Of a stretch of 64,000 nt of DNA, positions 1 to 64,000 are shown piece after piece. Under the pieces are notes generated by a model that was not told the origin of the DNA, did not search any database, and was given only the letters and a program-made list of their open reading frames with translations. The stretch's first letter is position 1. Each line of letters starts with the position of its first letter. A program made the position numbers and the translations under genes. The stretch lies in contig JAEUQT010000002.1 in assembly GCA_016789445.1 (NCBI GenBank), positions 227,857 to 291,856 on the forward strand, in the 5' to 3' direction. This stretch comes from a bacterium (GTDB lineage: Bacteria; Patescibacteriota; Minisyncoccia; Phycocordibacterales; UBA2100).

Positions 1-470
1 GTGATGCAGAGGCAAACTCTGGCGTCATGAACGTTGTTAACTCGACGGAAATCGAAGTCGAAGGCTGCGGCTGCGATGCAGGCGTTTCCTACGACGAAGA
101 CGAGGTTGATGACATCGAAGTTGATAACGAGGTCAAGATCGATCTCGTTAACGGCGGTATCGTCACCAACTTCACGGACGCTTACGCAAAGACCGGCTGG
201 AACCGCGCTGATGGCGTGGTCGGCGGCGATGCAGGTAAGGGCGGCAACGGCGACGAGGGTGGCAATGCAGATGCTGATGCAGATGCAGACGGTCACTACG
301 GCGACGGCGACGCTGACGCATGGGCAACCGGCGGCAACGGCGGTAAGGGTGGTCGCGGCGGCAACGGCGGATACGCTGATGCAGGCGGACTCATCGTGAC
401 GGGCAACGCTACGTCCAACTCGGGCGCAGTGAACCTCATCAACTCGACGCTCCTCCGCGTTCGACGCTAG
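1..470 (+). CDS. 3' part of a Gly/Asp/Ala-rich secreted protein; the 5' end lies outside the window (the frame is open from nt 3)
   Basis: Open frame from the window edge to the TAG at 468-470. Low-complexity GGNGG/DADADA repeats. A hairpin follows the stop. Confidence 0.45.
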   Translation, partial: DAEANSGVMNVVNSTEIEVEGCGCDAGVSYDEDEVDDIEVDNEVKIDLVNGGIVTNFTDAYAKTGWNRADGVVGGDAGKGGNGDEGGNADADADADGHYGDGDADAWATGGNGGKGGRGGNGGYADAGGLIVTGNATSNSGAVNLINSTLLRVRR

Positions 471-486
471 TTTCGAACTGAGAAAC

Positions 487-510
487 GAGGGAGGCAACTC
501 CCTCCTTCTC
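487..510 (+). terminator. hairpin gagggagg-caa-ctccctcc followed by ttctc
   Basis: Perfect 8-bp GC-rich stem immediately 3' of the upstream CDS. The U-tract is weak. Confidence 0.35.
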
Positions 511-579
511 ATGAGAATCGAAGTACCGCTTGGATTCTCATAGGAAGCATTACGAAATCGGGGATTAAACAGACTACCT

Positions 580-3507
580 ATGAACTTCACTAACACCATC
601 GGGATGAAGCTTGCGAGCCTCATCACCATGTTCGTCCTCGTCGTGGGAACGCCGGCGACTTCGTTTTTCGTCTACGCAGAAGACGGCGGCGCTGCAACTT
701 CTTCTGGAGGAGATGGAGGTAGCGGAGGTTCGGGTGGCAGCGGTACAAGCGGCGGTGACGCGGGTAGCGGCGCATCGGGTGGCGCTGCGAGTTCATCGTC
801 GAGCGGGGACTCTTCCTCGTCGGGTGGCGATGGTGGCGCAGGCGGTACGGGTGGCGGCGCTACTGATGGTGGCGCAGCAGGTGCAGGTGGCAGCGGTGCA
901 ACCGGCGGCGATGCCGGCTCTACGTCTGATACCGGATCAGCGGATTCCTCAGGTGGTGACGGCGGCGCGGGTGGCGCTGGCGGCGGTGCGACGGATGCAG
1001 GGACCGGTGGCACCGGTGGTACTGGCGCTGATGGCGGCACTGCTAATTCAGAGACTGATTCCGGCGATGCGACGGCAAATGGTGGTGCTGGCGGTGATGG
1101 CGGCACGGGCGGCACGGCAGATGGTGGCGGAAACGATGGTGGAGCCGGCGGTGATGCAGGTGCAGGCGGCGCAGCAGATGCTGAAGGTTCTTCCGCAGAC
1201 GCAGGCGGCGGCGATGGTGGTTCCGGTGGTGATGGTGGGGGCGGGGGTAGCACCATCCATGGACCACTTGACGGCGGCTCGACAGAGATCGACACCGGTA
1301 ATGCTTCTTCTGAATCCATTGCAAACACTGGCGGCAATTCGACGAGCGTGAACACGGCATCGTCTACCGGAACCACCGATGTCGAACTCGACGATCTCTT
1401 TGTCGCGTCTTCGACGGCTTCCTCTACGGCTACGACGGGTGAAGTGAAGGCGGAAGATCCGGACGGCATCTTGGCACGGCTTGGCAATGCAAGCGCACTT
1501 GCGATCCTCATCAACATCTTCAACATCGCGATCAAGGATTCGGTCGGCTCCATCCTTTTCCTTAAGAATCCGGTCGGCAGCGCGCTCGACTTCACCTCGC
1601 AGTTCACGAACATCTTCGGCTCGCTCGCGGGAGTCAACGGTGACTGCTCGTTCATGGGCTGCTCGTCTGAAGAAGCGAGCTTCCGCTTCCTCGGAGACAG
1701 TATCTCCGAGGTCAATAACGAAGCGATCTCCCGTGCAAAATCCGGCGGCTTCGAAGGTTCTTCCGAAGGCGGCACGATCGATGTGAAGACGGGGAACGGT
1801 GATGCGATGTCCGTCATCTGGAACCTCGGTCACCTTACGCTCGCGAACTCTCGTTATCTCGTCATCCTCATGGCGAACCAAGGTGATCTCGATGGCGATG
1901 TGATCCTCCCAGACGGCGAATTCTTCAAGAAGCTCTCTTCGGTGGCGAAGATCAGCGCAGGTTCTACCTACATCGCATCAAGCACGGTCGGCGTTGATAA
2001 CCTTGCAGACAGTAACGCATCATCGGGCAGCAACAGCGCGATCGGTGATGAGACCTCGATCGATACCGGTAACGCGAATGCGCACTCGTCGGCAGGTACG
2101 ATGGCAAACATGGTTGGCGCACCGATGTGCTTCATCATCAACATCGGCGGAAAGTGGAACGGCTCGGTGAAGCGATTGCCGGATACCTTCACGCATGAGC
2201 GAACCTCCTTCGGTGAGATCATCTGTGGCACGGGCGGCGGTGAAGACCGTGCAAACGGTGAACGCATGGAGATCGAGCGCACCAACTATGCCAAGATCGT
2301 GAACAAGGCGATTTCTGAAGCGATCACCGGTGATGTGCATGGCGAGGCGCTCCGTGTGGCACTTGAGACGGGCGATGCGAGCGCATTCAGCCACATCATG
2401 AACCTCATCTCGAGCGACATCATCGGTCAGGACTGGATCTTCGCGAACTTCGCGATCTCCGGTGACTGGGACGGTGACCTCCAGTTCGGACCGGAGCCAG
2501 GAGAGACCGACATCCTCACCGAGATCAATAACCAGATCTCTTCGGGCCGATCCAGCAATTGGAACACCCCTAAGTACTACGGTCCGAATATCAAGGTGAC
2601 GAAAACCGCGAGCGTGGTTGCAGTAGCATCCCCGGCGCAGGTCGAATACCAGATCGTCGTCGACAACCGCGGTTCCGAAGCACACCAGGTGGTGGTGAAC
2701 GACACCATGACGGGTCCGGACGGTGCGGTCATCGGTAAGCAGATGTGGAATCTCGGTACGGTCGCGGAAAAGGAGAAGGTGACCATCAAGTACACCATCG
2801 ACTTCAAGGATGATGCAGCAGCGGGCTACTACACGAATAGCGTGGTGGTCTCCGGTCAGGGTGATATCGCACAAGGTGCGGGCACGCTCACGGCTAAGGA
2901 CGTCATCGAGATCCTTCCGGCAGGCGAACAGCCAGCAGGTCAGTGTGAGCCGCTTCTCACCGAGTACATCCGCCCGTACCGCGCGAATACGCCGGCACAG
3001 GTGAAGGTGCTCCAGGGCTTCCTCAACGAAAGCGAAGGTGAGAATCTCACACTGAGCGGTGTCTATGACGGCAAGACGCAGGCTGCAGTGAAGCGCTTCC
3101 AGCTCAAGCACGCAGATGAGATCCTCACGCCATGGGGAATCACAAGCGCGACCGGTAACGTCTACTACACGACGCAGAAGGCGGTGAACTCGATCAACTG
3201 TAAGGATGACAGCAAGTTCCAGCTCACTGCCGCACAGCAGAATGAGATCAAGTCCTTCAAGACGAAGCTCTTCTCGGCTCCGAAGACGAACATCGGCGAC
3301 CTCCTCAAGATGTACGATGTGGGCCAGAGCAAGGGCGCTCCGACGGCAAAGGGCTTCTTCCTCCTGCCGCCGGCTGCTATCCCGAGCATCTTCGCACCGG
3401 TCTCGAATGAGAATGCAAAGCCGGTCTCGATGATGAGTCTCCCGACCTCGCTCTTCAAGAACTGGCTCCTCTCCGCAGTCCCGCTCGTCGAAGCAGCAGA
3501 ACGTTAA
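580..3507 (+). CDS. Large secreted surface protein: N-terminal signal/TM, a ~250-aa Gly/Ser/Ala/Asp low-complexity region, a DUF11-like beta-domain and a C-terminal PG_binding_1-like peptidoglycan-binding domain
   Basis: 975-aa ORF. Hydrophobic N-terminus LASLITMFVLVVG. Motif VTKTASVVAVASPAQVEYQIVVDNRG...YTNSVVVSG (DUF11-like). Motif VKVLQGFLNESEG..LTLSGVYDGKTQAAVKRFQ (PG-binding). Confidence 0.7.
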   Translation: MNFTNTIGMKLASLITMFVLVVGTPATSFFVYAEDGGAATSSGGDGGSGGSGGSGTSGGDAGSGASGGAASSSSSGDSSSSGGDGGAGGTGGGATDGGAAGAGGSGATGGDAGSTSDTGSADSSGGDGGAGGAGGGATDAGTGGTGGTGADGGTANSETDSGDATANGGAGGDGGTGGTADGGGNDGGAGGDAGAGGAADAEGSSADAGGGDGGSGGDGGGGGSTIHGPLDGGSTEIDTGNASSESIANTGGNSTSVNTASSTGTTDVELDDLFVASSTASSTATTGEVKAEDPDGILARLGNASALAILINIFNIAIKDSVGSILFLKNPVGSALDFTSQFTNIFGSLAGVNGDCSFMGCSSEEASFRFLGDSISEVNNEAISRAKSGGFEGSSEGGTIDVKTGNGDAMSVIWNLGHLTLANSRYLVILMANQGDLDGDVILPDGEFFKKLSSVAKISAGSTYIASSTVGVDNLADSNASSGSNSAIGDETSIDTGNANAHSSAGTMANMVGAPMCFIINIGGKWNGSVKRLPDTFTHERTSFGEIICGTGGGEDRANGERMEIERTNYAKIVNKAISEAITGDVHGEALRVALETGDASAFSHIMNLISSDIIGQDWIFANFAISGDWDGDLQFGPEPGETDILTEINNQISSGRSSNWNTPKYYGPNIKVTKTASVVAVASPAQVEYQIVVDNRGSEAHQVVVNDTMTGPDGAVIGKQMWNLGTVAEKEKVTIKYTIDFKDDAAAGYYTNSVVVSGQGDIAQGAGTLTAKDVIEILPAGEQPAGQCEPLLTEYIRPYRANTPAQVKVLQGFLNESEGENLTLSGVYDGKTQAAVKRFQLKHADEILTPWGITSATGNVYYTTQKAVNSINCKDDSKFQLTAAQQNEIKSFKTKLFSAPKTNIGDLLKMYDVGQSKGAPTAKGFFLLPPAAIPSIFAPVSNENAKPVSMMSLPTSLFKNWLLSAVPLVEAAER

Positions 3508-3537
3508 GTAGCGCGGCAGAAAGCCGCTGGAAAAGGT

Positions 3538-4080
3538 ATGAAAAAGTTCTTAAGTTCAGTATCACTAGCAAGTCTCTTTCTTCCCGGCGTTATTGCTGCT
3601 GAAAGTATCGAATCCTACGTGAACCGCATGATCGATAGCGCGAAAGAAGGGAATGGTACGGTCATTATCGAGAATCATTCTTCGGTCTCAACCGGCGGTC
3701 AGGTCGCGGGTGCAGGGCAGACGGTAACGACGGGTGATGTGAGCGCGTCATCGCATACCGAGACCCGCATCAATGCCGGAGAAAACGGCGGGACGGTCTA
3801 CGTGAAGACCGAGACGAAGCGTAATGGCGAAGTCGAGAAGAGCGAAGAGTACACGAAGAAGGTGGAACCGAATCAGCCGGTCAAGGTGAATGTCTCAGCA
3901 AAGGCCGATGCCGAAGGCTCTGAAGTGGAGACTGAAATCCAAGGGGAAGTGATGGATGAGCATTCAGTCTCTTCGGAAGACGAAGAAGCATCAGTGACTG
4001 CCATTGCACGCTTCGAGGCCGCGCTCGCTTCCGTGCCGACGTTCTTCAAGAAGGTATTCAGCTTCGTGAAGTTCTGGTAA
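3538..4080 (+). CDS. Secreted hypothetical protein (signal peptide, acidic C-terminus)
   Basis: MKKFLSSVSLASLFLPGVIAAES signal-like N-terminus. No recognisable domain. Confidence 0.5.
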   Translation: MKKFLSSVSLASLFLPGVIAAESIESYVNRMIDSAKEGNGTVIIENHSSVSTGGQVAGAGQTVTTGDVSASSHTETRINAGENGGTVYVKTETKRNGEVEKSEEYTKKVEPNQPVKVNVSAKADAEGSEVETEIQGEVMDEHSVSSEDEEASVTAIARFEAALASVPTFFKKVFSFVKFW

Positions 4081-4104
4081 CGGATTTTCTGGCATAATAC
4101 GTGC

Positions 4105-5076
4105 ATGCGACGCCGTAAGGCATCTACGAAGCGCGATGCAAGCTCGTTCTCGCCGCGTTTCCTTAAGAACAGCACCTATATCGCGACGACCGCGCTCGTC
4201 GTCTGTCTCTTCGTCGCGGCAGGAGCGGTGGACCGTATCGTCAAAGAGCTCGGGTCTCCGTATGTCGCGGCAGTCATTTCCGCGGTACTGGTTGATCTGG
4301 CAAATGACGATCGCTCCGAGCTCGCACTGCCGGAACTCACGACGAACCCGCTTCTCACTGCCGCTGCACAGGCAAAGGCGGATGACATGGCCGCAAAGGG
4401 CTATTTCTCGCATTCCACGCCCGAAGGCTACGATTCGTGGCACTGGTTCAAACAAGTGGGGTATGACTATCGTTTCGCGGGGGAGAATCTCGCCGTGAAC
4501 TTCTCGGATTCAGCTGATGTGGAGGCGGCATGGATGGCTTCTCCCACGCACCGTGACAACATCATCAGTCCGCGCTACACGGAAATCGGTATCGCGACGG
4601 CTGTCGGTATGTATCAGGGCAGGGAAACGGTATTCGTCGTGCAGATGTTCGGTATGCCGAAGGGTGCCGCGGCGGCGACTCCATCAGTGACGCCTGCGGA
4701 GATTGCTGCTGTACCTGTAGAAGTTCCTGACGTCCTTGGCGAAACCACCGTCGTTGCGCCGTACGAAGATGAGCCTGTCGGTGCGCTCGCTGAGCAGGAC
4801 GGCGACGCATCGGTGATCGTCGCCCAAGATGAGATCCCGTTCTGGGCGTATCTCGTTGCGCAGCCGAAGCGGACGCTGCAGTACGCGTACTACATCATCG
4901 GACTTCTCATCCTCTTTGCGCTCTTCTTCGATGTGGAATGGGAGATCAAGCACCACCACATGAAGCACGCTATGAAAGCCGGCGCCGTCTTGGGGACGAT
5001 GTCCATGCTGTTCGTTGTGGCTGATTGGGTCTTCTTCGCGGAGCCGGTTTTGGCGGTCTTAGGCAGTTTCTTGTAG
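4105..5076 (+). CDS. CAP/SCP (YkwD-like) domain protein, membrane-anchored
   Basis: GYFSHSTPEGY...GENLAVNF...WMASPTHRDNII...YTEIGIA is typical of the bacterial CAP family. It has N- and C-terminal hydrophobic segments. Confidence 0.6.
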   Translation: MRRRKASTKRDASSFSPRFLKNSTYIATTALVVCLFVAAGAVDRIVKELGSPYVAAVISAVLVDLANDDRSELALPELTTNPLLTAAAQAKADDMAAKGYFSHSTPEGYDSWHWFKQVGYDYRFAGENLAVNFSDSADVEAAWMASPTHRDNIISPRYTEIGIATAVGMYQGRETVFVVQMFGMPKGAAAATPSVTPAEIAAVPVEVPDVLGETTVVAPYEDEPVGALAEQDGDASVIVAQDEIPFWAYLVAQPKRTLQYAYYIIGLLILFALFFDVEWEIKHHHMKHAMKAGAVLGTMSMLFVVADWVFFAEPVLAVLGSFL

Positions 5077-5126
5077 ATATCCACTGGCGTTTCTTTGCCT
5101 TCATGAAGTAGGAGTACAATCCGCTC

Positions 5127-6080
5127 ATGCAGGTGGGTATCGCTCACGCTGTCGGGGGACTCCTTTTCATACTCCTTATCGCAGGCGGCGCCTTCAGTGT
5201 GGGCTCGAAGTGGTCCCATGAGGAGTCGCATACCGCGAGTGCAGCATCCACACAGGAAGAAGAGGGGGCGGTTGCTTCAAGTACGGAAGAAGACAGCAGC
5301 GAAACTGCCGCACAACGCGAACTCTACGACGTCGTGAAGGTTATCGACGGCGACACGATCACGATCAAGCTTGGAGAGAAGAACGAAACGATACGCCTCA
5401 TCGGATTGGATACGCCGGAGACGAATGATCCGCGCACCGGTGTGCAGTGCTTCGGCAAAGAGGCGACGGCGAAATTGAAATCCGTCATCGGCAAACGTGT
5501 TGCGATCGAGAAAGACGCAGGGGAAGGCGAGCGTGATAAGTATGATCGTCTCCTGGCGTATGTGTATTCAGAAGAAGGACTTCTTGTGAATAAATACCTC
5601 ATCGAGCAAGGCTATGCCTACGAATACACCTACGACGACCCGTATAAATACCAGAAGGAATTCAAGGCGGCTCAAGTAGATGCCAAGGCGAAACAGCGAG
5701 GTCTCTGGGCGCCCAATGCGTGTCCTGAGCCCAAGAAAGCTGCTCCAGCGACCAAAGCGTCCGTACAGACCGCTGCAGCTGCGGTGGTGGTTCCTGAGGT
5801 GAAGCCCGAGCCAGAGAACAAGGTCGAGGAAAAGAAGCCAGAACCGGAGCCTGAGAAACCAAAAGAAGAGCCAAAGCAAAAGGAGCCTGAACCAGAACCT
5901 GAAGATGAGGAGGAACAACCCTCAGGCTCGTACACCTGCTCGAGCAATAAATATAACTGCACGCATTTCAAGACGCAGGCAGAGGCGCAGGAGGTTTTCG
6001 ATCAGTGCGGTGGTGCGGACAACGACGTCCACAAGCTCGACAACAATAAAGATGGGGAAGCGTGCGAGAGCCTACCGTAA
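5127..6080 (+). CDS. Secreted thermonuclease (SNase-like) with a PE/K-rich linker and a C-terminal Excalibur Ca-binding domain
   Basis: VIDGDTI...RLIGLDTPET...YDRLLAYV is SNase-like. The terminal DNNKDGEACE matches the Excalibur DxDxDGxxCE motif. Confidence 0.7.
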   Translation: MQVGIAHAVGGLLFILLIAGGAFSVGSKWSHEESHTASAASTQEEEGAVASSTEEDSSETAAQRELYDVVKVIDGDTITIKLGEKNETIRLIGLDTPETNDPRTGVQCFGKEATAKLKSVIGKRVAIEKDAGEGERDKYDRLLAYVYSEEGLLVNKYLIEQGYAYEYTYDDPYKYQKEFKAAQVDAKAKQRGLWAPNACPEPKKAAPATKASVQTAAAAVVVPEVKPEPENKVEEKKPEPEPEKPKEEPKQKEPEPEPEDEEEQPSGSYTCSSNKYNCTHFKTQAEAQEVFDQCGGADNDVHKLDNNKDGEACESLP

Positions 6081-7430
6081 AAGCTTGTCGATAAGCTTCT
6101 CGGTTTCCTCCGGACCGCTGGTCGCGTAGGTCTGGATTCCGGTCGGGATGACGGTGGCGTCATTGCCGCCTTCGTAGAATGCGTCGCCGATGAAGAGCAT
6201 CTCCGATGCCGGTATCTTAAGCTCATTGGAGAGCCATTCGACGCCGTATGCCTTGCTGATGCCTTTGCGCACCATATCGATGGTCGTGCGTCCCGCGATG
6301 AGTACGTCATACGCGGGTGCTTTTTCGCGAAGGAGCTGGGCGAGTCGCGGTCGCTTCGTGAAATCGGGATCCCACGCGGTCTTTTCTTCCTTGGTTGCAT
6401 CATGTCGGAAGGCTGCAAAGGAGACGGAGGTTCCACGATCGATGACGCGGAAATCAGCTTCACCATCGAAAAGGTCGAGCTCGTTGGCGGCTTCGGTGAT
6501 CGTGTTCCTCAGGAATTCACGCTCGTTTTCTTCAAGGGGTATCCCATATTTCTGCTCCCAGCGACCATGTATCCATTCGTCGGCGCGTGAGCCGTTGTCC
6601 GAAAAGACGTAGAAAGGGATACGGAGGTGCTCAGGCATGTGATTCATCACATCGCGCTCGAGCCTGCCGAACGTAGCTCCCGACATGATGGCAACCGGCA
6701 TCGTATCGGCCAAACGGTAGAGCTTTTCCATGACGCGCACTTCCGGCTTCTGGAAGCTCTCGGCGAGCGTATCGTCGAGATCGAAGATGATCGCTTTCGG
6801 TTGCATCGCAGGAAGTGTAGGCGATTTCTGAGCGCCGACTTTGCGCATCTTCCAGACATGGTGGGCGAGCGGAAGCATGGTGATTGCGATGATCGCGAGA
6901 ACGATGTATTCCAGCGAGTGCTCGATATCGGGAATCGCTTCTCCGAGGAAGTATCCCGCAAGCGTAAAGCCGCCTCCCCAGAGCAGTGCACCGAGCACGT
7001 TGTAGAAGAGGAAGGTGGAATAGTTCATGCTTCCTACTCCCGCAAGGATCGGGGCGAACGTACGGACGATAGGAACGAATCGCGCCAGAAGGATGGTCTT
7101 CGCTCCGTGCTCCTCGAAGAATGCTTTGGTCTGGAGGAGGTGTTCCTGCTTCAAGAAGCGCGAATTCTTGCGGCGATAGAGTGCCGGACCGACCCATGCG
7201 CCGAACCAGTAGCCGATGGTGTCTCCCAGTGTCGCGGCAACGATGACCGTCGCAAGTAGTATCCAGATGCTCAGTATCCCTTGCGACGCGAGGAGTCCCG
7301 CGGTGAAGAGCATCGAGCCTCCCGGGAGATAGATCGCGAAGAAGAGGCCTGATTCAGCCAGAATGATGGCGAAAATGCCCGGATAGCTGATGACCTGGAT
7401 GGCTTCGACGAGATCGATTCCGAAAAACAT
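6072..7430 (-). CDS. Fusion protein: N-terminal DedA/SNARE-associated membrane domain plus a C-terminal HAD-IIB phosphatase domain
   Basis: DedA-like 4-5 TM N-half (LLARFVPIVRTFAPILAGV). C-half begins IIFDLDDTL and ends GDAFYEGGNDATV (HAD motifs I and IV). It is a paralogue of the standalone HAD at 14986-15711. Confidence 0.65.
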   Translation of the reverse strand: MFFGIDLVEAIQVISYPGIFAIILAESGLFFAIYLPGGSMLFTAGLLASQGILSIWILLATVIVAATLGDTIGYWFGAWVGPALYRRKNSRFLKQEHLLQTKAFFEEHGAKTILLARFVPIVRTFAPILAGVGSMNYSTFLFYNVLGALLWGGGFTLAGYFLGEAIPDIEHSLEYIVLAIIAITMLPLAHHVWKMRKVGAQKSPTLPAMQPKAIIFDLDDTLAESFQKPEVRVMEKLYRLADTMPVAIMSGATFGRLERDVMNHMPEHLRIPFYVFSDNGSRADEWIHGRWEQKYGIPLEENEREFLRNTITEAANELDLFDGEADFRVIDRGTSVSFAAFRHDATKEEKTAWDPDFTKRPRLAQLLREKAPAYDVLIAGRTTIDMVRKGISKAYGVEWLSNELKIPASEMLFIGDAFYEGGNDATVIPTGIQTYATSGPEETEKLIDKLLR

Positions 7431-7478
7431 GACGCTTCAGTATGACTGATTTTTGGCTGATTTCCAAGCTTTTTCAGC

Positions 7479-8795
7479 CTATACGAACTTATTCGGGATC
7501 GGGAACTTCTTGCAGAGCTTCTCGACTTCCTTCTTGATGGCCGCGAGCTTCTTCTTGTCAGAACGGTTCTCCAGGGCATCGATCATCCACTCAGCGACCT
7601 GGGTGCATTCCTTTTCCTTGAGGCCGCGGGTGGTGATGGCAGGGGTGCCGAAACGGATGCCGCTCGGGTCGAGTGGTCCGCGCGTATCATCGGCGATGGA
7701 ATTCTTATTAAGCGTGATACCGACGAGGTCGAGAACGTGTTCCGCCTCCTTTCCGGTAACGCCGAGGCTGCCAGAGACGTCCGCGAGCAGAAGGTGATTC
7801 GAGGTGCCTCCGGTGATAAGGCGTACACCGCGCTTCTTGAAGACGGCCTCCATCGCTTTCGCGTTCTTCAATACCTGCTTTGCGTAGGATTTGAACTTCG
7901 GCGAGAGCGCTTCTCCGAAAGCAACGGCTTTCGCGGCGACGGCATGCATGTGCGGACCGCCTTGGAGACCCGGGAAGACGGATTTATCGATCTTCTTGGC
8001 GAGTTCTTCATTATCGCGCACGAGGATGAGGCCACCACGCGGACCGCGGAGGGTCTTGTGGGTCGTGGAGGTCATGATGTCGAAGCCGTAATCGAACGGA
8101 TTCTTCGCCGCCTTCCCGGCGATAAGGCCAGCGATGTGCGCGATATCCATGACGGCAAGCGCACCGACTTCGCGGGCGATCTCGACGAACTTCGCGTAGT
8201 CAAGCTCGCGTGGATACGCTGAGAAGCCGGCAAGGATGATCTTCGGCTTTTCCTTCTGCGCGACGTTACGCATCTCGACGAAATCGATAGCGCCGCTCGC
8301 GGGATCTGCCATCTTGTAGCGGACGAAACGGAATATCTTCGTGAGGTAGGTCACCGGGTGTCCATGCGTGAGATGTCCGCCGTGGGAGAGATCCATGCCC
8401 ATGATCGTGTCACCCGGCTCCAAGAGGGCGAAATACATCGCGATATTCGCATTCGCGCCGCCGAGCGTCTGCACGTTGGCGTACTTTGCTTTGAAGAGCT
8501 TCTTTGCACGCTCGATGGCAAGCTTCTCCACCGCATCGGTGAATTCCTGACCACCGTAATAACGGCGTCCCGGATAGCCCTCGGAGTATTTGTTGGTAAG
8601 GATGGAGCTGTTTGCCTCACGGACCGCCTTCGAGACGTAATTTTCAGACGGGATGAGTTCGAGTCCGATTGATTGGCGCTTTTCTTCGCCCTGAAGGGCG
8701 TTATAGACCTGCTTGTCTTGCTTCTTGATGAATGGGTAGAGTTCCACCCCGTTAGAGGCAGGTCGCGGTCCGTTCTTTGTGGTTCGTGATGTCAT
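7479..8795 (-). CDS. glyA: Serine hydroxymethyltransferase
   Basis: LELIPSENYVS, TNKYSEGYPGRRYYGG, PLP-Lys motif TSTTHKTLRGPRGG. Confidence 0.95.
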   Translation of the reverse strand: MTSRTTKNGPRPASNGVELYPFIKKQDKQVYNALQGEEKRQSIGLELIPSENYVSKAVREANSSILTNKYSEGYPGRRYYGGQEFTDAVEKLAIERAKKLFKAKYANVQTLGGANANIAMYFALLEPGDTIMGMDLSHGGHLTHGHPVTYLTKIFRFVRYKMADPASGAIDFVEMRNVAQKEKPKIILAGFSAYPRELDYAKFVEIAREVGALAVMDIAHIAGLIAGKAAKNPFDYGFDIMTSTTHKTLRGPRGGLILVRDNEELAKKIDKSVFPGLQGGPHMHAVAAKAVAFGEALSPKFKSYAKQVLKNAKAMEAVFKKRGVRLITGGTSNHLLLADVSGSLGVTGKEAEHVLDLVGITLNKNSIADDTRGPLDPSGIRFGTPAITTRGLKEKECTQVAEWMIDALENRSDKKKLAAIKKEVEKLCKKFPIPNKFV

Positions 8796-8919
8796 AGCTT
8801 ACTTTGTTCCGTAGGGGCGAGCGGTTACTTTGAAAGGAGCGACCGCGGCCTCTAACGGAGTTCCATACGATGAATCGTTAAGGGAATAAAGACGTATGGA
8901 AGGTAGCTAGATCATAGTG

Positions 8920-9255
8920 TCATCGGTTGTCGCCGCTTCCTTTAATCATATCGCGTGCGTAGCGGTCTTCCAATTTTTTGATATTGGCCTTTGCTGCCTC
9001 TGAAAAGGGGAATCCCAAAGCGCTTGAAAGCTGTGAGAGGTACCACAGCACATCGCCGATTTCCTTCTTTACTGCCTCCCGGCGCTCTTCGGTGACTTTG
9101 CCATCGTCGTCCCTGATGATCTTCTTGAGCTTCTCGACGAGCTCCCCGGATTCTCCCGCGACCCCGAGTCCGAGGTCATAGAGGCGATAGAGACGCTGCG
9201 AATCATTGAAGATCGCGGTGCGGCTGGCCAGTCTCTCGTATTCATCGAAATCCAT
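8920..9255 (-). CDS. MazG-like all-alpha nucleoside triphosphate pyrophosphohydrolase (small single domain)
   Basis: GESGELVEKL...EIGDVLWYLSQLSSALG matches the MazG NTP-PPase core. It sits in a nucleotide-metabolism context. Confidence 0.55.
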   Translation of the reverse strand: MDFDEYERLASRTAIFNDSQRLYRLYDLGLGVAGESGELVEKLKKIIRDDDGKVTEERREAVKKEIGDVLWYLSQLSSALGFPFSEAAKANIKKLEDRYARDMIKGSGDNR

Positions 9256-9262
9256 AGCGCAA

Positions 9263-9925
9263 TTATACCTTTACGATTTTCTTCACGGCAGTGAAGATTT
9301 TCTCGTGGATAGCGGGGCGAGGGAGGAGCTCGCCTTTTTCGATGCAGTCGATCTTCTGCCAATTACCCTGCGCCTTAATGATCTTGAGCGCTGCCTCTTG
9401 CGTACGCTCGAGATGCTTGGGGTCGCTTTCTGCCAAGTCCTCATTCCCGCGGCCCTTCATAAGCTGGATGGAGAATGCAACAGGTACGTGGAGGTACAGG
9501 ATGAGATCAGGGCGCGGAAGTCCGAACGTTCTGTGTTCCATCGCGTCGAGCCACTTCAAAAAGGCGGTTCGGGCCTTTGTATCGGAGATCTTTCCACCCT
9601 GATGCATTTGATTGGAGCTTACGTAACGATTGAGAACAACAATGCGACCGTCTTTCAACCACTTTTCGAGCTTCGCTTTCGATTCCCAGCGATCAGCTGC
9701 GTAGGCGATAGAAACAAGATACGGATTCTGCCCGATGAAATCACCGTGTTTTCCTGTGAGGCAATCTTTCAGGAACGAGCCGAAGAAGTTCTTCTCGTAT
9801 TGCGGGAAATCCATCGTTTCCACCTTCTTTCCGGATTTCTTGAGGCGCTCAACCAAGAGCTTGGTCTGAGTCGCTTTGCCGACACCGTCTGAGCCGTCTA
9901 TCACGATGAGTCTACCTTTTGCCAT
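9263..9925 (-). CDS. tmk: Thymidylate kinase
   Basis: Internal start MAKGRLIVIDGSDGVGKATQ (P-loop). DRY-like region and lid. The ORF-track N-extension is probably spurious. Confidence 0.9.
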   Translation of the reverse strand: MAKGRLIVIDGSDGVGKATQTKLLVERLKKSGKKVETMDFPQYEKNFFGSFLKDCLTGKHGDFIGQNPYLVSIAYAADRWESKAKLEKWLKDGRIVVLNRYVSSNQMHQGGKISDTKARTAFLKWLDAMEHRTFGLPRPDLILYLHVPVAFSIQLMKGRGNEDLAESDPKHLERTQEAALKIIKAQGNWQKIDCIEKGELLPRPAIHEKIFTAVKKIVKV

Positions 9926-9947
9926 AGAAATAGAAAAAGACCGGGGC

Positions 9948-10457
9948 TCACGAGAGCCACCGGCCAAGGATGTTGTCAGGGTGTTCACGATTAAAGAGCC
10001 TCTCGCTACCTTCCTGCAGGTAGACGTTTGCGATACCTGCTTCCATGATTGCATCCCAACATGGCACACAGGCCCACCAGTGGCCGTACAGGTACAGATC
10101 TGCACCTTTGGTATCGTGGCCCTGCGCCTGTGCGTCGGCTACTGCACGTGGTTCGCTGTGGTTCTTCGGGTGACAGCCTTCACAGAGCTCATAGCCCTCG
10201 CCGGTCGGCATCTTGCGACGGACGCGCTCACAGACATGACTTTTATGATAGTCACTACCGTTCGCGCCGCGGCCGATAACGATGCCATCTTTCACGATAA
10301 CGGAACCGGTTTTTACCGCGTCATCGAGGGAGTTTTCAAGTGCGGATTTCCGCGCTTCCTGCATGAACCGATTGTCAGCCGGGACGTACAGGATCGTCCT
10401 TCCTTCGGGAAGATAGGGATACTTGATAGTCGTTACAGTCATTGTCGAATCCTCCAT
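9948..10457 (-). CDS. dCMP deaminase (ComEB-like, CMP/dCMP deaminase zinc-binding)
   Basis: HSE...PCxxC zinc motifs (CHPKNHSEPRAV, CVPCWDA). Alternative start at 10442. Confidence 0.8.
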   Translation of the reverse strand: MEDSTMTVTTIKYPYLPEGRTILYVPADNRFMQEARKSALENSLDDAVKTGSVIVKDGIVIGRGANGSDYHKSHVCERVRRKMPTGEGYELCEGCHPKNHSEPRAVADAQAQGHDTKGADLYLYGHWWACVPCWDAIMEAGIANVYLQEGSERLFNREHPDNILGRWLS

Positions 10458-10507
10458 ATGACCTAGATAGTGTATACCACCTCACAGTGCTGGGATATAC
10501 TTCCGCC

Positions 10508-11344
10508 ATGACGAAATTCGATGCGCTCTATCAGGACATGCTCAAGCGTATCGTCAAGGAAGGCGTACGCGAAAAGAACAAGCGAACGGGCCATGAAGTA
10601 GCGGCGATACCGGGCCTCCATTTCTCCATCGACCTCGAAAAAGAGGGATTCCCGCTCCTCACGCTCCGCAAGATCCCCGTGAAGATGTTCGTGGCGGAGC
10701 AGATATGGTTCGTCTCCGGTGCACGTAAGCCGGCGGATTTCCTGCGCGATTACACGAAAATCTGGGACGTGTTCACGAATCCGGCGGATGTGGTGACCGT
10801 TGCGTATGGCTACCGTTGGCGCAAGCATTTCGGGCGCGATCAGCTCGGGCTCTTGGTGAAGCATCTCAAGGAAGATCCGACATCGCGCCACGGCGTGGTC
10901 ATCACATGGGATCCGGGAGGAGATGGTCTCGGTGTCACGAATAGGAAGAACGTGCCGTGCCCATACACCTTTACGGTGAATATCATCGGTGGCCGCCTTA
11001 ATCTGCATAATATGGTGCGATCGAACGACATGGTGCTCGGATTCCCATCAGACGTCGCTGGATTCGCCCTTTTACAACACATGCTCGCACAGAAGCTTGG
11101 TGTAAAAGCAGGAACCTATAGTCACTCGATATCGAACGCACACATCTATGACAACCAGTACGACGCCGTGAAGGAGATGGTAAAGAGAAAGAATGCCCAT
11201 AAGCCGATCAAGGTCGCCCTGCCGAAGGCTGCCTATGATCGGGCGGAGAAGAAGGATCCGAAGCTTGTCGCGCAGATCGTCGAAGTCTTCCAAGCTCAGT
11301 ACAGTCCGATGGATGCCATCAAAGGGCTTCAGATCGTAATGTAG
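10508..11344 (+). CDS. thyA: Thymidylate synthase (ThyA family) with a PCP active-site variant
   Basis: Aligns along its length with E. coli ThyA (NKRTG, DQL..LKEDPTSRH, NVPCPYTFTV vs APCHAFFQF, SNAHIYDNQ vs GDTHLYSNH). Start taken at the internal Met MTKFDALY. Confidence 0.85.
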   Translation: MTKFDALYQDMLKRIVKEGVREKNKRTGHEVAAIPGLHFSIDLEKEGFPLLTLRKIPVKMFVAEQIWFVSGARKPADFLRDYTKIWDVFTNPADVVTVAYGYRWRKHFGRDQLGLLVKHLKEDPTSRHGVVITWDPGGDGLGVTNRKNVPCPYTFTVNIIGGRLNLHNMVRSNDMVLGFPSDVAGFALLQHMLAQKLGVKAGTYSHSISNAHIYDNQYDAVKEMVKRKNAHKPIKVALPKAAYDRAEKKDPKLVAQIVEVFQAQYSPMDAIKGLQIVM

Positions 11345-11355
11345 ACTTACCACCT

Positions 11356-11988
11356 ATGGCCATACTCACCAAAGACGAAATACTCGCTCGTGTAAAAGAG
11401 GGGAATCTGGGCTTTTCGCCGAATCTTGATCAATTCCAGATCCAAGCGCACGCCGTCGATCTCCGATTGGGATTCACGTTCCTTCTGCCGAAATCGTGGC
11501 GCATGACGAAAGAAGGAAGAGAGGCGATGATGATCGATCCTCTGCGTGACCACGGCCCCGAGTATTTTGATGTGATCGAATTGGAGCAGGGGCAGTCGTT
11601 CGATCTGTTGCCGCAGGAATATGTCTTGGTGTCTACATTTGAGACCGTGCGCATTCCCGACGATCTTATGGCGGTGTTGTATCCACGCTCGTCGGTCAAT
11701 CGTAAAGGCCTTTCCGTCGACCTCACCGGCATCATCGATAGTGGCTACGAAGGACCGCTCACGCTCCCGATCCGCAACAACACGCGATCCCAAGTCATTC
11801 AGCTCCATCCGGGTGAGCGCATCTGCCAGGTTGTCTTTGAAGAACTGAAGCATCCGGTGAACGCGCGCAAGAGCCGCTGGCATCAGAAGGACGTCGTCGA
11901 GAAGGGGAAGAAGGAGAAGTCGAAAGAAATGAAACTGGTTTTCTCGGGAGACATCAAGAAGCTGAAATCCGATTTCAAGGCTCTGTAG
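11356..11988 (+). CDS. dcd: dCTP deaminase
   Basis: dUTPase-fold motifs SSVNRKG and GIIDSGYEGPL. Length 210 aa. Confidence 0.85.
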   Translation: MAILTKDEILARVKEGNLGFSPNLDQFQIQAHAVDLRLGFTFLLPKSWRMTKEGREAMMIDPLRDHGPEYFDVIELEQGQSFDLLPQEYVLVSTFETVRIPDDLMAVLYPRSSVNRKGLSVDLTGIIDSGYEGPLTLPIRNNTRSQVIQLHPGERICQVVFEELKHPVNARKSRWHQKDVVEKGKKEKSKEMKLVFSGDIKKLKSDFKAL

Positions 11989-11989
11989 T

Positions 11990-12487
11990 ATGGCCCGTGT
12001 CAGTGCTATCGCCGCAATCGGACGCAATCGCGTTTTGGGCAAGGATAATCAGCTGCTTTGGCATATTCCTGACGACCTGAAGCGTTTTAAGGAGATCACC
12101 TCCGGCCATCCCATCATCATGGGTCGCAAGACATTCGAGTCGATTCTCGCGTCGCTCGGGAAGCCTCTGCCGGGGCGCACGAATATCGTCGTTACTCGGG
12201 ATGCTTCGTGGCAGCATGAAGGCGTGCTTACTGCGGCGTCGATTGAAGATGCTATCATGAAAGCCGCAAAAGCGCCGGGAGCGGATGAGGTTTTTATCGG
12301 CGGCGGCGGCGAGATCTATCGCCAGGCGCTTCCATTTACCGACCGGCTGTATCTCACACTCATCGAGGACGATAAGGAAGGGGATTCGTTCTTTCCGGAA
12401 TATGAGAATGAATTTACGAAGGTGGTTTCGGATGAGACTCGAGAGCATGAAGGGCTGAAATACCGCTGGGTGGATTTGGAACGTTGA
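11990..12487 (+). CDS. folA: Dihydrofolate reductase
   Basis: IAAIGRNRVLG, IIMGRKTFESI, FIGGGGEIY. Confidence 0.9.
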   Translation: MARVSAIAAIGRNRVLGKDNQLLWHIPDDLKRFKEITSGHPIIMGRKTFESILASLGKPLPGRTNIVVTRDASWQHEGVLTAASIEDAIMKAAKAPGADEVFIGGGGEIYRQALPFTDRLYLTLIEDDKEGDSFFPEYENEFTKVVSDETREHEGLKYRWVDLER

Positions 12488-12550
12488 GTGCGGTAGGCTG
12501 CTCCTAGTGCCAGGGAATCCCCTGGTTTTCGCTGTTCTTAGGAGGACACA

Positions 12551-13399
12551 ATGATCGAGACCCAGCCTCGCGAGATCGCGAGAGGGAAGACGAAGGTGCT
12601 CGTGCAGGCACCGGATGCCGCGGACGAAGTGGAGGTCCATAACATGGACTTCATCACTGCCGGCGACGGGGCTCGCAAGGACTCGTTCCTTCGCAAGGGC
12701 GAATATTCGACTCAGACGAACGACAGTGTCTTCACGTTGCTCAACTCATGCGGCGTGCCGACGGCGTATGTACGTCGTACCGGCCCTTCGACATTCCGTG
12801 CGAAGAAGGTCCGTATGCTGCCCTACGAAGCAGTCGGTATCTTCAAAGTTGCCGCTGCATCGTCCGCAAGAAAGCGTGACCCGTCGTTACAGGTCGGTCA
12901 GGAATTCATGTTCGGCAAGTACGCCCTCTTTCTGAAAACGACCGGAAAGACCTTCGGTCCGTATACGTTCGAGAAGGATGATCCGTTCATCACTTCGAGT
13001 ACGGAAGACGGCCTGATGGTATGTCGGCCTGATCTGCCCGTCGGGACCGACAATGTCCCGATACGTGTGCGGCCGGAATACGTCTTTCCTGACGGCATCG
13101 TGCATCCGTTTGACGAGATGCGGGCGTTGGTCGGGCAGGTCGGTAATATCTTGTCGGCTGCGTGGGCTCAGCTGGGCTGCACGCTGTATGACTTCAAGAT
13201 CGAACTCGCATTCCTTCCCGATGGAGAACTCGTCGTAGCAGACGTCATCGACAATGACTCATGGCGGCTGGTCGATGAAAACGGCCAACACCTCGATAAG
13301 CAGCGGTATCGGGATAAAGACACGCCGCTGGAAGTGGTCGCGGCGCTCTATGCCGAAGTGGCAGCGCGCTCAGAGGGACTCAAGTCGATCAGGTGGTAA
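12551..13399 (+). CDS. SAICAR synthetase family protein (PurC-like)
   Basis: GKTKVL...FITAGDGARKDSF..KG...GVPT and LYDFKIELAF..DGELVVADVIDNDSWRLVD align with E. coli PurC (LVDFKLEFG...GDEFSPDGSRLWD). Confidence 0.75.
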   Translation: MIETQPREIARGKTKVLVQAPDAADEVEVHNMDFITAGDGARKDSFLRKGEYSTQTNDSVFTLLNSCGVPTAYVRRTGPSTFRAKKVRMLPYEAVGIFKVAAASSARKRDPSLQVGQEFMFGKYALFLKTTGKTFGPYTFEKDDPFITSSTEDGLMVCRPDLPVGTDNVPIRVRPEYVFPDGIVHPFDEMRALVGQVGNILSAAWAQLGCTLYDFKIELAFLPDGELVVADVIDNDSWRLVDENGQHLDKQRYRDKDTPLEVVAALYAEVAARSEGLKSIRW

Positions 13400-13431
13400 C
13401 ACTGACCGCGGACGAAAGTCCGCGGTTTTCT

Positions 13432-14214
13432 TTATTGCTTCAATCCGAGTCCTTTGCGGATGAGGTACCAGTTCAAGGCGACGAGGGCGAAAACCATGGC
13501 GAACAGCATGGCGACGGATACGGCGATCGATACATCGGTGATGCCGAGGAAGCCGTAGCGGAATCCGTTGATGAGGTAGAAGAGGGGATTCGCATACGTG
13601 ATCGCCTGCCACCATTCCGGAAGGTTATGCACCGAGTAGAAGATGCCCCCGAGGTAGACTAGTGGCGTGAGGACGAAGGTCGGGACGATATTGATGCCAT
13701 CGATGGTCTTCGCGTAGATTCCGTTTACAAGGCCTGCGAGCGCGAAGACGAGGCAGGTAAGGACCGCGAAACCGAAGATGATGAGGAAGTTGTGCACGGA
13801 GAGCTCTAATCCGGTGAAAAAGATGGAGACGAGAAGGACGAGCGTACCGGTGATGACGCCGCGAACGACGCCGCCACCCACGAAGCCGGCAATCATGAGC
13901 CATGGCGGTGTCGGGGAGACGAGGATCTCCTCGATATTGCGGGCGAAGAATTTCGACGAGAAGAAGGTGAATGAGGTGTTCGCATAGGAAGTCGTGACGA
14001 TCGCGAGCATCACGAGACCGGGGACGACGAATGTCATGTAATCCACTCCCTGCATCTGACCGATCTGTGAGCCGAGCACGGTGCCGAAGACGAGGAAGTA
14101 GAGCGTGGAGGTGATGACGCTCGGGAGGAAGGTCTGGATCCAGATGCGGAACATGCGGACCACGTCCTTGCGTATCATCGTATAGAAGCTGATCCAGAGT
14201 TTGTTTGCAGGCAT
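13432..14214 (-). CDS. ABC-2 type transporter permease
   Basis: Six predicted TM helices. ABC-2 family look. Confidence 0.8.
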   Translation of the reverse strand: MPANKLWISFYTMIRKDVVRMFRIWIQTFLPSVITSTLYFLVFGTVLGSQIGQMQGVDYMTFVVPGLVMLAIVTTSYANTSFTFFSSKFFARNIEEILVSPTPPWLMIAGFVGGGVVRGVITGTLVLLVSIFFTGLELSVHNFLIIFGFAVLTCLVFALAGLVNGIYAKTIDGINIVPTFVLTPLVYLGGIFYSVHNLPEWWQAITYANPLFYLINGFRYGFLGITDVSIAVSVAMLFAMVFALVALNWYLIRKGLGLKQ

Positions 14215-14215
14215 A

Positions 14216-14977
14216 CTATTTTTCGGAGGTCAGCTTGATAAAGACTTCCTCAAGACGACCGCCGCGATATCCGTCATTCGCCCCGGCATCATCGTGCATG
14301 GCAAGGATCTCATCCATCGTTCCCTGTGCGACGAAATTACCCTTACTGATGATGGCGACGTGCTTCGCGAGCTGCTCCGCTTCTTCGAGATAGTGGGTGG
14401 TGAGAAGGATGGTGAGGCCTTCAGAGGTGAGTTTGCGGAGGTAATCCCACATGCCGCGACGCAGCTCGACATCAACGCCGGCGGTGGGCTCGTCGAGGAT
14501 GAGGAAGCGCGGCTTGTGGATGAGCGCGCGGGCGATCATGAGCCGGCGCTTCATGCCGCCGGAGAGCTCCATGGCGCGGACGTTCATTTTCTCGCCCAAC
14601 CCGAGGTCGTTGAGAAGTTGCTCAGCGCGGGGAATGGCCTCCGCGCGAGCGATGCCATAGTAGCCGCCTTGATTGACGATGATATCGATCGGCTTCTCGA
14701 AGGGGTTGAAATTGATCTCCTGACCGACAAGGCCGATCCGGGTCTTTGCGAGTTCTGGTTCCTTATCGATATCGTGACCGAACACCGACACCGAGCCCAC
14801 GGACTTGTTCACGAGGCCGGAGATAATGCCGATAATAGTCGTCTTTCCGGCGCCATTCGGGCCGAGGAGGGCGAAAAAGTCTCCGGCGGGGACCGTAAGC
14901 GAGACCCCCTTCAGGGCTTCGGTACCATTTGCGTACTTCTTCTTGACGTTGGTGACGACGAGGGCAGGGGTAGACAT
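14216..14977 (-). CDS. ABC transporter ATP-binding protein
   Basis: Walker A GPNGAGKTT, signature LSGGMKRR, Walker B LILDEPT. Confidence 0.9.
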   Translation of the reverse strand: MSTPALVVTNVKKKYANGTEALKGVSLTVPAGDFFALLGPNGAGKTTIIGIISGLVNKSVGSVSVFGHDIDKEPELAKTRIGLVGQEINFNPFEKPIDIIVNQGGYYGIARAEAIPRAEQLLNDLGLGEKMNVRAMELSGGMKRRLMIARALIHKPRFLILDEPTAGVDVELRRGMWDYLRKLTSEGLTILLTTHYLEEAEQLAKHVAIISKGNFVAQGTMDEILAMHDDAGANDGYRGGRLEEVFIKLTSEK

Positions 14978-14985
14978 GGGCAGGA

Positions 14986-15711
14986 TTATACCAAAACGCC
15001 CGAAAGATACTCATAGGTGGCATGGTAGTCCTTCACGAGGTGTGTCGGGATGACGCCGACGACCGTCTCGTCATTACCGCCGGGGAACAGTGCATCGCCG
15101 ACATATAGGCACTCATCTTTCTGCCATTGCATCGCTTTTATGAATTCGCCGACATTAAAGCCTTTGTGTTTTCCAGCCTCGAAGAAGTCGAGACAGGTAG
15201 TCCCGCCGGTGCGGACTTCGATGTTGTGCTGCGTGCGGAGCGTATCAACGTCCGTCTTGAAATGCTCGAGAAGTGCTCGGCGTTTCGAGTGGTCGGGATC
15301 GTAGGCTTCCTTTCTTGATACGTCCTCATGATGACCGATCGTGCTGTAGGCGATTGAGCAGCCGCGATCCTCGATAAGGTCATTCGCGTCAGCAACGGTA
15401 AGGGAGAGGTGTGCGACCATCTTGTCGACAAGGGACGTGATCGCAGCCTTCTGCTCGGGGGTTGGACGTCGCTCCCAGAGCACCGTCCCGTCGCGATGGA
15501 TGGCCTGGTTGCCGTTCTGGGCAAGAATGAAATAACGTCCCGAAAGCTCGGGATCGAGTTGTTTTTGTGTCTGTGAAGCCTGACTGCCGGTGACCACGAT
15601 GACATCGGCGCGATCCGTTAATTGAGCGAGAATCGGCGCATGCGCCGGGTCGATATGGCTGCGGCTGCGGGTAAGGGTGTTATCGAGGTCGAAGAAGAAG
15701 TGCTTCTGCAT
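14986..15711 (-). CDS. HAD-IIB family hydrolase (paralogue of the C-terminal domain of 6072-7430)
   Basis: FFFDLDNTL, VTGSQ, GDALFPGGNDETV. Shared segments YDPDHSKRRAL/WDPDFTKRPRL with the fusion protein. Confidence 0.7.
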   Translation of the reverse strand: MQKHFFFDLDNTLTRSRSHIDPAHAPILAQLTDRADVIVVTGSQASQTQKQLDPELSGRYFILAQNGNQAIHRDGTVLWERRPTPEQKAAITSLVDKMVAHLSLTVADANDLIEDRGCSIAYSTIGHHEDVSRKEAYDPDHSKRRALLEHFKTDVDTLRTQHNIEVRTGGTTCLDFFEAGKHKGFNVGEFIKAMQWQKDECLYVGDALFPGGNDETVVGVIPTHLVKDYHATYEYLSGVLV

Positions 15712-15726
15712 TGCGGCATTCTAGCA

Positions 15727-17112
15727 CTAGAGGCCGATATTAATGAGGCCGCGGTCCTCTTCGTCAGAGTCGAACTTGAAGATCTTGAGGGTCGGCGGGA
15801 TGACCGGGATCACGTCATGTACCGTTGCGCCCGCTTCGGTCTCGACTTCAAGTTGGACCGGTTCGGTGGCTGCCTCGATGTTCACCTGCACTTTCGCGTT
15901 GGTGGTCGAACTGCGTGGTTCCTCCTTCGCCTCGTTCACTTTTGCGCGGGCGTTGGTGCGGGCTTCTGCAGCACGTGTGCCTGCTTTCTTGAAGGCGGTT
16001 TCTGATTTGAGAAGGACGTTGAGCTTCTCGGAGATGACGAGGGACTGCTGGAACGCATGGTATGCCTGCGCGTGCGCCTTGTCTTTCAGGAACGTGCGAC
16101 CTTCTTCGATGCGATCTTCGGAAAGCGCGAGCTGCGCCTCTGCTTCAGCCTTGATCTCCTTGCTTGCTTTGGAAGACTTGAGTTTCTTCTGAGCCGCTTT
16201 GAGCTGCGCTTCGGCGGAAGCCTTCATGCGGTTCGCGGCGCGGGAATCGTACTTTTCTTCTAATTCGCCGGTGGTAGCGGTATCGGTATTGGCGACTTTC
16301 GCCGTGCGGGCTTCTGGAGCCGGTTCGTCGGCGGGAGCGGCCATCATCGCCATGGTCGCAGCTTCAGGGGCTGCTTTCGCCATGGTGTCTGCTGCGGGAG
16401 CGGCGTCCATCGCGAGTGCGATAGAGGCAGCAGGGAGGCTGACGGCGATGCGCTCCTCGGCGCGTGCGCGGATATCAGCGACGGCGAGTCCCGCACCGCG
16501 GATGGCGGTAGTAAGCGTATTCGTCGCATCGGCTTCGCTCACCAAGGCGAGCACTTCCTCGTGCGCGGCAAGACGTGTCTCGAAGCGCGAGGTGATCTCC
16601 GCTGCAGCGGATGCGTCACTCTCATCGATCGTCGCGACTTCTGCGGTCGCACTCTGTGCATGCGCTTCGAAAGCGACGGCGAGGGACTGCTGCGTATCCG
16701 CATCAAGACGATTCTCTGCGGCAAGCGCGGCGGCTTCTTCGATGCGGCGTTCAGCGAGTTCCATCTGCACCGATGCCTTCGCTTCGGTGTCAGTCGCGAG
16801 GGCGACCTTCACGGATTCGTTGATCTTCGTTTTCACGCTGTAGAGCGCATCTCCCGGGAGCGCGCCTTCTGCAGCGTAGGAAACGCCGGAGCCGAAGATG
16901 AATACGAGTGCGAGCGCCGCAGCGATCGGCTGCTTGATCCATGCAAAAGAGAACCACCGGATCGAGGTTGATGAAATAGAAACATACTCCTCCTGGGGGA
17001 GGGGTTTGTGTGCCATGTATTCACGCACGATGCGCGACATGTCGCGGCGCTCCGTCTCGGTGAGGTGCACGTGGTCGGCCGCTTTTGTGATGTATTTGGT
17101 GTAGTCGATCAT
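15727..17112 (-). CDS. Anti-sigma factor-like membrane protein (cytoplasmic N-terminus, one TM, DUF5667-like Ala/Glu-rich extracytoplasmic domain)
   Basis: 4-nt overlap with the ECF sigma gene. TM IAAALALVFIFG. PGDALYSVK motif after the TM. Confidence 0.6.
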   Translation of the reverse strand: MIDYTKYITKAADHVHLTETERRDMSRIVREYMAHKPLPQEEYVSISSTSIRWFSFAWIKQPIAAALALVFIFGSGVSYAAEGALPGDALYSVKTKINESVKVALATDTEAKASVQMELAERRIEEAAALAAENRLDADTQQSLAVAFEAHAQSATAEVATIDESDASAAAEITSRFETRLAAHEEVLALVSEADATNTLTTAIRGAGLAVADIRARAEERIAVSLPAASIALAMDAAPAADTMAKAAPEAATMAMMAAPADEPAPEARTAKVANTDTATTGELEEKYDSRAANRMKASAEAQLKAAQKKLKSSKASKEIKAEAEAQLALSEDRIEEGRTFLKDKAHAQAYHAFQQSLVISEKLNVLLKSETAFKKAGTRAAEARTNARAKVNEAKEEPRSSTTNAKVQVNIEAATEPVQLEVETEAGATVHDVIPVIPPTLKIFKFDSDEEDRGLINIGL

Positions 17113-17657
17113 ATATCCTGTTTGGCGCAGAGTGCTTTGAGCTTGATGACGCCGCGATGCAATCGCACCGAGACGACGTTCTCCGTGACGCCGATCATAC
17201 CCGCGATCTCCTTCGGCGTGAATCCGTCGATGTAGCGCATGGTGATGGCTTCCCGATAGACGTCGGGGAGTTCGGGAATGCGCGTACGAATCTCTTCGAG
17301 GAGTGATTCCTGGTCGAGGCTTTCTTCGGTTTCGCGCACGTCTCCCTCCGACAAGCGTCTCTCAAGTTCCCCCGTATCGTTCTCGAGCATTTCATCCAAC
17401 GATGACTGTTTGCTCTTGCGGTATTCGTCGACGATGAGGTTGTTGAGTATCCGATAGAGGAAACTCTTGAATTGCTGTACCTCGCCGCCGCCTTGTACGT
17501 AATCCCATGCTTTGAGGAAGGTCTCCTGGGTGAGTTCGAGCGCGCGATCGCGATTGCTCAGACGGAAGAATGCATGTCTGAACAGGGGATCGGAATAGGT
17601 CTCGAATGCCTCAAGATAGGCCTTCTCTTGTGTGGGCCGCTTTCGGGGGTCTGTCAT
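17109..17657 (-). CDS. RNA polymerase sigma-70 factor, ECF subfamily
   Basis: Region 2 FLKAWDYV...LYRILNNLIVDEYR. Region 4 PELPDVYREAITMRYIDGFTPKEIAGMIGVTENVVSVRLHRG. Confidence 0.85.
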   Translation of the reverse strand: MTDPRKRPTQEKAYLEAFETYSDPLFRHAFFRLSNRDRALELTQETFLKAWDYVQGGGEVQQFKSFLYRILNNLIVDEYRKSKQSSLDEMLENDTGELERRLSEGDVRETEESLDQESLLEEIRTRIPELPDVYREAITMRYIDGFTPKEIAGMIGVTENVVSVRLHRGVIKLKALCAKQDI

Positions 17658-17736
17658 ATAAGACGAACCGGACTATCCTGACTTACTGAAGGCAGGAGGC
17701 GCCGGTTACTGCTCAATTCTAGGGCTTCATTCCTTA

Positions 17737-17766
17737 ATGAACAAGCCACACGACTGTATGTCGTGT
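17737..17766 (-). terminator. Hairpin gccacacgac-tgtat-gtcgtgtggc between the DUF5666-like gene and the sigma gene
   Basis: Perfect 10-bp stem. Weak U-tract on the minus strand. Confidence 0.35.
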
Positions 17767-17785
17767 GGCCGTTCAAAGCGCTAGG

Positions 17786-18529
17786 TTAGCGCCAGTTCAT
17801 CCAGACCTTGGACTTGATCCAGTCCTTCCATTCTTTCTTATCGTCATTGTCCCAGCCCCGCTTCGGAGTGCTGCTGGATACATCGACTTCAGATGCAGTG
17901 AGGACCGACGACGAGGCGCTGAAGAGTCCTTTCACTTTCACCTTCGCGTTGAGGAAGAGCGATGCGAACGATCCGTCTTTGCCGTTAAGATCGAAGTTTG
18001 TCGAGGAATTCGTCTGTACCGTCGTGGTGGAATTACCGTGTGAGACGGTGAACGAATTGAGTGTCGCGTTGATCGAGGTGATGATGCCGGAGATCGATCT
18101 ATTCGATTCGAGCTGCGTCCAATCCTTCACGACCTTCGCATTCACCGTGAGGCCGGACTGCGCCTGATCGATAGATCCGCGGAAGGAGACGATGTCGCCG
18201 ACCGCGATCTGAGAAAGACCGGTCGCACTGCCTTTGTGTGCGGTGAATTCAGTACTGCCATCAGTTTTCACCGTCCAATCAAGCTTCGATGAACCGTAAT
18301 TGGTCGTCGCGTTGATGGTGGAGCCGGAAACCGACGTCACTTTCGCGCCGCGCACGAGTGCGCTGCCGTTCGTGCCGAGGACGACCTCGACACCGGTGGC
18401 TGCTTTATCCGATTTCTTCGAGCCGTTATCCGCATGGGATGTAAGCGGGAAGAGCGCGAGCGCAGCAATGACTGCGAATACGCCAAGCAATGAATAAGAA
18501 CTTCGCCCTACAGAATAGATATGCGTCAT
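17786..18529 (-). CDS. Secreted Ser/Thr-rich beta-strand protein (DUF5666-like), sigma/anti-sigma neighbour
   Basis: Signal peptide. Repeated (V/I)xVxG...T motifs. Sits beside the DUF5667-like anti-sigma gene. Confidence 0.45.
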   Translation of the reverse strand: MTHIYSVGRSSYSLLGVFAVIAALALFPLTSHADNGSKKSDKAATGVEVVLGTNGSALVRGAKVTSVSGSTINATTNYGSSKLDWTVKTDGSTEFTAHKGSATGLSQIAVGDIVSFRGSIDQAQSGLTVNAKVVKDWTQLESNRSISGIITSINATLNSFTVSHGNSTTTVQTNSSTNFDLNGKDGSFASLFLNAKVKVKGLFSASSSVLTASEVDVSSSTPKRGWDNDDKKEWKDWIKSKVWMNWR

Positions 18530-18616
18530 AGGTTGAAGAGGGTGTAGCTATGCTAAATGCACCCTCGTACCTATGAAGACGAGATGAGGTGTATTGACGT
18601 TTCCTTCGGAATGTTT

Positions 18617-18650
18617 CAAAAGAAAACAGCCCCACGCGGGGCTGTTTTCG
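18617..18650 (-). terminator. Rho-independent terminator (acagcccc-acgc-ggggctgt, flanked by A/T tracts)
   Basis: 8-bp GC stem. U-tract on both strands. Downstream of the 18663-19358 gene. Confidence 0.6.
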
Positions 18651-18662
18651 GAGGGGAATCGA

Positions 18663-19358
18663 TTACTGGGTAGAAACTTTCGCGGCAGCATCTGCTGCAG
18701 CTTCTGCCTGCATTGCTGCGACAGTCTTCTCGAGGATTTCAGCCTGCGTCTGTGCTGAGAATTTCGCCGAGGCGTTCGCTTCTGCCGTCATGTTCGGAAG
18801 AGAGGTGTGGACGGCGGTAGCGACGCGGGATTCGATCGCCGCCTTCTTCGCGCTTGCGAATGCATACCACGGGAATTTCGTCTCGATAGTGCCGTCGCTC
18901 GTCACCTGGGTGCGTGCATAGACCGTGATCGGAAGGATGCCGAAGAGGCGTGCCTTCTGCTTATGGCTGACCGCGACTTCGGTTTCAGAAAGAACGATAT
19001 CGCGGATATCGGCATGCGCCTTTACGACACCGCGAGCGTACGAGTTGAGGTCGGCTTCGGAATCGACTTCTGCTGTCGAGCTGATCGTTACCTGAGTTGC
19101 ATCGACATCAGATGCGGTGATCGTGATCGGTCCGACAGCGACACCGGTCTCAGGCTTTGCCTGCGCCTCGGTATCCGTTTCAGCAGTGACGGTGGCGTTG
19201 GATTCGAGGGTGGTGTAGGCACCTTCTTCCGTACCTGCCTCTGCTGAGACATCGACACCGGTATCGATCTTAAGAGCGAATGCCGGCTGTGCGGTTAAAC
19301 CAAGAAGAACAATAAGCGTTGCAATCTTGTGCATAGTTTCAATGAATGTTTTTAACAA
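18663..19358 (-). CDS. Secreted hypothetical protein (Ala/Thr/Glu-rich)
   Basis: Signal peptide IATLIVLLGLTAQPAFA (alternative start 19334). No known domain. Confidence 0.5.
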   Translation of the reverse strand: MLKTFIETMHKIATLIVLLGLTAQPAFALKIDTGVDVSAEAGTEEGAYTTLESNATVTAETDTEAQAKPETGVAVGPITITASDVDATQVTISSTAEVDSEADLNSYARGVVKAHADIRDIVLSETEVAVSHKQKARLFGILPITVYARTQVTSDGTIETKFPWYAFASAKKAAIESRVATAVHTSLPNMTAEANASAKFSAQTQAEILEKTVAAMQAEAAADAAAKVSTQ

Positions 19359-19512
19359 CTAATCATGAAAGAGCAGTTGAATGTGATCTTTACCCCGTTA
19401 GATCGCGAGCATACGCGTCTAATGGGGCAATGGCTCACGTATATGAAGACGTTCATGAATTGTGCCGCTTACTTGACGACATTAGATTATTGTTTCTTTA
19501 TTTCAGGAGCGT

Positions 19513-20403
19513 CTAATCGAAAATGCGGGCGAGGTAGGCGTTTATCTCGCGCTGATCGAGATCATAGAAATACATATTGTCGTAGTACAGGCGTGTTGCG
19601 AGGTCAACTCCGACGAACCGCCAGTGCCATGGCTCGAACTGGAAGAAGGAATTGCCCTCAGGATAGGAAAGCACGAAGCCGTATTCGTGCGCATGACGGA
19701 TGAGCCAGCTGTAGTGCGGTGTATCACGGAATGACGTGCTTAACGTCGTCGGATTCTCCGCCGTCGTGAAGTCCACGGTCGTGCCGAGCTGGTGTTCGGA
19801 ATACCCCTGATCAGCGGAGAATTTATTTGCGGTGCCCGCGCCGTAGGTGATCTTGTAACCTGATTTAAGAGAGCTCTGTGTGCCGAAGGAGCGATAGGAG
19901 GAGAGGATGCGAAGTGAAAAACCATCGCGCTCTGCGGCTGCCATCATCTTTTCGAGGAACGGGAATACACTGCCGTGGATCATCATATTGCTCCCCGACC
20001 GGGCGAGCATCTCCTCGTTAATCGGGACCAAGGGGTCCGGTATGAAATTCTCGCTCAAAAAATACACGGACGAATACTTCTGGAGTAGTTCACGATCGGT
20101 TTTCGACATCTTGTCGAGGAAATTGACGTTTGAAGCCAGTTCCTCTACTCGTTTGCCGAACGCGGCGTTTTCATCAGATGCTTTCCGTAAGAGTTCCTGC
20201 AGCTGGTCGCGCTCTTCCTCCACGCTACCCAATTTCTCCCGCAGTTCTGATACTGCTTTCCGGGAGACGGCGAGTTCTTCCCTTGTTGTTGAACCGCGGA
20301 CATATGAAATGCCTGCATACACCGGTGCTCCGATGAGGGCGCCAAGAACGAGACCTGCAGCGCCATATGTCCAGATAGGGTATTGCGTGAGGAGTTTATG
20401 CAC
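19513..20403 (-). CDS. D-alanyl-D-alanine carboxypeptidase, VanY/M15B family, with N-terminal TM and coiled coil
   Basis: SYRSFGTQ, SEHQLGTTVDF, HAHEYGFVLSYP, EPWHWRF match the VanY zinc-peptidase motifs. Confidence 0.8.
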   Translation of the reverse strand: MHKLLTQYPIWTYGAAGLVLGALIGAPVYAGISYVRGSTTREELAVSRKAVSELREKLGSVEEERDQLQELLRKASDENAAFGKRVEELASNVNFLDKMSKTDRELLQKYSSVYFLSENFIPDPLVPINEEMLARSGSNMMIHGSVFPFLEKMMAAAERDGFSLRILSSYRSFGTQSSLKSGYKITYGAGTANKFSADQGYSEHQLGTTVDFTTAENPTTLSTSFRDTPHYSWLIRHAHEYGFVLSYPEGNSFFQFEPWHWRFVGVDLATRLYYDNMYFYDLDQREINAYLARIFD

Positions 20404-20417
20404 GCGCGTATTGTACG

Positions 20418-21272
20418 TCAGATCCTTTCTGCTCGGAAATCATCGAACTCGACATCCATGAAGTCGGTGCGGATGCCGACGTGCCCTGTGCCGAGGATGG
20501 GGGATTGCGTGTCCGAGGCGCTCAGGATCGGTTGCCAGATATCCGCATCGTCCTTCATGGATAGGGTGATTTCAACGCCCCCGTCTCGGGTGATGACCTC
20601 GCTCTTGAGGGAGATCCACTCGTTGTGCGGGATGAGGTTCTTCTCTACGTAAGGACCAGCATACATGGGCAGTTCGGCAAGTGTCGTATAGATCCCATTC
20701 CGTTTCTTCTTGATGATCGCGTGGCCGTCGACACGCACGCCCGCATAGTAGAGATTGTCCCCATCGTGGTAGCGGGACATGAGAAGCAACCCGTTTGATT
20801 CGTTGCGGTTGCGACTCGATGATTCGTTGTCAGTAATGATACGGAACCGCGCCGAAACGGAAACGTCTTCCCATTCGCGTTGCGTAAGAAGCCGGAAGAG
20901 ATTCTGCGGATGACGGCCGCTATCGGTATCTTCGGCGCTTGATGCGGCATAGCGCTCCCGCCATGCATCCTCTCGCGGCAAAGTTCTTTGGATGGTTTTT
21001 CCGACCCCCTCTTCGATGAGTAACCGGCCTCCGGAATCCAGCCACCAATAGTCGCTCCCGCTCGTGGAGAAATCCGACGATTCCTCGAGCGTGCCATCGA
21101 TATGGAACGAATAGGTAAAGGGCTCATCACGGATCGGATGGTTGTCCTGCACGAACGCGACCCGCGCCATGAGTGCGAATGCGATGACGCCGATCAGCAT
21201 GAAAAAGAGTGAACGAGGAAGCGTCCTGCGTGAATAGAGCGCCGCGCCGTGCATCACGTCACGATATATCAA
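20418..21272 (-). CDS. Secreted/membrane-anchored jelly-roll protein, DUF1080/LamG-like (paralogue A)
   Basis: YWWLDSGGRL, PQNLFRLLTQREW, NLYYAGVRVDGHAIIKKK, GHVGIRTDFMDVEFDDF. Shared with 21440-22303. Confidence 0.5.
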   Translation of the reverse strand: MIYRDVMHGAALYSRRTLPRSLFFMLIGVIAFALMARVAFVQDNHPIRDEPFTYSFHIDGTLEESSDFSTSGSDYWWLDSGGRLLIEEGVGKTIQRTLPREDAWRERYAASSAEDTDSGRHPQNLFRLLTQREWEDVSVSARFRIITDNESSSRNRNESNGLLLMSRYHDGDNLYYAGVRVDGHAIIKKKRNGIYTTLAELPMYAGPYVEKNLIPHNEWISLKSEVITRDGGVEITLSMKDDADIWQPILSASDTQSPILGTGHVGIRTDFMDVEFDDFRAERI

Positions 21273-21439
21273 TATGATAAACGCATCATGAACATACGTA
21301 TTTAAGCCATCTCTATGCTCGCGCTTTCATGAAAAACGCATCATGCAACGAGAATCAATTGTCTGTAGTAGTCGGGTAATTAGAATTCCCGAAGAGTCAG
21401 CCGCATAGGTACTCGCAACTACCAACTAAGATTCACTAC

Positions 21440-22303
21440 ATGGAGCAACGGGAAGCGGTCATGTCGCTCGACATGCATCGCACAGCAGCATTATTCATAG
21501 CATTGGCCGTCATCACGGTCTTCATGCCGACTTCATCACATGCGGTTTCTGCCGCGAATGTCACATCGCCGTTCCGGTATACCTTCAATCAGTCTGGCAC
21601 CTTGATGGAGGCAGGAAGCATGGGGGATAGTTCAAGCCCGTATTTCTGGGTCAACTCCGGAGGGAAGATGGAAATCAATAACGGACTCGGCATGACCGTG
21701 CAAGGAGGGCTTCCGGTCGTGGATGCTACTCGGCAACTGTACGCGAAAATGAATTCGCTCGATACCGCGAACGGCACGATGCCACAGAACACGTTCAGGC
21801 TCGTCACGCGCAGTCAGTGGGGGAGTGCGCAGGAAAGCGTGAAATTCAGGATCACCAAGACCAATCTCACCGACACGCCGAACCGCGACGGGTACAGCGG
21901 GATCTTCCTCTTCGGGCGCTACAAGGATCAGTACAATCTCTATTACGCAGGCATCCGACAAGATGGCGAGGCGGTCATCAAGAAGAAGATCGGCGGTACG
22001 TATCATACGCTCGGTGAGAAGCAGGTATTCGGCAGCCAGGCCGACTACGATCGATGGAGTAATCCGAATCTTATGCCGGCGAATACATGGATGGGGATCC
22101 GCGCGAAATACGAGAATCTTGCGGACGGCTCGGTGCGTATCCAGCTCTATCTCGACAAGAACAATACCGGGAACTTCACGCAGATCCTCTCGGTGATCGA
22201 TAGCGGTACCGGCGGTGCGCCGTTCACCAACAAGGGCTATGCAGGTATCAGGACGGATTACATGGATGTCCAGTTCGAGGATTTCGATCTCCGGAATCTC
22301 TAA
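21440..22303 (+). CDS. Secreted jelly-roll protein, DUF1080/LamG-like (paralogue B, divergently transcribed)
   Basis: YFWVNSGGKM, PQNTFRLVTRSQW, NLYYAGIRQDGEAVIKKK, GYAGIRTDYMDVQFEDF. Confidence 0.5.
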   Translation: MEQREAVMSLDMHRTAALFIALAVITVFMPTSSHAVSAANVTSPFRYTFNQSGTLMEAGSMGDSSSPYFWVNSGGKMEINNGLGMTVQGGLPVVDATRQLYAKMNSLDTANGTMPQNTFRLVTRSQWGSAQESVKFRITKTNLTDTPNRDGYSGIFLFGRYKDQYNLYYAGIRQDGEAVIKKKIGGTYHTLGEKQVFGSQADYDRWSNPNLMPANTWMGIRAKYENLADGSVRIQLYLDKNNTGNFTQILSVIDSGTGGAPFTNKGYAGIRTDYMDVQFEDFDLRNL

Positions 22304-23928
22304 TCGGTGACCGGGCGCACGAGTACCGACGAGACTTGTACGCGCGCCGTTCCTGGTTGCGGATCCCAGATCTGCAGACCTACGCCTCCCGAGAAGGTGC
22401 GCGAATAATCCTCCAGGATCGATGCGAAATCCCACGTACATTCGATGACGGCGCCATGCACCCGAATCCCGGGACGCACGTTCTCGCCGTAGCTGATGCG
22501 GGTATCGTGTTTTTCCTTGAGCGTGGTCGTTTCGCCGTTAACCGTCTGCTGCAGCCGCACGACTCCTTCTGAGAAGGCGCATGAATGGTAGGTCTTCGAG
22601 TCGACGACGTCGGCAAGAACAGAGACATGGCTGCCGTTCCAGTTCATCGCGGCTTTGAAGGAGTAATTGTCCCAGAGCGCTGATCCATCGAGGAAGGTCG
22701 ATGCGCTCGTGATGCTTTGAGCAGCCGCGAGCTGAAGGTTGTTGCGTCCCATCTCGAGCGATCCCCATGCCGGTAACCAGCCGCGGCTCTCTGAGAAATC
22801 GTCCTCATACGGTAATTCCTTGGCGCGGCCGTTCTCCATGATGGAAAGAAGCCGTGCGCCGTCCCAGTCGTAATCGACGTGGATGCGATGTATGAGGAAA
22901 TCAGCGCTCAGGCGTTCGTTGGTGAAGGGGAATGCGGATGAGAACGTCGCGGTCGTCGTACGAGGGAAGTTGAACGTATATGTCTGGTTATTCGTCTGCA
23001 CGAACCCCCATTCGTAGAGGGAGCGCGCGGTATCTTCGGTAACGGATGCTCCTTCAGGGAAATTGTTCGCTCCGCGGATGCCGGTTTCATTTCCGAGCGG
23101 GAACGCGAAGGTGTCGATCGGCACGTTATAGGTGTTCTCCAGTGTTGTGCGTGCGTTGGTGAGATCGTCCCGCACACGTGCGGTGAATTCCTCGGGCGTC
23201 TCGATGCGGGCGGCATCCTTGTCCCAGATCCGGTCGGCAAAGAATATCCCATCACCGCCGCGCGCATCGGTCGGATACGAGCGGTGTCCGTCATATGAGT
23301 GTGATCCGATCGCCCATCGTCCGGTCTTCAGCATCCAGCGGATTTCTTCCGGAGAGAGGTAGTACGTACTCTCGGGTGTGTACGATGACTGCACGATGAT
23401 ATAGATCGCGGCGTTGTATCCGAGGGATTTGAGGATGGGATCTACGGGATAGAAGCTCTGCTTTGCGCCATCGTCGAAGGTGAGGAGGAACGACTTTTCA
23501 GGCAACTCCTTCTCGCCGCGCATGAACGCTTCGAAATCCTGCAGGCTCACCGCCTGCCAACCGGCATCCTTGAGTGTCGTCATCTGGTCGCGGAAACGCG
23601 AAACCGTGATGTTGTTCACATCATTCGCGTCGTCGACTACGCGGTGGTAGGTGAGTACGGGAATCGAAGAGGCGCTGCGTCCCGAGGCCTGCTCTTCGTG
23701 GGTGTCGAAACCGAAGGCTCCCGCCGCGCCTGCAAAGAGGCGGTTTTTCGCGACACCGGCCATAAGGGATTCAAGCGCGTACTTCGAGCCGACGTTGATG
23801 GTGTAGAAGAAGGGTGTCGTACCGAAGAGATCCATCTTTGCCGCGTAGGTCGAATACACGAACAGGAACAAGACCGCGACGATGCTTATGACGGTGGCTA
23901 CTTTTCGTGCCGAGAGATCCAGGTACAT
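22300..23928 (-). CDS. Polysaccharide deacetylase (CE4/NodB domain) with a C-terminal jelly-roll domain
   Basis: LTFDDGAKQS (motif 1), IGSHSYDGH (His motif). C-terminal GGVGLQIWD...VQVSSVLV resembles the tail of the neighbouring DUF1080-like proteins. Confidence 0.75.
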   Translation of the reverse strand: MYLDLSARKVATVISIVAVLFLFVYSTYAAKMDLFGTTPFFYTINVGSKYALESLMAGVAKNRLFAGAAGAFGFDTHEEQASGRSASSIPVLTYHRVVDDANDVNNITVSRFRDQMTTLKDAGWQAVSLQDFEAFMRGEKELPEKSFLLTFDDGAKQSFYPVDPILKSLGYNAAIYIIVQSSYTPESTYYLSPEEIRWMLKTGRWAIGSHSYDGHRSYPTDARGGDGIFFADRIWDKDAARIETPEEFTARVRDDLTNARTTLENTYNVPIDTFAFPLGNETGIRGANNFPEGASVTEDTARSLYEWGFVQTNNQTYTFNFPRTTTATFSSAFPFTNERLSADFLIHRIHVDYDWDGARLLSIMENGRAKELPYEDDFSESRGWLPAWGSLEMGRNNLQLAAAQSITSASTFLDGSALWDNYSFKAAMNWNGSHVSVLADVVDSKTYHSCAFSEGVVRLQQTVNGETTTLKEKHDTRISYGENVRPGIRVHGAVIECTWDFASILEDYSRTFSGGVGLQIWDPQPGTARVQVSSVLVRPVTD

Positions 23929-23931
23929 AGG

Positions 23932-25350
23932 TTATCGGGTGCCCCAGCGTGAGTCGCGGAGCGTAAGTGCTGCCCACGGCAGCTGCCACATGAGGACTAC
24001 GGAATTGAACCAGAAGCTGCAGATGGCGAGGAACCACTTGCGCTTACCGACTTGGAGGCGATAGAAGACGCCGTGGAGTATGAGCATGAGGAAGAGCCCG
24101 ATGAGATAGACCACCGGCCACTGGCGCTCCGCGATGGGATACCACGCGAGAGCCCTGAAGAAGACGACCGGGGAAGCGAACGCGAGGAACACGTAGGAAT
24201 AGAACGAGATCGCCGCGATCGGATTCTTCTTCCACATGAAGGTCGAGGCGATGAAGGTCTCGCGTATCCATGATTTCTTCCAGCGCTGCTGCTGTTTTAC
24301 GTATTTACCGAAGGTCTCGGGCACGACCGTGTAGGCCTTCGCCTCATCGGAGTAGACGGCACGGTATTTGCGGATCATGAAATTCGTCAGCGAGCGATCG
24401 TCGCCGAAGGTGCATTCGGCTCCGAGGAATTTCTGATGACGCCACTCATCGATGAATTCCATGAGGTACGAGCGTCGATAGGCGCTGCAACAGCCCGGAC
24501 AGCAGGTGACGGTGCCGAAGACGCTTTCCGCCGCTTTATAGACCTTGAATGAGATGTAGTAGCGGATCGCCTGCATCTGCGTAAGGAGATTCGTGTCCTG
24601 GTTGTAGACATCGGTGTGTCCCGAAACCGCACCGACTTCGGGATCGGCGAAATATTTCACGAGATGCGTGATGGCGTCCGGTTCGACGAAGCTGTCCGAA
24701 TCGATGAATACGACGATGTCATGCGAGGCTTTCTGGGCACCCGCGGCCATGCCGGCACGCTTGCCTTGGTTGTGATCCCATTCGACGATCTCAACCCGTC
24801 CGACACGATCACAGATCTCATCGGCAGCCTGCCACATCTCCGGAAGCGTCGCGTCGGTCGAGCCGTCGTTGATGAGGATGACTTCAAGCTTCTCGCGGGG
24901 GTAGTTGATCATGCCGAACCGGCGGATGGTTTCGGCGATATTTTCTTCCTCGTTTTTTGCCGGTACGACGAAGGTGACCGATGGTTGATAGGTGAGGTCC
25001 GCCGCTACGGGTTTCTTGAAGTACGCGAAGATGAATCGGGAAAGGATGTAACTCGTGATGAGGATGCTGTAGAAGCCGAAGAATAGGTGGTCGTAGAACG
25101 AGTGGAAGGTGATCACTTTCAGGAGAAGGATGACGTAGATGGATGCGAAGAAGAGGAACCACGGACCAAGATCGCCGGTGAGCTTTTGCCAGCGCGTGCG
25201 TGGTGCTATCGCTGCGGGCAGGGGTGCGGGGGTTCCTTTGCGCATCTCAGGAATCGTTACCTGATGCACGGGAGAAATGGCTACCGATGGCGGCGTGGAA
25301 GCAATACGTCGCAGGCCTTGCGCGTGTAATGTCGGCGTCCCCAGATTCAT
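23932..25350 (-). CDS. Processive family-2 glycosyltransferase (PgaC/IcaA/NodC/HasA-like)
   Basis: NDGSTD, DSDS, GxxxCCPG, QQQRWKKSW (QxxRW) and C-terminal TM helices. Confidence 0.85.
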   Translation of the reverse strand: MNLGTPTLHAQGLRRIASTPPSVAISPVHQVTIPEMRKGTPAPLPAAIAPRTRWQKLTGDLGPWFLFFASIYVILLLKVITFHSFYDHLFFGFYSILITSYILSRFIFAYFKKPVAADLTYQPSVTFVVPAKNEEENIAETIRRFGMINYPREKLEVILINDGSTDATLPEMWQAADEICDRVGRVEIVEWDHNQGKRAGMAAGAQKASHDIVVFIDSDSFVEPDAITHLVKYFADPEVGAVSGHTDVYNQDTNLLTQMQAIRYYISFKVYKAAESVFGTVTCCPGCCSAYRRSYLMEFIDEWRHQKFLGAECTFGDDRSLTNFMIRKYRAVYSDEAKAYTVVPETFGKYVKQQQRWKKSWIRETFIASTFMWKKNPIAAISFYSYVFLAFASPVVFFRALAWYPIAERQWPVVYLIGLFLMLILHGVFYRLQVGKRKWFLAICSFWFNSVVLMWQLPWAALTLRDSRWGTR

Positions 25351-26699
25351 AGCGTTGCGCGTCCGATGCCGGAGTAGTGCACGCCGCTTTCGAGGAAATC
25401 TTCTTTTCGCAGGCAGTTGCGTCCATCGATGACGATGCCGACGCCGCTGCGCATGAAGTGGAACGGGGTGAGCGTGCGGAATTCGCTGTGATCGGTCGCG
25501 ATGAGCGCCGCATCGGCATCCTGTAAGGCTTCTTCCAGCGAATCAACGGTGGAATGCTCGGGGACATGCGGGTCGTAGATACGGACGACCGCCCCGCGTT
25601 TCTCGAGGATGTCGCGGATGGCTTCAGCAGGGCTCTCACGCATGTCCGGCACATCGCGTTTGTACGCCACACCGAGGAGGGCGACGGTCGAGCGGGAAAG
25701 CTGCTTACGCTTCCGACGCAGGGCCTTCGAGAGCATGCTGACCGTGTAATGCGGCATGCGGTTGTTGATCGAGCGTGCCGTGATGAGGAATCGATGCATG
25801 AAGCCGTTCTTCTCTCCGTAACGGATGAGATAGTACGGGTCTACCGGAATGCAGTGGCCGCCGACGCCGGCACCCGGGAAGTGGGGCATGAACGCGAAGG
25901 GTTTCGTGGAAGCACCGCGGATGACATTGACGAGATCGATGCCCGCGCGGTCGAACGCCATCGCGAGCTCGTTCACGAACGCGATATTGATGTCGCGGAA
26001 TGCATTCTCAACCATCTTCACGGCCTCGGCCTCCTTGAGGGTGTTCAGCGGCAGTATCTGAGCATCGACGAGCTGCTCATAGAGCGCTTGCGCTTTCTCA
26101 AGCGATGCGGGACCTGCGCCGCCGATGACGCGCGGAATGCTGCCGACCGCCCACTTCGAATCTCCGGGATTGATGCGTTCCGGGCAGTGCGCGAGGTAGA
26201 AGTCACGCTCGACCTTGAGACCGCTCTTTTCCAATATCGGAAGGACGACTTCTTCGCATGCGCCGGGGTTCACGGTCGATTCGACGATGACGAGATTCCC
26301 GCGGCGGAGGGCTTTCGAGACGATATGTGATGCACCTTCCAGCGGAGCAAGATCCGGTTCATATCCGTTCACCGGTGTCGGTACGCAGATGATGAATACA
26401 TCTGCTTCCTTGAGCTTCGATTCACTCATGGTCGCGGTGAGTATCTTCGTGCGTGCGAGCTCTGCTTGTTCCTCGGGGGTGATATACGCGACATCGCCGC
26501 TGCGGATGGATTCTATCTTCCGGGTATCGATATCAAACCCGATGACCGGGAATTCACGTGTTGCGGCACGGATGGCGAGTGGCAAGCCGACATACCCGAG
26601 GCCGATGACGGCGATGGTAGTGGTCTCATGCGAGGAAGGGGATGCTACGGATGTCCGATCTTCAGTATGCGGAATCGGTTCGAGGGTCTTTTGTATCAT
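25347..26699 (-). CDS. Nucleotide-sugar dehydrogenase (UDP-ManNAc/UDP-GlcNAc 6-dehydrogenase family)
   Basis: N-terminal Rossmann IAVIGLGYVGLPLA. Catalytic Cys region GGHCIPVDP. Dimerisation and C-terminal domains present. Confidence 0.85.
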   Translation of the reverse strand: MIQKTLEPIPHTEDRTSVASPSSHETTTIAVIGLGYVGLPLAIRAATREFPVIGFDIDTRKIESIRSGDVAYITPEEQAELARTKILTATMSESKLKEADVFIICVPTPVNGYEPDLAPLEGASHIVSKALRRGNLVIVESTVNPGACEEVVLPILEKSGLKVERDFYLAHCPERINPGDSKWAVGSIPRVIGGAGPASLEKAQALYEQLVDAQILPLNTLKEAEAVKMVENAFRDINIAFVNELAMAFDRAGIDLVNVIRGASTKPFAFMPHFPGAGVGGHCIPVDPYYLIRYGEKNGFMHRFLITARSINNRMPHYTVSMLSKALRRKRKQLSRSTVALLGVAYKRDVPDMRESPAEAIRDILEKRGAVVRIYDPHVPEHSTVDSLEEALQDADAALIATDHSEFRTLTPFHFMRSGVGIVIDGRNCLRKEDFLESGVHYSGIGRATL

Positions 26700-26844
26700 G
26701 GTAGTGCGCGCACATATGCGGAGAAATGAGCTTGTAATACAAGCTGCCCGTTACTCGTGATGACGATCACGACGCACATCAATTACTTCATGAGTGCTGT
26801 GTGAGATTTCGGGTTACGAGCTGGATGCCGGCGCAGCTGGCGGC

Positions 26845-26937
26845 GAAAGGGGTCGGGAAAACTGTAGTTTTCCCGTGTCGGAGAGCAGGTCGGCGAGCGA
26901 AGCGTAGTCGACCGTTGAGAACCGAGGGTTCTCAAGG
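26845..26937 (+). ncRNA. Unclassified three-hairpin RNA-like element, copy A (recurs at 63784-63866)
   Basis: H1 cgggaaaac-tgta-gttttcccg. H2 ggtcg...cgacc. H3 ttgagaa-ccgaggg-ttctcaa. Compensatory changes relative to copy B. Lies in a 540-bp non-coding, highly self-complementary region. Confidence 0.45.
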
Positions 26938-27239
26938 AGGGGTGTGCAACAACCCCGACGCGCCGGGAGGGCCGTCGCACTCGTGCGTACAGCCCTCCCG
27001 GCTCATTCCCTCACATTCAGGGATGTCTCTCCCTCAGACTCCATATCCCTATTCATTACCGAAGTTTTGCTTCGTGCATTTCTAACTTTGCAGCTTGTTA
27101 TGGACCGCGCTCAGGCGGGCCGTCTACCCGCACGCCCAAGCCCAGATAGGCGCGGGCGCGCGGGTAAAGAACCAAACTACGATCATGCTATCGAGGAGCG
27201 ATGAATTGAACATGAAAGATTTCGGATTTCCTTCATATT

Positions 27240-28424
27240 TCAGATCTTGCGATGGGAATAGTCGACCGCGACTTCGTCGAAGAAGTTCTTATCACGCAGT
27301 GACGGTGCTGGTTCCGGAATCGCCGCGAGCGGAAGCGAGACAACCACGGTCGTTCCGCGACCGACCGCGCTGCGGACGGTGATCTTGCCGTGATGGAGGC
27401 GCACTAATTCGGAGACGATGGCGAGACCGAGTCCTGAGCCGCCTTTTGCGCGGTTACGTGACGGCTCCGCCCGATAGAACGGCTCGAAGATGTGGAAGAG
27501 ATCTTGCCGTGCAATGCCTGCCCCGGAATCGTTGACGACGATTTCTACATGCGATGCGCCGATCTGCTCGGCGACAACGGAGATCGTACCGCCGCGCGCG
27601 GTGTAATTGATGGCGTTCTTAACCAGATTGGTCAGGATCTGCTCGAGAGCAGAGTAGTTGCCCAGCACGTAGCATGACTGTGCCACCTTCGTACTTACCT
27701 CGAGGTTCCGGAGCTTCGCGAGTCCGTCTAGTTTGCGGACGACATCCCCGATCACGCTGCCGACGTCTATCGGTTTGAATTCGATGCGTTCCGGTCGCAC
27801 GGAGGCCGAGAGCGAGAGAAGATTATTGATGATGTCTGAAAGACGATCCAGCTCTTCAACGGTGCTCTCGAGCGTCTTGCGGGTTTCCGATGAGACGGTC
27901 TCGCCAAGGAGAGTGACTTCCGTGTTCGTCTTGATGATGGAGAGCGGTGTGCGCAGCTCGTGGGCGATATTACCGATGAATTGCTTCTGCGACGAGAGCG
28001 CATTTCGCGTAGGGGAGAGCGCGACGCGGGTGAGAAGGTAGCCGAAGGCGACGGTGGCGGTGGCCGTTATGACGGCGATGGCTGAAAGATTGTCCGATCG
28101 GATGTCCTCCAAGGCGGGCACGCTGCCGGAACTTCCGCCACCCATGAGGATGCTGTCGCGGACACCGGTGACGATCGCCAGCGAGATATCGTGGTAGAGA
28201 TAATCCACCAAGATCCCGATGAGGGCGAGCAGGAAGACCGAAAACGCGACAAGCATCCCGATCACGTTGATCTGCGTACGCAGGAACGGATCGAACTGGT
28301 ACTTATCCGCGAAGCCGGTAACCGATGCCGCGAACCGTTTCCAATATGCTTGGATCTCCTCCTTGAGCAAGCTTCCTTCGAAGATTCTTGACATGAACAT
28401 CGACGACGTTACTGAACGACTCAT
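27240..28424 (-). CDS. Sensor histidine kinase (2 TM, HisKA + HATPase_c)
   Basis: H-box IAHELRTPL. N-box LVKNAINYT. G-boxes DSGAGI and GGSGLGLAIV. Confidence 0.85.
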   Translation of the reverse strand: MSRSVTSSMFMSRIFEGSLLKEEIQAYWKRFAASVTGFADKYQFDPFLRTQINVIGMLVAFSVFLLALIGILVDYLYHDISLAIVTGVRDSILMGGGSSGSVPALEDIRSDNLSAIAVITATATVAFGYLLTRVALSPTRNALSSQKQFIGNIAHELRTPLSIIKTNTEVTLLGETVSSETRKTLESTVEELDRLSDIINNLLSLSASVRPERIEFKPIDVGSVIGDVVRKLDGLAKLRNLEVSTKVAQSCYVLGNYSALEQILTNLVKNAINYTARGGTISVVAEQIGASHVEIVVNDSGAGIARQDLFHIFEPFYRAEPSRNRAKGGSGLGLAIVSELVRLHHGKITVRSAVGRGTTVVVSLPLAAIPEPAPSLRDKNFFDEVAVDYSHRKI

Positions 28425-28977
28425 AATTGAAATCCCATAAGTGAGAAAGAAGGTCCTCGCGATTGATCACCTGATTCGGGTGGCGCATGAAGTACTCGAG
28501 GAGCCCGAACTCCTTAAGAGTGAGCGGGATCTCGTTGCCATCGCGAAGGACGGTGCGCTCGACGGGATTCAATTCCACGTTATCGACCTTCAGGACATCG
28601 GGCACTGCTTCGTTCGGACGACGGAGCAAGGCATGGACACGCGCAGAGAGTTCTTCGAATGAGAACGGCTTTACGAGGTAGTCGTCGGCGCCTGAAAGAA
28701 GCAGATCTACCTTCTTATCGGTCTCATTGCGTGCGGTGAGGATGAGGATCGGCACGGTGACGCCCATCTCACGGGCGCCTTTGCAGATCTCATGGCCATC
28801 CATGGAAGGGAGCATGAGGTCGAGGATTATGAGATCGTAGTCATTACGATGGAGGGAGATGCGCGTGAGCGCCTTCTTGCCATCATCGATAGTGTCGACG
28901 CTGTAGCCCTTAAGGGTGAGGCCGCGGGCGAGCGCATCAGCCAGTTTCTTCTCGTCTTCGACTATGAGTATCTTCAT
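28303..28977 (-). CDS. OmpR-family response regulator
   Basis: MKILIVEDE...DLIILDLMLP (REC). Winged-helix C-terminus VRGIGYRL. Start taken at the internal Met. Confidence 0.9.
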   Translation of the reverse strand: MKILIVEDEKKLADALARGLTLKGYSVDTIDDGKKALTRISLHRNDYDLIILDLMLPSMDGHEICKGAREMGVTVPILILTARNETDKKVDLLLSGADDYLVKPFSFEELSARVHALLRRPNEAVPDVLKVDNVELNPVERTVLRDGNEIPLTLKEFGLLEYFMRHPNQVINREDLLSHLWDFNYESFSNVVDVHVKNLRRKLAQGGDPSILETVRGIGYRLRG

Positions 28978-29346
28978 ATGGTAGTGATTTAGGGTTGCTA
29001 ACGCGCACTGCACGGCGTCATGACCTTCATAAGAGCGCCGAACTCACTGGTCTAACCATATACCGGCACTGATTAAGCTTTCATGAAGAACCTCTTCATC
29101 TAACGACGGGGGAGGGGGATAGGTCTTACAATGGCTTAAAATAAGGATTTTATGGCATCATGCCCAATCACGCATGCATCGCTGCTGCGATGTTGCGCGA
29201 CCCCGCCTCGGCGCCAAGCGCTTCCGGCCTTGCGACGGGGCCCCACCCCCGTCTCACGCTTCACTCCCGCTTAATCCCGCCTCTTCATAATCCTAGGTAC
29301 CACGCGCAACCGTGGCATGTACCTATTATCGGTTATCAATCACTCA

Positions 29347-30450
29347 TCTATGAAATCACGCATAGCATCTACAACGATCGCAGCACTCATGATGACCGCC
29401 GGCGTTGCGGCAGCGCAGTCGGTACCGGTCACGGTATCGAATCAGGGCTCGACTGTCTCGCCATCGGCGAACGCATCAGCGGTGACACTCGGCTCGTTCA
29501 CGCTCGTCTCGAATCAGAGCGCTCAGGCTAACATCGCATCAATCCCGCTTACTCTTACGACCCAGTCCGGGGGAAATCCGTCCGATCTCTCATCGTGTCA
29601 GGTCTATTCATCGAACGGTTCGGCCCTTGCCGCGAGCGGCCTTACCAATCTCTCGAACGGCACCCAGACCGTAACGTTCAACCCGCCGTTCCAGCTCGGT
29701 GGTAACCAATCCGCAAGCTTCACGGTCCGCTGTAACACTGCGGGCAATATCGCCTCTGGTGCTACCTATCAGTTCGCGGCAGGCACGCCGACGCTCTCGG
29801 GTTCGACTTCGAATCCAACCGGAGCCGCACTCAGCGTGGCTCTCGGCACGACTCCGGTCGTCCGTCCGGGTGCGCAGGACGCTCCGATGGCGGTGATATC
29901 GTTCAGTGCATCGAACTCAAACTCATCGGTACAGCTCTCTTCACTCCCGATCAGTCTCTCGTTCGCGGGAGGCGCAACCGCAGGCTCGGTGAGCGACTGT
30001 CGCGTACGACCGTTGGGTAACCTCGGTACCGCGCTTAATAGCGGGAATAACATTCCGACGGTGATCTCCGGTTCGAACGTGATCACGTTGGATAGTCCGT
30101 TGGTGGTCTCTGCAGGGAATTCGACTTCGGTCGTCTTGACGTGTGATATCTCGAGCTCAGCTCCGTCCGGTGGCACCGTGCTCGTGAGCGTCACGCCAAG
30201 TGCCATTCCGGCAACCGTTTCCGGTTCTTCCACGACGGTAACGCCGACAACGGCTACGACTTCAAGCGGCAATGCCGGTCCGACATCCGGTAGCGTGCTT
30301 ATCTCCGATAGCGCACCGGTAACCGGTGGTCCGATGATCCCCGGCGCACCGAACACCGGCTTGGGAGAGACCGGCAACCTTATGGTCCTCGCGGCTTCCG
30401 CGATCGCGATCGTACTCGGTGCCATCCTCTTGCGTCGTCGTATCGCGTAA
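29347..30450 (+). CDS. Secreted surface protein with two internal ~110-aa Cys-pair repeats and a C-terminal sorting-signal-like tail
   Basis: Signal peptide. Repeats each have two Cys (SCQVY...TVRCN; DCRVR...LTCD). The tail is PNTG...hydrophobic helix...RRRIA. Confidence 0.6.
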   Translation, partial: SMKSRIASTTIAALMMTAGVAAAQSVPVTVSNQGSTVSPSANASAVTLGSFTLVSNQSAQANIASIPLTLTTQSGGNPSDLSSCQVYSSNGSALAASGLTNLSNGTQTVTFNPPFQLGGNQSASFTVRCNTAGNIASGATYQFAAGTPTLSGSTSNPTGAALSVALGTTPVVRPGAQDAPMAVISFSASNSNSSVQLSSLPISLSFAGGATAGSVSDCRVRPLGNLGTALNSGNNIPTVISGSNVITLDSPLVVSAGNSTSVVLTCDISSSAPSGGTVLVSVTPSAIPATVSGSSTTVTPTTATTSSGNAGPTSGSVLISDSAPVTGGPMIPGAPNTGLGETGNLMVLAASAIAIVLGAILLRRRIA

Positions 30451-30468
30451 TCCAACGCGCTGATACTT

Positions 30469-30497
30469 CAAAAGCCCCGCATTCGCGGGGCTTTTGC
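30469..30497. terminator. Bidirectional rho-independent terminator (agccccgc-attc-gcggggct)
   Basis: 8-bp GC stem flanked by AAAA and TTTT. Lies between convergent genes. Confidence 0.7.
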
Positions 30498-32557
30498 TAT
30501 GCACGAGCCTTCTCGATGTGTGCGAATACTCCTTCTATCTCAGCGAGTCCGACGGGCTTGGTGAGGTGGTAATCGAATCCGGCACTCTTCGCGCGTTGTT
30601 TATCCTCGTCCTGTCCGTAGCCGGTAAGGGCGATGAGTGCGGAATCAGTCTCTTCTTCGCGGAGATTGCGAGCAACCTCGTACCCATCCATGTCCGGAAG
30701 ACCGATATCCAAGAGGATGATATGCGGCGCTTCGCGTCGCGCAACGGTGATGGCGTCAGCGCCGGCAAAGGCGAGCTTCACCTCATGTCCTCGTAACGTA
30801 AGCAGCTTCCCGAGACCCTGCGCTGCTTCGGTATTGTCGTCGACGACCAAGATCTTGAACGAGCTCGACACCAGTGGTCGTTCGGGTGCGCGAGCTGTCA
30901 GAGGTGAGATTGAAAGATGCACGGCGCTTGCCGGTAGGTGCAAGGTGAACGTACTTCCGTTGCCGAGACCCCGGCTTTCCGCCGTAATCGAGCCGTCGTG
31001 CATTTCCGCTAACTTCCGTACGACGGAGAGTCCGATGCCGAGGCCGCTGGTGCGTTTCGAGGGGACTTGCTGGAACGGTTCGAATACACGATCGAGCATC
31101 TCAGGCTGGATGCCGATCCCGTTGTCACGCACCGCAACGGCGAGGCCGCTGTCTTCGCGATGCGCAATGACTTCGATCGTCCCGCCGCGCTCAGTGTATT
31201 TCGCGGCGTTCGTGAGGAGGTTCACGAGCATCTGTTCAAATCGCACCGGATCGACATGCATCCAGATCTTCCCGTCGGGCATATCCGTTTCTATCCGATG
31301 CTGCCGGAGATCCATGAGCGGCTTCGCGATCTCGATCGCTTTTTCCACCGCAGGTCTCAGTTCGACATCTTCGCGCTTGAGTTCGAAGGTAGCCTGCGTG
31401 ATACGGGACATATCGAGGAGATCGTCGAGCAGATGTCCCATGGTCCGTACACGCTCTTCGGCGGCACTGAGCATCCGTGTTTCCTCGGGATCACCCTCAT
31501 CGCCGCGTTTGAGCTTGAGGAGTTCGACCGTGGAGAGAAGCGGTGCGAGCGGATTGCGAAGCTCGTGCGCCAAGACGGCGAGGAATTCGCTTTTTGCCTG
31601 ATTCTGGTGACTGAGCTGCGCAAGCGCATCCTCGAGACGGCCGACATGGGTGCGGAGCATGGTATTGATGGTCTTGCGTTCTTCTTCGATACCGACGAGA
31701 ACGAAGAAAATCACCGTGATGATGTTGAGGAATATCTCGACATTGAATATACGAACACCCATCTGCTCCGGTGCAATCGCGTGCGGCCCGTAGAGTACTC
31801 CCGCGATGGCATTCACGGTTACGAAGAGGAGCGCCGCGGTCATCAGTCGAGGTCCCAGGCGGAGCGCGATCCAAAAGAGCGGGATAAGGAGGAAGTAGAC
31901 CAAAGAAACACCCGCGAATCGGACGTTATCGGTCCAGAAAAGCGGTATCGTAATTCCTGTGAGCAGAACAAGGGCGATCACTATCTCAGCAGTTTGTGCC
32001 CTCGTGCGGGGATGCAGGCGCGGTTTACCTATCCAGCGGATGAGGAAGGATCCTACGACCAACATGCTGAGCAGCGTTCCCGCCCACCACGTGCCCCAGG
32101 TCACCGTGAGCGGCAAGGCGTCGCCCAGCCACATGTCGATGGCACGGATTCCGAAGCCGGCGCTCGGGAGTATCATCGAGATAATGAGCGAGATCGACAT
32201 GAACGTAAAGACATCACGTCGTCGACCGAAGAGAGGATCGAATCCTGCTTTTTTAAGAAGATAGGCACCGGCGAGCGCCTGTATCGTGTTCACGATCGGG
32301 AATCCGATCATCGAGATTGCTGAGGAACCGTTGATGATGAGGTTCGTGAGCGAGGCAAGATAGATCGCCGGCCACATCGTAAGGCCGCCGAGGACGAGCC
32401 CGGCGAGCCCGACGCCCGCTGCAGGTGAAATGACCGCGGGGGAGAAGAAAAGATAGCGACTGAGTTGGGATGATGCGAGGAATGCTCCGAAAATGACCAG
32501 AGCTATCAGCCATTCGCGTTTTCCCGAAGGCAGATACTTCGCGCGGATAGCAGCCAT
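30497..32557 (-). CDS. Hybrid sensor histidine kinase: ~8-TM membrane sensor domain (MASE1-like), HisKA, HATPase_c and a C-terminal REC
   Basis: AHELRNPLAPL (H-box), NLLTNAAKYT, DNGIGI, GLGIGLS. REC domain ILVVDDN...LLDIGLPDMDG. Paralogue at 47906-49969. Confidence 0.85.
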   Translation of the reverse strand: MAAIRAKYLPSGKREWLIALVIFGAFLASSQLSRYLFFSPAVISPAAGVGLAGLVLGGLTMWPAIYLASLTNLIINGSSAISMIGFPIVNTIQALAGAYLLKKAGFDPLFGRRRDVFTFMSISLIISMILPSAGFGIRAIDMWLGDALPLTVTWGTWWAGTLLSMLVVGSFLIRWIGKPRLHPRTRAQTAEIVIALVLLTGITIPLFWTDNVRFAGVSLVYFLLIPLFWIALRLGPRLMTAALLFVTVNAIAGVLYGPHAIAPEQMGVRIFNVEIFLNIITVIFFVLVGIEEERKTINTMLRTHVGRLEDALAQLSHQNQAKSEFLAVLAHELRNPLAPLLSTVELLKLKRGDEGDPEETRMLSAAEERVRTMGHLLDDLLDMSRITQATFELKREDVELRPAVEKAIEIAKPLMDLRQHRIETDMPDGKIWMHVDPVRFEQMLVNLLTNAAKYTERGGTIEVIAHREDSGLAVAVRDNGIGIQPEMLDRVFEPFQQVPSKRTSGLGIGLSVVRKLAEMHDGSITAESRGLGNGSTFTLHLPASAVHLSISPLTARAPERPLVSSSFKILVVDDNTEAAQGLGKLLTLRGHEVKLAFAGADAITVARREAPHIILLDIGLPDMDGYEVARNLREEETDSALIALTGYGQDEDKQRAKSAGFDYHLTKPVGLAEIEGVFAHIEKARA

Positions 32558-32765
32558 AAATATAGGATTGTAGATTTTTAGAGTGAACGCTTCATGAAGA
32601 GGAGGTCGAGACCGTGTGTAATTCCGCCCCTCGAACTCAATGTTACTGAGAACGTGCGGTCGACATCTACTGCGATGGGTCGTGGGAGCGGCATATTCGC
32701 TGCGCGAGGTTCTCAGGCCGGAATTACATACGGTCTCTTGGGGGGAGGTAAGGTATACTCACTAG

Positions 32766-33353
32766 ATGTCACAAGAACATCTGGCGGTGCGGCCGCACGA
32801 CAAGATGGTCGAAGTCCTGATGGATCCGGCGGGGGTGGGTCCTTCGGTGCATTACTACATGATCCGCGGAGGCACTGATCGGAAGAATATAACCGTATGG
32901 GAACCAGGGACCATCAGCGGGGAATACATCAAGACGTATGGTCACTATCACATCGGCCAATTGGACGAGACCTATTGGGTACTTTTCGGCGAAGGAGTCA
33001 TCCTCCAGCAGAAGCTCGTCGAGGACAACGGGGCGCATCAGGCTGATCGAGTTGAATTGTTCCGAGCCATCGTGGTAAAGCCGGGGGATTCCGTATATAT
33101 GCCACCAGGACACGGTCATCTTGCTGTGAATATCGGGAAGACGTATTTCGTCACCGCCGATGATTCACCGGTCAACTTCGGCGACAAGGATCCGGTATCT
33201 ATGCCGGGACATGCTGACTACGAGATGGTCAAACAGATGCATGGATTCGCGTATTACGTCATCGAGAAAGACGGCAAACCCGCACTGAAAAAGAATCCGC
33301 TCTACACAGAAGTGCAAAAGACCGATTTCGGGGGACTTCCTGTCGTAGAATAG
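32766..33353 (+). CDS. Cupin-type glucose-6-phosphate isomerase-like protein (archaeal cPGI family)
   Basis: TYGHYHIGQLDETYWV (metal ligands H, H, E) and VYMPPGHGHLAVNIG align with Pyrococcus cPGI TKGHFHAKLDRAEVYV / VYVPPYWAHRTVNIG. Confidence 0.55.
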   Translation: MSQEHLAVRPHDKMVEVLMDPAGVGPSVHYYMIRGGTDRKNITVWEPGTISGEYIKTYGHYHIGQLDETYWVLFGEGVILQQKLVEDNGAHQADRVELFRAIVVKPGDSVYMPPGHGHLAVNIGKTYFVTADDSPVNFGDKDPVSMPGHADYEMVKQMHGFAYYVIEKDGKPALKKNPLYTEVQKTDFGGLPVVE

Positions 33354-33490
33354 GGATATGAAAAAATGGCGCGAGGCGGGTGAGAAAGCGCAGTGCGCTT
33401 TCGCAAGGGCGCAGGACTGGTCCGAGCCGGGACCGCACAAAATCGCAGCAGCGATTTATGTGTGGTCGCGCAATTTTTCAGCAGAAAAAT

Positions 33491-34726
33491 ATGCGTGACC
33501 AAGGAAAAACACGACAATTTCCCGAGGGTTTTTACTGGGGCGCAGCAACCGCTGCCTATCAGGTCGAGGGAGGTATAGAAACGACCGATTGGGCGCAGGC
33601 GGCACGGGAAGGGAAGGTTCCGAAATGCGGTCGGGCGTGCGATCACTACAATCGTTACGAGGAGGATTTCGATATCGCAGTGGAGTTGGGGCATAACTGC
33701 CACCGCATCTCCGTGGAATGGGCCCGAATCGAGCCTGAAGAGGGAAGATTCGATGATGCGGAGATCGAGCATTACCGCGTGGTCCTTTCTGCGCTGCGTG
33801 CACGTCGCCTCAAGCCGTTCATAACGCTCTGGCACTTCACGCTGCCGCAGTGGCTCGCGGATAAGGGAGGGTTCGAGCATCCTGACGCACCGAAACTCTT
33901 TGCGCGGTATTGCGAATATGTCACGAAGAAGCTCGGGAACGATTGTCGGCATTTCTCAACGATGAATGAGCCGCTGGTTTTCGCGTCGAATGGCTGGCGT
34001 CGCGGGAGCTGGCCTCCATTCAAGAAATGGCCTCTTATGGACAGGTTCAAATACATCCCGGGACACCGGCTTTCGGATGAAAACGTCAGCATCGGCAATG
34101 TCTTCAGGTATTTCCATATCGTACGTCAGCTGGTGCGGGCACATAACCTTGCCTATAAAGCCATGAAGAAAGCAGCCTTCGGCTGTGAGGTCGGTCTCGT
34201 GCATCAGGTCATACTCTTCCATCATGATGGCAAGTTACGGAACCGGATACTTGCGGCGCTCATGAATTGGCACTGGACACATAGTTTCATCCGCCGTGTA
34301 TATCGACACAGCGATTCGATCGGCGTCAATTATTACCTCCACAAGAAATTCGGCGATACGAAAGTGTACGAAAAGACCGATATGGGATGGGACGTGTATC
34401 CTGAAGGCCTTTGCAATGCGCTCCTGATGCTCAAGCGTTACCAGCTCCCGCTGTGGGTTTCCGAAGCGGGTGTTGCCGATGCGACAGATCGCATCCGTGC
34501 CGATTACATTACGCGCCTCATCCGGTGTATGCATGTAGCCCTCGAGAAAGGGGCTGATGTACGCGGCTACATGTATTGGTCGCTCCTGGATAACTACGAA
34601 TGGGCACAGGGCTTCGAGAAGCGTTTCGGCCTCGTAGAGATCGATTTCGAAACCCTTGAGCGGAAGATCCGCCCGTCCGCATACGTGTATAAGGAAATAA
34701 TCGATGCCAATGCCTTGCTAGAATAG
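33491..34726 (+). CDS. Glycoside hydrolase family 1 (beta-glucosidase / 6-phospho-beta-glucosidase-like)
   Basis: FPEGFYWGAATAAYQVEGG, TMNEP (acid/base), WVSEAG (nucleophile region), MYWSLLDNYEW. Confidence 0.85.
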   Translation: MRDQGKTRQFPEGFYWGAATAAYQVEGGIETTDWAQAAREGKVPKCGRACDHYNRYEEDFDIAVELGHNCHRISVEWARIEPEEGRFDDAEIEHYRVVLSALRARRLKPFITLWHFTLPQWLADKGGFEHPDAPKLFARYCEYVTKKLGNDCRHFSTMNEPLVFASNGWRRGSWPPFKKWPLMDRFKYIPGHRLSDENVSIGNVFRYFHIVRQLVRAHNLAYKAMKKAAFGCEVGLVHQVILFHHDGKLRNRILAALMNWHWTHSFIRRVYRHSDSIGVNYYLHKKFGDTKVYEKTDMGWDVYPEGLCNALLMLKRYQLPLWVSEAGVADATDRIRADYITRLIRCMHVALEKGADVRGYMYWSLLDNYEWAQGFEKRFGLVEIDFETLERKIRPSAYVYKEIIDANALLE

Positions 34727-34730
34727 CGAA

Positions 34731-35636
34731 GTGGCAACGTGGCTCGCACTCGCGATCGGCGCGCAATTCATAACGGCGATCACCGTCTTGATCGACCGGC
34801 ATATCCTCGTGCGCTCGGAGCATATCGGCAAACCCATCGTGTATGCGTTTTATGTAAGCCTGCTTTCAGGTTTCGTAATCGTCCTTGCGCCATTCGGACT
34901 CATTGCCGCGCCGACCATCGGTGTCGTAGGGTTCTCGCTTGCTCAGGCGTTCGGGTTCCTCGCGGCGATCTACTGTCTCTATGCGGCATTGAAAGCAGCG
35001 CGTGCCTCGGATGTCGCTCCGGTTGTCGGTGCGGTATCGGCGATCGTGAGCCTCGTCCTTGCGGGAATCTGGATCGAAGGGGATATCTCGGGCACGCTCG
35101 TCCCCCCGGTCCTCCTTCTCGCGGCCGGAACCGCACTCATCTCGCATTTCCATTTCCGCAAGCATTCGCTCCTTTTCGCGCTTGCGGCAGGCGCGCTCTT
35201 CGGCCTCACCGTGTTCCTGTCGAAACTGGTGTATCTGCAGACCGCATTCCTTGATGGGTTCTTCTGGACGCGGACGATGTGTATCGTTGCGGCGCTGGTG
35301 CTTCTTGTTATTCCGGCGTGGCGTTCCGCAATTCTCCATGGAGGCAGGAAATCATCCGGAGGGACGAAGGCGCTCGTTATCGGCAACAAGCTGCTTGCCG
35401 GAGTTGCTGGCGTCATGACGGCGCTCGCGATCTCGCTCGGCAGCGTATCAGTCGTGAATGCGCTTGCGGGGCTGCAGTTCGTGTTCCTTTTCATATTCGC
35501 GTTCCTCTTTGCCGAGTACATGCCGGTCGGCGAGGCCAAAAAGACCGGCTCACATGGCGGATGGCAGAGTGCGCTCGGCGTCTCTCTCATCGTACTCGGT
35601 CTCGGGCTCCTCTATGCGGTCCATGCACCGATATGA
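34731..35636 (+). CDS. Polytopic membrane protein (~10 TM, DMT/EamA-like topology), GTG start
   Basis: Uniformly hydrophobic 301-aa ORF. ATGA overlap with the next gene. Sits in the sugar operon, so possibly a transporter. Confidence 0.6.
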   Translation: MATWLALAIGAQFITAITVLIDRHILVRSEHIGKPIVYAFYVSLLSGFVIVLAPFGLIAAPTIGVVGFSLAQAFGFLAAIYCLYAALKAARASDVAPVVGAVSAIVSLVLAGIWIEGDISGTLVPPVLLLAAGTALISHFHFRKHSLLFALAAGALFGLTVFLSKLVYLQTAFLDGFFWTRTMCIVAALVLLVIPAWRSAILHGGRKSSGGTKALVIGNKLLAGVAGVMTALAISLGSVSVVNALAGLQFVFLFIFAFLFAEYMPVGEAKKTGSHGGWQSALGVSLIVLGLGLLYAVHAPI

Positions 35637-36637
35637 TCCGATTTCTCTTCCATATCTCATTGATAGCGCTCGCACTCTTCGCGGGATTCGTGTTCTTTAC
35701 GGTCAAGCCGATCGCGCAGAGCGTTTCGTACGGCATGTCGTTCAGTACGATGCATGCCGAGGAACTCGGGTTGGATTGGAAGGAAGTCTACCGCGCCGCA
35801 CTGGATGATCTCGGTATCAGGAGATTCCGCATCCCCGCGTATTGGCCGGAAACAGAACCCGAGCGCGATCACTATGATTTCAGTACACTCGATTACCAGC
35901 TGAGTGAGGCAAAGAAGCGCGACGCGAAAGTCATCCTTGCGATCGGTCGAAGGCTTCCGCGATGGCCGGAGTGCCACACGCCGCGATGGGTGGGATACAT
36001 GCCGTGGGAAGAGCAGAAAGAAGAGATCCGCCAATACCTGACGCTTGTCGTCGATCGATATCGGAATGACCCGACGATCACGCATTGGCAGGTGGAGAAC
36101 GAGCCGTACCTCAATGCATTCGCGAATGAGATCTGCGGAGACCTCGACGAGGATTTCCTCATGGAAGAAATCGCGCTGGTGAAAGGGCTGGACCCCCATC
36201 GGCCGATCCTCGTGACTGATAGCGGTAATCTCGGGCTCTGGTGGAAGCCCTATAAGCATGGCGATTCGTTCGGTACGAGCATGTACATCTACTTCTCAAA
36301 TCCTGAGCTTGGCGAATTCAAGACGAAACTACCGCCCATCGTGTATCGCATGAAGGAGCGTCTGATGGAGATCGCCTTCGGACCGAAGGAGACGTTCCTT
36401 ATCGAGCTTTCATTGGAACCATGGCTTACGGAGCCGACCGCACAGGCTTCGATAGAAGAACAGTTCGCGCGGATGGACGCATCGAAATTCGATGAGATCC
36501 TTGCCTATGCCAAAGAGACCAGCTTCGAGCAGCAGTATCTCTGGGGGGTCGAATGGTGGTACTACATGCGCCAGAAAGGGCACCCTGAATTCTGGGAGAA
36601 GGCAAGAGGCATCTTCCGCCCGAATGCGGCACAATAG
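35633..36637 (+). CDS. Membrane-anchored glycoside hydrolase, clan GH-A TIM barrel (GH5/GH42-like)
   Basis: N-terminal TM. FRIPAYWPETEPERDHYDFSTLD and WQVENEP (catalytic acid/base motif). Confidence 0.6.
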   Translation: MIRFLFHISLIALALFAGFVFFTVKPIAQSVSYGMSFSTMHAEELGLDWKEVYRAALDDLGIRRFRIPAYWPETEPERDHYDFSTLDYQLSEAKKRDAKVILAIGRRLPRWPECHTPRWVGYMPWEEQKEEIRQYLTLVVDRYRNDPTITHWQVENEPYLNAFANEICGDLDEDFLMEEIALVKGLDPHRPILVTDSGNLGLWWKPYKHGDSFGTSMYIYFSNPELGEFKTKLPPIVYRMKERLMEIAFGPKETFLIELSLEPWLTEPTAQASIEEQFARMDASKFDEILAYAKETSFEQQYLWGVEWWYYMRQKGHPEFWEKARGIFRPNAAQ

Positions 36638-36641
36638 TGAT

Positions 36642-37424
36642 ATGAATCTCGTGTTCGATATCGGCGGGACGAACATGCGCATCGCGACCGCCGATGCTGA
36701 GTCCCTTGGTGAGATCCGGAAAGTCCCGACGCCGCAGGATTATGATGAGACCATCCGGGTTTTTGCTGCCATTGCGCGTGAAATCGCACCGCAAGGCATT
36801 GCGAAAGCCGCAGGCTGCATCGCCGCCCAGATCGATGAAGAACATGGCATCTACGATGCGGCGAACCGACTCCATTGGAACGGGAAGCATCTCGATAACG
36901 ACCTTTCGAGCGCGATAGGCGCTCGCAGCGTAATCGGCAACGACTGTGCGGTCATCGGGTTAGGGGAGAACGTGCGCGGTGGCGGTAGGGGATCAGACGA
37001 TATGGCGTACGTTACGGTTTCGACCGGTGTCGGAGCGGCGCACATCAAGAACGGTACGATGATGCCGTTCGACTCGTTCTTCTTCGGCCACGCTCCGATC
37101 GATGGTATGGAGCTGGAAAAGCTCATCTCAGGTACTGCCGTGCGTGCGAAGTACGGCATTGAACCGAAGGATCTGGATTCACTCGAAGAGAGGAACGCGT
37201 TGGCGGATACGCTGGCAAAAGGGCTCGTGCAGTTATGTGCGAAGTGGTCTCCCCAGATGATCGTACTCGGCGGCTCCATGATCGTAGGTCAGAATCCTAT
37301 TCCTCTCGAACGAGCGGCGGCGACCCTCGGCGCGCTGATGTCTGATGCTCCTCAGCTGCGGATGGCTGAGCTCAAAGACGAGGGCGGACTTATCGGCGGC
37401 ATGATACTTGCCGCGCGCTCATGA
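36642..37424 (+). CDS. ROK-family sugar kinase (glucokinase-like)
   Basis: LVFDIGGTNMR and VSTGVGAA motifs. Confidence 0.8.
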   Translation: MNLVFDIGGTNMRIATADAESLGEIRKVPTPQDYDETIRVFAAIAREIAPQGIAKAAGCIAAQIDEEHGIYDAANRLHWNGKHLDNDLSSAIGARSVIGNDCAVIGLGENVRGGGRGSDDMAYVTVSTGVGAAHIKNGTMMPFDSFFFGHAPIDGMELEKLISGTAVRAKYGIEPKDLDSLEERNALADTLAKGLVQLCAKWSPQMIVLGGSMIVGQNPIPLERAAATLGALMSDAPQLRMAELKDEGGLIGGMILAARS

Positions 37425-37455
37425 GAAAAAACGCCCTTCGGGCGGTTATTTCTTG
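37425..37455. terminator. Bidirectional terminator (aaaaaacgccc-ttc-gggcgg-ttatttctt)
   Basis: GC hairpin with an A-tract and a T-tract. Overlaps the stop of the convergent tandem-REC gene. Confidence 0.6.
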
Positions 37456-38207
37456 CTCAGGATTTCGGCAACGAGCGCGAGGATATCTTCCGGGGTACTC
37501 ATCGCTTTGACGAGGAATTTCTCCGCACCGAGCTCTTTCGCGCGGTCCATATCCTCCTGCTGGCTCAGGTTCGAAAGGATGACGACCGGAGTGGCCTTGG
37601 TGTCCGGATTCTCCTTTATCTTCTTCAGGATATCGAGCCCGTTCGCGCCGGGAAGGATGAGATCAAGAAGTACGATATCCGGCTTTTCGAGAGACTTCGT
37701 GATCGCCTCTTCAGCCGTCATGGCGTGGGAGACTTCGCACTTCTCGTTCTGCAGCTTCTTAAGAAGGACCGCCGAGAGGAACTGGTCATCTTCGACGACA
37801 AGGATCTTCTTACCTGCGAGCGCAGATATATCGCTCGTGTGGGGAAGTTGCGTGCGTACTTTCTCGAGAACCTCCTCCGGAGTGAATTGTGCCTTGATGA
37901 GATAGTCTTTAGCGCCCAATTTGATCATGCGCTCGATCTCCACCGGCTGACCGGAATTAGAGATGATGACGACCGGAATGTTGCGGATGCTCTCGTCGCG
38001 GGAAATCTCTTCCATGATCTCGTAGCCGTTCTTCGTCGGCAGAAGGATGTCCAAGAGGATGATATCAGGATGCGTCTTCCGGACGGTCTCGATGCCGACA
38101 GCGCCGTCAGTGACAAGACTTGCATCGTATCCGGAGGTATTCAATTTCTCGGTGATGACACTTCCGAGTACGGGGTCATCTTCGATGATAAGGACGCGTG
38201 ATTTCAT
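37446..38207 (-). CDS. Tandem receiver-domain response regulator (REC-REC, no output domain)
   Basis: Two REC domains, each with a DD...D...K signature (LIIEDD..LLDILLP; LVVEDD..LLDLILP). Confidence 0.85.
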   Translation of the reverse strand: MKSRVLIIEDDPVLGSVITEKLNTSGYDASLVTDGAVGIETVRKTHPDIILLDILLPTKNGYEIMEEISRDESIRNIPVVIISNSGQPVEIERMIKLGAKDYLIKAQFTPEEVLEKVRTQLPHTSDISALAGKKILVVEDDQFLSAVLLKKLQNEKCEVSHAMTAEEAITKSLEKPDIVLLDLILPGANGLDILKKIKENPDTKATPVVILSNLSQQEDMDRAKELGAEKFLVKAMSTPEDILALVAEILSKK

Positions 38208-39196
38208 GCGATCGGTAGGGTTATGGTTAGTATGGTACCTTTACCGACCTCGCTCGTAAAGCCGATAGTCCCCTGATGGTGGTCGATGATGTTCTTGGCG
38301 ATATAGAGACCGAGGCCTGAGCCGACGGTTTCAGTGAGGACGGCATTCGGCGCGCGGAAGAAGCGCTGGAAGATCTCTTTCTGATGTTCCGGTGGGATGC
38401 CGATACCGGTGTCTTTCACGCTCACCTCAACAGACTTCTCTTTCTTCTTCACGTCGATGGTCACGGAGCCGCCAGACGGCGTGTATTTGATCGCATTCTC
38501 AAGGATGTTCTGCACGACGACGCGCATGTTCTGGGGATCGATGGAAAGCGGCGGGACTTCCTCACGTGCGCCGTATCCGAGGTGGAGTTTGCGATGTTCG
38601 GCGAGAGGATTCACCTCGATGAGGATGTTATCGATGAGGTCGATGAGATTTGTCGGCTGGAAGGAGAACCGCATCGTACCGCTCTCCAGGCGATCGGCTT
38701 GGAGGAGATCGTTGATGAGCGTGATCATGCGCTCGTTGCTCTCGTAGGTTTTCAAGAGATAGGTGCGCTGCTCTGGCGTGAGCTGCCCCATTTCGCCGTT
38801 AAGCAGCATCGAGAGGGACCACTTGATGCCGGAGAGCGGCGTGCGCAGCTGGTGGGTGACGAGGGCCACGAATTCCGACTTCATCCTATCGAGCTGTTGC
38901 AGCTTCTCGTTTGCGCGGCTGAGCTCGAGGTCGCGCCGGATGAGGAGCTTCGCGCCGTGATCGAGCTGTGAATTGAGGCGCTTCAGGTCGTCGATCTGTT
39001 CCGGCGTGGAGGCGAAGGCCGGCATGATCGGCGGCTGTTTCGGGGCAAATATCTGGGTGCGGAAAAAAGCCACAACATACACCGCGGCGACGGCGATGAG
39101 TCCGGCGATGCGCCAGTCGCGGGTGAAAAGGATGATAAGGATAGCGGCGAGCGCGATCGAGCCGAGAACCAGGATTTCCTTACGCGTCGCCTGCAT
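38204..39196 (-). CDS. Sensor histidine kinase (2 TM, short periplasmic loop)
   Basis: VTHQLRTPL H-box, NILENAIKYT, DTGIGI, GSGLGLYIAKNI. 4-nt overlap with the REC-REC gene. Confidence 0.85.
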   Translation of the reverse strand: MQATRKEILVLGSIALAAILIILFTRDWRIAGLIAVAAVYVVAFFRTQIFAPKQPPIMPAFASTPEQIDDLKRLNSQLDHGAKLLIRRDLELSRANEKLQQLDRMKSEFVALVTHQLRTPLSGIKWSLSMLLNGEMGQLTPEQRTYLLKTYESNERMITLINDLLQADRLESGTMRFSFQPTNLIDLIDNILIEVNPLAEHRKLHLGYGAREEVPPLSIDPQNMRVVVQNILENAIKYTPSGGSVTIDVKKKEKSVEVSVKDTGIGIPPEHQKEIFQRFFRAPNAVLTETVGSGLGLYIAKNIIDHHQGTIGFTSEVGKGTILTITLPIA

Positions 39197-39200
39197 AGCA

Positions 39201-40397
39201 TTATTCGCCGATCACGCAGATGACGACGGTCTCGTTGTGGAATGCCGGGTTGCAGCGCTCGATATTGCGGATCTCGCCGCCCAGTGGTGCCTGCTCGCCG
39301 TAGGTGTAGAAACCGATGAGCGGGACTTGCGAACCGATCATCTCCTGGATGGCACTGATCTCGTCGCCGGCGTGCTCGCCGAAGAGCTTGTTACGCGCGA
39401 TGCAGTTGAAGATAACGACGAACTTCGCCGTCGCTCCTTCGAGCTGGTCCATGGCGTTCTTCGCTGCTTCTTTAGCCACCGCGACGGCATTCTCGCGACT
39501 GCCGACCATGAGCTGGATTTCCGATCCCATAGGCATTTCCGCCGCGCAGGTGATCGAGCCCTTGTCGTTGACGGTGAGCGGATCACGGATGAGCATTTCA
39601 TCGCTGCCTTCGACACGCATCCCGAGAGGGTAGGTGATGGCAAGCTTCGCGAGCGTTTCCTGCTTCAGAACCTTCGCTTCCTCTTCGCCGAAATATTCCT
39701 CGTAGATATGGATCGCCGGCTTGCCGTCGAGTTCGTGTACCGTCGCTCCTTCGGATTTCGTGACCTTCTTCGGTGCGCCGACCGGAATCCAGCCGTGCTT
39801 CACGCCGATACCTATCTTGAATTCGCCGGTGAGGCCTAATCCGACGACCGCTCCGGAATAGACTTTGTCGTTAAGATGCTGGTACGTCTTTTCGAATTTG
39901 AAATCGTCGCCGGAAGCGCCGCCGACGACCGGGAAGTGTTCACCTAAAGCCGCGAGGGCGCCACGCACGATATCAGCTCCGTTGCCGGCAAGTACGTCAG
40001 GAAACATCATGAATGCCTTAAGCGCTTCCTGGGCTTTCGCCTTCACGTCCTCGGCGGCTTTCTTGCCCGCCGCGAACGCGTCGGCGGCGATATCCTCGCC
40101 GACGCCGCCGAAGAAATGGATGCTATCCGAGGCGATCGCCATGACGGCGACCGAATGACGCTTCGCAGGGCCAGCGGTCGTGATCTCTCCGGCCGTGGTG
40201 GAGCCGACAAGAATGGCGTTGCCGCTCACCGAGCGGACCCCTGCGTTCACCTGCTCTTGATTGTAGTGGGATGATGCGCAGATGATAACGAGACCGGGTT
40301 CGACGCCGACGGTATTGACCGCTTGCTGTGCGGCATTTACCCCGACGATGTAACTATCTTCACCCTCTGCGAGACCGACGCCGACTTTTGTAGACAT
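39201..40397 (-). CDS. FIST-domain sensory protein (FIST_N + FIST_C)
   Basis: 398 aa with a bipartite FIST architecture. C-terminal FYTYGE motif. Heads the histidine-kinase / REC-REC operon. Confidence 0.65.
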   Translation of the reverse strand: MSTKVGVGLAEGEDSYIVGVNAAQQAVNTVGVEPGLVIICASSHYNQEQVNAGVRSVSGNAILVGSTTAGEITTAGPAKRHSVAVMAIASDSIHFFGGVGEDIAADAFAAGKKAAEDVKAKAQEALKAFMMFPDVLAGNGADIVRGALAALGEHFPVVGGASGDDFKFEKTYQHLNDKVYSGAVVGLGLTGEFKIGIGVKHGWIPVGAPKKVTKSEGATVHELDGKPAIHIYEEYFGEEEAKVLKQETLAKLAITYPLGMRVEGSDEMLIRDPLTVNDKGSITCAAEMPMGSEIQLMVGSRENAVAVAKEAAKNAMDQLEGATAKFVVIFNCIARNKLFGEHAGDEISAIQEMIGSQVPLIGFYTYGEQAPLGGEIRNIERCNPAFHNETVVICVIGE

Positions 40398-40466
40398 ACC
40401 GAAAGAGAAAACGAGTAATGTGCATCGATTTTATCACGCACCGATGGAGGAATCGTCGCTATCCAC

Positions 40467-41018
40467 TCAGAAACCGGCGCCGGGTTTGGCGAGGTATTCG
40501 AGCTCTTTCTTCGTCGAGCGACGCTTCAGGATCGCATTGCGATGGGGGAAGCGTCCGTAGGTATCGATGACGCGCTTATGTTCCTTGGCGTACCAGAGGT
40601 TCTCTTTCATCTTGAGTTTGGTGAAAAGCGCGACGGATTTCGCTTGGTCTGATCTCTTCTCCGAATGCATGAGCGGCATATAGAGGAAGATGCGTTCCAG
40701 CGGATGCAGCTTCCTATCCTCACGATTCTTCAATGCCTCCTTCGTAAGGCGCAGTGCGTATGCATCGGCCGCAAACGAGCGCGCATCTCCGCGGAAGATG
40801 TTCCGGGAGAACTGATCGAGAAGGATGATAAGAGCCAGCCGTCCGCGCGGCGTTGCCGCCCATGCTTTCAGGCGGCCTTTCTTTGCCTGCTCCAGTGCCT
40901 TACCGAATCTCTCTTTGATCTTCCGATCAGTCGCAAAGCTTTTCTCGAACCAGAATCTCTTGAAACGAGGAGTCCCGCCGCGTCCGAACCAGAATTCGAG
41001 GACTTTCTTCTCATCCAT
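40467..41018 (-). CDS. DUF924 family protein
   Basis: LILLDQFSRNIFRG...A..L core typical of DUF924. Confidence 0.55.
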   Translation of the reverse strand: MDEKKVLEFWFGRGGTPRFKRFWFEKSFATDRKIKERFGKALEQAKKGRLKAWAATPRGRLALIILLDQFSRNIFRGDARSFAADAYALRLTKEALKNREDRKLHPLERIFLYMPLMHSEKRSDQAKSVALFTKLKMKENLWYAKEHKRVIDTYGRFPHRNAILKRRSTKKELEYLAKPGAGF

Positions 41019-41019
41019 A

Positions 41020-43644
41020 TCAACGGTTCAGCTTACGGAATGCCCATTTCGTCGTCTCGACGAGGGCGATATTGACGATAAGCCAGACGATGATGATCCA
41101 GGCGAGGGAGAGGGGGATCGCGGCGAGCTGGAAGATGTCGCGTAAGAAGGGCACGCTTACGCTCGCGATGATGAGTATCGTCCCGAGGCCGACGCTCATG
41201 TTCAGGTACCGGTTATCGAAGATGGGGCGTGAGAAGAGCGAGGCGCGGAGGCTGCGGAAACAGTACGCGACGATGAGGCCGTAGAGCGCGAAACACACGA
41301 AGATGAGCGAATGTACCTGTTCCTGCGGCAAGCCGATACGCAGGAGGAACCAGTACATGCTGAAAAGAAGCGCTGAGGTGAGGATGCCGATTCCGAGCGT
41401 GAGCACCTTCACCTCACGCGTCAGGATCTCCGCACCGCGTTCGCGACGGGAATCGTATTCCTTATCGAACGCATACGAGAGGGCGGGGAGGCTATCGGCG
41501 AAGAAGTTCACCCAGATGATCTGGAGCGCAGAGAGGGGAAGCGGCAATCCGGCGACGAGGGAGCCGCCGATGAGGATGACCGCATCGAGGCAGGTCGAGG
41601 TGAGATACACGAAGACCTTGCGGATGTTCTCGAGTATGCGCCGGCCTTCTTCGATCGCGCGCACGATGGTCGTGAAGTTGTCGTCGAGAAGCACCAATCC
41701 GGCGACGCTCTTTGCGACGTCCGTCCCACTGCCGAGGGCGATGCCGATATCGACTGCCTTCAGCGATGGCGCGTCGTTCACGCCATCGCCGGTCATGGCG
41801 ACGATTTCTCCCGCTTTCTGGTAGAGCTTACCGATGCGCAGCTTATCCTCCGGCGTGACGCGCGCGAAGATGCGGATGCGTGAGATATCCGGCAGAAGCT
41901 CCTCATCGCTCAGACGGCGCAATTCCTCGCCGGATAGGGCATCGCCTTCGGGGACGTTCCAGCCAAGTTCGCGGGAGATCGCGATGGCGGTTCCTTTGAG
42001 ATCGCCCGTGAGCATGACCACGCGCGCGCCGAGCGATTCCATTCTTTTGATCGCGTCCTTCGCTTCGGGACGTATCGGATCCTGGAAGACGAGGACACCG
42101 AGGAAATCGAGATCGGACGCGTGATGCGGATGTGCCGGACCTCTCTTCAGGGTGCCGTGCTTCTCACGCGGGAAGCGTGCGACACCGAGGAGGCGTTTTC
42201 CTTCGGCGCTGACTTTCTGGATGTGTGCGTCCATCGCGAGGTAGTCATCCTTGGTGAGACGGCTGCGCTGCAAGAGGATATCCGGTGCGCCGAGTGCGAT
42301 GTATTCGTCCTTGTGGCGATGGCCGTTGATGGAGAATTTATTCGTCGAATTGAACGGCAGAAGCGGTATGCGGACCTTTGCTGCTTCGAAGACATCGAAA
42401 CCGTGCGTGTGTGCGGCGCGGGCGATGGCGGTCTCGATCGGCTTGCCGGAGAAGCGCCATTCGCTCTCCGGAGCGTCCGCGTTCTCGAGCACGATGTCGA
42501 CTCCCCAGAGGGCAGCAGCGAGGATGTCTTTCTCATCCGGTTTCAGGCTTTCGATAGAGCCTTGCTGTGCGGGGTCATCAAGCAGTTCCTTGCGTGTGCG
42601 GATATCGACGAGGCGCATGTTGGCTTCGGTCAGCGTGCCGGTCTTGTCGGTCATGATGACGCTCGCGCTGCCCAGCGTTTCCGCAGCGGCGAGGTTGCGC
42701 ATGATGCCCTTACGGGTCGCAAGGCGTTCGACGCCGACGGCGAGGATGACGGTGAGTGCGATAGGGAGCGCTTCGGGGATAGCGCCCACTGAGATCGCAA
42801 CAGCCATGAGCATCATCTCGAAGATGGGTTCGCCGCGCATGATGCCGAGGAAGAATATCGCCGCGACGAGGAACGTGATGCCCGCGAAGATCATCCAGCC
42901 GAGACGCCCGAGCGCTTTCTGGAGCGGGGTGTGCTCTCGTTTCGTGGTGTCGACGAGCTCGGCGATCCTGCCGATCTCCGTATAGCGGCCGGTGGTCGTC
43001 ACCAGCGCGAGAGCGGATCCTTCAACCACCAGTGTCCCCGCGAAAACCATGTTCGTGCGCTCCGGAAGCACGGTGCCTTCAGAGAGCTCTTCAGTGATCT
43101 TATGTATCGGCAGCGACTCGCCGGTAAGTACGGATTCATCGACCGAAAGCTCGTTCGCTTCGATGAGGCGTGCATCAGAAGGGATGCGTGAGCCGTACGA
43201 GAGATGGATGACGTCTCCCGGAACCAGAAGGGTCGAGTCGACTTCCTGTTCGGTGCTGTCACGGATGACGCGTGCGCGTTCCTTTATATAGGTAGTGAGC
43301 TTCTCGAGCGTCGCTTCGGCACGATATTCCTGATAGAAACCTAAGCCGGCGTTCACGAGTATGGCAAGCAGGATGACGACGGTGTCGATCCACTCCTTGA
43401 GGAAGATGGTCAGCATCGCGGCGCCGACGAGGATGAAAATAAGCGGTGACGAGAACTGTTGGAGAAGAATCCCGAGGACCGTGAAGCGTTTCGGTCGCGG
43501 AAGAGAATTCGTCCCGAAGTGCCGTAAGCGCAGATCTGCCTCTTTCTCCGCGAGTCCGGATCGTGCTGAATGGAATCTTTCGAGGACCTGCTCCACGCTG
43601 AGCGCCCATGCGAATGTCTGCTTCTGCTCGTGCATTTCAGACAT
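41020..43644 (-). CDS. Cation-translocating P-type ATPase (type II Ca2+/Mg2+-type)
   Basis: DKTGTLT phosphorylation site, TGDGVNDAPSLKAVDIGIA hinge, about 10 TM helices. Confidence 0.9.
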   Translation of the reverse strand: MSEMHEQKQTFAWALSVEQVLERFHSARSGLAEKEADLRLRHFGTNSLPRPKRFTVLGILLQQFSSPLIFILVGAAMLTIFLKEWIDTVVILLAILVNAGLGFYQEYRAEATLEKLTTYIKERARVIRDSTEQEVDSTLLVPGDVIHLSYGSRIPSDARLIEANELSVDESVLTGESLPIHKITEELSEGTVLPERTNMVFAGTLVVEGSALALVTTTGRYTEIGRIAELVDTTKREHTPLQKALGRLGWMIFAGITFLVAAIFFLGIMRGEPIFEMMLMAVAISVGAIPEALPIALTVILAVGVERLATRKGIMRNLAAAETLGSASVIMTDKTGTLTEANMRLVDIRTRKELLDDPAQQGSIESLKPDEKDILAAALWGVDIVLENADAPESEWRFSGKPIETAIARAAHTHGFDVFEAAKVRIPLLPFNSTNKFSINGHRHKDEYIALGAPDILLQRSRLTKDDYLAMDAHIQKVSAEGKRLLGVARFPREKHGTLKRGPAHPHHASDLDFLGVLVFQDPIRPEAKDAIKRMESLGARVVMLTGDLKGTAIAISRELGWNVPEGDALSGEELRRLSDEELLPDISRIRIFARVTPEDKLRIGKLYQKAGEIVAMTGDGVNDAPSLKAVDIGIALGSGTDVAKSVAGLVLLDDNFTTIVRAIEEGRRILENIRKVFVYLTSTCLDAVILIGGSLVAGLPLPLSALQIIWVNFFADSLPALSYAFDKEYDSRRERGAEILTREVKVLTLGIGILTSALLFSMYWFLLRIGLPQEQVHSLIFVCFALYGLIVAYCFRSLRASLFSRPIFDNRYLNMSVGLGTILIIASVSVPFLRDIFQLAAIPLSLAWIIIVWLIVNIALVETTKWAFRKLNR

Positions 43645-43792
43645 TATGGCATGCCTGCTCTAACCCCTGTCCCGCATGGGGAAGGGGATTTGCATCCTTG
43701 TCAAAAATATGGTAGTAAGCGGACGGTTTAAGGAACCCCTTCGGGTGCCGAAATGGCCCCGGAGGACGGCAGGCTCAGAAAGGAAAGAGAGC

Positions 43793-44560
43793 ATGCATAG
43801 AACATTGAAATGGTTCGCAACGGCATTCATGCTTGCTGCGGTCGTATCGACTGCTGCAGAAGCGGCTGGTAAGGTGCGGAAAACAGAGATCTCGTACACA
43901 CACGATGACTGGAACCTCCAGAGCATGGTGAGTAGTCCCTATGCGGGCAGTCGAAAGAAAGCGGCGTTCCTGCCTGGGCCGGGAACCGGAAAAGCTGGCA
44001 ATCTCAGCGTTAACGGTCTCGGCGATCTCTATCAAGTGATCGGTATGGCATGCCAAGTCGGCGGCCTCGGACTTACGGTCGCATCGTTGGCAAGTGCTGC
44101 GGTCGGCAACGTACCGGGAACCGTAGTCGGCGGGCTCTGCCTTGCGCAGCAGCTCCTCGGACTTGGTATGCCTCCGCCTCCTCCGACCGTCGTCAGACTG
44201 CCGGATCGGCATCAGGTCATCGTGATCCCGATGCCGCAGCAGGAGACGCCTGGTCCGCACGAATACTTCCGTCCGGCACCGCAAGGTCCACCAGCGGAAA
44301 AGAGCGTGCCAGTGCCGGAAGGGATTCCGACGGCGAAAGCACCTGGAGATGGAAAATCGGCCGAAGTTCCGCCGATACAGAAGGCTCCGGTAGCGAAAAC
44401 CAAACAGGAAGCACCCAAGGAAGCCCCGAAGGTGCGCATTCCTGATGGTCCTCAGCAGGATGCTGAGGCTGCTCCGTCGCGGGTGTCGCAGTTCGGTGCT
44501 CCGCGCCTGAATTCCGCTGATGTCGTTACGACCTTGCTCAGCCCGCTGAATAGGCGGTAA
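43793..44560 (+). CDS. Secreted Pro-rich hypothetical protein
   Basis: Signal peptide. Good RBS aggaaagaga. PPPPTVV and PxxP-rich C-terminal half. Confidence 0.5.
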   Translation: MHRTLKWFATAFMLAAVVSTAAEAAGKVRKTEISYTHDDWNLQSMVSSPYAGSRKKAAFLPGPGTGKAGNLSVNGLGDLYQVIGMACQVGGLGLTVASLASAAVGNVPGTVVGGLCLAQQLLGLGMPPPPPTVVRLPDRHQVIVIPMPQQETPGPHEYFRPAPQGPPAEKSVPVPEGIPTAKAPGDGKSAEVPPIQKAPVAKTKQEAPKEAPKVRIPDGPQQDAEAAPSRVSQFGAPRLNSADVVTTLLSPLNRR

Positions 44561-44564
44561 GAGC

Positions 44565-44606
44565 TGCCTGCAGCCGATCTTTGATCGGCTGCAGGAAACC
44601 TTTCTC
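44565..44606 (+). terminator. Hairpin cctgcagccgatc-tttg-atcggctgcagg
   Basis: 12-bp stem directly after the stop. U-tract moderate. Confidence 0.45.
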
Positions 44607-44681
44607 GTGAACGTTATCCTTGGGATATGCATGTCCCCGGGAATGCCTTCACGAGGCATTTGATCTTCGAAGAAAGGACAC

Positions 44682-45173
44682 ATGATGAAGCGTTTTTCGC
44701 TTGCGATCGTAGCCGCGCTCAGCGTGGCAATGATGGCGATGCCGGCAGATGCCGGCCAGAAGGGCGGCGGTCACGGCGGCTGGAAGGGAGGTGGTCATAC
44801 GTCCAAGACGTATAACAACAACTGGAATCGGAATTCGAACAAGAATTTCAATTTCAACAAGAATTCCAGCAGGTCGACGGCCAGCGTGAACATCAAGATG
44901 GGCAACAACTTCGATGTCGGCAGCGCCCTCAACGGCGCGGCCAGTATCATCGGGGCGCTCAATCCGGCGCCGGGGCCCAGCATCCGTGTCACGGGCGGCA
45001 ATACGTACGTCCAAGTCGTCTTCGGCGGCGCACCGGCTGCATATCCGGTGGGTCCGATGAAGGGCGATCCGAGCGTCGTTACGACGCGTCCGCCGAACCC
45101 CTCGTGCCCGAGCGGCAAGGTCTGGTTCAACAATCCGGAAGATCCGGAGCAGAGCGGCTGCGTCTACAAGTAG
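44682..45173 (+). CDS. Small secreted Gly/Asn-rich hypothetical protein
   Basis: Signal peptide MMKRFSLAIVAALSVAMMAMPADA. Strong terminator follows. Confidence 0.45.
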   Translation: MMKRFSLAIVAALSVAMMAMPADAGQKGGGHGGWKGGGHTSKTYNNNWNRNSNKNFNFNKNSSRSTASVNIKMGNNFDVGSALNGAASIIGALNPAPGPSIRVTGGNTYVQVVFGGAPAAYPVGPMKGDPSVVTTRPPNPSCPSGKVWFNNPEDPEQSGCVYK

Positions 45174-45183
45174 CCTTCTTCAG

Positions 45184-45222
45184 TGCCCGCAGTCTTTGAC
45201 TGCGGGCACATTTACTTTTATA
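45184..45222 (+). terminator. Rho-independent terminator (gtgcccgcagtc-tttg-actgcgggcac + atttactttta)
   Basis: 11-bp stem plus a T-rich tail. Confidence 0.65.
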
Positions 45223-45223
45223 T

Positions 45224-45240
45224 ATAATCGTGATATAATT
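45224..45240 (+). promoter_or_regulatory. Candidate -10 elements (tatataat / gatataat) upstream of the L,D-transpeptidase gene
   Basis: Two TATAAT-like hexamers 30-45 nt upstream of a GGAGGG RBS and a TTG start. Confidence 0.3.
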
Positions 45241-45269
45241 ATTCCAGTCGATTGCAAACGGAGGGTGAC

Positions 45270-45953
45270 TTGAAAAACTTCCTATCGGCCGCATCCATGG
45301 CCATATTCTTTCTCTGGTGCGCACCTGCGCATGCGGAGAAATGCAATCTCGGCGCGGAAGTTCCGCACCGCGTATCCCTCTCGGGATCCGTGGTCGTGAT
45401 CTTCCGTGATGATCAATGCTTCGGCGTCTACGAAAACGGTCGCATCGCGCATCGCGATGTGAGCGAGAGCGGTTGGTACGTTCGTCGGCCGCTCTATGGC
45501 TGGGCATCAACCGGCAGTGACGCAAACGCGACACCGCTGAGTGATCCGAGTCAGGGACCGCAGCGTGTCGTCCGGAGCTCGCGCGACCATCGTTCGAAAG
45601 AGATCCGGATCAAGGTAGGTGGCCGCTGGGTTGATGCGCCGATGCCGTTCGCGCTCTTCTTTGACGCGAATGGACGGGCGATCCATGCGGGATATGTCCG
45701 ACGTGAACGTGCTTCGCACGGATGCGTACGGATCCCGATGGCAGCAGCCCAGGCTCTTTTCGACGGCTTTGATCATCGTTCGCTGCAGATCATCATTGTA
45801 AGTAACCGCGACGCATTGCAAGAGCAATGGGAGCGCGGATCTTCCAGTGATCCAATCGTCGCTACGGAGCGGCCTCGGAATCTGCAGGTGTTTCCCTGGA
45901 ACGGAGTCAATTTCGGAGCACAGTTTCCGAATTTCGAATTCGAATCCGAGTAA
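45270..45953 (+). CDS. L,D-transpeptidase (YkuD catalytic domain) protein
   Basis: HAGYV...SHGCVRIP catalytic His/Cys motif. Signal peptide. TTG start 5 nt after GGAGGG (alternatives 45252 or 45297). Confidence 0.75.
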   Translation: MKNFLSAASMAIFFLWCAPAHAEKCNLGAEVPHRVSLSGSVVVIFRDDQCFGVYENGRIAHRDVSESGWYVRRPLYGWASTGSDANATPLSDPSQGPQRVVRSSRDHRSKEIRIKVGGRWVDAPMPFALFFDANGRAIHAGYVRRERASHGCVRIPMAAAQALFDGFDHRSLQIIIVSNRDALQEQWERGSSSDPIVATERPRNLQVFPWNGVNFGAQFPNFEFESE

Positions 45954-45955
45954 TG

Positions 45956-45993
45956 TATCCCGCGATCGAGCAATCGATCGCGGGATTTTTTCA
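45956..45993 (+). terminator. Rho-independent terminator (atcccgcgatcga-gcaa-tcgatcgcgggat + tttttt)
   Basis: 13-bp stem plus T6. Confidence 0.7.
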
Positions 45994-46064
45994 TACATGC
46001 TTCACCGCATGTGCGCATGCTTATCGGCAAAGGTCGATTATTTTTTCTCTAGCAAGGAATATGT

Positions 46065-46247
46065 ATGTGGCAGCAATGGATTAATGCGCTACTCGGTCTC
46101 TGGATCGTGGCACTGCCGTTCATCGGCATACAGTCCTCGAGTGCTTTCACCTGGACGCTCGCGGTGAGCGGCATCGTGATTGCGCTTCTTGCGGCATGGG
46201 GTGCGATGGAGCAGCAGGAATCCGAGCGATATAGCATGGGTATGTAA
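46065..46247 (+). CDS. Small 2-TM membrane protein (60 aa)
   Basis: Two hydrophobic helices. A modest RBS aaggaat lies upstream. Confidence 0.3.
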   Translation: MWQQWINALLGLWIVALPFIGIQSSSAFTWTLAVSGIVIALLAAWGAMEQQESERYSMGM

Positions 46248-46338
46248 TCGGGAAGGCGCAGCGGGAGCATGCTGCGCCTTCTTCATGGAGCGTGGAAAAC
46301 TTTTTGACCGTCACGGTCAGCGGCGCTAGAGTGACGAC

Positions 46339-47184
46339 ATGGGCGCTTGCAGGGTTCCGTTTCTCATCGGCCTTATGGCCGTTCTTTCATTGTGGGCGCC
46401 GGCCGCCTTCGCAGAAAGCGAGCAGGAAGCGGACGTGCGTGCTGCATTCGCCGATGTTCCGGCGATGATCTCCATCGCCCGTTGCGAATCGAAGTATACG
46501 CAGTTCGGCAAGGGAGGCACGGCGCTTCATGGCGGCTATGGCGGCAGGATGGTCGGTATTTTCCAGATTTACAGCGACGTCCATGCCGACTATGCGAAAG
46601 GTCTGGGCATGGATATCTATACGACCGAGGGGAATATCGCGTACGCACGGTTCTTATACCAGACGCAAGGAACCAAGCCATGGCTCTCATCGTTTCCCTG
46701 CTGGGGCGAAGACGTAGAATCCGCCGAGCGCGTCGAGGAAACGAGCGCACCCGCAGCAACAGCCGGTGTGTCATTAAGCGTAAACCTGAGTATGGGCATG
46801 GAACATCCGCAGGTCCTTACGCTCCAGAAGATCCTCAACACGAACGGATTCGTCCTCACCCACGACGGTCCCGGTTCTCCCGGTAACGAGACGAACCGGT
46901 ATGGGGCTCTGACGCGTGATGCGGTGCGTCGTTTCCAATGCACGCAGAAGATCGTGTGCGACGGCGATGAGCATTCGACGGGTTACGGATTCGTGGGTGC
47001 GCGTACGAGGGCAGCGCTCCTTGGCGGGGCGATAGCGGCTGCGCCGCAGTCGAAACCTGATCCGGTGCACTCAAATGCTTCTGCTCCTCAGGCATCGAAT
47101 GATGATGAGATTACGCGGTTGCAAGCCCAGATAGCTGAATTGACCAATGTGCTGGACGGGCTGCTCGCGACGCGCGCGTTGTAA
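46339..47184 (+). CDS. Secreted transglycosylase-like (Rpf-like) domain protein with a PG_binding_1 domain and C-terminal coiled coil
   Basis: IARCESKYTQFGKGG...GYGGRMVGIFQI resembles the Rpf/transglycosylase-like domain. PQVLTLQKILNTNGF...GALTRDAVRRFQ is a PG-binding domain. Confidence 0.55.
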   Translation: MGACRVPFLIGLMAVLSLWAPAAFAESEQEADVRAAFADVPAMISIARCESKYTQFGKGGTALHGGYGGRMVGIFQIYSDVHADYAKGLGMDIYTTEGNIAYARFLYQTQGTKPWLSSFPCWGEDVESAERVEETSAPAATAGVSLSVNLSMGMEHPQVLTLQKILNTNGFVLTHDGPGSPGNETNRYGALTRDAVRRFQCTQKIVCDGDEHSTGYGFVGARTRAALLGGAIAAAPQSKPDPVHSNASAPQASNDDEITRLQAQIAELTNVLDGLLATRAL

Positions 47185-47226
47185 TGCGCGGTATACTCGG
47201 GGAAGTGCAAAGAAAGGAGGATATCC

Positions 47227-47880
47227 ATGCAACGAATGTTGTATGTGCTTCTGTGCATGCTCTGCAGTATGCCGGCTGCGGCATATAAGTTGGTGCATGA
47301 GAATGACGAGGCCCCGTTCAAGTGGGGCAGTGCTGAGGTGGGTACCGGTGTGACGATCAGGTATACGCTCGCACGATCACGGTTCACGCTCGCCGGCGGA
47401 TTCAGTCGCGCGGCGTGCGACACCATCGATTCCCTGCGATCAATGCTCGAGAAGAGCGGGGTTGCTGAGGATTCATTCGTGCGAGAGATCCAACGTGGGA
47501 TCAATCAATGGTCCCGTGTCGCAAACGTACGCTTCGTGTATACGGAAGACGCTGCGGGCGCCGATGTGATCATCGGTGCCCAGGTACATCCCCAAGGCAC
47601 GGCATTCGCGAATGTGAAAGCGGTATCTGCGGAACCGATGCGTGTGGCCCATAAGGCGATCGTGTGTATCAACCCGCAACGCGCTCTTGTCGAGAAGCGT
47701 GGCGATTGTAAGACCCGCTTCAACATCGCCTATCTCTTCAGTCACGAGTTCGGCCATGTTCTTGGGCTCGATCACCCGGCGCCGCAAGGAAGCCTGATGG
47801 CATTCCGCTGTTCGGAAGATCAGCACCTTACCGCCGATGATGCTGCAGGAGCGCAGTATCTCTATGGCAGAGCACAATAG
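47227..47880 (+). CDS. Secreted matrixin-like zinc metalloprotease (M10 family)
   Basis: HEFGHVLGLDH (HExxHxxGxxH). Signal peptide. RBS aaggagg. Confidence 0.75.
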   Translation: MQRMLYVLLCMLCSMPAAAYKLVHENDEAPFKWGSAEVGTGVTIRYTLARSRFTLAGGFSRAACDTIDSLRSMLEKSGVAEDSFVREIQRGINQWSRVANVRFVYTEDAAGADVIIGAQVHPQGTAFANVKAVSAEPMRVAHKAIVCINPQRALVEKRGDCKTRFNIAYLFSHEFGHVLGLDHPAPQGSLMAFRCSEDQHLTADDAAGAQYLYGRAQ

Positions 47881-47906
47881 CCCCGATCACTGATCGGGGC
47901 TATTCC
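47876..47906. terminator. Bidirectional terminator (ccccgatc-actg-atcggggc)
   Basis: 8-bp stem between convergent genes. U-tract weak. Confidence 0.55.
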
Positions 47907-49969
47907 TATGAACGGGCAAGAGGAGCGAGGATCTTCTCAAGATCGTTGATACCCACCGGTTTCGTGAGGTGGTGATCGAATCCTGCTTCCTTTGAGCGTG
48001 ATTTGTCTTCTGCCTGACCGTAACCGGTGACCGCGATCATCGCGGCGGTATTGCCGCGACCACGCAACGTCCGTGCAACGTCGTATCCGCTCATGTCCGG
48101 TAGACCGATATCCAACATGATGATGTGCGGATCGAATTCGTCTGCCGCACGCAAAGTGCTCTCGCCATCATGGGTGAAGCGGACGCTGTACCCCTTGAAT
48201 TCCAGGAGCTTCCCGAGTGTCTCGCTTGCCGCGTGATTATCATCAACAAGAAGCACGCGCGTGCCACTTGCAGAACGCTCGATACGCATTGGATTGGCCT
48301 CTTTCGGCATCGCTGGCTGGATCGGGCTGACGGTAAGAAGGGGAAGACGCACCAGGAATTCACTGCCTTTTCCTTCGCCTTCGCTTCGGGCTTCGATCGT
48401 GCCGTCGTGGAGTTCGACGAGGCGTTTCGTGAGGGAAAGACCGATACCGAGCCCGCCGCTTCCGCCGTTCTTTGCGTTCACTTGGAGGAATGGTTCGAAA
48501 ACCTTCTGCAGCATGTGCCGCGGTATACCGATCCCGCTGTCTCTGACGCAGATAAGGGCCTTATCCTTTTCGCGAGCGACGCTGAGATTGATCTCGCCAC
48601 CCACTTCGGTGTATTTCGCGGCGTTGTGAAGCAGATTGACGATGATCTGCTCCAGACGGATGGGATCGGCTTCGAGCAGCAGTGTCTCGCTGTGCGGGAG
48701 TGTCACGTTGAATGCGAGATTACGCTTCTGCATGTAGCCGCTCATGCTCTCCACGGAGCTGCGCACCACCTGCACGATATCCAGCGTGGTCTTCTGGAGC
48801 TTGAGCTTCTGGTGCGTGATGCGGGAGATATCGAGGAGATCGTCGAGGAGACGCGCCATCGTACGCACGCGATCGCGCATGGTGTTGAGCATGCTGGGGA
48901 AATCCTTCGCATCAGGGCCGCGGAGCGTAAGCAGCTCGATCGTGGAGAGAAGCGGCGCAAGCGGATTGCGTAGCTCGTGTGCGAGCGTCGCGACGAATTG
49001 CGTCTTCGCATCGTCTTCTGATCGGATCTTGGTGAGTGCTTCCTGCAGCTGATCGATGTGTCCTTGGAGCCGTGCGGTCGCTGTGCGGCGCTCCTCTTCG
49101 ACGGCAGTGACCGTGAGGAAGATGACGGCGATGACGATAAGGAATATCTGCGTGAGGAAGAGAAGCTCTCCGGTCGGGACGTTCGTCGGGCCCGTCGCAT
49201 ATCCTAAGCCGGTACCGATGAGCGCAAGCACGCTCGTCCCGAAGAGCGCGAGCGTCATGAACCGCGATCCGAGACGAAGTGCGATCCAGAAGAGGGGCGG
49301 GAAGATCGCATAGACCAAGGGGATTCCGTTGATCTGTTCTATGGGCGTGAAAAAAAGGAATGCATAGACACCGAAAAGAAGTGTCATTGCCGTGACGATC
49401 TCAACGACCTCACGCCAAGTACGTTCGAAGATAGGATGTGCTATCCAGCGTATGAGGAAGGGTGCGAGTATGAGAAGGCTCATCACATGACCGATCCACC
49501 ACGAACCGACGGATATCGGCATCGGATTGCCACCGAGGAACTGGTTCACTTCATACGCGATGGTGCCGATGGACGGGACGATGGTGCTCATGGCGAGCGC
49601 GACGGCGGTCAGCCAGAAGATGTCGCGCATCCGGCGCAGGCTCGCCTTGAAGCCGACGTACTTAAGAAGCGACGCTCCCGTCACTGCCTGTATCGAGTTG
49701 CCAAGGACATATGCGAGAAGAAGCACCATTGGTGTGCCGTGGATGGAATAACTCAACAGTGTGGCGAAGAAGATCGCCGGCCAGAAGCGGATGCCCGCAA
49801 TGACCAGTGAGGCGAGGGCGATACCGCTATGGAAGGGGAAGATCGCGGGGGAGGAATAGAACGTGAATGAGAGCTCGGTGCCGAGGAAGACTCCGGTGAA
49901 GACGATGAATGCACTGATGACGTCCCGCAGATCAAAGCGCGGAAGCGAGACGGACAGGCGCGCTGGCAT
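47906..49969 (-). CDS. Hybrid sensor histidine kinase, paralogue of 30497-32557 (multi-TM sensor, HisKA, HATPase_c, REC)
   Basis: Same architecture and motifs (AHELRNPLAPL, NLLHNAAKYT, DSGIGI, LLVDDN...MLDIGLPDMSG). Confidence 0.85.
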   Translation of the reverse strand: MPARLSVSLPRFDLRDVISAFIVFTGVFLGTELSFTFYSSPAIFPFHSGIALASLVIAGIRFWPAIFFATLLSYSIHGTPMVLLLAYVLGNSIQAVTGASLLKYVGFKASLRRMRDIFWLTAVALAMSTIVPSIGTIAYEVNQFLGGNPMPISVGSWWIGHVMSLLILAPFLIRWIAHPIFERTWREVVEIVTAMTLLFGVYAFLFFTPIEQINGIPLVYAIFPPLFWIALRLGSRFMTLALFGTSVLALIGTGLGYATGPTNVPTGELLFLTQIFLIVIAVIFLTVTAVEEERRTATARLQGHIDQLQEALTKIRSEDDAKTQFVATLAHELRNPLAPLLSTIELLTLRGPDAKDFPSMLNTMRDRVRTMARLLDDLLDISRITHQKLKLQKTTLDIVQVVRSSVESMSGYMQKRNLAFNVTLPHSETLLLEADPIRLEQIIVNLLHNAAKYTEVGGEINLSVAREKDKALICVRDSGIGIPRHMLQKVFEPFLQVNAKNGGSGGLGIGLSLTKRLVELHDGTIEARSEGEGKGSEFLVRLPLLTVSPIQPAMPKEANPMRIERSASGTRVLLVDDNHAASETLGKLLEFKGYSVRFTHDGESTLRAADEFDPHIIMLDIGLPDMSGYDVARTLRGRGNTAAMIAVTGYGQAEDKSRSKEAGFDHHLTKPVGINDLEKILAPLARS

Positions 49970-50108
49970 GGTGGCATTCTATGAATTCTGGGTGGAGAAG
50001 CAATGAAATCCCCTTCATGGAGAAGGTGTTGCGCTTTCGTGGAAAACGTGGTATTAAGACGAGCCTTCACAGGGCATTTATCACGGGGGGAAATAATCTT
50101 TACACGCT

Positions 50109-50645
50109 ATGTCTATCGCACGTATTTCGAGCATTTCGGTTCTCATCGCGGCCCTCGTTGTCATGCCATCGTTTGCTTCGGCATTCGTCGAGTACGGCGC
50201 GTTCCGAGCGAGCCCGGCCCCGTACTCGCAGCTCTACTACCAGCCGATGTATGCCTACGCGGCTACGCCGGTACTCAACAAGTACCAGCAGGGCTCGGGA
50301 TATGGCTACGGTTCGTACCCGAACTACGACACCAATCCTTCGTACTACTCGTACGCGAACAACCAGTACCTCCCGCAGTACGGTAACTACTCAGCGACGT
50401 ATCCGCAGTACAACTACGCATATCCGCAGCAGTACAACGCTCCGTATGCTACCTACGCACCGTATGGTCAGAACGTGAGCATGTACGGTCAGCCGGTCCC
50501 GTATAACTACGGCTATCCGACCGGCGAGACGATGCCATGGCTCGGCGGTCAGATGTGCACCTTCCCGGATTACGAAGGTCGCGCACTCTGCGGCTCGAAT
50601 CCGAGCCAGAAGGTTTACGATCACTGGACCGGATCCTGGTACTAA
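50109..50645 (+). CDS. Secreted Tyr/Pro/Gln/Asn-rich low-complexity protein
   Basis: Signal peptide. About 20% Tyr in short Y-x-Y/PQY repeats. Two Cys near the C-terminus. Confidence 0.5.
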   Translation: MSIARISSISVLIAALVVMPSFASAFVEYGAFRASPAPYSQLYYQPMYAYAATPVLNKYQQGSGYGYGSYPNYDTNPSYYSYANNQYLPQYGNYSATYPQYNYAYPQQYNAPYATYAPYGQNVSMYGQPVPYNYGYPTGETMPWLGGQMCTFPDYEGRALCGSNPSQKVYDHWTGSWY

Positions 50646-50656
50646 ACTCATTCCTC

Positions 50657-50685
50657 AGAAAACCGCCCGAAAGGGCGGTTTTTTG
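50657..50685. terminator. Bidirectional rho-independent terminator (aaaaaccgccc-gaaa-gggcggtttttt)
   Basis: Textbook hairpin with A6/T6 between convergent genes. Confidence 0.75.
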
Positions 50686-52113
50686 CTAGAAGCCGAGTCG
50701 CGCAAGGAATGTCGCGATGGTGCTTGGCGCCTGCGGGGTTGTTGGTTTCGCCGATGCGGGAACATCGAAAATCGAACGGCCTACTTTTTCTCCCTTGATG
50801 TGCCGCGCGATCTTCGAGGCACCATGCAGTGAGGGAAGGATGCCGATGCCGTTACACCCGAGGTTGTAGAGGAGTACCGGGTTCTTCGGCTCCGGTCCCA
50901 CGAGGCGTACGCCGTTCTTGGTGTAGCCCATGAGTCCGTGCCACGTGAAGACGTAATCGATTTTCTTGTTCGGTTCGGTGTCGTACGTGCTGGTGATGAA
51001 GTCATCGATGTCTTTGGCATGTTCTTCCGGATAATCGTCTTCACGTGAGTACGGTGTCGTGTCTTCAATAGAGACATCCGGCCCGCCGATGGAGATGAGG
51101 TTGTGCTGAACGCCTTTTTCGTATTCATAGGGGCGGCGGGTGAGATAGAAGTACGAATTATCCTCTTGGATCCCCGGATCGGTGAAGTAACTGATAGCGA
51201 CCGGTGGCTTGTTATTCTTCTCCAGATAGCCCGACATGTAGCCGGTCTTTCCCGTCACCAGGTAGTGATACTTCGTATCGATATCCAAGCCGCTTTCATT
51301 GAAGATACGGAGATTCTCGAAACCATTCGTGCACAAGACGACGCGTGCAGCACGTACCGCGTGCTTTCCGGCATCCAAGACCGCGTGATCGCTGTGAAGC
51401 GCGATCTTGCCGATCGGCGAGTGCTCATAGATCGCGAAACGATCCTCGTATTCCTTCGCCAGGAATGCGACCACCTTCTCACAGAAGAGCGCACTGTTGA
51501 TGACTCCTTTCTGATACGAAAGGACTGCAATGAAATCCGATCGCGTCGTCTCGAGGAGGTCCAGGATCTTCTCGCGCTTTACGAGCGAATAGAGACCGAC
51601 GTAGCGATGGGGGATGCGTGAGACGAATCCGGCATCTTCGCGTATGAAGATACGTTCGATGTGTAAGCCTGCCTCTTTGCGGAGGCGGTTGTTCTCGAGC
51701 CGGAGCATGACCTGTTCCGCGCTCGTGAATCCCGTGCGACCCATGAATTTGAAATAGGGGATCTCAAGCTTCGCTTTCGCATAGATATGATCGAGTATGT
51801 CCCATGCGTCCTCGACATCCTTCTGGCCTTTGGCCGCGAGTTCGAGACCGAATTCGTCGGACAGGCTCCTGAGACCGCGTTCGAAATGTGCCACCACTTG
51901 TCCGGCGTTGTGTCCGGTCGCGCCATGCGCGATCTTCCAGCGCTCGAGTACCGCGACTTTCTTTGTGGTCTTCTCCAGGATCTCGAATGCGGTAGAGATT
52001 CCGGCGATACCCGCGCCGACGATAGCGACATCGGTCTCGATATCACGATGCAATTCCTCGTGTGCACGCGTAGTATCGAGCTGATGCAGCCAGGGAGAGA
52101 CATTCTTCCTCAT
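50686..52113 (-). CDS. FAD-dependent oxidoreductase (DAO / glycine-oxidase-like fold)
   Basis: N-terminal dinucleotide-binding VAIVGAGIAGISTA. Length 475 aa. Confidence 0.7.
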   Translation of the reverse strand: MRKNVSPWLHQLDTTRAHEELHRDIETDVAIVGAGIAGISTAFEILEKTTKKVAVLERWKIAHGATGHNAGQVVAHFERGLRSLSDEFGLELAAKGQKDVEDAWDILDHIYAKAKLEIPYFKFMGRTGFTSAEQVMLRLENNRLRKEAGLHIERIFIREDAGFVSRIPHRYVGLYSLVKREKILDLLETTRSDFIAVLSYQKGVINSALFCEKVVAFLAKEYEDRFAIYEHSPIGKIALHSDHAVLDAGKHAVRAARVVLCTNGFENLRIFNESGLDIDTKYHYLVTGKTGYMSGYLEKNNKPPVAISYFTDPGIQEDNSYFYLTRRPYEYEKGVQHNLISIGGPDVSIEDTTPYSREDDYPEEHAKDIDDFITSTYDTEPNKKIDYVFTWHGLMGYTKNGVRLVGPEPKNPVLLYNLGCNGIGILPSLHGASKIARHIKGEKVGRSIFDVPASAKPTTPQAPSTIATFLARLGF

Positions 52114-52147
52114 CGCGAACAGTATACCCGACGAGGTAAACGGATAT

Positions 52148-52582
52148 TCACTTTTTTGAACACTTCACGCAGCGGCAATTGCCCGCCAAGTGCATCTCGA
52201 AGTATTCCTCGCCGTAATCATAGGAGAGCTCTTCTCCGGGCTTGATGGTGCGGAGGGCGAAGAGGTATACGCGACGGGCGCGGATATCGATCTCGCAGTT
52301 CGGTGCGCACGAATGGTTGATGAAGCGGGCCTTGTTCGCGGCTATGTTGCCGTCGATCATCGAGGTATCCGACGTCCAGAAGAGATACTTCCCGCGGTTC
52401 TCCTTGATCTGCTTCGCGGTGGCAGGGCGTCCCGTGTATTCGATGACACAGGCTCCTTTCGGTATACGCTCTTCGGTGAAGAGACCGCGACCGCTATGCG
52501 AGCGCCGCACGTTGAGCGTGAGAGGAAGGGGCTTGAAGTGGCGCTTCATCGGGGAAGGATACCATCCTTCATCCAGACCCAA
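52148..52582 (-). CDS. SET-domain protein-lysine methyltransferase-like protein
   Basis: RFINHSCAPNC, ELSYDYG and post-SET Cys cluster CRCVKC. Alternative start at 52549. Confidence 0.75.
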   Translation of the reverse strand: MGLDEGWYPSPMKRHFKPLPLTLNVRRSHSGRGLFTEERIPKGACVIEYTGRPATAKQIKENRGKYLFWTSDTSMIDGNIAANKARFINHSCAPNCEIDIRARRVYLFALRTIKPGEELSYDYGEEYFEMHLAGNCRCVKCSKK

Positions 52583-52763
52583 TCAAGTACCGTTAGATTG
52601 AGGAAATGAGCAGTATCAGGCAAAAAAGAGCCCGAGAAGCCTCCGAAAGGAGGGGTTCCAACGGTCGTCAGGAGCATAAAGGCGGTGCAGGGAGCTCCAA
52701 TCGGGCTACTGGCGGCAAGCTCGCACGGTAGGAATCGGGCTGCCAAGCGGCACTTGACGGCCA

Positions 52764-52792
52764 TTGACTTTAGGGCCGAATCGTGCTATTAT
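52764..52792 (+). promoter_or_regulatory. Sigma-70-like promoter: TTGACT, 17-nt spacer, TATTAT
   Basis: Near-consensus hexamers 34-60 nt upstream of the 3D-domain gene ATG. A 7-bp hairpin gtaaggg-ttttt-cccttac lies in the short leader. Confidence 0.45.
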
Positions 52793-52825
52793 GGCTCTAC
52801 GTAAGGGTTTTTCCCTTACCCGCAT

Positions 52826-53422
52826 ATGAATCTCGCGATTACGACCCTAACGGGTCTTTTTGTTTGGTCGAGTGTGGCGACGTCGTCGGTCCTAACCACC
52901 CAGACGGCCCCAGCCCCGCTCGCCGAACCGGCACCGCTTGCGGCTGCCCCTGCGAAGGAAGTGTCCGTCATGCTGACGGGCTATAACGCCGTACCTGAGC
53001 AGACCGACCACGATCCGTTTACGACGGCCTCCGGTGCGTATTCCAATCCTGAGATTATTGTTGCGGTCTCCCGTGATCTTCGCTACGGCGCGCTTCCGTT
53101 CGGAACCGTCATCGCGCTTGAATATGATGGTGTCTCGAACAGCTGTGGCTTCCGTAAGGTGGAACACCTCATCGGCTACCGTGTCGTCGCCGACCAGATG
53201 CATCCGCGCTGGGAGAAGAAGATCGACATCCTGCTCGATCAGGAAGATACGGTCTCCATCGCGGTCAACGGCCAGCCTCCACGTGAGACGAATCCGGCTC
53301 GTGCGCTCGGCGAGTGCCGCGGTGTCACTGCCCGTGTGGTTGGTAAGATCGACATCAAGGACATCCCGAATTCCCAAGCGAAGCTTGCGGCGATGGTCAA
53401 TCGTACGCTTGCCTCGAAGTAA
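52826..53422 (+). CDS. Secreted 3D-domain (MltA/YuiC-like) cell-wall protein
   Basis: MLTGYNAVPEQTDHDPFTTASGAYS...IVAVSRD...GTVIALEYDG carries the conserved Asp triad pattern of 3D domains. Confidence 0.65.
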   Translation: MNLAITTLTGLFVWSSVATSSVLTTQTAPAPLAEPAPLAAAPAKEVSVMLTGYNAVPEQTDHDPFTTASGAYSNPEIIVAVSRDLRYGALPFGTVIALEYDGVSNSCGFRKVEHLIGYRVVADQMHPRWEKKIDILLDQEDTVSIAVNGQPPRETNPARALGECRGVTARVVGKIDIKDIPNSQAKLAAMVNRTLASK

Positions 53423-53433
53423 TCACTCACTAC

Positions 53434-53468
53434 AAAAAGCCGCGCACGAGAGTGCGCGGCTTTTTGTA
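53434..53468. terminator. Bidirectional rho-independent terminator (agccgcgcac-gaga-gtgcgcggct + ttttt)
   Basis: 10-bp stem with A5/T5 flanks between convergent genes. Confidence 0.75.
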
Positions 53469-53471
53469 TAT

Positions 53472-54899
53472 CTAATGGAGATTCACCGCGTGCGAGGAAG
53501 CCCGCATGTTGCGCAAGAAGACGCCGGCGACTATCGCGGCGATGGCAGCGAAGATCGCACCGAAGAAGAATGCCGCGTGATACCCGCTGTTGAGCGCGGG
53601 AACGTACTCCATGCCGTCGGCGATGAGATGCTGTGTGCGGGATGCAGCGATCGACGCGAGGACGGCAAGGCCTAATGAGCCGCCCATCATGAACGCGGTA
53701 TTCACGACGCCGGATGCGAGACCGGAATCTTCTTCTTTGACATCGCTCATTGCCGCAAGAAGGACCGGATTGAATGCGAGTCCGGCACCGAGGCCGAGGA
53801 GCGACATTGCCGGCAACACGTGGATGAGGAAATTACCGTTCACCGGCGCCATCGCGAAAAGCAGCAGGCCAAGCGAGATGCTTGCCATACCGATCGTAAG
53901 CGGCCAGCGGAATCCGAAACGGTTTACCGCCCATGCGGAAAGGCCGAGGCTGAAAGCCGCCATGATGAGATTGCCCGGTAAGAAGGCGAGTCCGACTTTC
54001 AGGGGATCGTAGCCAAGGACGATCTGGAGATAGAGCGCCGAGACGAAGAACCAGCTGAACATCGCCGCCGACCACAGGATGCCAACGATGTTCGCGACGG
54101 CGACGCTTCTCAGCTTGAAGATCGAAAGCGGCATGAGGGGATGCGTGACGCGCGATTCGATCCACAAGAACGCCGCCATGAGTACCGCTGCGGCACCCAA
54201 GAAGCCGAGAGTCTCGGTGGAGAGCCAGCCTGCCTGATTGCCGCCGACGATGCCATAGACCGCGAGCATAAGTGAGGCGGTCACGGCAACCGCTCCCCAG
54301 AGATCGAGTTTGCCCGGATGATCCTCTCGACGTGAGTGCGGCAGAAGATAGAGGCAGGCGATGAAGACGCCGATACCGATCGGGATATTCACGAGGAAGT
54401 TCCAGTGCCAGTCGAAATTGCCGGTCAGTATTCCGCCAAGCAGAACGCCGACGGAGCCTCCTCCTGCGGAGATGAACCCGATGATACCCATTGCACGGGC
54501 GCGTTCCTTCGGTTCTTGGAAGAGATTCATGATGAGCGAGAGCGCGATGGCTCCGACGATCGCACCGCCGATGCCTTGAAGTGCGCGCGCCACGATAAGC
54601 GTCGTCTGGGTATCGGCGACGCCGCACGCAAGCGACGCGAGCGTGAAGATGGTGAGGCCGACGAGAAAGAGGCGGCGTTGGCCGAAGAGATCCCCCAAGC
54701 GCCCGCCTAAGAGCAGGAAGCCGGCAAAAGTGAGCATGTAGGCGTTCACGACCCACACCAGCGAGGTCTCACTGAAGCCGAGATCAGCCTTAATGGAAGG
54801 GAGTGCGACATTCACGATGGTCGTGTCGAGCACGATCATGAGATCTCCCAGGCAGAGGACTATGAGCGCGAGCCAGCGCTTATCTAGTGAAGCGAGCAT
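53472..54899 (-). CDS. MFS transporter, DHA2 (14-TMS drug:H+ antiporter) family
   Basis: LDTTIVNVALPSI, GRLGDLFGQRR motif A. 14 predicted TM helices. Confidence 0.9.
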   Translation of the reverse strand: MLASLDKRWLALIVLCLGDLMIVLDTTIVNVALPSIKADLGFSETSLVWVVNAYMLTFAGFLLLGGRLGDLFGQRRLFLVGLTIFTLASLACGVADTQTTLIVARALQGIGGAIVGAIALSLIMNLFQEPKERARAMGIIGFISAGGGSVGVLLGGILTGNFDWHWNFLVNIPIGIGVFIACLYLLPHSRREDHPGKLDLWGAVAVTASLMLAVYGIVGGNQAGWLSTETLGFLGAAAVLMAAFLWIESRVTHPLMPLSIFKLRSVAVANIVGILWSAAMFSWFFVSALYLQIVLGYDPLKVGLAFLPGNLIMAAFSLGLSAWAVNRFGFRWPLTIGMASISLGLLLFAMAPVNGNFLIHVLPAMSLLGLGAGLAFNPVLLAAMSDVKEEDSGLASGVVNTAFMMGGSLGLAVLASIAASRTQHLIADGMEYVPALNSGYHAAFFFGAIFAAIAAIVAGVFLRNMRASSHAVNLH

Positions 54900-54905
54900 G
54901 GATGA

Positions 54906-55841
54906 TTAGTGGCCGTTGAATGCGCTCTCGAGCTTGGCGATATCGATCTTCTGCATCTGCATCATCGCTTGGAGTGCGCGGTTGGATTTCTCCTGATCGG
55001 GATCACTGAGAAGTTCCATCATGCGCTTCGGGACGATCTGCCACGAGACGCCGAATTTATCCTTCACCCAGCCGCATTGGCTATCCTGCCCGCCACCCGC
55101 AGTGAGCTTCTGCCAGATGGCATCGGTCTCGGCCTGATCGGCAGTCTCGATGACAAGGGAGCCTCCTTCGTTGAAGGTGAAGTGGTGTCCCGTATGTGCG
55201 CTGTCCATCGCGGTGAGCCACTGTCCGGCGAGCTTTGCTTCGCCGAACATGAGAGTGCCTTCCTTGTCGTGTGGCATTCCAGCAGGATATTTCGCGAGTT
55301 GTCCCACTTTCGAATCACCGCCGAATACGGAGACATACAGATTGAGTGCTTCTTCAGCGTGACCCGCTGCTCTCTGGGTAAAGAGAAGCGATGGGATCAT
55401 GCGTGGACGCTCTTCACCTGCAGGATCGGTAAAGATGAGCTGCCACGACGTACCGAAACGATCTTGGACCCAGCCATAGCGCTTCGAGAACGGATATTCC
55501 TGCAGCGGCATGAGGATCTTCCCGCCTTCGGTGAGCTTTGCCCACATCGCATCGATATCGCTTGCGGCGTTCGGATTATGCAGCGGATCGAAATTGACGA
55601 AGAAGGAGAGTGACGGATTCATCGTGAAGGTGGGGCCGCCGTCAAGCGCTTGAAAGGTGAGACCATCGAGTGTGAATACCGCGGTGAGGATTTTCCCACC
55701 CATACCTTCCATCGGCCCGCCCATCCCTTCCGGATAGCGCTTGATCGAATCGATCTTCGAATTCGGGAAGACAGATGTATAAAAATTGACCGCTTCTTCG
55801 CAGTTGTTGTCGAACCACAGGCACGGGGTGATCTTTTGCAT
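54906..55841 (-). CDS. Tandem VOC/PhnB-like (glyoxalase-fold) domain protein
   Basis: Two repeats each starting ITPCLWFDNN.../...FTQRAAGHAEEALNLYVSVF and ending GxxWQ(L/I). The ORF could extend to 55883. Confidence 0.6.
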   Translation of the reverse strand: MQKITPCLWFDNNCEEAVNFYTSVFPNSKIDSIKRYPEGMGGPMEGMGGKILTAVFTLDGLTFQALDGGPTFTMNPSLSFFVNFDPLHNPNAASDIDAMWAKLTEGGKILMPLQEYPFSKRYGWVQDRFGTSWQLIFTDPAGEERPRMIPSLLFTQRAAGHAEEALNLYVSVFGGDSKVGQLAKYPAGMPHDKEGTLMFGEAKLAGQWLTAMDSAHTGHHFTFNEGGSLVIETADQAETDAIWQKLTAGGGQDSQCGWVKDKFGVSWQIVPKRMMELLSDPDQEKSNRALQAMMQMQKIDIAKLESAFNGH

Positions 55842-55891
55842 AGGAAGAGTATGAGTGATGACTATTACGGATGAGTGTAGCAAATCGGTAC

Positions 55892-55925
55892 AAAAAAACC
55901 GCCCGACCAGTCGGGGTCGGGCGGT
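55892..55925 (-). terminator. Hairpin accgcccgacc...ggtcgggcggt followed by T7 on the minus strand
   Basis: 11-bp stem plus U-tract downstream of the 55933 gene. Confidence 0.6.
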
Positions 55926-55932
55926 AATCGCA

Positions 55933-56334
55933 TCAGTTTCTGACGCGTCGGAATGTCAGGGTCGAATGCTCGTTCCATTCGCGCCCGACAGGAGTACATC
56001 CATTCCAGCGTGCAGGCGCGAGGCCGGAAAGCTCGAAGTAGTTGTCATCGAACGTGCCGGTGACTTCGTAGGTTGCGGGATTGCAGCCGGATTTGAACAC
56101 GCGAGCCGTCGCGTTGATCTGATCGTCTACACCGATCCATCCATCCACGAGGATGGTGTTGTACTCGACGCCGATTCCTGGTTTCGGACGGATGTAGTTG
56201 ATCGAGAAGTCGTGTTCGCCGTTCCAGTTCACCTCCACGATGGAGCCGTTGTGGTCGAAACGACCGCCGGTTTCCTGTGCGATGGCGATGCCAGCTAATG
56301 CAATAAGAGCCAGTGCGGCAGCAAATATACGCAT
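55933..56334 (-). CDS. Small secreted hypothetical protein
   Basis: Signal peptide MRIFAAALALIALAGIAIAQ. Two Cys. The ORF could extend to 56379. Confidence 0.45.
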   Translation of the reverse strand: MRIFAAALALIALAGIAIAQETGGRFDHNGSIVEVNWNGEHDFSINYIRPKPGIGVEYNTILVDGWIGVDDQINATARVFKSGCNPATYEVTGTFDDNYFELSGLAPARWNGCTPVGREWNEHSTLTFRRVRN

Positions 56335-56403
56335 TGAGTATCTCCTTTGTGCGTTATCTACCGCCGCGGAATATACCACGCTTCATGAAGCGTCGCCACT
56401 GAG

Positions 56404-57006
56404 TTATTGGATGACGACGCTCTCAGCAACAGTGCGGATCGTATCGATATCCGCTTCGTCGGCATTCTGATTGAGGGGTGCGTGGATGACGAGGATGCTG
56501 CTTCCGGATGCGCTCGATTGGCGCTGGAAGACGAAGTACGGGCCCTTGGTGAATCCAGTCATGTTACCGCTCGGGAACTCCTTCAGCTCTGCTTTGAGAT
56601 AGAGCTCGGTACCGACGAGTCCGCCGGTGCGGAACTCTTCAGAGCTTTCGATGCCGGTGCAGGAGATGCTCGCATTCGGCCCATCTGCAGCGCAGAGGTT
56701 TGAAAGGTCGCGGGCAACCGCATCGAGGAATGTTTCCCCCGCCTGGCCGCGCACCGTCATTGCGCGTAGCTCGACAACGCCGCTCACCATATCACCATCG
56801 ATATGCCCGAAGACGACGTTCTCAGGAAGGTATTCCTTTATATCGAGTCCTTCAGGGACGGTGACCGTGTATTCGTAGACGTCATTGTGATAACTGCTCG
56901 TTTCCGCTTTCTGGGAATTGGCAGGAAAGGGGAGTGGGCTGAAATAACCGAAGATGACAAGGCCGATGAAAAGAAGTCCGAGGAAAAAGAGTGCTACGTA
57001 TCTCAT
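56404..57006 (-). CDS. Membrane-anchored hypothetical protein
   Basis: N-terminal TM YVALFFLGLLFIGLVIFGYF. No known domain. The ORF could extend to 57033. Confidence 0.45.
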   Translation of the reverse strand: MRYVALFFLGLLFIGLVIFGYFSPLPFPANSQKAETSSYHNDVYEYTVTVPEGLDIKEYLPENVVFGHIDGDMVSGVVELRAMTVRGQAGETFLDAVARDLSNLCAADGPNASISCTGIESSEEFRTGGLVGTELYLKAELKEFPSGNMTGFTKGPYFVFQRQSSASGSSILVIHAPLNQNADEADIDTIRTVAESVVIQ

Positions 57007-57066
57007 CGGGCGATTGTACCTGATGGGGCCCATAACGAAAGCGGCCCGCCAGAGGCGGACCGTTTC

Positions 57067-57207
57067 CTATTGGCGCTTTGCGCGCTTCTTCGTACCTTTC
57101 TTCGCACGGCGAGCCGTGAGCATCGCAGCTTTTATCTGCAACCTCTTTTTCGTCTTGCGCGAGTGCGACTTCTTCCTCTCGATCGGAGAGATTCGTCCTA
57201 CGCTCAT
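57067..57207 (-). CDS. Candidate 46-aa highly basic small protein (not in the ORF track)
   Basis: MSVGRISPIERKKSHSRKTKKRLQIKAAMLTARRAKKGTKKRAKRQ. Followed on the same strand by a GC hairpin (57035-57065). No clear SD. Confidence 0.25.
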   Translation of the reverse strand: MSVGRISPIERKKSHSRKTKKRLQIKAAMLTARRAKKGTKKRAKRQ

Positions 57208-57247
57208 AGCGGGAGTATACACGTAACGCGATAAATCGGAAGCGCAA

Positions 57248-57544
57248 TCACTTGGATTTCTTGTTGAGAACGTACTTCATCGAACGGCTCATCGGCTTAT
57301 CGGTGCGATGGATGCAGCCGACCCAGCAGCACGGACGACGCATACTACCTTTCATTTTTGAGATCGCTTTCTCGATGCGGATGCCGCGCGTCTCGGCCTT
57401 CTTGCCGGATATCACCCAGCAGATCCATTCATTGCGCGCGAGCGGTGAAATGTCCTGCCAGAGCGCAAGCACTTTGGGAGTCGTCTGAATTGCCTTCCGG
57501 AGATCTGCAGGAAGGGGATGGGCGGTGCCGCCGGAGAGAGTCAT
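57248..57544 (-). CDS. YdeI/OmpD-associated family-like small protein
   Basis: LPADLRKAIQ...VLALWQDISPLARNEWICWV...ETRGIRIEK pattern. Cys-rich tail CCWVGCIHR. Confidence 0.4.
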   Translation of the reverse strand: MTLSGGTAHPLPADLRKAIQTTPKVLALWQDISPLARNEWICWVISGKKAETRGIRIEKAISKMKGSMRRPCCWVGCIHRTDKPMSRSMKYVLNKKSK

Positions 57545-57602
57545 GATTCATTTTACCAATCAGCCGGTAATAAAAGAATTTTAGCTGCAAAAAATCACTA
57601 AC

Positions 57603-58112
57603 CTACGAACGCTTAAATACTAACTGTTGTCGCGTTTCTACGCGAAAATCGTCAACGCTTCGATCTGGTGTAAAAATTGCACTCCCTGACAATTGTTTCC
57701 CTCCATTTGCGACACGTAGAAGAAAGGCTCCCGTACCAGTGCGGTCTTTTCTTTGCGCCGAATATGTAAACAAAAGATAATTGTCACGAATTTCACCTCG
57801 TAAAGTGAAGTAGTTTGAATAAATTTCCTCTTCACCTGCAGTAGTTTTTGCAAAAAAAGTGCCAGTTACCTCATGAGCCTTCTGTTCAAGATCTAGGGAA
57901 ACCTCGAATGTCATGCTCTTGGTCGGGGAAACTTGGGTTGTCTGTTTATGGCTCCAATTGCCATCAACTTTAACCCCTCGATATACAAGGTGTCGAAACC
58001 AAGGGAGTACCACTCGACCAAAGAACACGGTCGCAAGACCTAGAATTACAGCAGTTATGATGCCGCTTGCGATCCCGATTAATATTGAAATCGAGACCTC
58101 CAGGATATTCAT
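57603..58112 (-). CDS. Membrane-anchored orphan protein encoded in a low-GC islet next to tRNA-Asn
   Basis: 169 aa. N-terminal TM ISILIGIASGIITAVILGLATVFF. About 42% GC versus about 58% for the rest of the window. Confidence 0.5.
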   Translation of the reverse strand: MNILEVSISILIGIASGIITAVILGLATVFFGRVVLPWFRHLVYRGVKVDGNWSHKQTTQVSPTKSMTFEVSLDLEQKAHEVTGTFFAKTTAGEEEIYSNYFTLRGEIRDNYLLFTYSAQRKDRTGTGAFLLRVANGGKQLSGSAIFTPDRSVDDFRVETRQQLVFKRS

Positions 58113-58113
58113 G

Positions 58114-58185
58114 CTCCGCGGGTAGGACTCGAACCTACAGCCAACTCGTTAACAGCGAGCTGCTCTACCATTGAGCTACCGCGGA
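58114..58185 (-). tRNA. tRNA-Asn (anticodon GUU)
   Basis: Cloverleaf: acceptor TCCGCGG/CCGCGGA. D-arm GCTC-AATGGTA-GAGC. Anticodon loop CTGTTAA. T-arm GTAGG-TTCGAGT-CCTAC. Discriminator G. No encoded CCA. Confidence 0.9.
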
Positions 58186-58275
58186 ATGTGGCCGTATTCT
58201 AGCGCAGAAATGGCTCTTTGCAATGACAAAACCCCGCAGTAATGCGGGGTTTTGTGGCTCAATATTGTCGCCAAC

Positions 58276-60840
58276 TTACTGGGTGCGAGCGGCGAGGAGC
58301 TGCTGGATCTGAGCGAGGATCACATTGAGCTTCTTGGTGAGCTCGTCGATGAGCGCCTGGTTCGGATTCACACCGCCTGGGCAGACGTTGAGGAGCGCGC
58401 GGGTCTTGGGGCCCGCCATGCCGACCTGTTCGAGGCCGTTAGCCTTCTGGAAGCTGATGACAGCTGCCTGGGTCGCTGGGCCGAAGTTGCCGTTCGCTGC
58501 TGCGGTCATATGTCCCTTTGCGGCGAGTGCCTTCTGGAGTTCCAAGACATCATCACCGCGCATGCCGAACGAGAGATTGCGGGTGAATTGGTAGCAGGTG
58601 CCGGTTGCTGCGCCGAGGACCTGCGGAATAGCTGGTCCGCCACCGCCACCTCCGCCGCCACGGCTGCCACCACCACCGGATGTCGGAGCAGGAGTGCTGC
58701 TACCTCCGCCGGTCGTCTGATCGACACACTGGCCATCCTGGATCACTTTGCCTGACAGGACTTCAGACTGATCGCCATCGATATTCGGGCAGACGTCGGT
58801 CGGGGTCTCTTCTTCGTTGTTGCCGTCATTCTCGCAGACATCGTGTGCACCGACGAAGATGCCTGATGAGCAGGTCGGAGTGATGAATTCGACGTCGACG
58901 CTCACGAACTCATCAAACGTGCCGAGGAATGCGAGGAGGCCTTCGAGCGATGAATACTGTTCGAGGAGTTCATCAATGAGATCTGCGATATTCGACGGGA
59001 ATCCTGCGATGCCGACGAAAATGCTGATGTTCATACACTTATCGACGCCGCCGCCGACGAAGTTCATGCCTTCAGGGCAGTCGGGGGATTCGTAGGTGAT
59101 GAGATTTACCGTCGCGATGTTGCTCGTGGAGGAGCCGTCATTAACCCAGAAGGTGAAGGAATCGCTTCCGAAGAAGTCTTCGTCCGGCGTGTAGGTGAGA
59201 AGAGGTGCGGTGCCGGAGAGTTCACCATCCTGCGGATTGTTGACCGTGAAGACGAACGCTTCGCCGGAGAAGTCGTCCTCGTCTGAGTAATCGAGCGTGA
59301 AGTCTGCCCATCCGTTGACGGGTACGAGAACGGTCATGTCGTTCGCCGTCGGGGTGACGTTCTTCGGTTCGAGATCGTAAATGGTGGTGTCGGTGTTGAT
59401 GCCGCTCTTCGTGACGACCTTCACGTTGTCGAGATAGCCGCTGACGCCTGCATCGCCAAGACTCGTGTCACCTACGTTGATGGCCACGACGCGGATGCTG
59501 GAGCCTGCGCTCAGTGCATTCATGCCAGCCGGGGAAGACGGGCAGGTGAATGGCGATGCTTGGCCGCCGGTGCGCGTCGTTACCGGATAGCTCTGCGTCG
59601 GATCGAAGGTGACCGTCGTGAACGCACCGGTCGAGCCTGTGGTCGGGACGACGTTGTAGCGGCAGTCGTAGAATTTCGTCGAAGACGAGACGCCGAAGTT
59701 GGCATACACATTCATGTAGAACTGCTCTTCGACATCCGCGCTCGGAGCGGCGATCTTGAAGTCGTACGAGATGCTGCCGATCTCCGAGATCTTCTTCAGA
59801 AGAAACAGTTCGCCGATGAACTTATTGCTTGCCGTCGTGCTCGAGATGGGGGAGACGAAGAGGCTGCCGGTGCCGATGGATGCCGCACCGGTGTTGAAGG
59901 CGAACGGCGATGCGGTCGAAGTGTCGCGGTTGAACATCCAGCCGAGGGCGTTCTCTGCCGCGGAAGTGTTGCCGGAGATTTTCACCGTGTCGGACGAATT
60001 GACCGGCGTAGCGGTCGATGAGGTCAGAGTAATGTCATCAATGAGGAAGCCGACGCCGAGGGTCGCAGGAGCAGCGGTACCGCCCGCACGGAAGAGCAGG
60101 GAATCGACGGTGCGACTCTCATCAGCGAGCGACGGATTCGATTCGTTATCGAAGCGGAAGTAGTTCTCCCAGGTCGTTCCCGTATGGACAAGGTTGCCGT
60201 CGATGTAGATCTTCACGATGTCGTTCGACGGACCATCGACGAAATCGATGACGAATTTCGCCGTGTGTGCGGACTCGCGCGAGAGATCGTTTGCTACGAG
60301 GGTCGGCGTAAAGACCGCTGGGTCGATGACGCTCTGGACGTCGTAGAAATTGACATCGATACCTTCTGCCGTGTCAGCGAAGCTGAGATAACTCATGCGC
60401 GCGCCGTCGCCGCGGTCGGGAGAGACCGAGAGAAAGAGTCCCGGCTGATAGGTGGTGGTTGCCGCTTTGATCTTGAACTCGGCTTCAAAGTGGTTCTGGC
60501 GTGCGCCGCCGGATTGGCCGCCGCTCACAGCCTGTGCATCACCCGCTTCGTCAGTAAGCGAGGTGGTGAAGGTCTGATCGCCGAAACTGCCGCTGGTTAC
60601 GGCATTCGAGAAACGGAGCGACTTGGAGCCTGAGAGTACCGAGGATTCGACGACTTCGACATCGTAGCTACCGGTCTTCGTCCAGCCGTTTTGGCCGTTG
60701 ATGGCGCCGGTTGCGTAGCTTTCGAAATCAATGCTAAGAGTGTCAGCCTCGACTAAAAGCGGAGCGAATGCAAAGCTGGCGCTGATAACGAGCGACATGA
60801 CGAAGAGCGTCAGGGCGCGGGAGTTCTTTACGAGATCCAT
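58276..60840 (-). CDS. Large secreted protein (854 aa): N-terminal beta-rich region, cadherin-like/VCBS-type domain, Cys-rich module, poly-Gly linker and a C-terminal PG_binding_1 domain
   Basis: Signal peptide. DYSDEDDFSGEAFVFTVNNPQDGELSG...FTFWVNDGSSTSNIATVNLI (cadherin-like). GGGGSRGGGGGGGG. DDVLELQKALAAKGHMT...GPATQAAVISFQ (PG-binding). Confidence 0.75.
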   Translation of the reverse strand: MDLVKNSRALTLFVMSLVISASFAFAPLLVEADTLSIDFESYATGAINGQNGWTKTGSYDVEVVESSVLSGSKSLRFSNAVTSGSFGDQTFTTSLTDEAGDAQAVSGGQSGGARQNHFEAEFKIKAATTTYQPGLFLSVSPDRGDGARMSYLSFADTAEGIDVNFYDVQSVIDPAVFTPTLVANDLSRESAHTAKFVIDFVDGPSNDIVKIYIDGNLVHTGTTWENYFRFDNESNPSLADESRTVDSLLFRAGGTAAPATLGVGFLIDDITLTSSTATPVNSSDTVKISGNTSAAENALGWMFNRDTSTASPFAFNTGAASIGTGSLFVSPISSTTASNKFIGELFLLKKISEIGSISYDFKIAAPSADVEEQFYMNVYANFGVSSSTKFYDCRYNVVPTTGSTGAFTTVTFDPTQSYPVTTRTGGQASPFTCPSSPAGMNALSAGSSIRVVAINVGDTSLGDAGVSGYLDNVKVVTKSGINTDTTIYDLEPKNVTPTANDMTVLVPVNGWADFTLDYSDEDDFSGEAFVFTVNNPQDGELSGTAPLLTYTPDEDFFGSDSFTFWVNDGSSTSNIATVNLITYESPDCPEGMNFVGGGVDKCMNISIFVGIAGFPSNIADLIDELLEQYSSLEGLLAFLGTFDEFVSVDVEFITPTCSSGIFVGAHDVCENDGNNEEETPTDVCPNIDGDQSEVLSGKVIQDGQCVDQTTGGGSSTPAPTSGGGGSRGGGGGGGGPAIPQVLGAATGTCYQFTRNLSFGMRGDDVLELQKALAAKGHMTAAANGNFGPATQAAVISFQKANGLEQVGMAGPKTRALLNVCPGGVNPNQALIDELTKKLNVILAQIQQLLAARTQ

Positions 60841-61114
60841 AGTATGTTTTCTTATTAAGATTCCCCAAATCCATTAAAGAAAGAGCTAAAACGAAACGAT
60901 TCTTGCCTAATGACAAGAATCGTTTCTGAGCTTTCGCTCGGACCCCGTAGTTCTACAACTTTGAGAGGAAAGGGCAATGCTGGGTTATGTTCCGAAATGA
61001 TTATTTACATTTCGCAAATTGTGTGGCAAAGAAATAACCCCAGACAAGCATGTTCAGGAAAAACACATCAGGTGCAGGTATATACTAGATGATTATGACT
61101 AACACTCCTTCCGT

Positions 61115-61474
61115 ATGGATCTGAGAATAAAAACGAGCGATTACGAGATGCCACGTGAGGTCGCCGACTACCTCGATGACAAGATCGATTCCATACAGAA
61201 ACTGCTCGCCGCCGATGCGGAGACCGCTCGTTGCGAAGTGGAGCTTGGGCGGCATGTCGGAAGCTCACAGCAAGGCGATGTATGGCGCGCGGAAATCATC
61301 GTGCATCGCAACGGCCAGCGGCATGTCGCCTCGGCGACCGGGGAAAGCATCAACGCAGCCATTGATGTAGCGAAGGATGAGATCCTCCAGCAACTTCGCA
61401 AGAGCAAGGGAAGAAGCTTTGCGATGGCGAGAAGGATGGCAGGTCGTCTCAAGAGGATGGCACGCTGGGCATAA
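61115..61474 (+). CDS. hpf: Ribosome hibernation promoting factor / RaiA (short form)
   Basis: Aligns with E. coli HPF (M.L.I...E....L.EY...K...L...F; VNGG-like core; AIDxxxDxLxxQLxKxK). Confidence 0.8.
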   Translation: MDLRIKTSDYEMPREVADYLDDKIDSIQKLLAADAETARCEVELGRHVGSSQQGDVWRAEIIVHRNGQRHVASATGESINAAIDVAKDEILQQLRKSKGRSFAMARRMAGRLKRMARWA

Positions 61475-61481
61475 CAGAGAA

Positions 61482-61515
61482 AGCGCGTCATGTGCATGAC
61501 GCGCTTTGTATTTTG
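61482..61515 (+). terminator. Rho-independent terminator after hpf (agcgcgtcatg-tgc-atgacgcgct + ttgtatttt)
   Basis: 10-bp stem plus T-rich tail. A second hairpin gaaggcc-gcg-ggccttc follows and serves the minus-strand small ORF. Confidence 0.65.
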
Positions 61516-61529
61516 AAGGCCGCGGGCCT

Positions 61530-61721
61530 TCAGGCGATAGTGCCGGTCAGATAGTGACCGACGTTCTTCTTGTCGACGATTATTGCTGCCCAAGCGTTAC
61601 CGAGTGTGGTGACCGTCATCTCGAAAATGTCGAGACACTTATCTTTGGCTGCCTTATGGGCCGCTTCCACGCTCTTCTGATCGCTGGGGACAGGACCTTC
61701 ATCGTCCATATCCGGGCGCAT
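61530..61721 (-). CDS. Small hypothetical protein (63 aa)
   Basis: Protein-like composition. It is bracketed by a hairpin, and the alternative plus-strand ORF looks less protein-like. Confidence 0.3.
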   Translation of the reverse strand: MRPDMDDEGPVPSDQKSVEAAHKAAKDKCLDIFEMTVTTLGNAWAAIIVDKKNVGHYLTGTIA

Positions 61722-61814
61722 TTCACATACTCCTTACCCTATATTGTGAGCAAGCCCCACCGCCACTCTGCGGCATGGGCGATGAAGAGTCAATGAGCTA
61801 TTCACACCCGCTTT

Positions 61815-62690
61815 TTAGAGCGGTCGGGCGCCGGAATTGAGGAAATCCTTGTAGGACATCGCGGGTTTACCTTCCGGCTTTACCGTCTCGAGCACTAATT
61901 TGCCGTTCTCGATGTGCGCATCGATGATGACGACACGGAGTTTTTCACCATTGCGGTCGAAAAAAGCGAACGTACCGGGCCAGCCATCGAACGCGCGGAT
62001 CTTCAAGAGGTTGTGATACGCGTCGGCTTTTAAATCGATCTCTCCCTCTTCTTTCAAAAAGATCTTGCAGTACGTAGCCTCTGAATGATCCTGCTCCTGC
62101 GGTGTGATTTCTCCCGAAAAATATCTCGGTAACACTTCTGCGAGAAGCTCTGCTCCTTCGCGTGCCAGAAGCGCATCAAGTTCCGTTCCTTTCGGCGGCC
62201 ATTCGGGGACGCTCACTTCTTTCTGGCCGATAAGCGGCCCGTGATCCATCTTGTCATCGAGGATCATGATGGAGACACCGACCTCTTTCTCGTCGTTGAG
62301 GATCGCAGAACGGATCGGAGACGGACCGCGGAGTTTCGGCAGCAGCGACGGGTGCAGATTGATGGTGCCGAACTTCGGGATATCAAGCAGGGCTTGCGGA
62401 AGGATCTTTCCATACGATGCGACGACGAACGCGTCCCATGAGTCTTTCTGTAATTCAGAAAGGAATGCGTCATCGATCTTCTCTGGTTGCAGCACGGGGA
62501 TGTCGCGTGCGAGAGCCCATGCTTTTTCGGGAGAGGGGATGACATTCTTCTTGCGATCAAGACGATCTTTACCGGCAACAATAAGTTGTGGCGTGAGTCC
62601 TGCGACTTCGAGCGCGTTCAATACCTCTTCCGCGAGTGGGAAGGTGCCGAAGAAGACGAGCTTACTCCTGCCCGGTGTCGCGTTCGTCAT
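61815..62690 (-). CDS. fmt: Methionyl-tRNA formyltransferase
   Basis: NLHPSLLPKLRGPSPI (formyltransferase SLLP motif). Lies downstream of def. Confidence 0.9.
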   Translation of the reverse strand: MTNATPGRSKLVFFGTFPLAEEVLNALEVAGLTPQLIVAGKDRLDRKKNVIPSPEKAWALARDIPVLQPEKIDDAFLSELQKDSWDAFVVASYGKILPQALLDIPKFGTINLHPSLLPKLRGPSPIRSAILNDEKEVGVSIMILDDKMDHGPLIGQKEVSVPEWPPKGTELDALLAREGAELLAEVLPRYFSGEITPQEQDHSEATYCKIFLKEEGEIDLKADAYHNLLKIRAFDGWPGTFAFFDRNGEKLRVVIIDAHIENGKLVLETVKPEGKPAMSYKDFLNSGARPL

Positions 62691-63201
62691 AGAGTTCTTT
62701 CGCCTTATCTATATAAAGGACACCGTTGAGATGATCCATCTCGTGCTGGAAGATATGTGCGAGAAGTCCGGAGGCGCCGCGGGTGAAGGCTTTGCCGTGC
62801 TCGTCGTAGGCTTTGATCGTCGCTTTCTCGGCGCGCGGGACCATACCCCATTTGCCACGCACCGAAAGGCAGCCTTCGTGCTTGTCTTTCTTGCCACGCG
62901 AGACTTTCGTGAGCTGGGGATTGATGTATACCTGATCGGTCTCAGGCATGCCCGCCTCCGGAACATCTTCTTCTGCATCTTTTTTCGCACGCTTACGGAC
63001 GGAACCGGCGACGATGAACAGACGAAGCGTTTCGCCGACCTGCGGTGCAGCGAGAGCGACGCCGTACTTTTCTTTCGCAAGAAGTGCTTTCATGTCAGCG
63101 ATGAGCTGTTGGATAGCAGGACTCCCGATATCTTTCTTCGGGATGTCATGCGCCTCTGCGCGGAGCGCCGGGTGGCCGTCTTGTACGATGTCTCGCTTCA
63201 T
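62662..63201 (-). CDS. def: Peptide deformylase
   Basis: GVALAAPQVG, EGCLSV, HEMDHLNG (three deformylase motifs). 29-nt overlap with fmt. Confidence 0.9.
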   Translation of the reverse strand: MKRDIVQDGHPALRAEAHDIPKKDIGSPAIQQLIADMKALLAKEKYGVALAAPQVGETLRLFIVAGSVRKRAKKDAEEDVPEAGMPETDQVYINPQLTKVSRGKKDKHEGCLSVRGKWGMVPRAEKATIKAYDEHGKAFTRGASGLLAHIFQHEMDHLNGVLYIDKAKELYDERDTGQE

Positions 63202-63231
63202 GTAGCGAAATATACCGTCTGTAGAGCCAAA

Positions 63232-63275
63232 AGAAAAACGGTCCGGGGAAGAGAGTCCCGGACCGTTTTGCGGGA
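63232..63275. terminator. Hairpin acggtccggg-gaagagagt-cccggaccgt flanked by A5 and T4 in the def upstream region
   Basis: 10-bp stem. Its role as terminator or attenuator is unclear. Confidence 0.3.
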
Positions 63276-63468
63276 GATGACCTCCTCGGCACTGACCGCA
63301 GCTTTACCCGCTGGGTATCAGTGATCCGTACTATCATCCCACCTCGATGCGTGACGCCGCCGCATTGGTAACGAAACGTCTCCGCATCGCATCGCAGGCG
63401 TCCCTGCGATGTAATCTCTGCAGCCACTATATCCATGGTTTTTTCACATGCAAGGGTAGAATGGAGGT

Positions 63469-63768
63469 ATGCGACACATCGGTGCATCACTGCGACAGAG
63501 CCGCGCACGTATCCGCGAGACCGAACGGGGCGAGCTCATGACGTACTTCAAGGACCGTCTGAATGCCTCGCGACAGCGTGACGGCCTCGAACTCATCACG
63601 ATGCCGCGCATGGGAAAGATTCTGGAAGGCATCCCGACGAAAGATCTCTACTATCTGAAGCGCGTCTGTGATGATGCGGGTAATTTCAGTAAAAAGTTCT
63701 GGTGGTTGTTGGATCCAAGAAAACACGAGGAGACATCAGATGGCAAACGGATCCTCCCACGCGAATAA
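63469..63768 (+). CDS. Small hypothetical protein (99 aa) ending FWWLLDPRKHEETSDGKRILPRE
   Basis: GGAGG 7 nt upstream of the ATG. A tagaat -10-like element lies upstream. The C-terminal 23 aa recur at 63869-63940. Confidence 0.45.
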   Translation: MRHIGASLRQSRARIRETERGELMTYFKDRLNASRQRDGLELITMPRMGKILEGIPTKDLYYLKRVCDDAGNFSKKFWWLLDPRKHEETSDGKRILPRE

Positions 63769-63783
63769 GAGAGACCAGAACGG

Positions 63784-63866
63784 GAAAGGGGTCGGGAAAA
63801 CACCTTGTTTTCCCGTGTCGGAAGGCAGGTCGCTTGCGACCGTTGGAAAACCGAGGGTTTCCAAGG
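63784..63866 (+). ncRNA. Unclassified three-hairpin RNA-like element, copy B
   Basis: H1 cgggaaaac-acctt-gttttcccg. H2 ggtcg-cttg-cgacc. H3 ttggaaa-accgaggg-tttccaa. Confidence 0.45.
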
Positions 63867-63940
63867 GGTTCTGGTGGCTACTCGACCCGAAGAAGCACGA
63901 GGAAACATCCGACGGAAAGCGGGTGCTACCGCGAGAATGA
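63815..63940 (+). CDS. Possible short ORF or paralogous 3' gene fragment ending FWWLLDPKKHEETSDGKRVLPRE (GTG start speculative)
   Basis: The last 24 codons differ from the upstream copy almost only at synonymous positions. The 5' boundary is unknown. Confidence 0.25.
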   Translation: MSEGRSLATVGKPRVSKGFWWLLDPKKHEETSDGKRVLPRE

Positions 63941-64000
63941 GTGGACAAAGTCAATTTGTGGGGTATAGTATTTTCCGGTTAAGTCAGTTGCAGGAGGGAA

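Follow-up and report, generated by a model that had tools for sequence, protein, structure and literature searches.

Patescibacteria (CPR) have small genomes in which repeats and mobile DNA are usually said to be scarce, and no description of extragenic hairpin repeats in this group was found in the literature searched. The 64-kb stretch of DNA analysed here, hereafter called the window, nevertheless contains two copies of a non-coding, hairpin-rich sequence of 85-95 nt, hereafter called element E (Table 1). Copy A lies in the leader region of a dehydrogenase gene and copy B at the end of a small gene of a conserved hypothetical protein. The recurrence of such a sequence, with both arms of its stems preserved, raises the question of whether E is a structured RNA or a repeat that spreads at the level of DNA, and of what it brings with it to the genes beside which it is found.

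Sequence and predicted fold of the two window copies

The 18-mer GAAAGGGGTCGGGAAAAC has two exact matches in the window, at 26845 and 63784, the chance expectation being 0.06, and a search of the window also found GTTTTCCCGTGTCGGA exactly in both copies. With the covariance model of the element (R1) the next-best score in the 64-kb window after the two copies was 22 bits, at a position overlapping copy A itself. The core of copy A consists, in order, of a 5′ GAAAGGGGT tail, hairpin 1 (9 bp), the conserved linker GTGTCGGAGAGCA, hairpin 2 (5 bp plus an extension containing GCGAAGC), hairpin 3 (9 bp, loop GAG) and CAAGG. In the whole inserted block this core is preceded by a 5′ extension (26821-26844) and followed by the 3′ extension AGGGGTGTGCAACAACCCCG, which contains an RGGGGT motif and a small hairpin. 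The three hairpins constitute the minimum-energy RNA fold of copy A. They are predicted for RNA and for DNA and on both strands, the folds calculated with DNA parameters being dominated by hairpins (z -3.9 to -5.5). The exact 18-mer, R1 and the folds thus agree with the original prediction of a recurrent element with three hairpins, as regards the number of copies, the stems and the loops.

Pairwise alignment of the two copies showed that the arms of hairpin 1 are identical and that its loops differ (TGTA in A, ACCTT in B), as had been described. Hairpin 2 keeps the stem GGTCG/CGACC, which encloses a loop of 16 nt in copy A and the tetraloop CTTG in copy B. In hairpin 3 both sides are changed between the copies (A-T to G-C and G-C to A-T); the compensatory swaps predicted for this stem were thus recovered, together with one bulged A in copy B. 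Across the E copies, the loop of hairpin 2 is a GNA triloop (GTA, GAA), CTTG or an insertion containing GCGAAGC. Loops of the GNA, CTTG and GCGAAGC types are classic motifs of very stable DNA mini-hairpins and are equally possible in RNA. RNAalifold proposes in addition a closing helix, in which 5′ GGGUC pairs with GACCC, GGCCU or ACCCC and which would give a four-way junction. The ends of E (5′ GAAAGGGGT, 3′ GGAGGGGT) are direct and not inverted, and no terminal inverted repeats were found.

Two details of the original prediction have to be revised. The GGAGG/GGGG that follows the hairpins had been likened to a Shine-Dalgarno sequence, but GGAGGGG is an instance of the RGGGGT motif that recurs before a hairpin, and it does not serve any credible ORF as a ribosome site. 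The long GC stem gccgggaggg...ccctcccggc, which had been counted with the surroundings of copy A, is part of a separate block on the opposite strand that is conserved in relatives without E.

Table 1 Features of the window and loci of element E elsewhere
Feature	Position	Strand	Evidence or remarks
Copy A, whole inserted block, ~137 nt	26821..26957	+	Absent from syntenic L143 and L144
E copy A, core	26845..26939	+	R1 102.1 bits; folds; alignments
Conserved non-coding block, ~280 nt	26958..27237	-	Alignment with relatives; holds the long GC stem
E2	29155..29257	-	R2 109 bits
Second E2-type copy, outside the model set	33380..33478	+	R2 80.1 bits
99-aa conserved hypothetical gene	63469..63768	+	480 homologs
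H1, 3′ end now in use by the 99-aa gene	63697..63768	+	FWWLLDPRKHEETSDGKRILPRE + stop
Spacer from H1 stop to E, 15 nt	63769..63783	+	Within the 172-bp insert
E copy B, core	63784..63868	+	R1 92.6 bits; CTTG loop in hairpin 2; compensated hairpin 3
H2, displaced 3′ end	63869..63940	+	FWWLLDPKKHEETSDGKRVLPRE + stop; out-of-frame fragment downstream of E
E in L013/L131			Between Mur ligase gene and PBP transpeptidase gene
E in L127/L130			Upstream of fusA
E in L129			Between murJ and lepA-like GTPase gene
E in L132			Between 81-aa gene and DUF5671 gene

Comparison with RNA families, coding potential and signals

At the gathering threshold of Rfam 15, E had no match and the sole match in the window was a tRNA at 58114-58185. 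Scans of both copy regions by E-value (E up to 10) gave chance-level matches only, of at most 20 bits and far under the thresholds, so that no family was matched; the original prediction had likewise assigned the element to none. RNase P, tmRNA, SRP, 6S, ribozymes and omega/bridge RNA were therefore rejected as identities of E, none of them matching at the gathering threshold, and ARAGORN found no tRNA or tmRNA in 26600-27400 or 63400-64000. No promoter-like or terminator-like site adjoins copy A or copy B. An intrinsic terminator was also rejected, since the sequence behind hairpin 3 is GGAGGGG or GGGGTTC and not a T/U tract.

Four of the six reading frames are open across E, and the joined translations of these four frames had no match among 5.8 billion proteins. 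A protein-coding E was rejected for this reason and also because an indel in the loop of hairpin 1 breaks the frame and the swaps in hairpin 3 alter residues; the earlier description of the conservation as not protein-like is thereby upheld. The argument that the indels are not multiples of three holds for the loop of hairpin 1 and the arm of hairpin 3 (1 nt each) and fails for the loops of hairpin 2, which differ by 12 nt. A spurious 66-aa 'gene' is called across copy B. In a Pfam scan, no transposase (including Y1), recombinase, reverse transcriptase, TnpB, IscB, Cas or IS110 protein was found among the approximately 40 ORFs of the window.

Copies of E beyond the window

Further copies of E were collected with one metagenome scan and one genome scan. 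The pattern of the genome scan was loose and its matches were mostly due to chance in GC-rich genomes, so that true copies in GTDB genomes probably escaped it and the numbers of loci are lower bounds. At least about seven independent E loci, and four loci of a sister element (E2, below), were examined. The loci outside the window include intergenic sites beside fusA, a lepA-like GTPase gene, a Mur ligase gene and a DUF5671 gene (Table 1), and a decayed or divergent E behind an ortholog of the 99-aa gene in L134/L135. E follows genes in the sense orientation at three loci (copy B, L132 and L134) and has the antisense orientation in the other four, where its reverse complement is found in the leaders of fusA, the lepA-like gene, the gene for a UDP-GlcNAc/UDP-glucose-type dehydrogenase (UGDH) and the Mur ligase gene. 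The 5′ flanks of E differ (ggc, cgg, ttc, gtg, ttg, atc), and neither a common target sequence nor a clear target-site duplication was found at the loci examined. Three scans of 2.9 million viral contigs gave no E match, nor was E found in the phage and plasmid collections searched, and a phage or plasmid origin was rejected on these grounds.

Over the core, the E copies of the other genomes in Table 1 are 90-95 % identical to copy A, whereas DNA identity between orthologous genes of the related genomes is only about 77-83 %. In six independent copies the 9 bp of hairpin 1 are invariant and both-sided changes occur in 3 of the 27 stem pairs, namely in the extension of hairpin 2 (GC/GC, AT/AT, GC/GT) and at a single pair within hairpin 3; wobble pairs and mismatches favour neither strand. 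The original reading of a discrete RNA backed by covariation is weakened by this, compensated changes being confined to hairpin 3 and the hairpin-2 extension. Stems that hardly vary, in a sequence kept at 90-95 % identity at unrelated loci, fit recent spread better than long-term selection on structure. The covariation in E thus agrees with the proposed structure, yet the signal is weak, and to judge from the alignments the combination of invariant stems and variable loops looks like recently copied DNA.

Sister element E2 and modular composition

Model R2 was built from three copies of the sister element E2: the insert of L142, the DNA directly following E in L131 and 29155-29257 of the window. 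E2 consists of a hairpin, GCAAGG, a variable hairpin, GAGG.GGGGTC and a long hairpin. Both-sided changes were found in 12 of its 31 pairs among the three copies, and an invariant G-U pair favours one strand. The copy at 33380 is followed by further hairpin modules, among them one with the CCGAGGG loop found in hairpin 3 of E. E2 adjoins E in L131 and occupies the site of copy A in L142, and its middle part has a counterpart in the 3′ extensions that E carries in L127 and L129 (CAAGG, variable hairpin, GA.G..GGGT). The modules common to E and E2 are RGGGGT(C) directly before a hairpin, CAAGG directly after one, the CCGAGGG loop and the GNA/GCGAAGC mini-hairpin loops, and both elements are thus mosaics of a few modules. 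The window thus holds two E and two E2 copies in 64 kb.

The compensatory changes in hairpin 3 of copy B, in the hairpin-2 extension and in the 12 E2 pairs show that the structure is under selection, especially in E2, and this is compatible with a functional RNA as well as with a DNA repeat. E would then be a structured RNA, produced by a small RNA gene or acting in cis in a leader or trailer, with the hairpins and conserved linkers as its functional parts and a patchy distribution that reflects horizontal transfer of a useful module. Three stable hairpins joined by conserved single-stranded linkers speak for this, but no Rfam family matches them; the compensated pairs of E stand in stems that are otherwise nearly invariant, and the strand preference implied by the G-U pair of the strongly covarying E2 finds no counterpart in the wobble and mismatch data of E. 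The closing helix proposed by RNAalifold and the recurrence of the reverse complement in four gene leaders would likewise suit an RNA, but the orientation to transcription varies (sense at three loci, antisense at four), no promoter or terminator stands beside the window copies, and at both window sites E is present or absent between close relatives. We regard a structured RNA as unlikely, and its reading as a stand-alone RNA gene as only partly supported; RNA from E is most simply read as the result of passive co-transcription.

Copy A in the leader of a dehydrogenase gene

Relatives whose UGDH is 82-84 % identical to that of the window have the same gene order of response regulator, histidine kinase, long gap, UGDH, glycosyltransferase and deacetylase; a database look-up of the histidine-kinase product returned no record. 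Two parts of the long gap are conserved in these relatives, the block of about 280 nt and approximately 100 nt immediately upstream of the dehydrogenase start codon, and between them lies a short variable spacer. This spacer contains the E block of about 137 nt in the window, nothing in L143 and L144, and an E2 insert of about 126 nt in L142. The boundaries of the copy A block are approximate, since the flanking spacer varies between relatives.

The dehydrogenase protein is identical in L142 and L143 and the spacers differ. Comparison of these two loci reveals a spacer that has been replaced and no clean insertion, so exchange through the conserved flanks is also possible, and ordinary homologous recombination could explain part of the pattern of presence and absence. 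Every Logan contig with the UGDH gene ends inside hairpin 1 of copy A, which is the behaviour expected at a repeat and suggests that more copies exist.

Copy B at the end of the 99-aa gene

The named homologs of the 99-aa protein belong to Candidatus Kaiserbacteria, Paceibacterota, Minisyncoccia and 'Patescibacteria group', which assigns the window to a CPR bacterium of the Kaiserbacteria type. Copy B is flanked by two versions of the 3′ end of this gene, H1 upstream and H2 downstream (Table 1), which have the 10-nt core GTTCTGGTGG in common (63696-63705 and 63868-63877). H1 and H2 are 72 % identical, 15 of their 20 differences being in third codon positions, and encode the peptide FWWLLDP(R/K)KHEETSDGKR(I/V)LPRE. 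The duplication had a z of 18 relative to shuffled flanks. The H2 peptide is the C-terminus of the closest ortholog, P0001 (95 % protein identity), in whose locus (L133) the gene and its stop are followed by DNA like that after H2, with no E. To L133, H2 is 79 % identical, the gene body 83 % and H1 72 %. In the window a promoter-like site is found downstream of H2 at 63942-63969, in DNA resembling that which follows the L133 gene.

The peptide identical to that of P0001, the higher identity to L133 and the native-like downstream DNA together indicate that H2 is the native gene end and that H1, its stop, the 15-nt spacer and E form the insert. H1 is thus, judging from these comparisons, probably foreign and was brought in with E. 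Where E enters a gene end, as here, the gene stays intact by virtue of the imported copy. In L140 and L141 the ortholog of the 99-aa gene is present and E is absent, and the empty sites of the relatives indicate that both copies in the window are insertions. The copy B arrangement is also found in six independent Logan assemblies (L001-L006), and an assembly artefact was rejected as unlikely: with the window it occurs in seven assemblies, and the corresponding arrangement at fusA occurs in both L127 and L130.

Duplicated gene ends at other loci

In the set of loci found, E is flanked by direct, approximately 72-75 % identical duplicates of the adjacent gene end in four of six independent loci, those of the 99-aa gene (copy B), fusA (L127), the lepA-like GTPase gene (L129) and the DUF5671 gene (L132). 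The layout in E's own orientation is the same in all four, X - H - short spacer - E - H′ - Y, in which H and H′ are the duplicates, and the differences between these are mostly synonymous. Relative to shuffled flanks the duplicates had z values of 16 in L127, 6.2 in L129 and 7.8 in L132. Copy A and L131 have no duplicated gene end.

In L127 a 17-codon duplicate of the fusA start is followed by reversed E and the intact fusA. The duplicate, with the peptide beginning M(K/N), differs in 13 of 17 codons and in one of 17 residues. The upstream ORF, formed by the old fusA start and E, ends in a TGA that overlaps the ATG of the new fusA (ATGA), and translational coupling can still take place across this overlap. 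In L129 the murJ stop is followed by 10 nt, a duplicate encoding MSSNIRNFSII, reversed E, 46 nt and the intact lepA-like gene (MSSNIRNFSIIAHIDHGKST), and every difference between the duplicates is synonymous. The duplicate stops at the P-loop codons in each of the two GTPase genes. In L132 E lies between copies of a repeat of at least 26 nt that takes in a terminator-like hairpin and the 3′ end of the DUF5671 gene.

E and the native fragment meet right after a GGGT motif in copy B, L127 and L129, the motif lying within a 22-nt 3′ extension of E in the latter two, and directly after CAAAG in L132. That the fragment is the native one is supported in L129 by its position 10 nt after the murJ stop. 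In L127 codon usage of the fragment is weakly native-like, a difference that is not significant relative to a within-gene null.

The non-functional fragment keeps 21 of 23, 16 of 17 and 11 of 11 residues of the protein. Conservation of protein at about 25 % nucleotide divergence implies that both copies evolved in working genes, in different lineages, and the diverged duplicates imply that E arrived together with a foreign gene end beside the native one. An ancient target-site duplication that has since diverged was rejected because the non-functional fragment keeps its protein sequence. A diversity-generating retroelement was rejected because the differences between H and H′ are synonymous and in third positions, and not adenine-specific. 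A GTTC target as in IS91-type elements was rejected, since it fits copy B alone.

Integrative elements targeting the 5′ or 3′ ends of genes have as their hallmark direct repeats of a gene end, one of which appears foreign and restores the gene, and the H-E-H′ geometry matches it. The H-E-H′ loci could then be scars (attL-attR remnants, 'CIME'-like) of larger elements of this kind from which the body and the integrase gene have been deleted. This would, however, require three or four independent deletions that each left exactly the same ~100-nt E, and would leave unexplained why one near-identical E is associated with four different target genes when integrases are site-specific. The L127 unit is preceded by a phage Mu Gam-like gene and the strain variant L003 carries a large serine recombinase element elsewhere in the genome, both in keeping with scars; E was nevertheless not found in the viral, phage and plasmid collections searched, and copy A and L131 carry it with no duplicated gene end. 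Such an origin is considered quite improbable.

It is also conceivable that E is the scaffold of a guide RNA (omega- or bridge-RNA-like), with H′ directing it to unoccupied alleles and the recoded H protecting the occupied one, in effect a natural homing drive with a recoded rescue copy. The scaffold would indeed be followed directly by the native target, with the functional copy recoded at nearly every synonymous site, and fusA and the lepA-like gene have their junctions at the same P-loop codons, which are highly conserved, but no common motif precedes the targets (AAAG, CGAC, GCGC, TAAG) and copy A and L131 have no duplicated target. We hold this mechanism to be very improbable, given also that a scaffold of 85 nt is short and without an omega/bridge RNA match in Rfam, that TnpB, IscB, Cas and IS110 are not in the window, and that homology-directed repair alone would leave no H′.

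Discussion

With moderate confidence, we read E as a lineage-specific mosaic hairpin repeat of the REP/BIME or MITE-like kind, mobile at the DNA level, in Kaiserbacteria-type Patescibacteria. This reading is based on the insertion polymorphism at both window sites, the near-identity of copies at unrelated loci, their occurrence in both orientations, the modular relatives and the lack of a promoter or terminator beside the window copies.

The REP/BIME sequences of enterobacteria and pseudomonads, which are associated with RAYT nucleases, resemble E in being short, protein-less intergenic hairpin units that occur in both orientations, form mosaics of modules and are co-transcribed with neighbouring genes. 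E and E2 are likewise palindromic intergenic mosaics found in both orientations, with the exception of copy B, which is inside a rescued gene end. A motif stands immediately 5′ of the hairpin in both cases, GTAG in REP and RGGGGT in E. E differs from REP in being a fixed series of three different hairpins and not a single palindromic unit, and in a copy number that appears far lower. REP has hundreds of copies per genome; the 64-kb window has two of E and two of E2, and the contig breaks suggest more. A RAYT gene accompanies REP, whereas no Y1 transposase was found with E among the approximately 40 window ORFs. No REP is known to bring along a diverged duplicate of a neighbouring gene end.

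MITE-like repeats (Correia, RUP, ERIC, RPE of Rickettsia, mycobacterial MIRU) and PATEs derived from IS200/IS605 are, as E, 0.1-0.2 kb long, strongly structured and polymorphic in insertion between strains. MITE-like repeats can be read through by ORFs, and the stop/start overlap at the fusA locus (L127) is MIRU-like. In E, however, no terminal inverted repeats, clear target-site duplication, conserved target tetranucleotide or partner transposase were seen. A MITE in the strict sense was rejected, as the ends of E are direct and the flanking repeats are 30-70 nt long, diverged and of coding origin, not short identical duplications. A PATE derived from IS200/IS605 was rejected because the 5′ flanks differ, although hairpins are present, and an integron attC site because E has three separate hairpins and no RYYYAAC/GTTRRRY core sites, G|TT occurring solely at the copy B junction.

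The gene-end integrative elements (dusA-specific islands, streptococcal ICE/IME, CIME) share with E the direct gene-end repeats and the imported copy that keeps the gene intact, and a surrogate gene end of the kind found in ICE, IME and genomic islands is present at copy B, L127 and L129. The E insert differs from theirs in being only about 170-200 bp long, with no integrase or credible ORF, and in the association of one E with several target genes.

The mobile GC clusters of mitochondrial genomes, which are short GC-rich hairpin elements, can also be likened to E, as can the repetitive hairpin-forming elements of mitochondrial genomes to the extent that one account presents them (PMC2800124). 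The mitochondrial elements, like E, have repeatedly invaded intergenic regions, maintain their structure and encode no enzyme, but they belong to another genetic system and have no sequence relationship with E.

The layout of the four loci with duplicates suggests that the arriving unit consists of a stretch of donor DNA on the 5′ side of E together with E itself, in which the 3′ side of E would be the fixed junction and the 5′ side would carry a variable length of donor sequence. Such a unit may be a small circle, or the product of one-ended excision or nicking, that crosses over with the homologous gene end, either inside it or at its edge, and its re-entry would leave behind the direct duplication of the donor stretch. 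For copy B the predicted circle junction is ...CCAAGGGG|TTCTGGTGGTTGTTGG and the predicted empty-site allele ...AAAAAGTTCTGGTGGCTACTCG. RAYT recognises a hairpin with a short 5′ motif (GTAG-REP), and it may be speculated that a trans-acting HUH/RAYT-like protein or another recombinase cuts the hairpin and RGGGGT site in single-stranded DNA. A more specific proposal is put forward tentatively and is itself rather doubtful: E and the gene end could form a miniature, protein-less integrative unit of about 0.17-0.2 kb that inserts into housekeeping genes at highly conserved positions, such as the P-loop codons of fusA and the lepA-like gene, supplies a synonymously recoded substitute for the displaced gene end, and is mobilised in trans by an enzyme cutting or recombining at the RGGGGT-plus-hairpin site or by RNA-guided homing.

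Extragenic hairpin repeats are already known, and it is the attached gene ends that are new as far as we know; we are aware of no report of synonymously diverged gene ends attached to repeats of the REP or MITE type. At a practical level, E-type repeats break short-read assemblies and yield spurious calls of small ORFs. With a family of mosaic hairpin repeats that varies among close relatives, the CPR would have a new marker of recombination and gene flow. The gene ends attached to E directly record the import of DNA from related species into housekeeping genes such as fusA and that of the lepA-like GTPase and, if a dedicated mechanism does operate, E with its gene end would be the smallest known unit that integrates and replaces a gene end.

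Conserved non-coding block beside copy A

Next to copy A of the three-hairpin repeat E, a non-coding block of about 280-300 nt separates the gene for a histidine kinase from that for a UDP-GlcNAc/UDP-glucose-type dehydrogenase. It is also found in three syntenic relatives. The block is more conserved (86-90 % identity over aligned positions) than the adjoining coding DNA (79-82 %) and includes long stretches that are 100 % identical. Several long hairpins occur in it. One of the pairs shows a compensated change (CGAAG/CTTCG versus CGGAG/CTCCG); the G-U pairs that do not vary are compatible with the minus strand. The gccgggaggg...ccctcccggc stem, which the original prediction had placed in the structured gap around copy A, is indeed present there, but belongs to this separate, minus-strand block. 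The block had no match in Rfam and is a candidate leader or small RNA of a new kind.

E2 is a second family of repeats, with a unit of approximately 100 nt that likewise has three hairpins. When three of its copies were compared, 12 of the 31 pairs were compensatory.

Coordinates of the conserved non-coding block and of the copies of E2
Feature	Sequence	Position	Strand	Size or context
Non-coding block	Window	26958-27237	minus	~280 nt
Non-coding block	L142	1961-2258		
Non-coding block	L143	2079-2376		
Non-coding block	L144	2075-2372		
E2 copy	Window	29155-29257	minus	upstream of response-regulator gene
E2 copy	Window	33380-33478	plus	between GPI-like gene and glycosyl hydrolase family 1 gene
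E2 copy	L142	2257-2360		
E2 copy	L131	2571-2675		

Gene calls and E-like sequence at copy B, L134 and L127

Gene callers predict a gene of 66 amino acids across copy B of E, at 63740-63940 of the window (10272-10472 in assembly L001). This open reading frame is simply read-through from copy B into H2, the displaced end of the 99-aa gene, and the call is very likely spurious. At L134 (2740-2935), an orthologue of the 99-aa gene encodes a protein extended at its C-terminus; the extension runs into GGAAAGGGGTCGGGAAA, an exact match to the first 17 nt of E, and this is followed by a diverged hairpin region resembling E (11.6 bits with R1, the covariance model of E). For the E-like region of L134 there are two readings: a copy that has decayed, or a distant variant that occupies the same locus. 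At L127, a gene for a phage Mu Gam-like protein (1277-1828) is located immediately upstream of the fusA-associated E unit.

Strain-variable segments

An additional ORF of 181 amino acids is present in L001 (11890-12435) between an mreB-like gene and a DUF1153 gene; it occurs in this one strain variant only, and no other assembly of the species has it. The L003 assembly, a single strain variant from a separate SRA run, differs from L001 and the window over positions 1-4657, with the boundary at window position 58112, beside the tRNA gene at 58114-58185. The segment in L003 abuts the tRNA gene and codes for a large serine recombinase of 529 amino acids as well as an HTH protein and small ORFs. 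It probably represents an integrated element, polymorphic within the population.

Follow-up and report, generated by a model that had tools for sequence, protein, structure and literature searches.

Cap15 of CBASS, OptE of Panoptes and PanE of PanDA are small proteins (~160-200 AA) in which an N-terminal transmembrane (TM) module, composed of two helices in Cap15 and OptE, is fused directly to a C-terminal beta-barrel. In these S-2TMbeta effectors the barrel binds a cyclic dinucleotide and thereby governs oligomerization of the TM part and disruption of the membrane (PMC10419184, PMC12657218). Eight-stranded up-and-down barrels are also known from calycins such as avidin and lipocalin (FABP is ten-stranded), and in VtrC/ToxS a single N-terminal TM helix precedes a ligand-binding barrel, which lies in the periplasm, paired with a ToxR-like partner. 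As to genomic setting, tRNA-linked islets are stretches of foreign composition flush with the 3' end of a tRNA gene, and the att sites of the A118/LI, Bxb1 and phiC31 type, used by large serine integrases, give hybrid junctions with few shared bases and show a 5-bp shift of the outer (ZD) motif between attP and attB (PMC3783163). Finally, in tRNA-punctuated or leaderless mRNAs, as in the mitochondrial punctuation model, the start codon comes right after a tRNA, whose 3' processing sets the mRNA 5' end at the AUG or one base before it.

Here we describe an ORF encoding a 169-AA protein (57603..58112; this and all other features given below lie on the minus strand) in a window of 64 kb, that is, the whole stretch of DNA that was analyzed. 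The protein is identical to NCBI MBL8158538.1 and its ATG is the sole possible in-frame start. Immediately upstream lies the gene for tRNA-Asn(GUU) (58114..58185; Rfam RF00005, 73.2 bits; placed at 58113-58185 by ARAGORN), with the discriminator G at 58114 and no encoded CCA; a single base, the C at 58113, separates the discriminator from the ATG. Considering all the evidence given below, we favor with moderate confidence the reading that this is a single real gene, horizontally acquired and Cap15-like, which would be co-transcribed with the tRNA and translated without a leader, and which sits at a tRNA-Asn end used as attB.

The original prediction placed a low-GC islet against the 3' end of tRNA-Asn, and GC bins, 200-nt windows and the base composition of the ORF all bore this out. 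Among the 500-nt bins of the window, GC is lowest at 57501-58000 (0.434 vs ~0.56), the islet has a GC of 0.415-0.465 in 200-nt windows, and the ORF, with a GC of 0.435 and a GC3 of 0.371, has the lowest values among the window ORFs. Compared with the 53 long ORFs of the window (GC 0.562±0.028, GC3 0.667±0.073) these values correspond to z scores of about -4.5 and -4.1, and a GC this low is found in just 0.14% of 510-nt windows; the foreignness claimed for the gene thus extends, according to the codon-position GC scan, to its synonymous sites. The low-GC tract (57545-58112, 568 nt) comprises the ORF plus an AT-rich spacer of 58 nt (57545..57602), with no other gene inside. This spacer forms the far edge of the tract, runs from the ORF stop to the start of an OmdA/YdeI-family gene (57248..57544; PF13376, E 8e-16) and lacks a terminator-like hairpin; the OmdA gene is the first one of native composition beyond the islet and marks its boundary.

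The ORF list, the domain search and the search for integrase homologues agreed with the earlier claim that the islet has no integrase, and no serine-integrase homologue was found anywhere in the 64-kb window. A 7-nt match, aacctac, mentioned previously in connection with a possible attachment site, is indeed present (57600-57606 vs 58132-58138) but is no better than chance; the best local alignment for a direct repeat of the tRNA 3' end beyond the ORF is likewise at chance level against random segments and shuffles (P ~0.7). Candidate att repeats bounding the islet, the 7-mer included, were not significant in the window or at the related loci L014, L015 and L026 when compared with locus segments and shuffles, and one candidate in locus L001 (P 0.009-0.03) was lost after correction for ten tests.

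The predicted structure of the protein agrees with the single N-terminal TM helix and soluble domain expected from its sequence. AlphaFold (pLDDT 95.6 for the full protein and, with the barrel modeled by itself, 93.7) places a continuous helix at residues 3-43 (57984..58106; pLDDT >=95), in which a TM segment of approximately residues 6-31, with a conserved G13xxxG17, is followed by a basic juxtamembrane part ending in PW(F/Y). Codons 51-168 (57609..57962) form an eight-stranded up-and-down beta-barrel in the AlphaFold model as assigned by DSSP. In an alignment of 122 sequences, W53 of the barrel is invariant and G46, G51, Q77, G84, G106, G138 and G143 are nearly so, while G13, P37 and Y44 are conserved columns of the N-terminal part. 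By its charge distribution and the positive-inside rule the protein probably has an N-out, C-in topology, with the barrel in the cytoplasm.

The protein had been taken for an orphan, a status that did not hold: phmmer matched it to 669 cluster representatives (clusters at 50% identity) at E<=1e-3 and to 224 at E<=1e-10, and the family is a widespread, unnamed one of TM-plus-beta-barrel proteins. No model of Pfam (including PF18153), NCBIfam or PHROG matches the ORF or the 122 members, the NCBIfam matches of family members being TM-type noise. PADLOC found nothing beyond noise in the same set, the family profile retrieved nothing meaningful from PDB sequences, and longer members carry no fused domains, only charged tails. 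Scans for relatives yielded none in 2.9 million viral contigs, two loci in metagenomes and one locus in genomes, and tblastn against plasmids and phages gave three distant members only.

The relationship to Cap15/OptE emerged from profile comparisons. When the family was compared with the OptE-family alignment by hhalign, a probability of 83.6% and an E-value of 8e-6 were obtained over a core of only 45 columns, against 3% for a reversed decoy; the single helix of the 169-AA protein is paired with TM2 of OptE, and the motifs (D/G)-h-x-G-x-W in strand 1, h-x-h-x-Q in strand 2 and L-x-G near strand 7 align in register with those of Cap15/OptE. The family HMM scored up to 22.5 bits (median 8.5) on 120 OptE-family proteins, and still up to 14.9 bits once the TM region was removed, decoys made by reversing or shuffling reaching at most 4.7-6.6 bits; the OptE profile itself gives only 23.8 bits with Cap15 (7N34). 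PF18153 matches OptE with 70.5 bits and neither the ORF nor any of the 122 members at E<=0.01, and the CBASS "2TM effector" models of PADLOC were weakly matched by a few members. Among structures, an S-2TMbeta protein ranked eighth in a Foldseek search of BFVD (probability 0.99), and Cap15 (7N34/7N35) was not among the top 50 Foldseek matches in the PDB.

These results suggest, with moderate confidence, that the family is distantly related, in a one-helix form, to the S-2TMbeta effectors, with which it shares the small size and the direct fusion of an N-terminal TM module to a C-terminal barrel. It departs from them in having one TM helix instead of two, in lacking a PF18153 match, and in that the gene stands alone in a member of the Paceibacterota, with no adjacent CD-NTase, mCpol or mDAC. 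The ORF has as neighbors in the window the tRNA-Asn gene, a gene for an 854-AA Big_9/PG_binding protein, OmdA and genes of unknown function; no nucleotide cyclase adjoins the gene in the window, L001, L014, L015 or L026, and the sole cyclase at the loci inspected is a class III cyclase located two genes from a member on a Rhizobium plasmid. By analogy with the S-2TMbeta effectors, the 169-AA protein might oligomerize and disrupt membranes under the control of a ligand. The guess that it is a toxin or defence effector therefore gains moderate support from the remote profile link to Cap15/OptE, while no defence-system model rose above noise. Defence systems are poorly charted in Patescibacteria. 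Should the link be true, the repertoire of small membrane effectors would extend into this group, and a large unannotated family (at least 669 clusters at 50% identity) of one-helix TM-barrel proteins, often without a signalling partner, would be added to it.

A different view of the protein, possible but in our opinion on the unlikely side, is that it is no effector at all, being instead a membrane-tethered calycin-type barrel that binds a small ligand in a housekeeping or scavenging role, so that the likeness to Cap15/OptE would reflect convergence or a relationship too distant to imply a shared function. Indeed, the best structural matches in the PDB were avidins (TM 0.62-0.71, ~4 Å rmsd), followed by FABPs, nitrophorins and nitrobindin, these avidin and other calycin matches having identities of 8-18% and E-values that are all above 6e-3; the five subfamily loci at which no cyclase or other partner of a defence system accompanies the gene, the fixation of the gene in the species and the silence of all defence-system models point in the same direction. 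Nevertheless, the OptE profile signal is in register and exceeds the decoys even without the TM region, and the layout, with a GxxxG-type TM helix running directly into a barrel that is probably cytoplasmic, is that of Cap15/OptE and not that of secreted calycins. The predicted cytoplasmic location, together with the absence of a partner gene, also sets the protein apart from VtrC/ToxS. Moreover, family members are repeatedly foreign in composition, and their neighborhoods include an inovirus accessory region with an adjacent DUF2726 protein, a HigBA-like pair, and an RHS toxin locus lying upstream of the gene. If the link to Cap15/OptE is false, the locus would be an ordinary single-gene foreign islet beside a tRNA.

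Regarding the origin of the gene, the closest relatives are 50-60% identical and belong to low-GC Paceibacterota; the nearest one (P0002, 59-60% identity) comes from a host of 32% GC in which the gene is native (0.316 vs 0.320), at a locus of different context and without an adjacent tRNA. Most likely, then, the gene was drawn from a low-GC Paceibacterota gene pool. In five of 12 family loci the member is 7-18 GC points below its flanks, and in none is it above them. A tRNA lies within 160 nt of the member in four of the 12; in addition, the 26 nt ahead of the ATG in L015 agree in register with the 3' end of tRNA-Asn at 17 positions (P ~5e-5) and a gapped tRNA-Asn-like 3' remnant is found upstream in L026 (P<3e-4). 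Pseudo-tRNAs were sought upstream of the ORF in L015, L006 and L013 and none was reported by ARAGORN/Rfam, only the 3' part being similar. By inference, site-specific recombination at the 3' end of tRNA-Asn most likely placed the gene where it is now; the lack of a bounding repeat, integrase and empty site speaks against this route. Ten contigs, drawn from several samples, encode exactly the same 169-AA protein, and all 11 contigs with an identical OmdA protein also carry the ORF, so that the comparison of related contigs revealed no empty site and no presence/absence polymorphism. The earlier view of a horizontally acquired cargo gene or remnant was accordingly upheld as far as acquisition is concerned, by the foreign composition, the low-GC relatives and the proximity of the tRNA; the mobile elements seen at this site (see below) do not carry the gene.

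Alternatively, the gene could be native and vertically inherited, with the tRNA-Asn/ORF pair ancestral in a Paceibacterota clade and the low GC intrinsic to the gene, for instance through selection for an unstructured AT-rich leaderless mRNA; we regard this as improbable. In its favor is locus L014, where the ORF is again flush with the 3' end of a tRNA, near HPF, fmt and def, and the GGAGC|ATG junction recurs. The tRNA of L014, probably a tRNA-Asn, has a 3' end different from that in the window and runs off the contig end. The presence of the ORF in 11 of 11 contigs of the species with OmdA also fits vertical descent, as does the fact that in several hosts not related to each other the gene is poorer in GC than its host, perhaps through an intrinsic bias. 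Against this, the identity between the window and L014 is higher for the ORF (50%) than for fmt (40%) or HPF (29%), the genes downstream of the ORF are wholly different, and the nearest homologue is the one in a 32% GC genome, in another context and away from any tRNA. The GC3 of the ORF is four standard deviations under that of window genes, and the gene matches host GC in L001, L015, L025, L038 and L040, which argues against an intrinsic low-GC bias. A genome carrying this gene at an equivalent site and in its own base composition would have spoken against acquisition; the only flush parallel, L014, is also foreign (0.349 vs 0.462).

Returning to the reading of an acquired gene co-transcribed with the tRNA, the junction, as judged from the sequence, runs from the discriminator G (58114) through the C (58113) to the AUG (58112-58110). 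The single base ahead of the ATG leaves no space for a promoter or ribosome binding site, and the 169-AA gene would therefore have to be transcribed from the tRNA-Asn promoter. The only candidate promoter able to serve the ORF is a sigma-70-like match, TTGCAA-16-TAGAAT (58196..58223), which was found by a consensus scan as a pattern match only and ends 10 nt before the tRNA 5' end. Further upstream, a GC-rich hairpin between an A-run and a T-run, AAAACCCCGCATTACTGCGGGGTTTT (58228..58253), read from the sequence and not reported by the terminator scan, is likely the terminator of the upstream 854-AA gene, separating that gene from the tRNA unit. No terminator-like site was detected by the consensus and hairpin scan between the tRNA, the ORF and OmdA.

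Cleavage of such a transcript 3' of the discriminator, by an activity of the RNase Z type, would free an mRNA whose whole 5' leader is the single C, and its translation would be effectively leaderless. No obvious Shine-Dalgarno sequence was seen in ten window genes inspected; distant family members have ordinary upstream regions, such as that of L022 with AGGAGG. This arrangement resembles the tRNA-punctuated mRNAs of mitochondria, from which it differs in concerning a single gene on a bacterial chromosome and in being known from sequence alone. A literature search found no direct precedent for a bacterial leaderless mRNA produced via tRNA processing, and we know of no described bacterial case with exactly this tRNA/start-codon layout. 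Since the abutment is kept between genomes whose fmt is only 40% identical, it offers a simple test case for the formation of a bacterial mRNA 5' end through tRNA processing.

The proposal that the tRNA 3' end is an integration site proved correct: further samples of this species contain two distinct mobile elements, one in L016/L019 and the other in L013, whose point of insertion is precisely the junction of tRNA and ORF. The element of L016/L019 encodes a serine integrase, a 573-AA protein with Resolvase, Recombinase and Zn_ribbon_recom domains (phrog_95, E 8e-52). These lysogen-type contigs match the window from GGAGC|ATG onward: over 10 kb the ORF keeps the chromosomal genes that it has in the window, and it is the tRNA side that has been exchanged. 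The motif (T/C)AGGTTC is separated from GGAGC by 13 nt in the tRNA, as against 18 nt in both L016 and L013, an offset of 5 bp like that of the outer motif in serine integrase sites; the few bases shared at the hybrid junction are a further likeness. We infer an attB at 58088..58138, whose B arm (58113-58138) would be the last 26 nt of the tRNA region and whose B' arm would be approximately the first 25 nt of the ORF. The tRNA/ORF junction would thus serve as attB for at least two mobile elements, one of them with a serine integrase, and differ from the A118/LI, Bxb1 and phiC31-type sites in straddling a tRNA 3' end and a protein start codon. It would also provide a natural attB/attP-arm pair for an uncharacterized serine integrase from a candidate-phylum bacterium. 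On the element side, no tRNA-Asn was found within 10 kb, and an exact-match look-up of the 854-AA neighbor gave no match for the tRNA-side junction of the lysogen; the second junction, attP and the crossover dinucleotide were not recovered.

With tRNA-linked islets this locus shares its composition and position, the use of the site by mobile elements, and decayed tRNA-3'-like sequence before homologues elsewhere. It is different in consisting of one 510-nt gene with no integrase, detectable direct repeat or presence/absence polymorphism, and in that the elements seen here use a serine integrase and leave the ORF outside, on the attB side.

Insertion of an element would separate the ORF from the tRNA, which allows a more speculative extension, to which we assign only a small chance: a stand-alone, single-helix Cap15/OptE-like sensor-effector, punctuated by the tRNA, made only as the 3' trailer of tRNA-Asn and translated leaderless once the tRNA 3' end has been processed, would be disconnected from its promoter by prophage integration, because the attB of serine-integrase phages consists of its first codons and the tRNA end. 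Such a protein, having no cyclase of its own, could monitor a housekeeping or trans-encoded nucleotide, as OptE/PanE do with decoy nucleotides.

That the ORF is itself cargo or a remnant of a serine-integrase element seems quite improbable to us. The GC of the L016 element (0.459) is near that of the ORF (0.435), both elements abut the ORF in L016/L019 and L013, and the tRNA-like remnants before it in L015 and L026 would fit cargo located next to an att site; yet the ORF keeps its chromosomal neighbors in the lysogens and only the tRNA side is exchanged, and those contigs are unbroken through the ORF, which is thus single-copy there. Furthermore, no relative of the ORF appeared in the viral contigs scanned, no flanking repeat is detectable, and the L016 element has no blastn or tblastn match in the 64-kb window, a result by which the ORF was also rejected as the first gene of a large prophage.

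Lastly, the idea that the ORF is not a real gene and that the low-GC tract serves the OmdA operon as a promoter or regulatory spacer, similar to other AT-rich intergenic promoter regions that do occur in the window (e.g. 60841-61114), retains practically no probability, being refuted by a family of homologues that runs into the hundreds, by its conserved motifs, by a fold predicted with very high confidence and by N-terminal conservation, which fixes the start codon.

The sole tRNA gene of the window, tRNA-Asn(GTT), was placed at 58113-58185 on the minus strand by ARAGORN and at 58114-58185 on the same strand by Rfam (73.2 bits), the latter boundary making the discriminator the G at 58114. The 169-codon ORF (57603-58112, minus strand) starts with an ATG one base past this discriminator, C58113 lying between them. 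Since no alternative ATG, GTG or TTG occurs upstream in the same frame, and N-terminal residues are conserved (S9, G13, I14, G17, I18, T20 and L24 are invariant across the four closest homologues), we take the flush ATG as the true start. In 500-nt bins the lowest GC content of the window falls at 57501-58000 (0.434 vs ~0.56). Base composition, third codon positions included, singled out the ORF, whose GC (0.435) and GC3 (0.371) are both the extreme values when compared with 53 long ORFs of the window (0.562+/-0.028 and 0.667+/-0.073, respectively); equally low GC was found in only 0.14% of 510-nt windows. The low-GC tract (57545-58112) consists of the ORF plus a 58-nt spacer, and the next gene past it, of the OmdA/YdeI family (57248-57544), has native composition. 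The islet is thus real, and its description as a tract flush against tRNA-Asn with one 169-aa ORF was correct according to ARAGORN, Rfam and the GC bins. The 7-nt aacctac match reported there also exists; as an attachment-site repeat it did not stand: the tRNA 3' end and the post-ORF sequence aligned, at best, at chance level (P about 0.7) when compared with random segments and shuffles. A second low-GC patch (60700-61200, 0.41-0.47) corresponds to the 274-nt intergenic region from which an 854-aa Big_9/PG_binding gene (start 60840, minus strand) and a hibernation-factor gene (start 61115, plus strand) diverge, and is probably an ordinary promoter region.

Apart from the protein itself (NCBI MBL8158538.1, 'bacterium'), a word-indexed search returned a single relative, with 59-60% identity. 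Exhaustive phmmer comparison with 1.84 billion cluster representatives gave 669 proteins at E<=1e-3, 224 of them at E<=1e-10 and nearly all 155-180 aa long; the protein is therefore not the orphan it was thought to be but a member of a large family without a name. In a 122-sequence alignment W53 is invariant and G13, P37, Y44, G46, G51, Q77, G84, G106, G138 and G143 are nearly so. Models from Pfam, NCBIfam and PHROG gave nothing above noise for the ORF and the 122 members, and longer members have no extra domains, only charged tails. The AlphaFold model built with this alignment (pLDDT 95.6) shows a single helix (residues 3-43) and, after it, eight antiparallel strands (51-168), in agreement with the predicted single N-terminal TM helix and soluble domain; a barrel-only model concurs (pLDDT 93.7). 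The helix has a single hydrophobic span, about residues 6-31, containing a G13xxxG17 motif. As the N-terminus is short and acidic and a basic stretch (R33, R40, H41, R45, K48) follows the TM span, the positive-inside rule would place the barrel on the cytoplasmic side.

With moderate confidence, we regard the Cap15/OptE class of membrane effectors as the best functional analogy for this protein. In Cap15, OptE and PanE, TM helices are joined to a barrel that binds cyclic dinucleotides, and oligomerisation of these proteins leads to inner membrane disruption, the ligand triggering or restraining it (PMC10419184, PMC12657218, bioRxiv 10.64898/2026.08.10.743972). The main rival is a calycin-like ligand-binding role: Foldseek against the PDB retrieved calycin-type eight-stranded barrels, with the best geometry for avidins (TM 0.62-0.71, about 4 A rmsd). 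Next came FABPs, nitrophorins, nitrobindin and the membrane-tethered VtrC/ToxS; every match, avidins included, had E>6e-3 and 8-18% identity. On the side of the Cap15/OptE analogy, PADLOC, which gave weak matches at most for the ORF and the 122 members, matched its CBASS '2TM effector' models to a few of the members (E 3e-4 to 4e-3). The Panoptes paper (PMC12657218) provided, in its supplement, the sequence of OptE, a PF18153 (Cap15_CD_rec) protein; OptE homologues were gathered, and 30 were aligned for comparison by hhalign. Both families aligned with a probability of 83.6% (E 8e-6; reversed decoy, 3%), with TM2 of OptE opposite the single TM helix of the ORF family and with the G-x-W and h-x-Q motifs in register. 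The family HMM scored up to 22.5 bits (median 8.5) against 120 OptE-family proteins, and still up to 14.9 bits without the TM region, reversed or shuffled decoys reaching at most 4.7-6.6 bits; for scale, the OptE profile scores only 23.8 bits against the Cap15 crystal sequence (7N34). However, the ORF protein has one TM helix instead of the two of these effectors, is not matched by the PF18153 model and has no adjoining cyclase gene, and Cap15 is absent among the top 50 Foldseek matches of its model; for these reasons it is plausible that it works like Cap15/OptE, while its membership in the S-2TMbeta group is not established.

The closest relatives of the ORF are all on Patescibacteria-type contigs. 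P0002 (59-60% identity), from a genome of 32% GC, has a Dabb gene on one side, a DinB-like gene on the other and no adjoining tRNA, and its composition is native (0.316 vs 0.320). Further homologues are P0003 (locus L026, Candidatus Paceibacterota HYC34131.1; 53%), a gene of native composition in a Candidatus Paceibacterota MAG (L015, JBAYJU010000010.1; 50%) and P0153 (L014; 50%), with a GC of 0.349 in a genome of roughly 46%. In L015 a LOOT RNA (RF03000, 3125-3242; 76.5 bits, gathering score 46.4) is located about 1.7 kb upstream of the homologue. The ORF shares 50% identity between the window and L014, compared with 40% for fmt and 29% for HPF, which fits better with transfer after the lineages split than with co-descent. 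The horizontal acquisition proposed originally is thus well supported as to foreign origin by composition, lower-GC relatives and these identities. Among 12 loci with DNA, five (the window, L014, L026, L022 and a Rhizobium plasmid) have a member whose GC is 7-18 points lower than that of its flanks, and none has a member with higher GC than they. In L022 (Logan SRR28415866_13550) the member, P0120, and an 86-aa gene make up a 1.4-kb islet (5100-6550) of 30-42% GC in a genome of roughly 67% (66-73%), ending about 150 nt before a tRNA-Pro(GGG) at which the contig stops. Another member is found in the accessory region of the filamentous Vibrio phage 10N.286.49.B11_PE002 (inovirus; PQ189335.1, L028 5104-6835), flanked there by a DUF2726 protein and a P-loop NTPase; a further one adjoins a HigBA-like pair, and yet another is downstream of an RHS locus. 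The member on the Rhizobium leguminosarum plasmid (NZ_CP030764.1, 608484-611779; L029 3110-6405; GC 0.443 vs flank 0.582) has an adenylate/guanylate cyclase-domain protein encoded two genes upstream of it; no other member was seen close to a cyclase.

Two features set this islet apart from an ordinary one beside a tRNA: the conserved flush junction of tRNA and start codon, and the apparent use of this junction as a serine-integrase attB. The L014 contig starts within a tRNA: its initial 39 nt cover the 3' half with anticodon-stem, T-arm and acceptor, ...GCAGGTTCGATCCCTGCCGGGGGAGC, and run directly into the ATG; the junction GGAGC|ATG is common to L014 and the window, and the acceptor stems differ. 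From U36, G73 and the short variable loop this tRNA, its anticodon cut off by the contig end, is likely Asn. The 26 nt preceding the ATG of L015 agree with the window tRNA-Asn 3' end at 17 positions without a shift of register (P about 5e-5), although no tRNA is present there, and L026 has a gapped copy of that end, 31 nt ahead of its ATG (P<3e-4). In 4/12 loci the family gene has a tRNA within 160 nt, compared with about 2% of the time in a rough estimate for a random gene (1-Mb genome, about 45 tRNAs); the association is not an accident. Distant members have ordinary upstream regions, e.g. AGGAGG in L022. The Logan contigs L012 and L014 both end inside a tRNA just upstream of the ORF, breaks that would fit assembly-graph branching from alternative junction sequences in the sampled populations.

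Within the window's species, L006/L016/L019 (SRR17233805, SRR17233806) and L013 (SRR32548954) are identical to the window in the ORF and downstream genes and differ upstream, switching exactly at GGAGC|ATG. The upstream DNA of L016 (GC 0.459 vs host 0.56), absent from the window, represents a mobile element, 10 kb or longer, between tRNA-Asn and ORF (1-10000; Logan SRR17233805_22692, SRR17233806_6475). It encodes a 573-aa large serine integrase (1415-3136, minus strand; Resolvase, Recombinase and Zn_ribbon_recom; phrog_95 'integrase', E 8e-52). Also encoded are a bPH_2 protein, a DUF5659 protein and a protein of 1249 aa that matches no family. L013 (Logan SRR32548954_55909) carries a different element, in which about eight roughly 45-nt units with TTTAATTCG-nnn-TAATTCG (405-770) form an iteron-like array between a DUF1508-like/phrog_1422 gene and the ORF junction. 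The arms of both elements are similar to the tRNA end, but in them the outer motif (T/C)AGGTTC and GGAGC are 18 nt apart, compared with 13 nt in the tRNA. This is the shift of large serine integrases, whose zinc-ribbon-domain motif is 5 bp farther out in attP than in attB (PMC3783163); on this basis the junctions are interpreted as attR-type hybrids, and the tRNA 3' end plus the first ORF codons as the putative attB. The other, tRNA-side junction was looked for and not recovered. That the ORF is cargo of these elements is very unlikely, given its position on the chromosomal side of the junction and contigs running unbroken through it. Nor did close relatives show an empty site: the ORF is fixed in the species, being present in 11/11 contigs carrying the identical OmdA protein.

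Upstream of the tRNA, the sequence reads as a hairpin with a T-run after the 854-aa gene and then a TTGCAA-16-TAGAAT match ending 10 nt before the tRNA; no terminator-like site was seen in the tRNA-ORF-OmdA interval. Co-transcription of the ORF with tRNA-Asn would be the simplest reading. RNase Z cuts CCA-less precursors after the discriminator (G73), and as tRNA-Asn has no encoded CCA its 3' maturation should do the same; with the start codon immediately 3' of the acceptor stem, this layout suggests that an RNase Z-like cut would leave CAUG... as the mRNA 5' end, a one-base leader. Given that no sigma-70-like match lies between the L016 element end and the ORF, integration may, speculatively, silence the gene. 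An obvious Shine-Dalgarno was seen in 0/10 window genes inspected, the ORF included (start regions among them 57544, 57033, 54899, 60840, 61115 and 62690). For OmdA, a TAAAAT hexamer located 5 nt upstream of the ATG suggests that this gene could also be leaderless.
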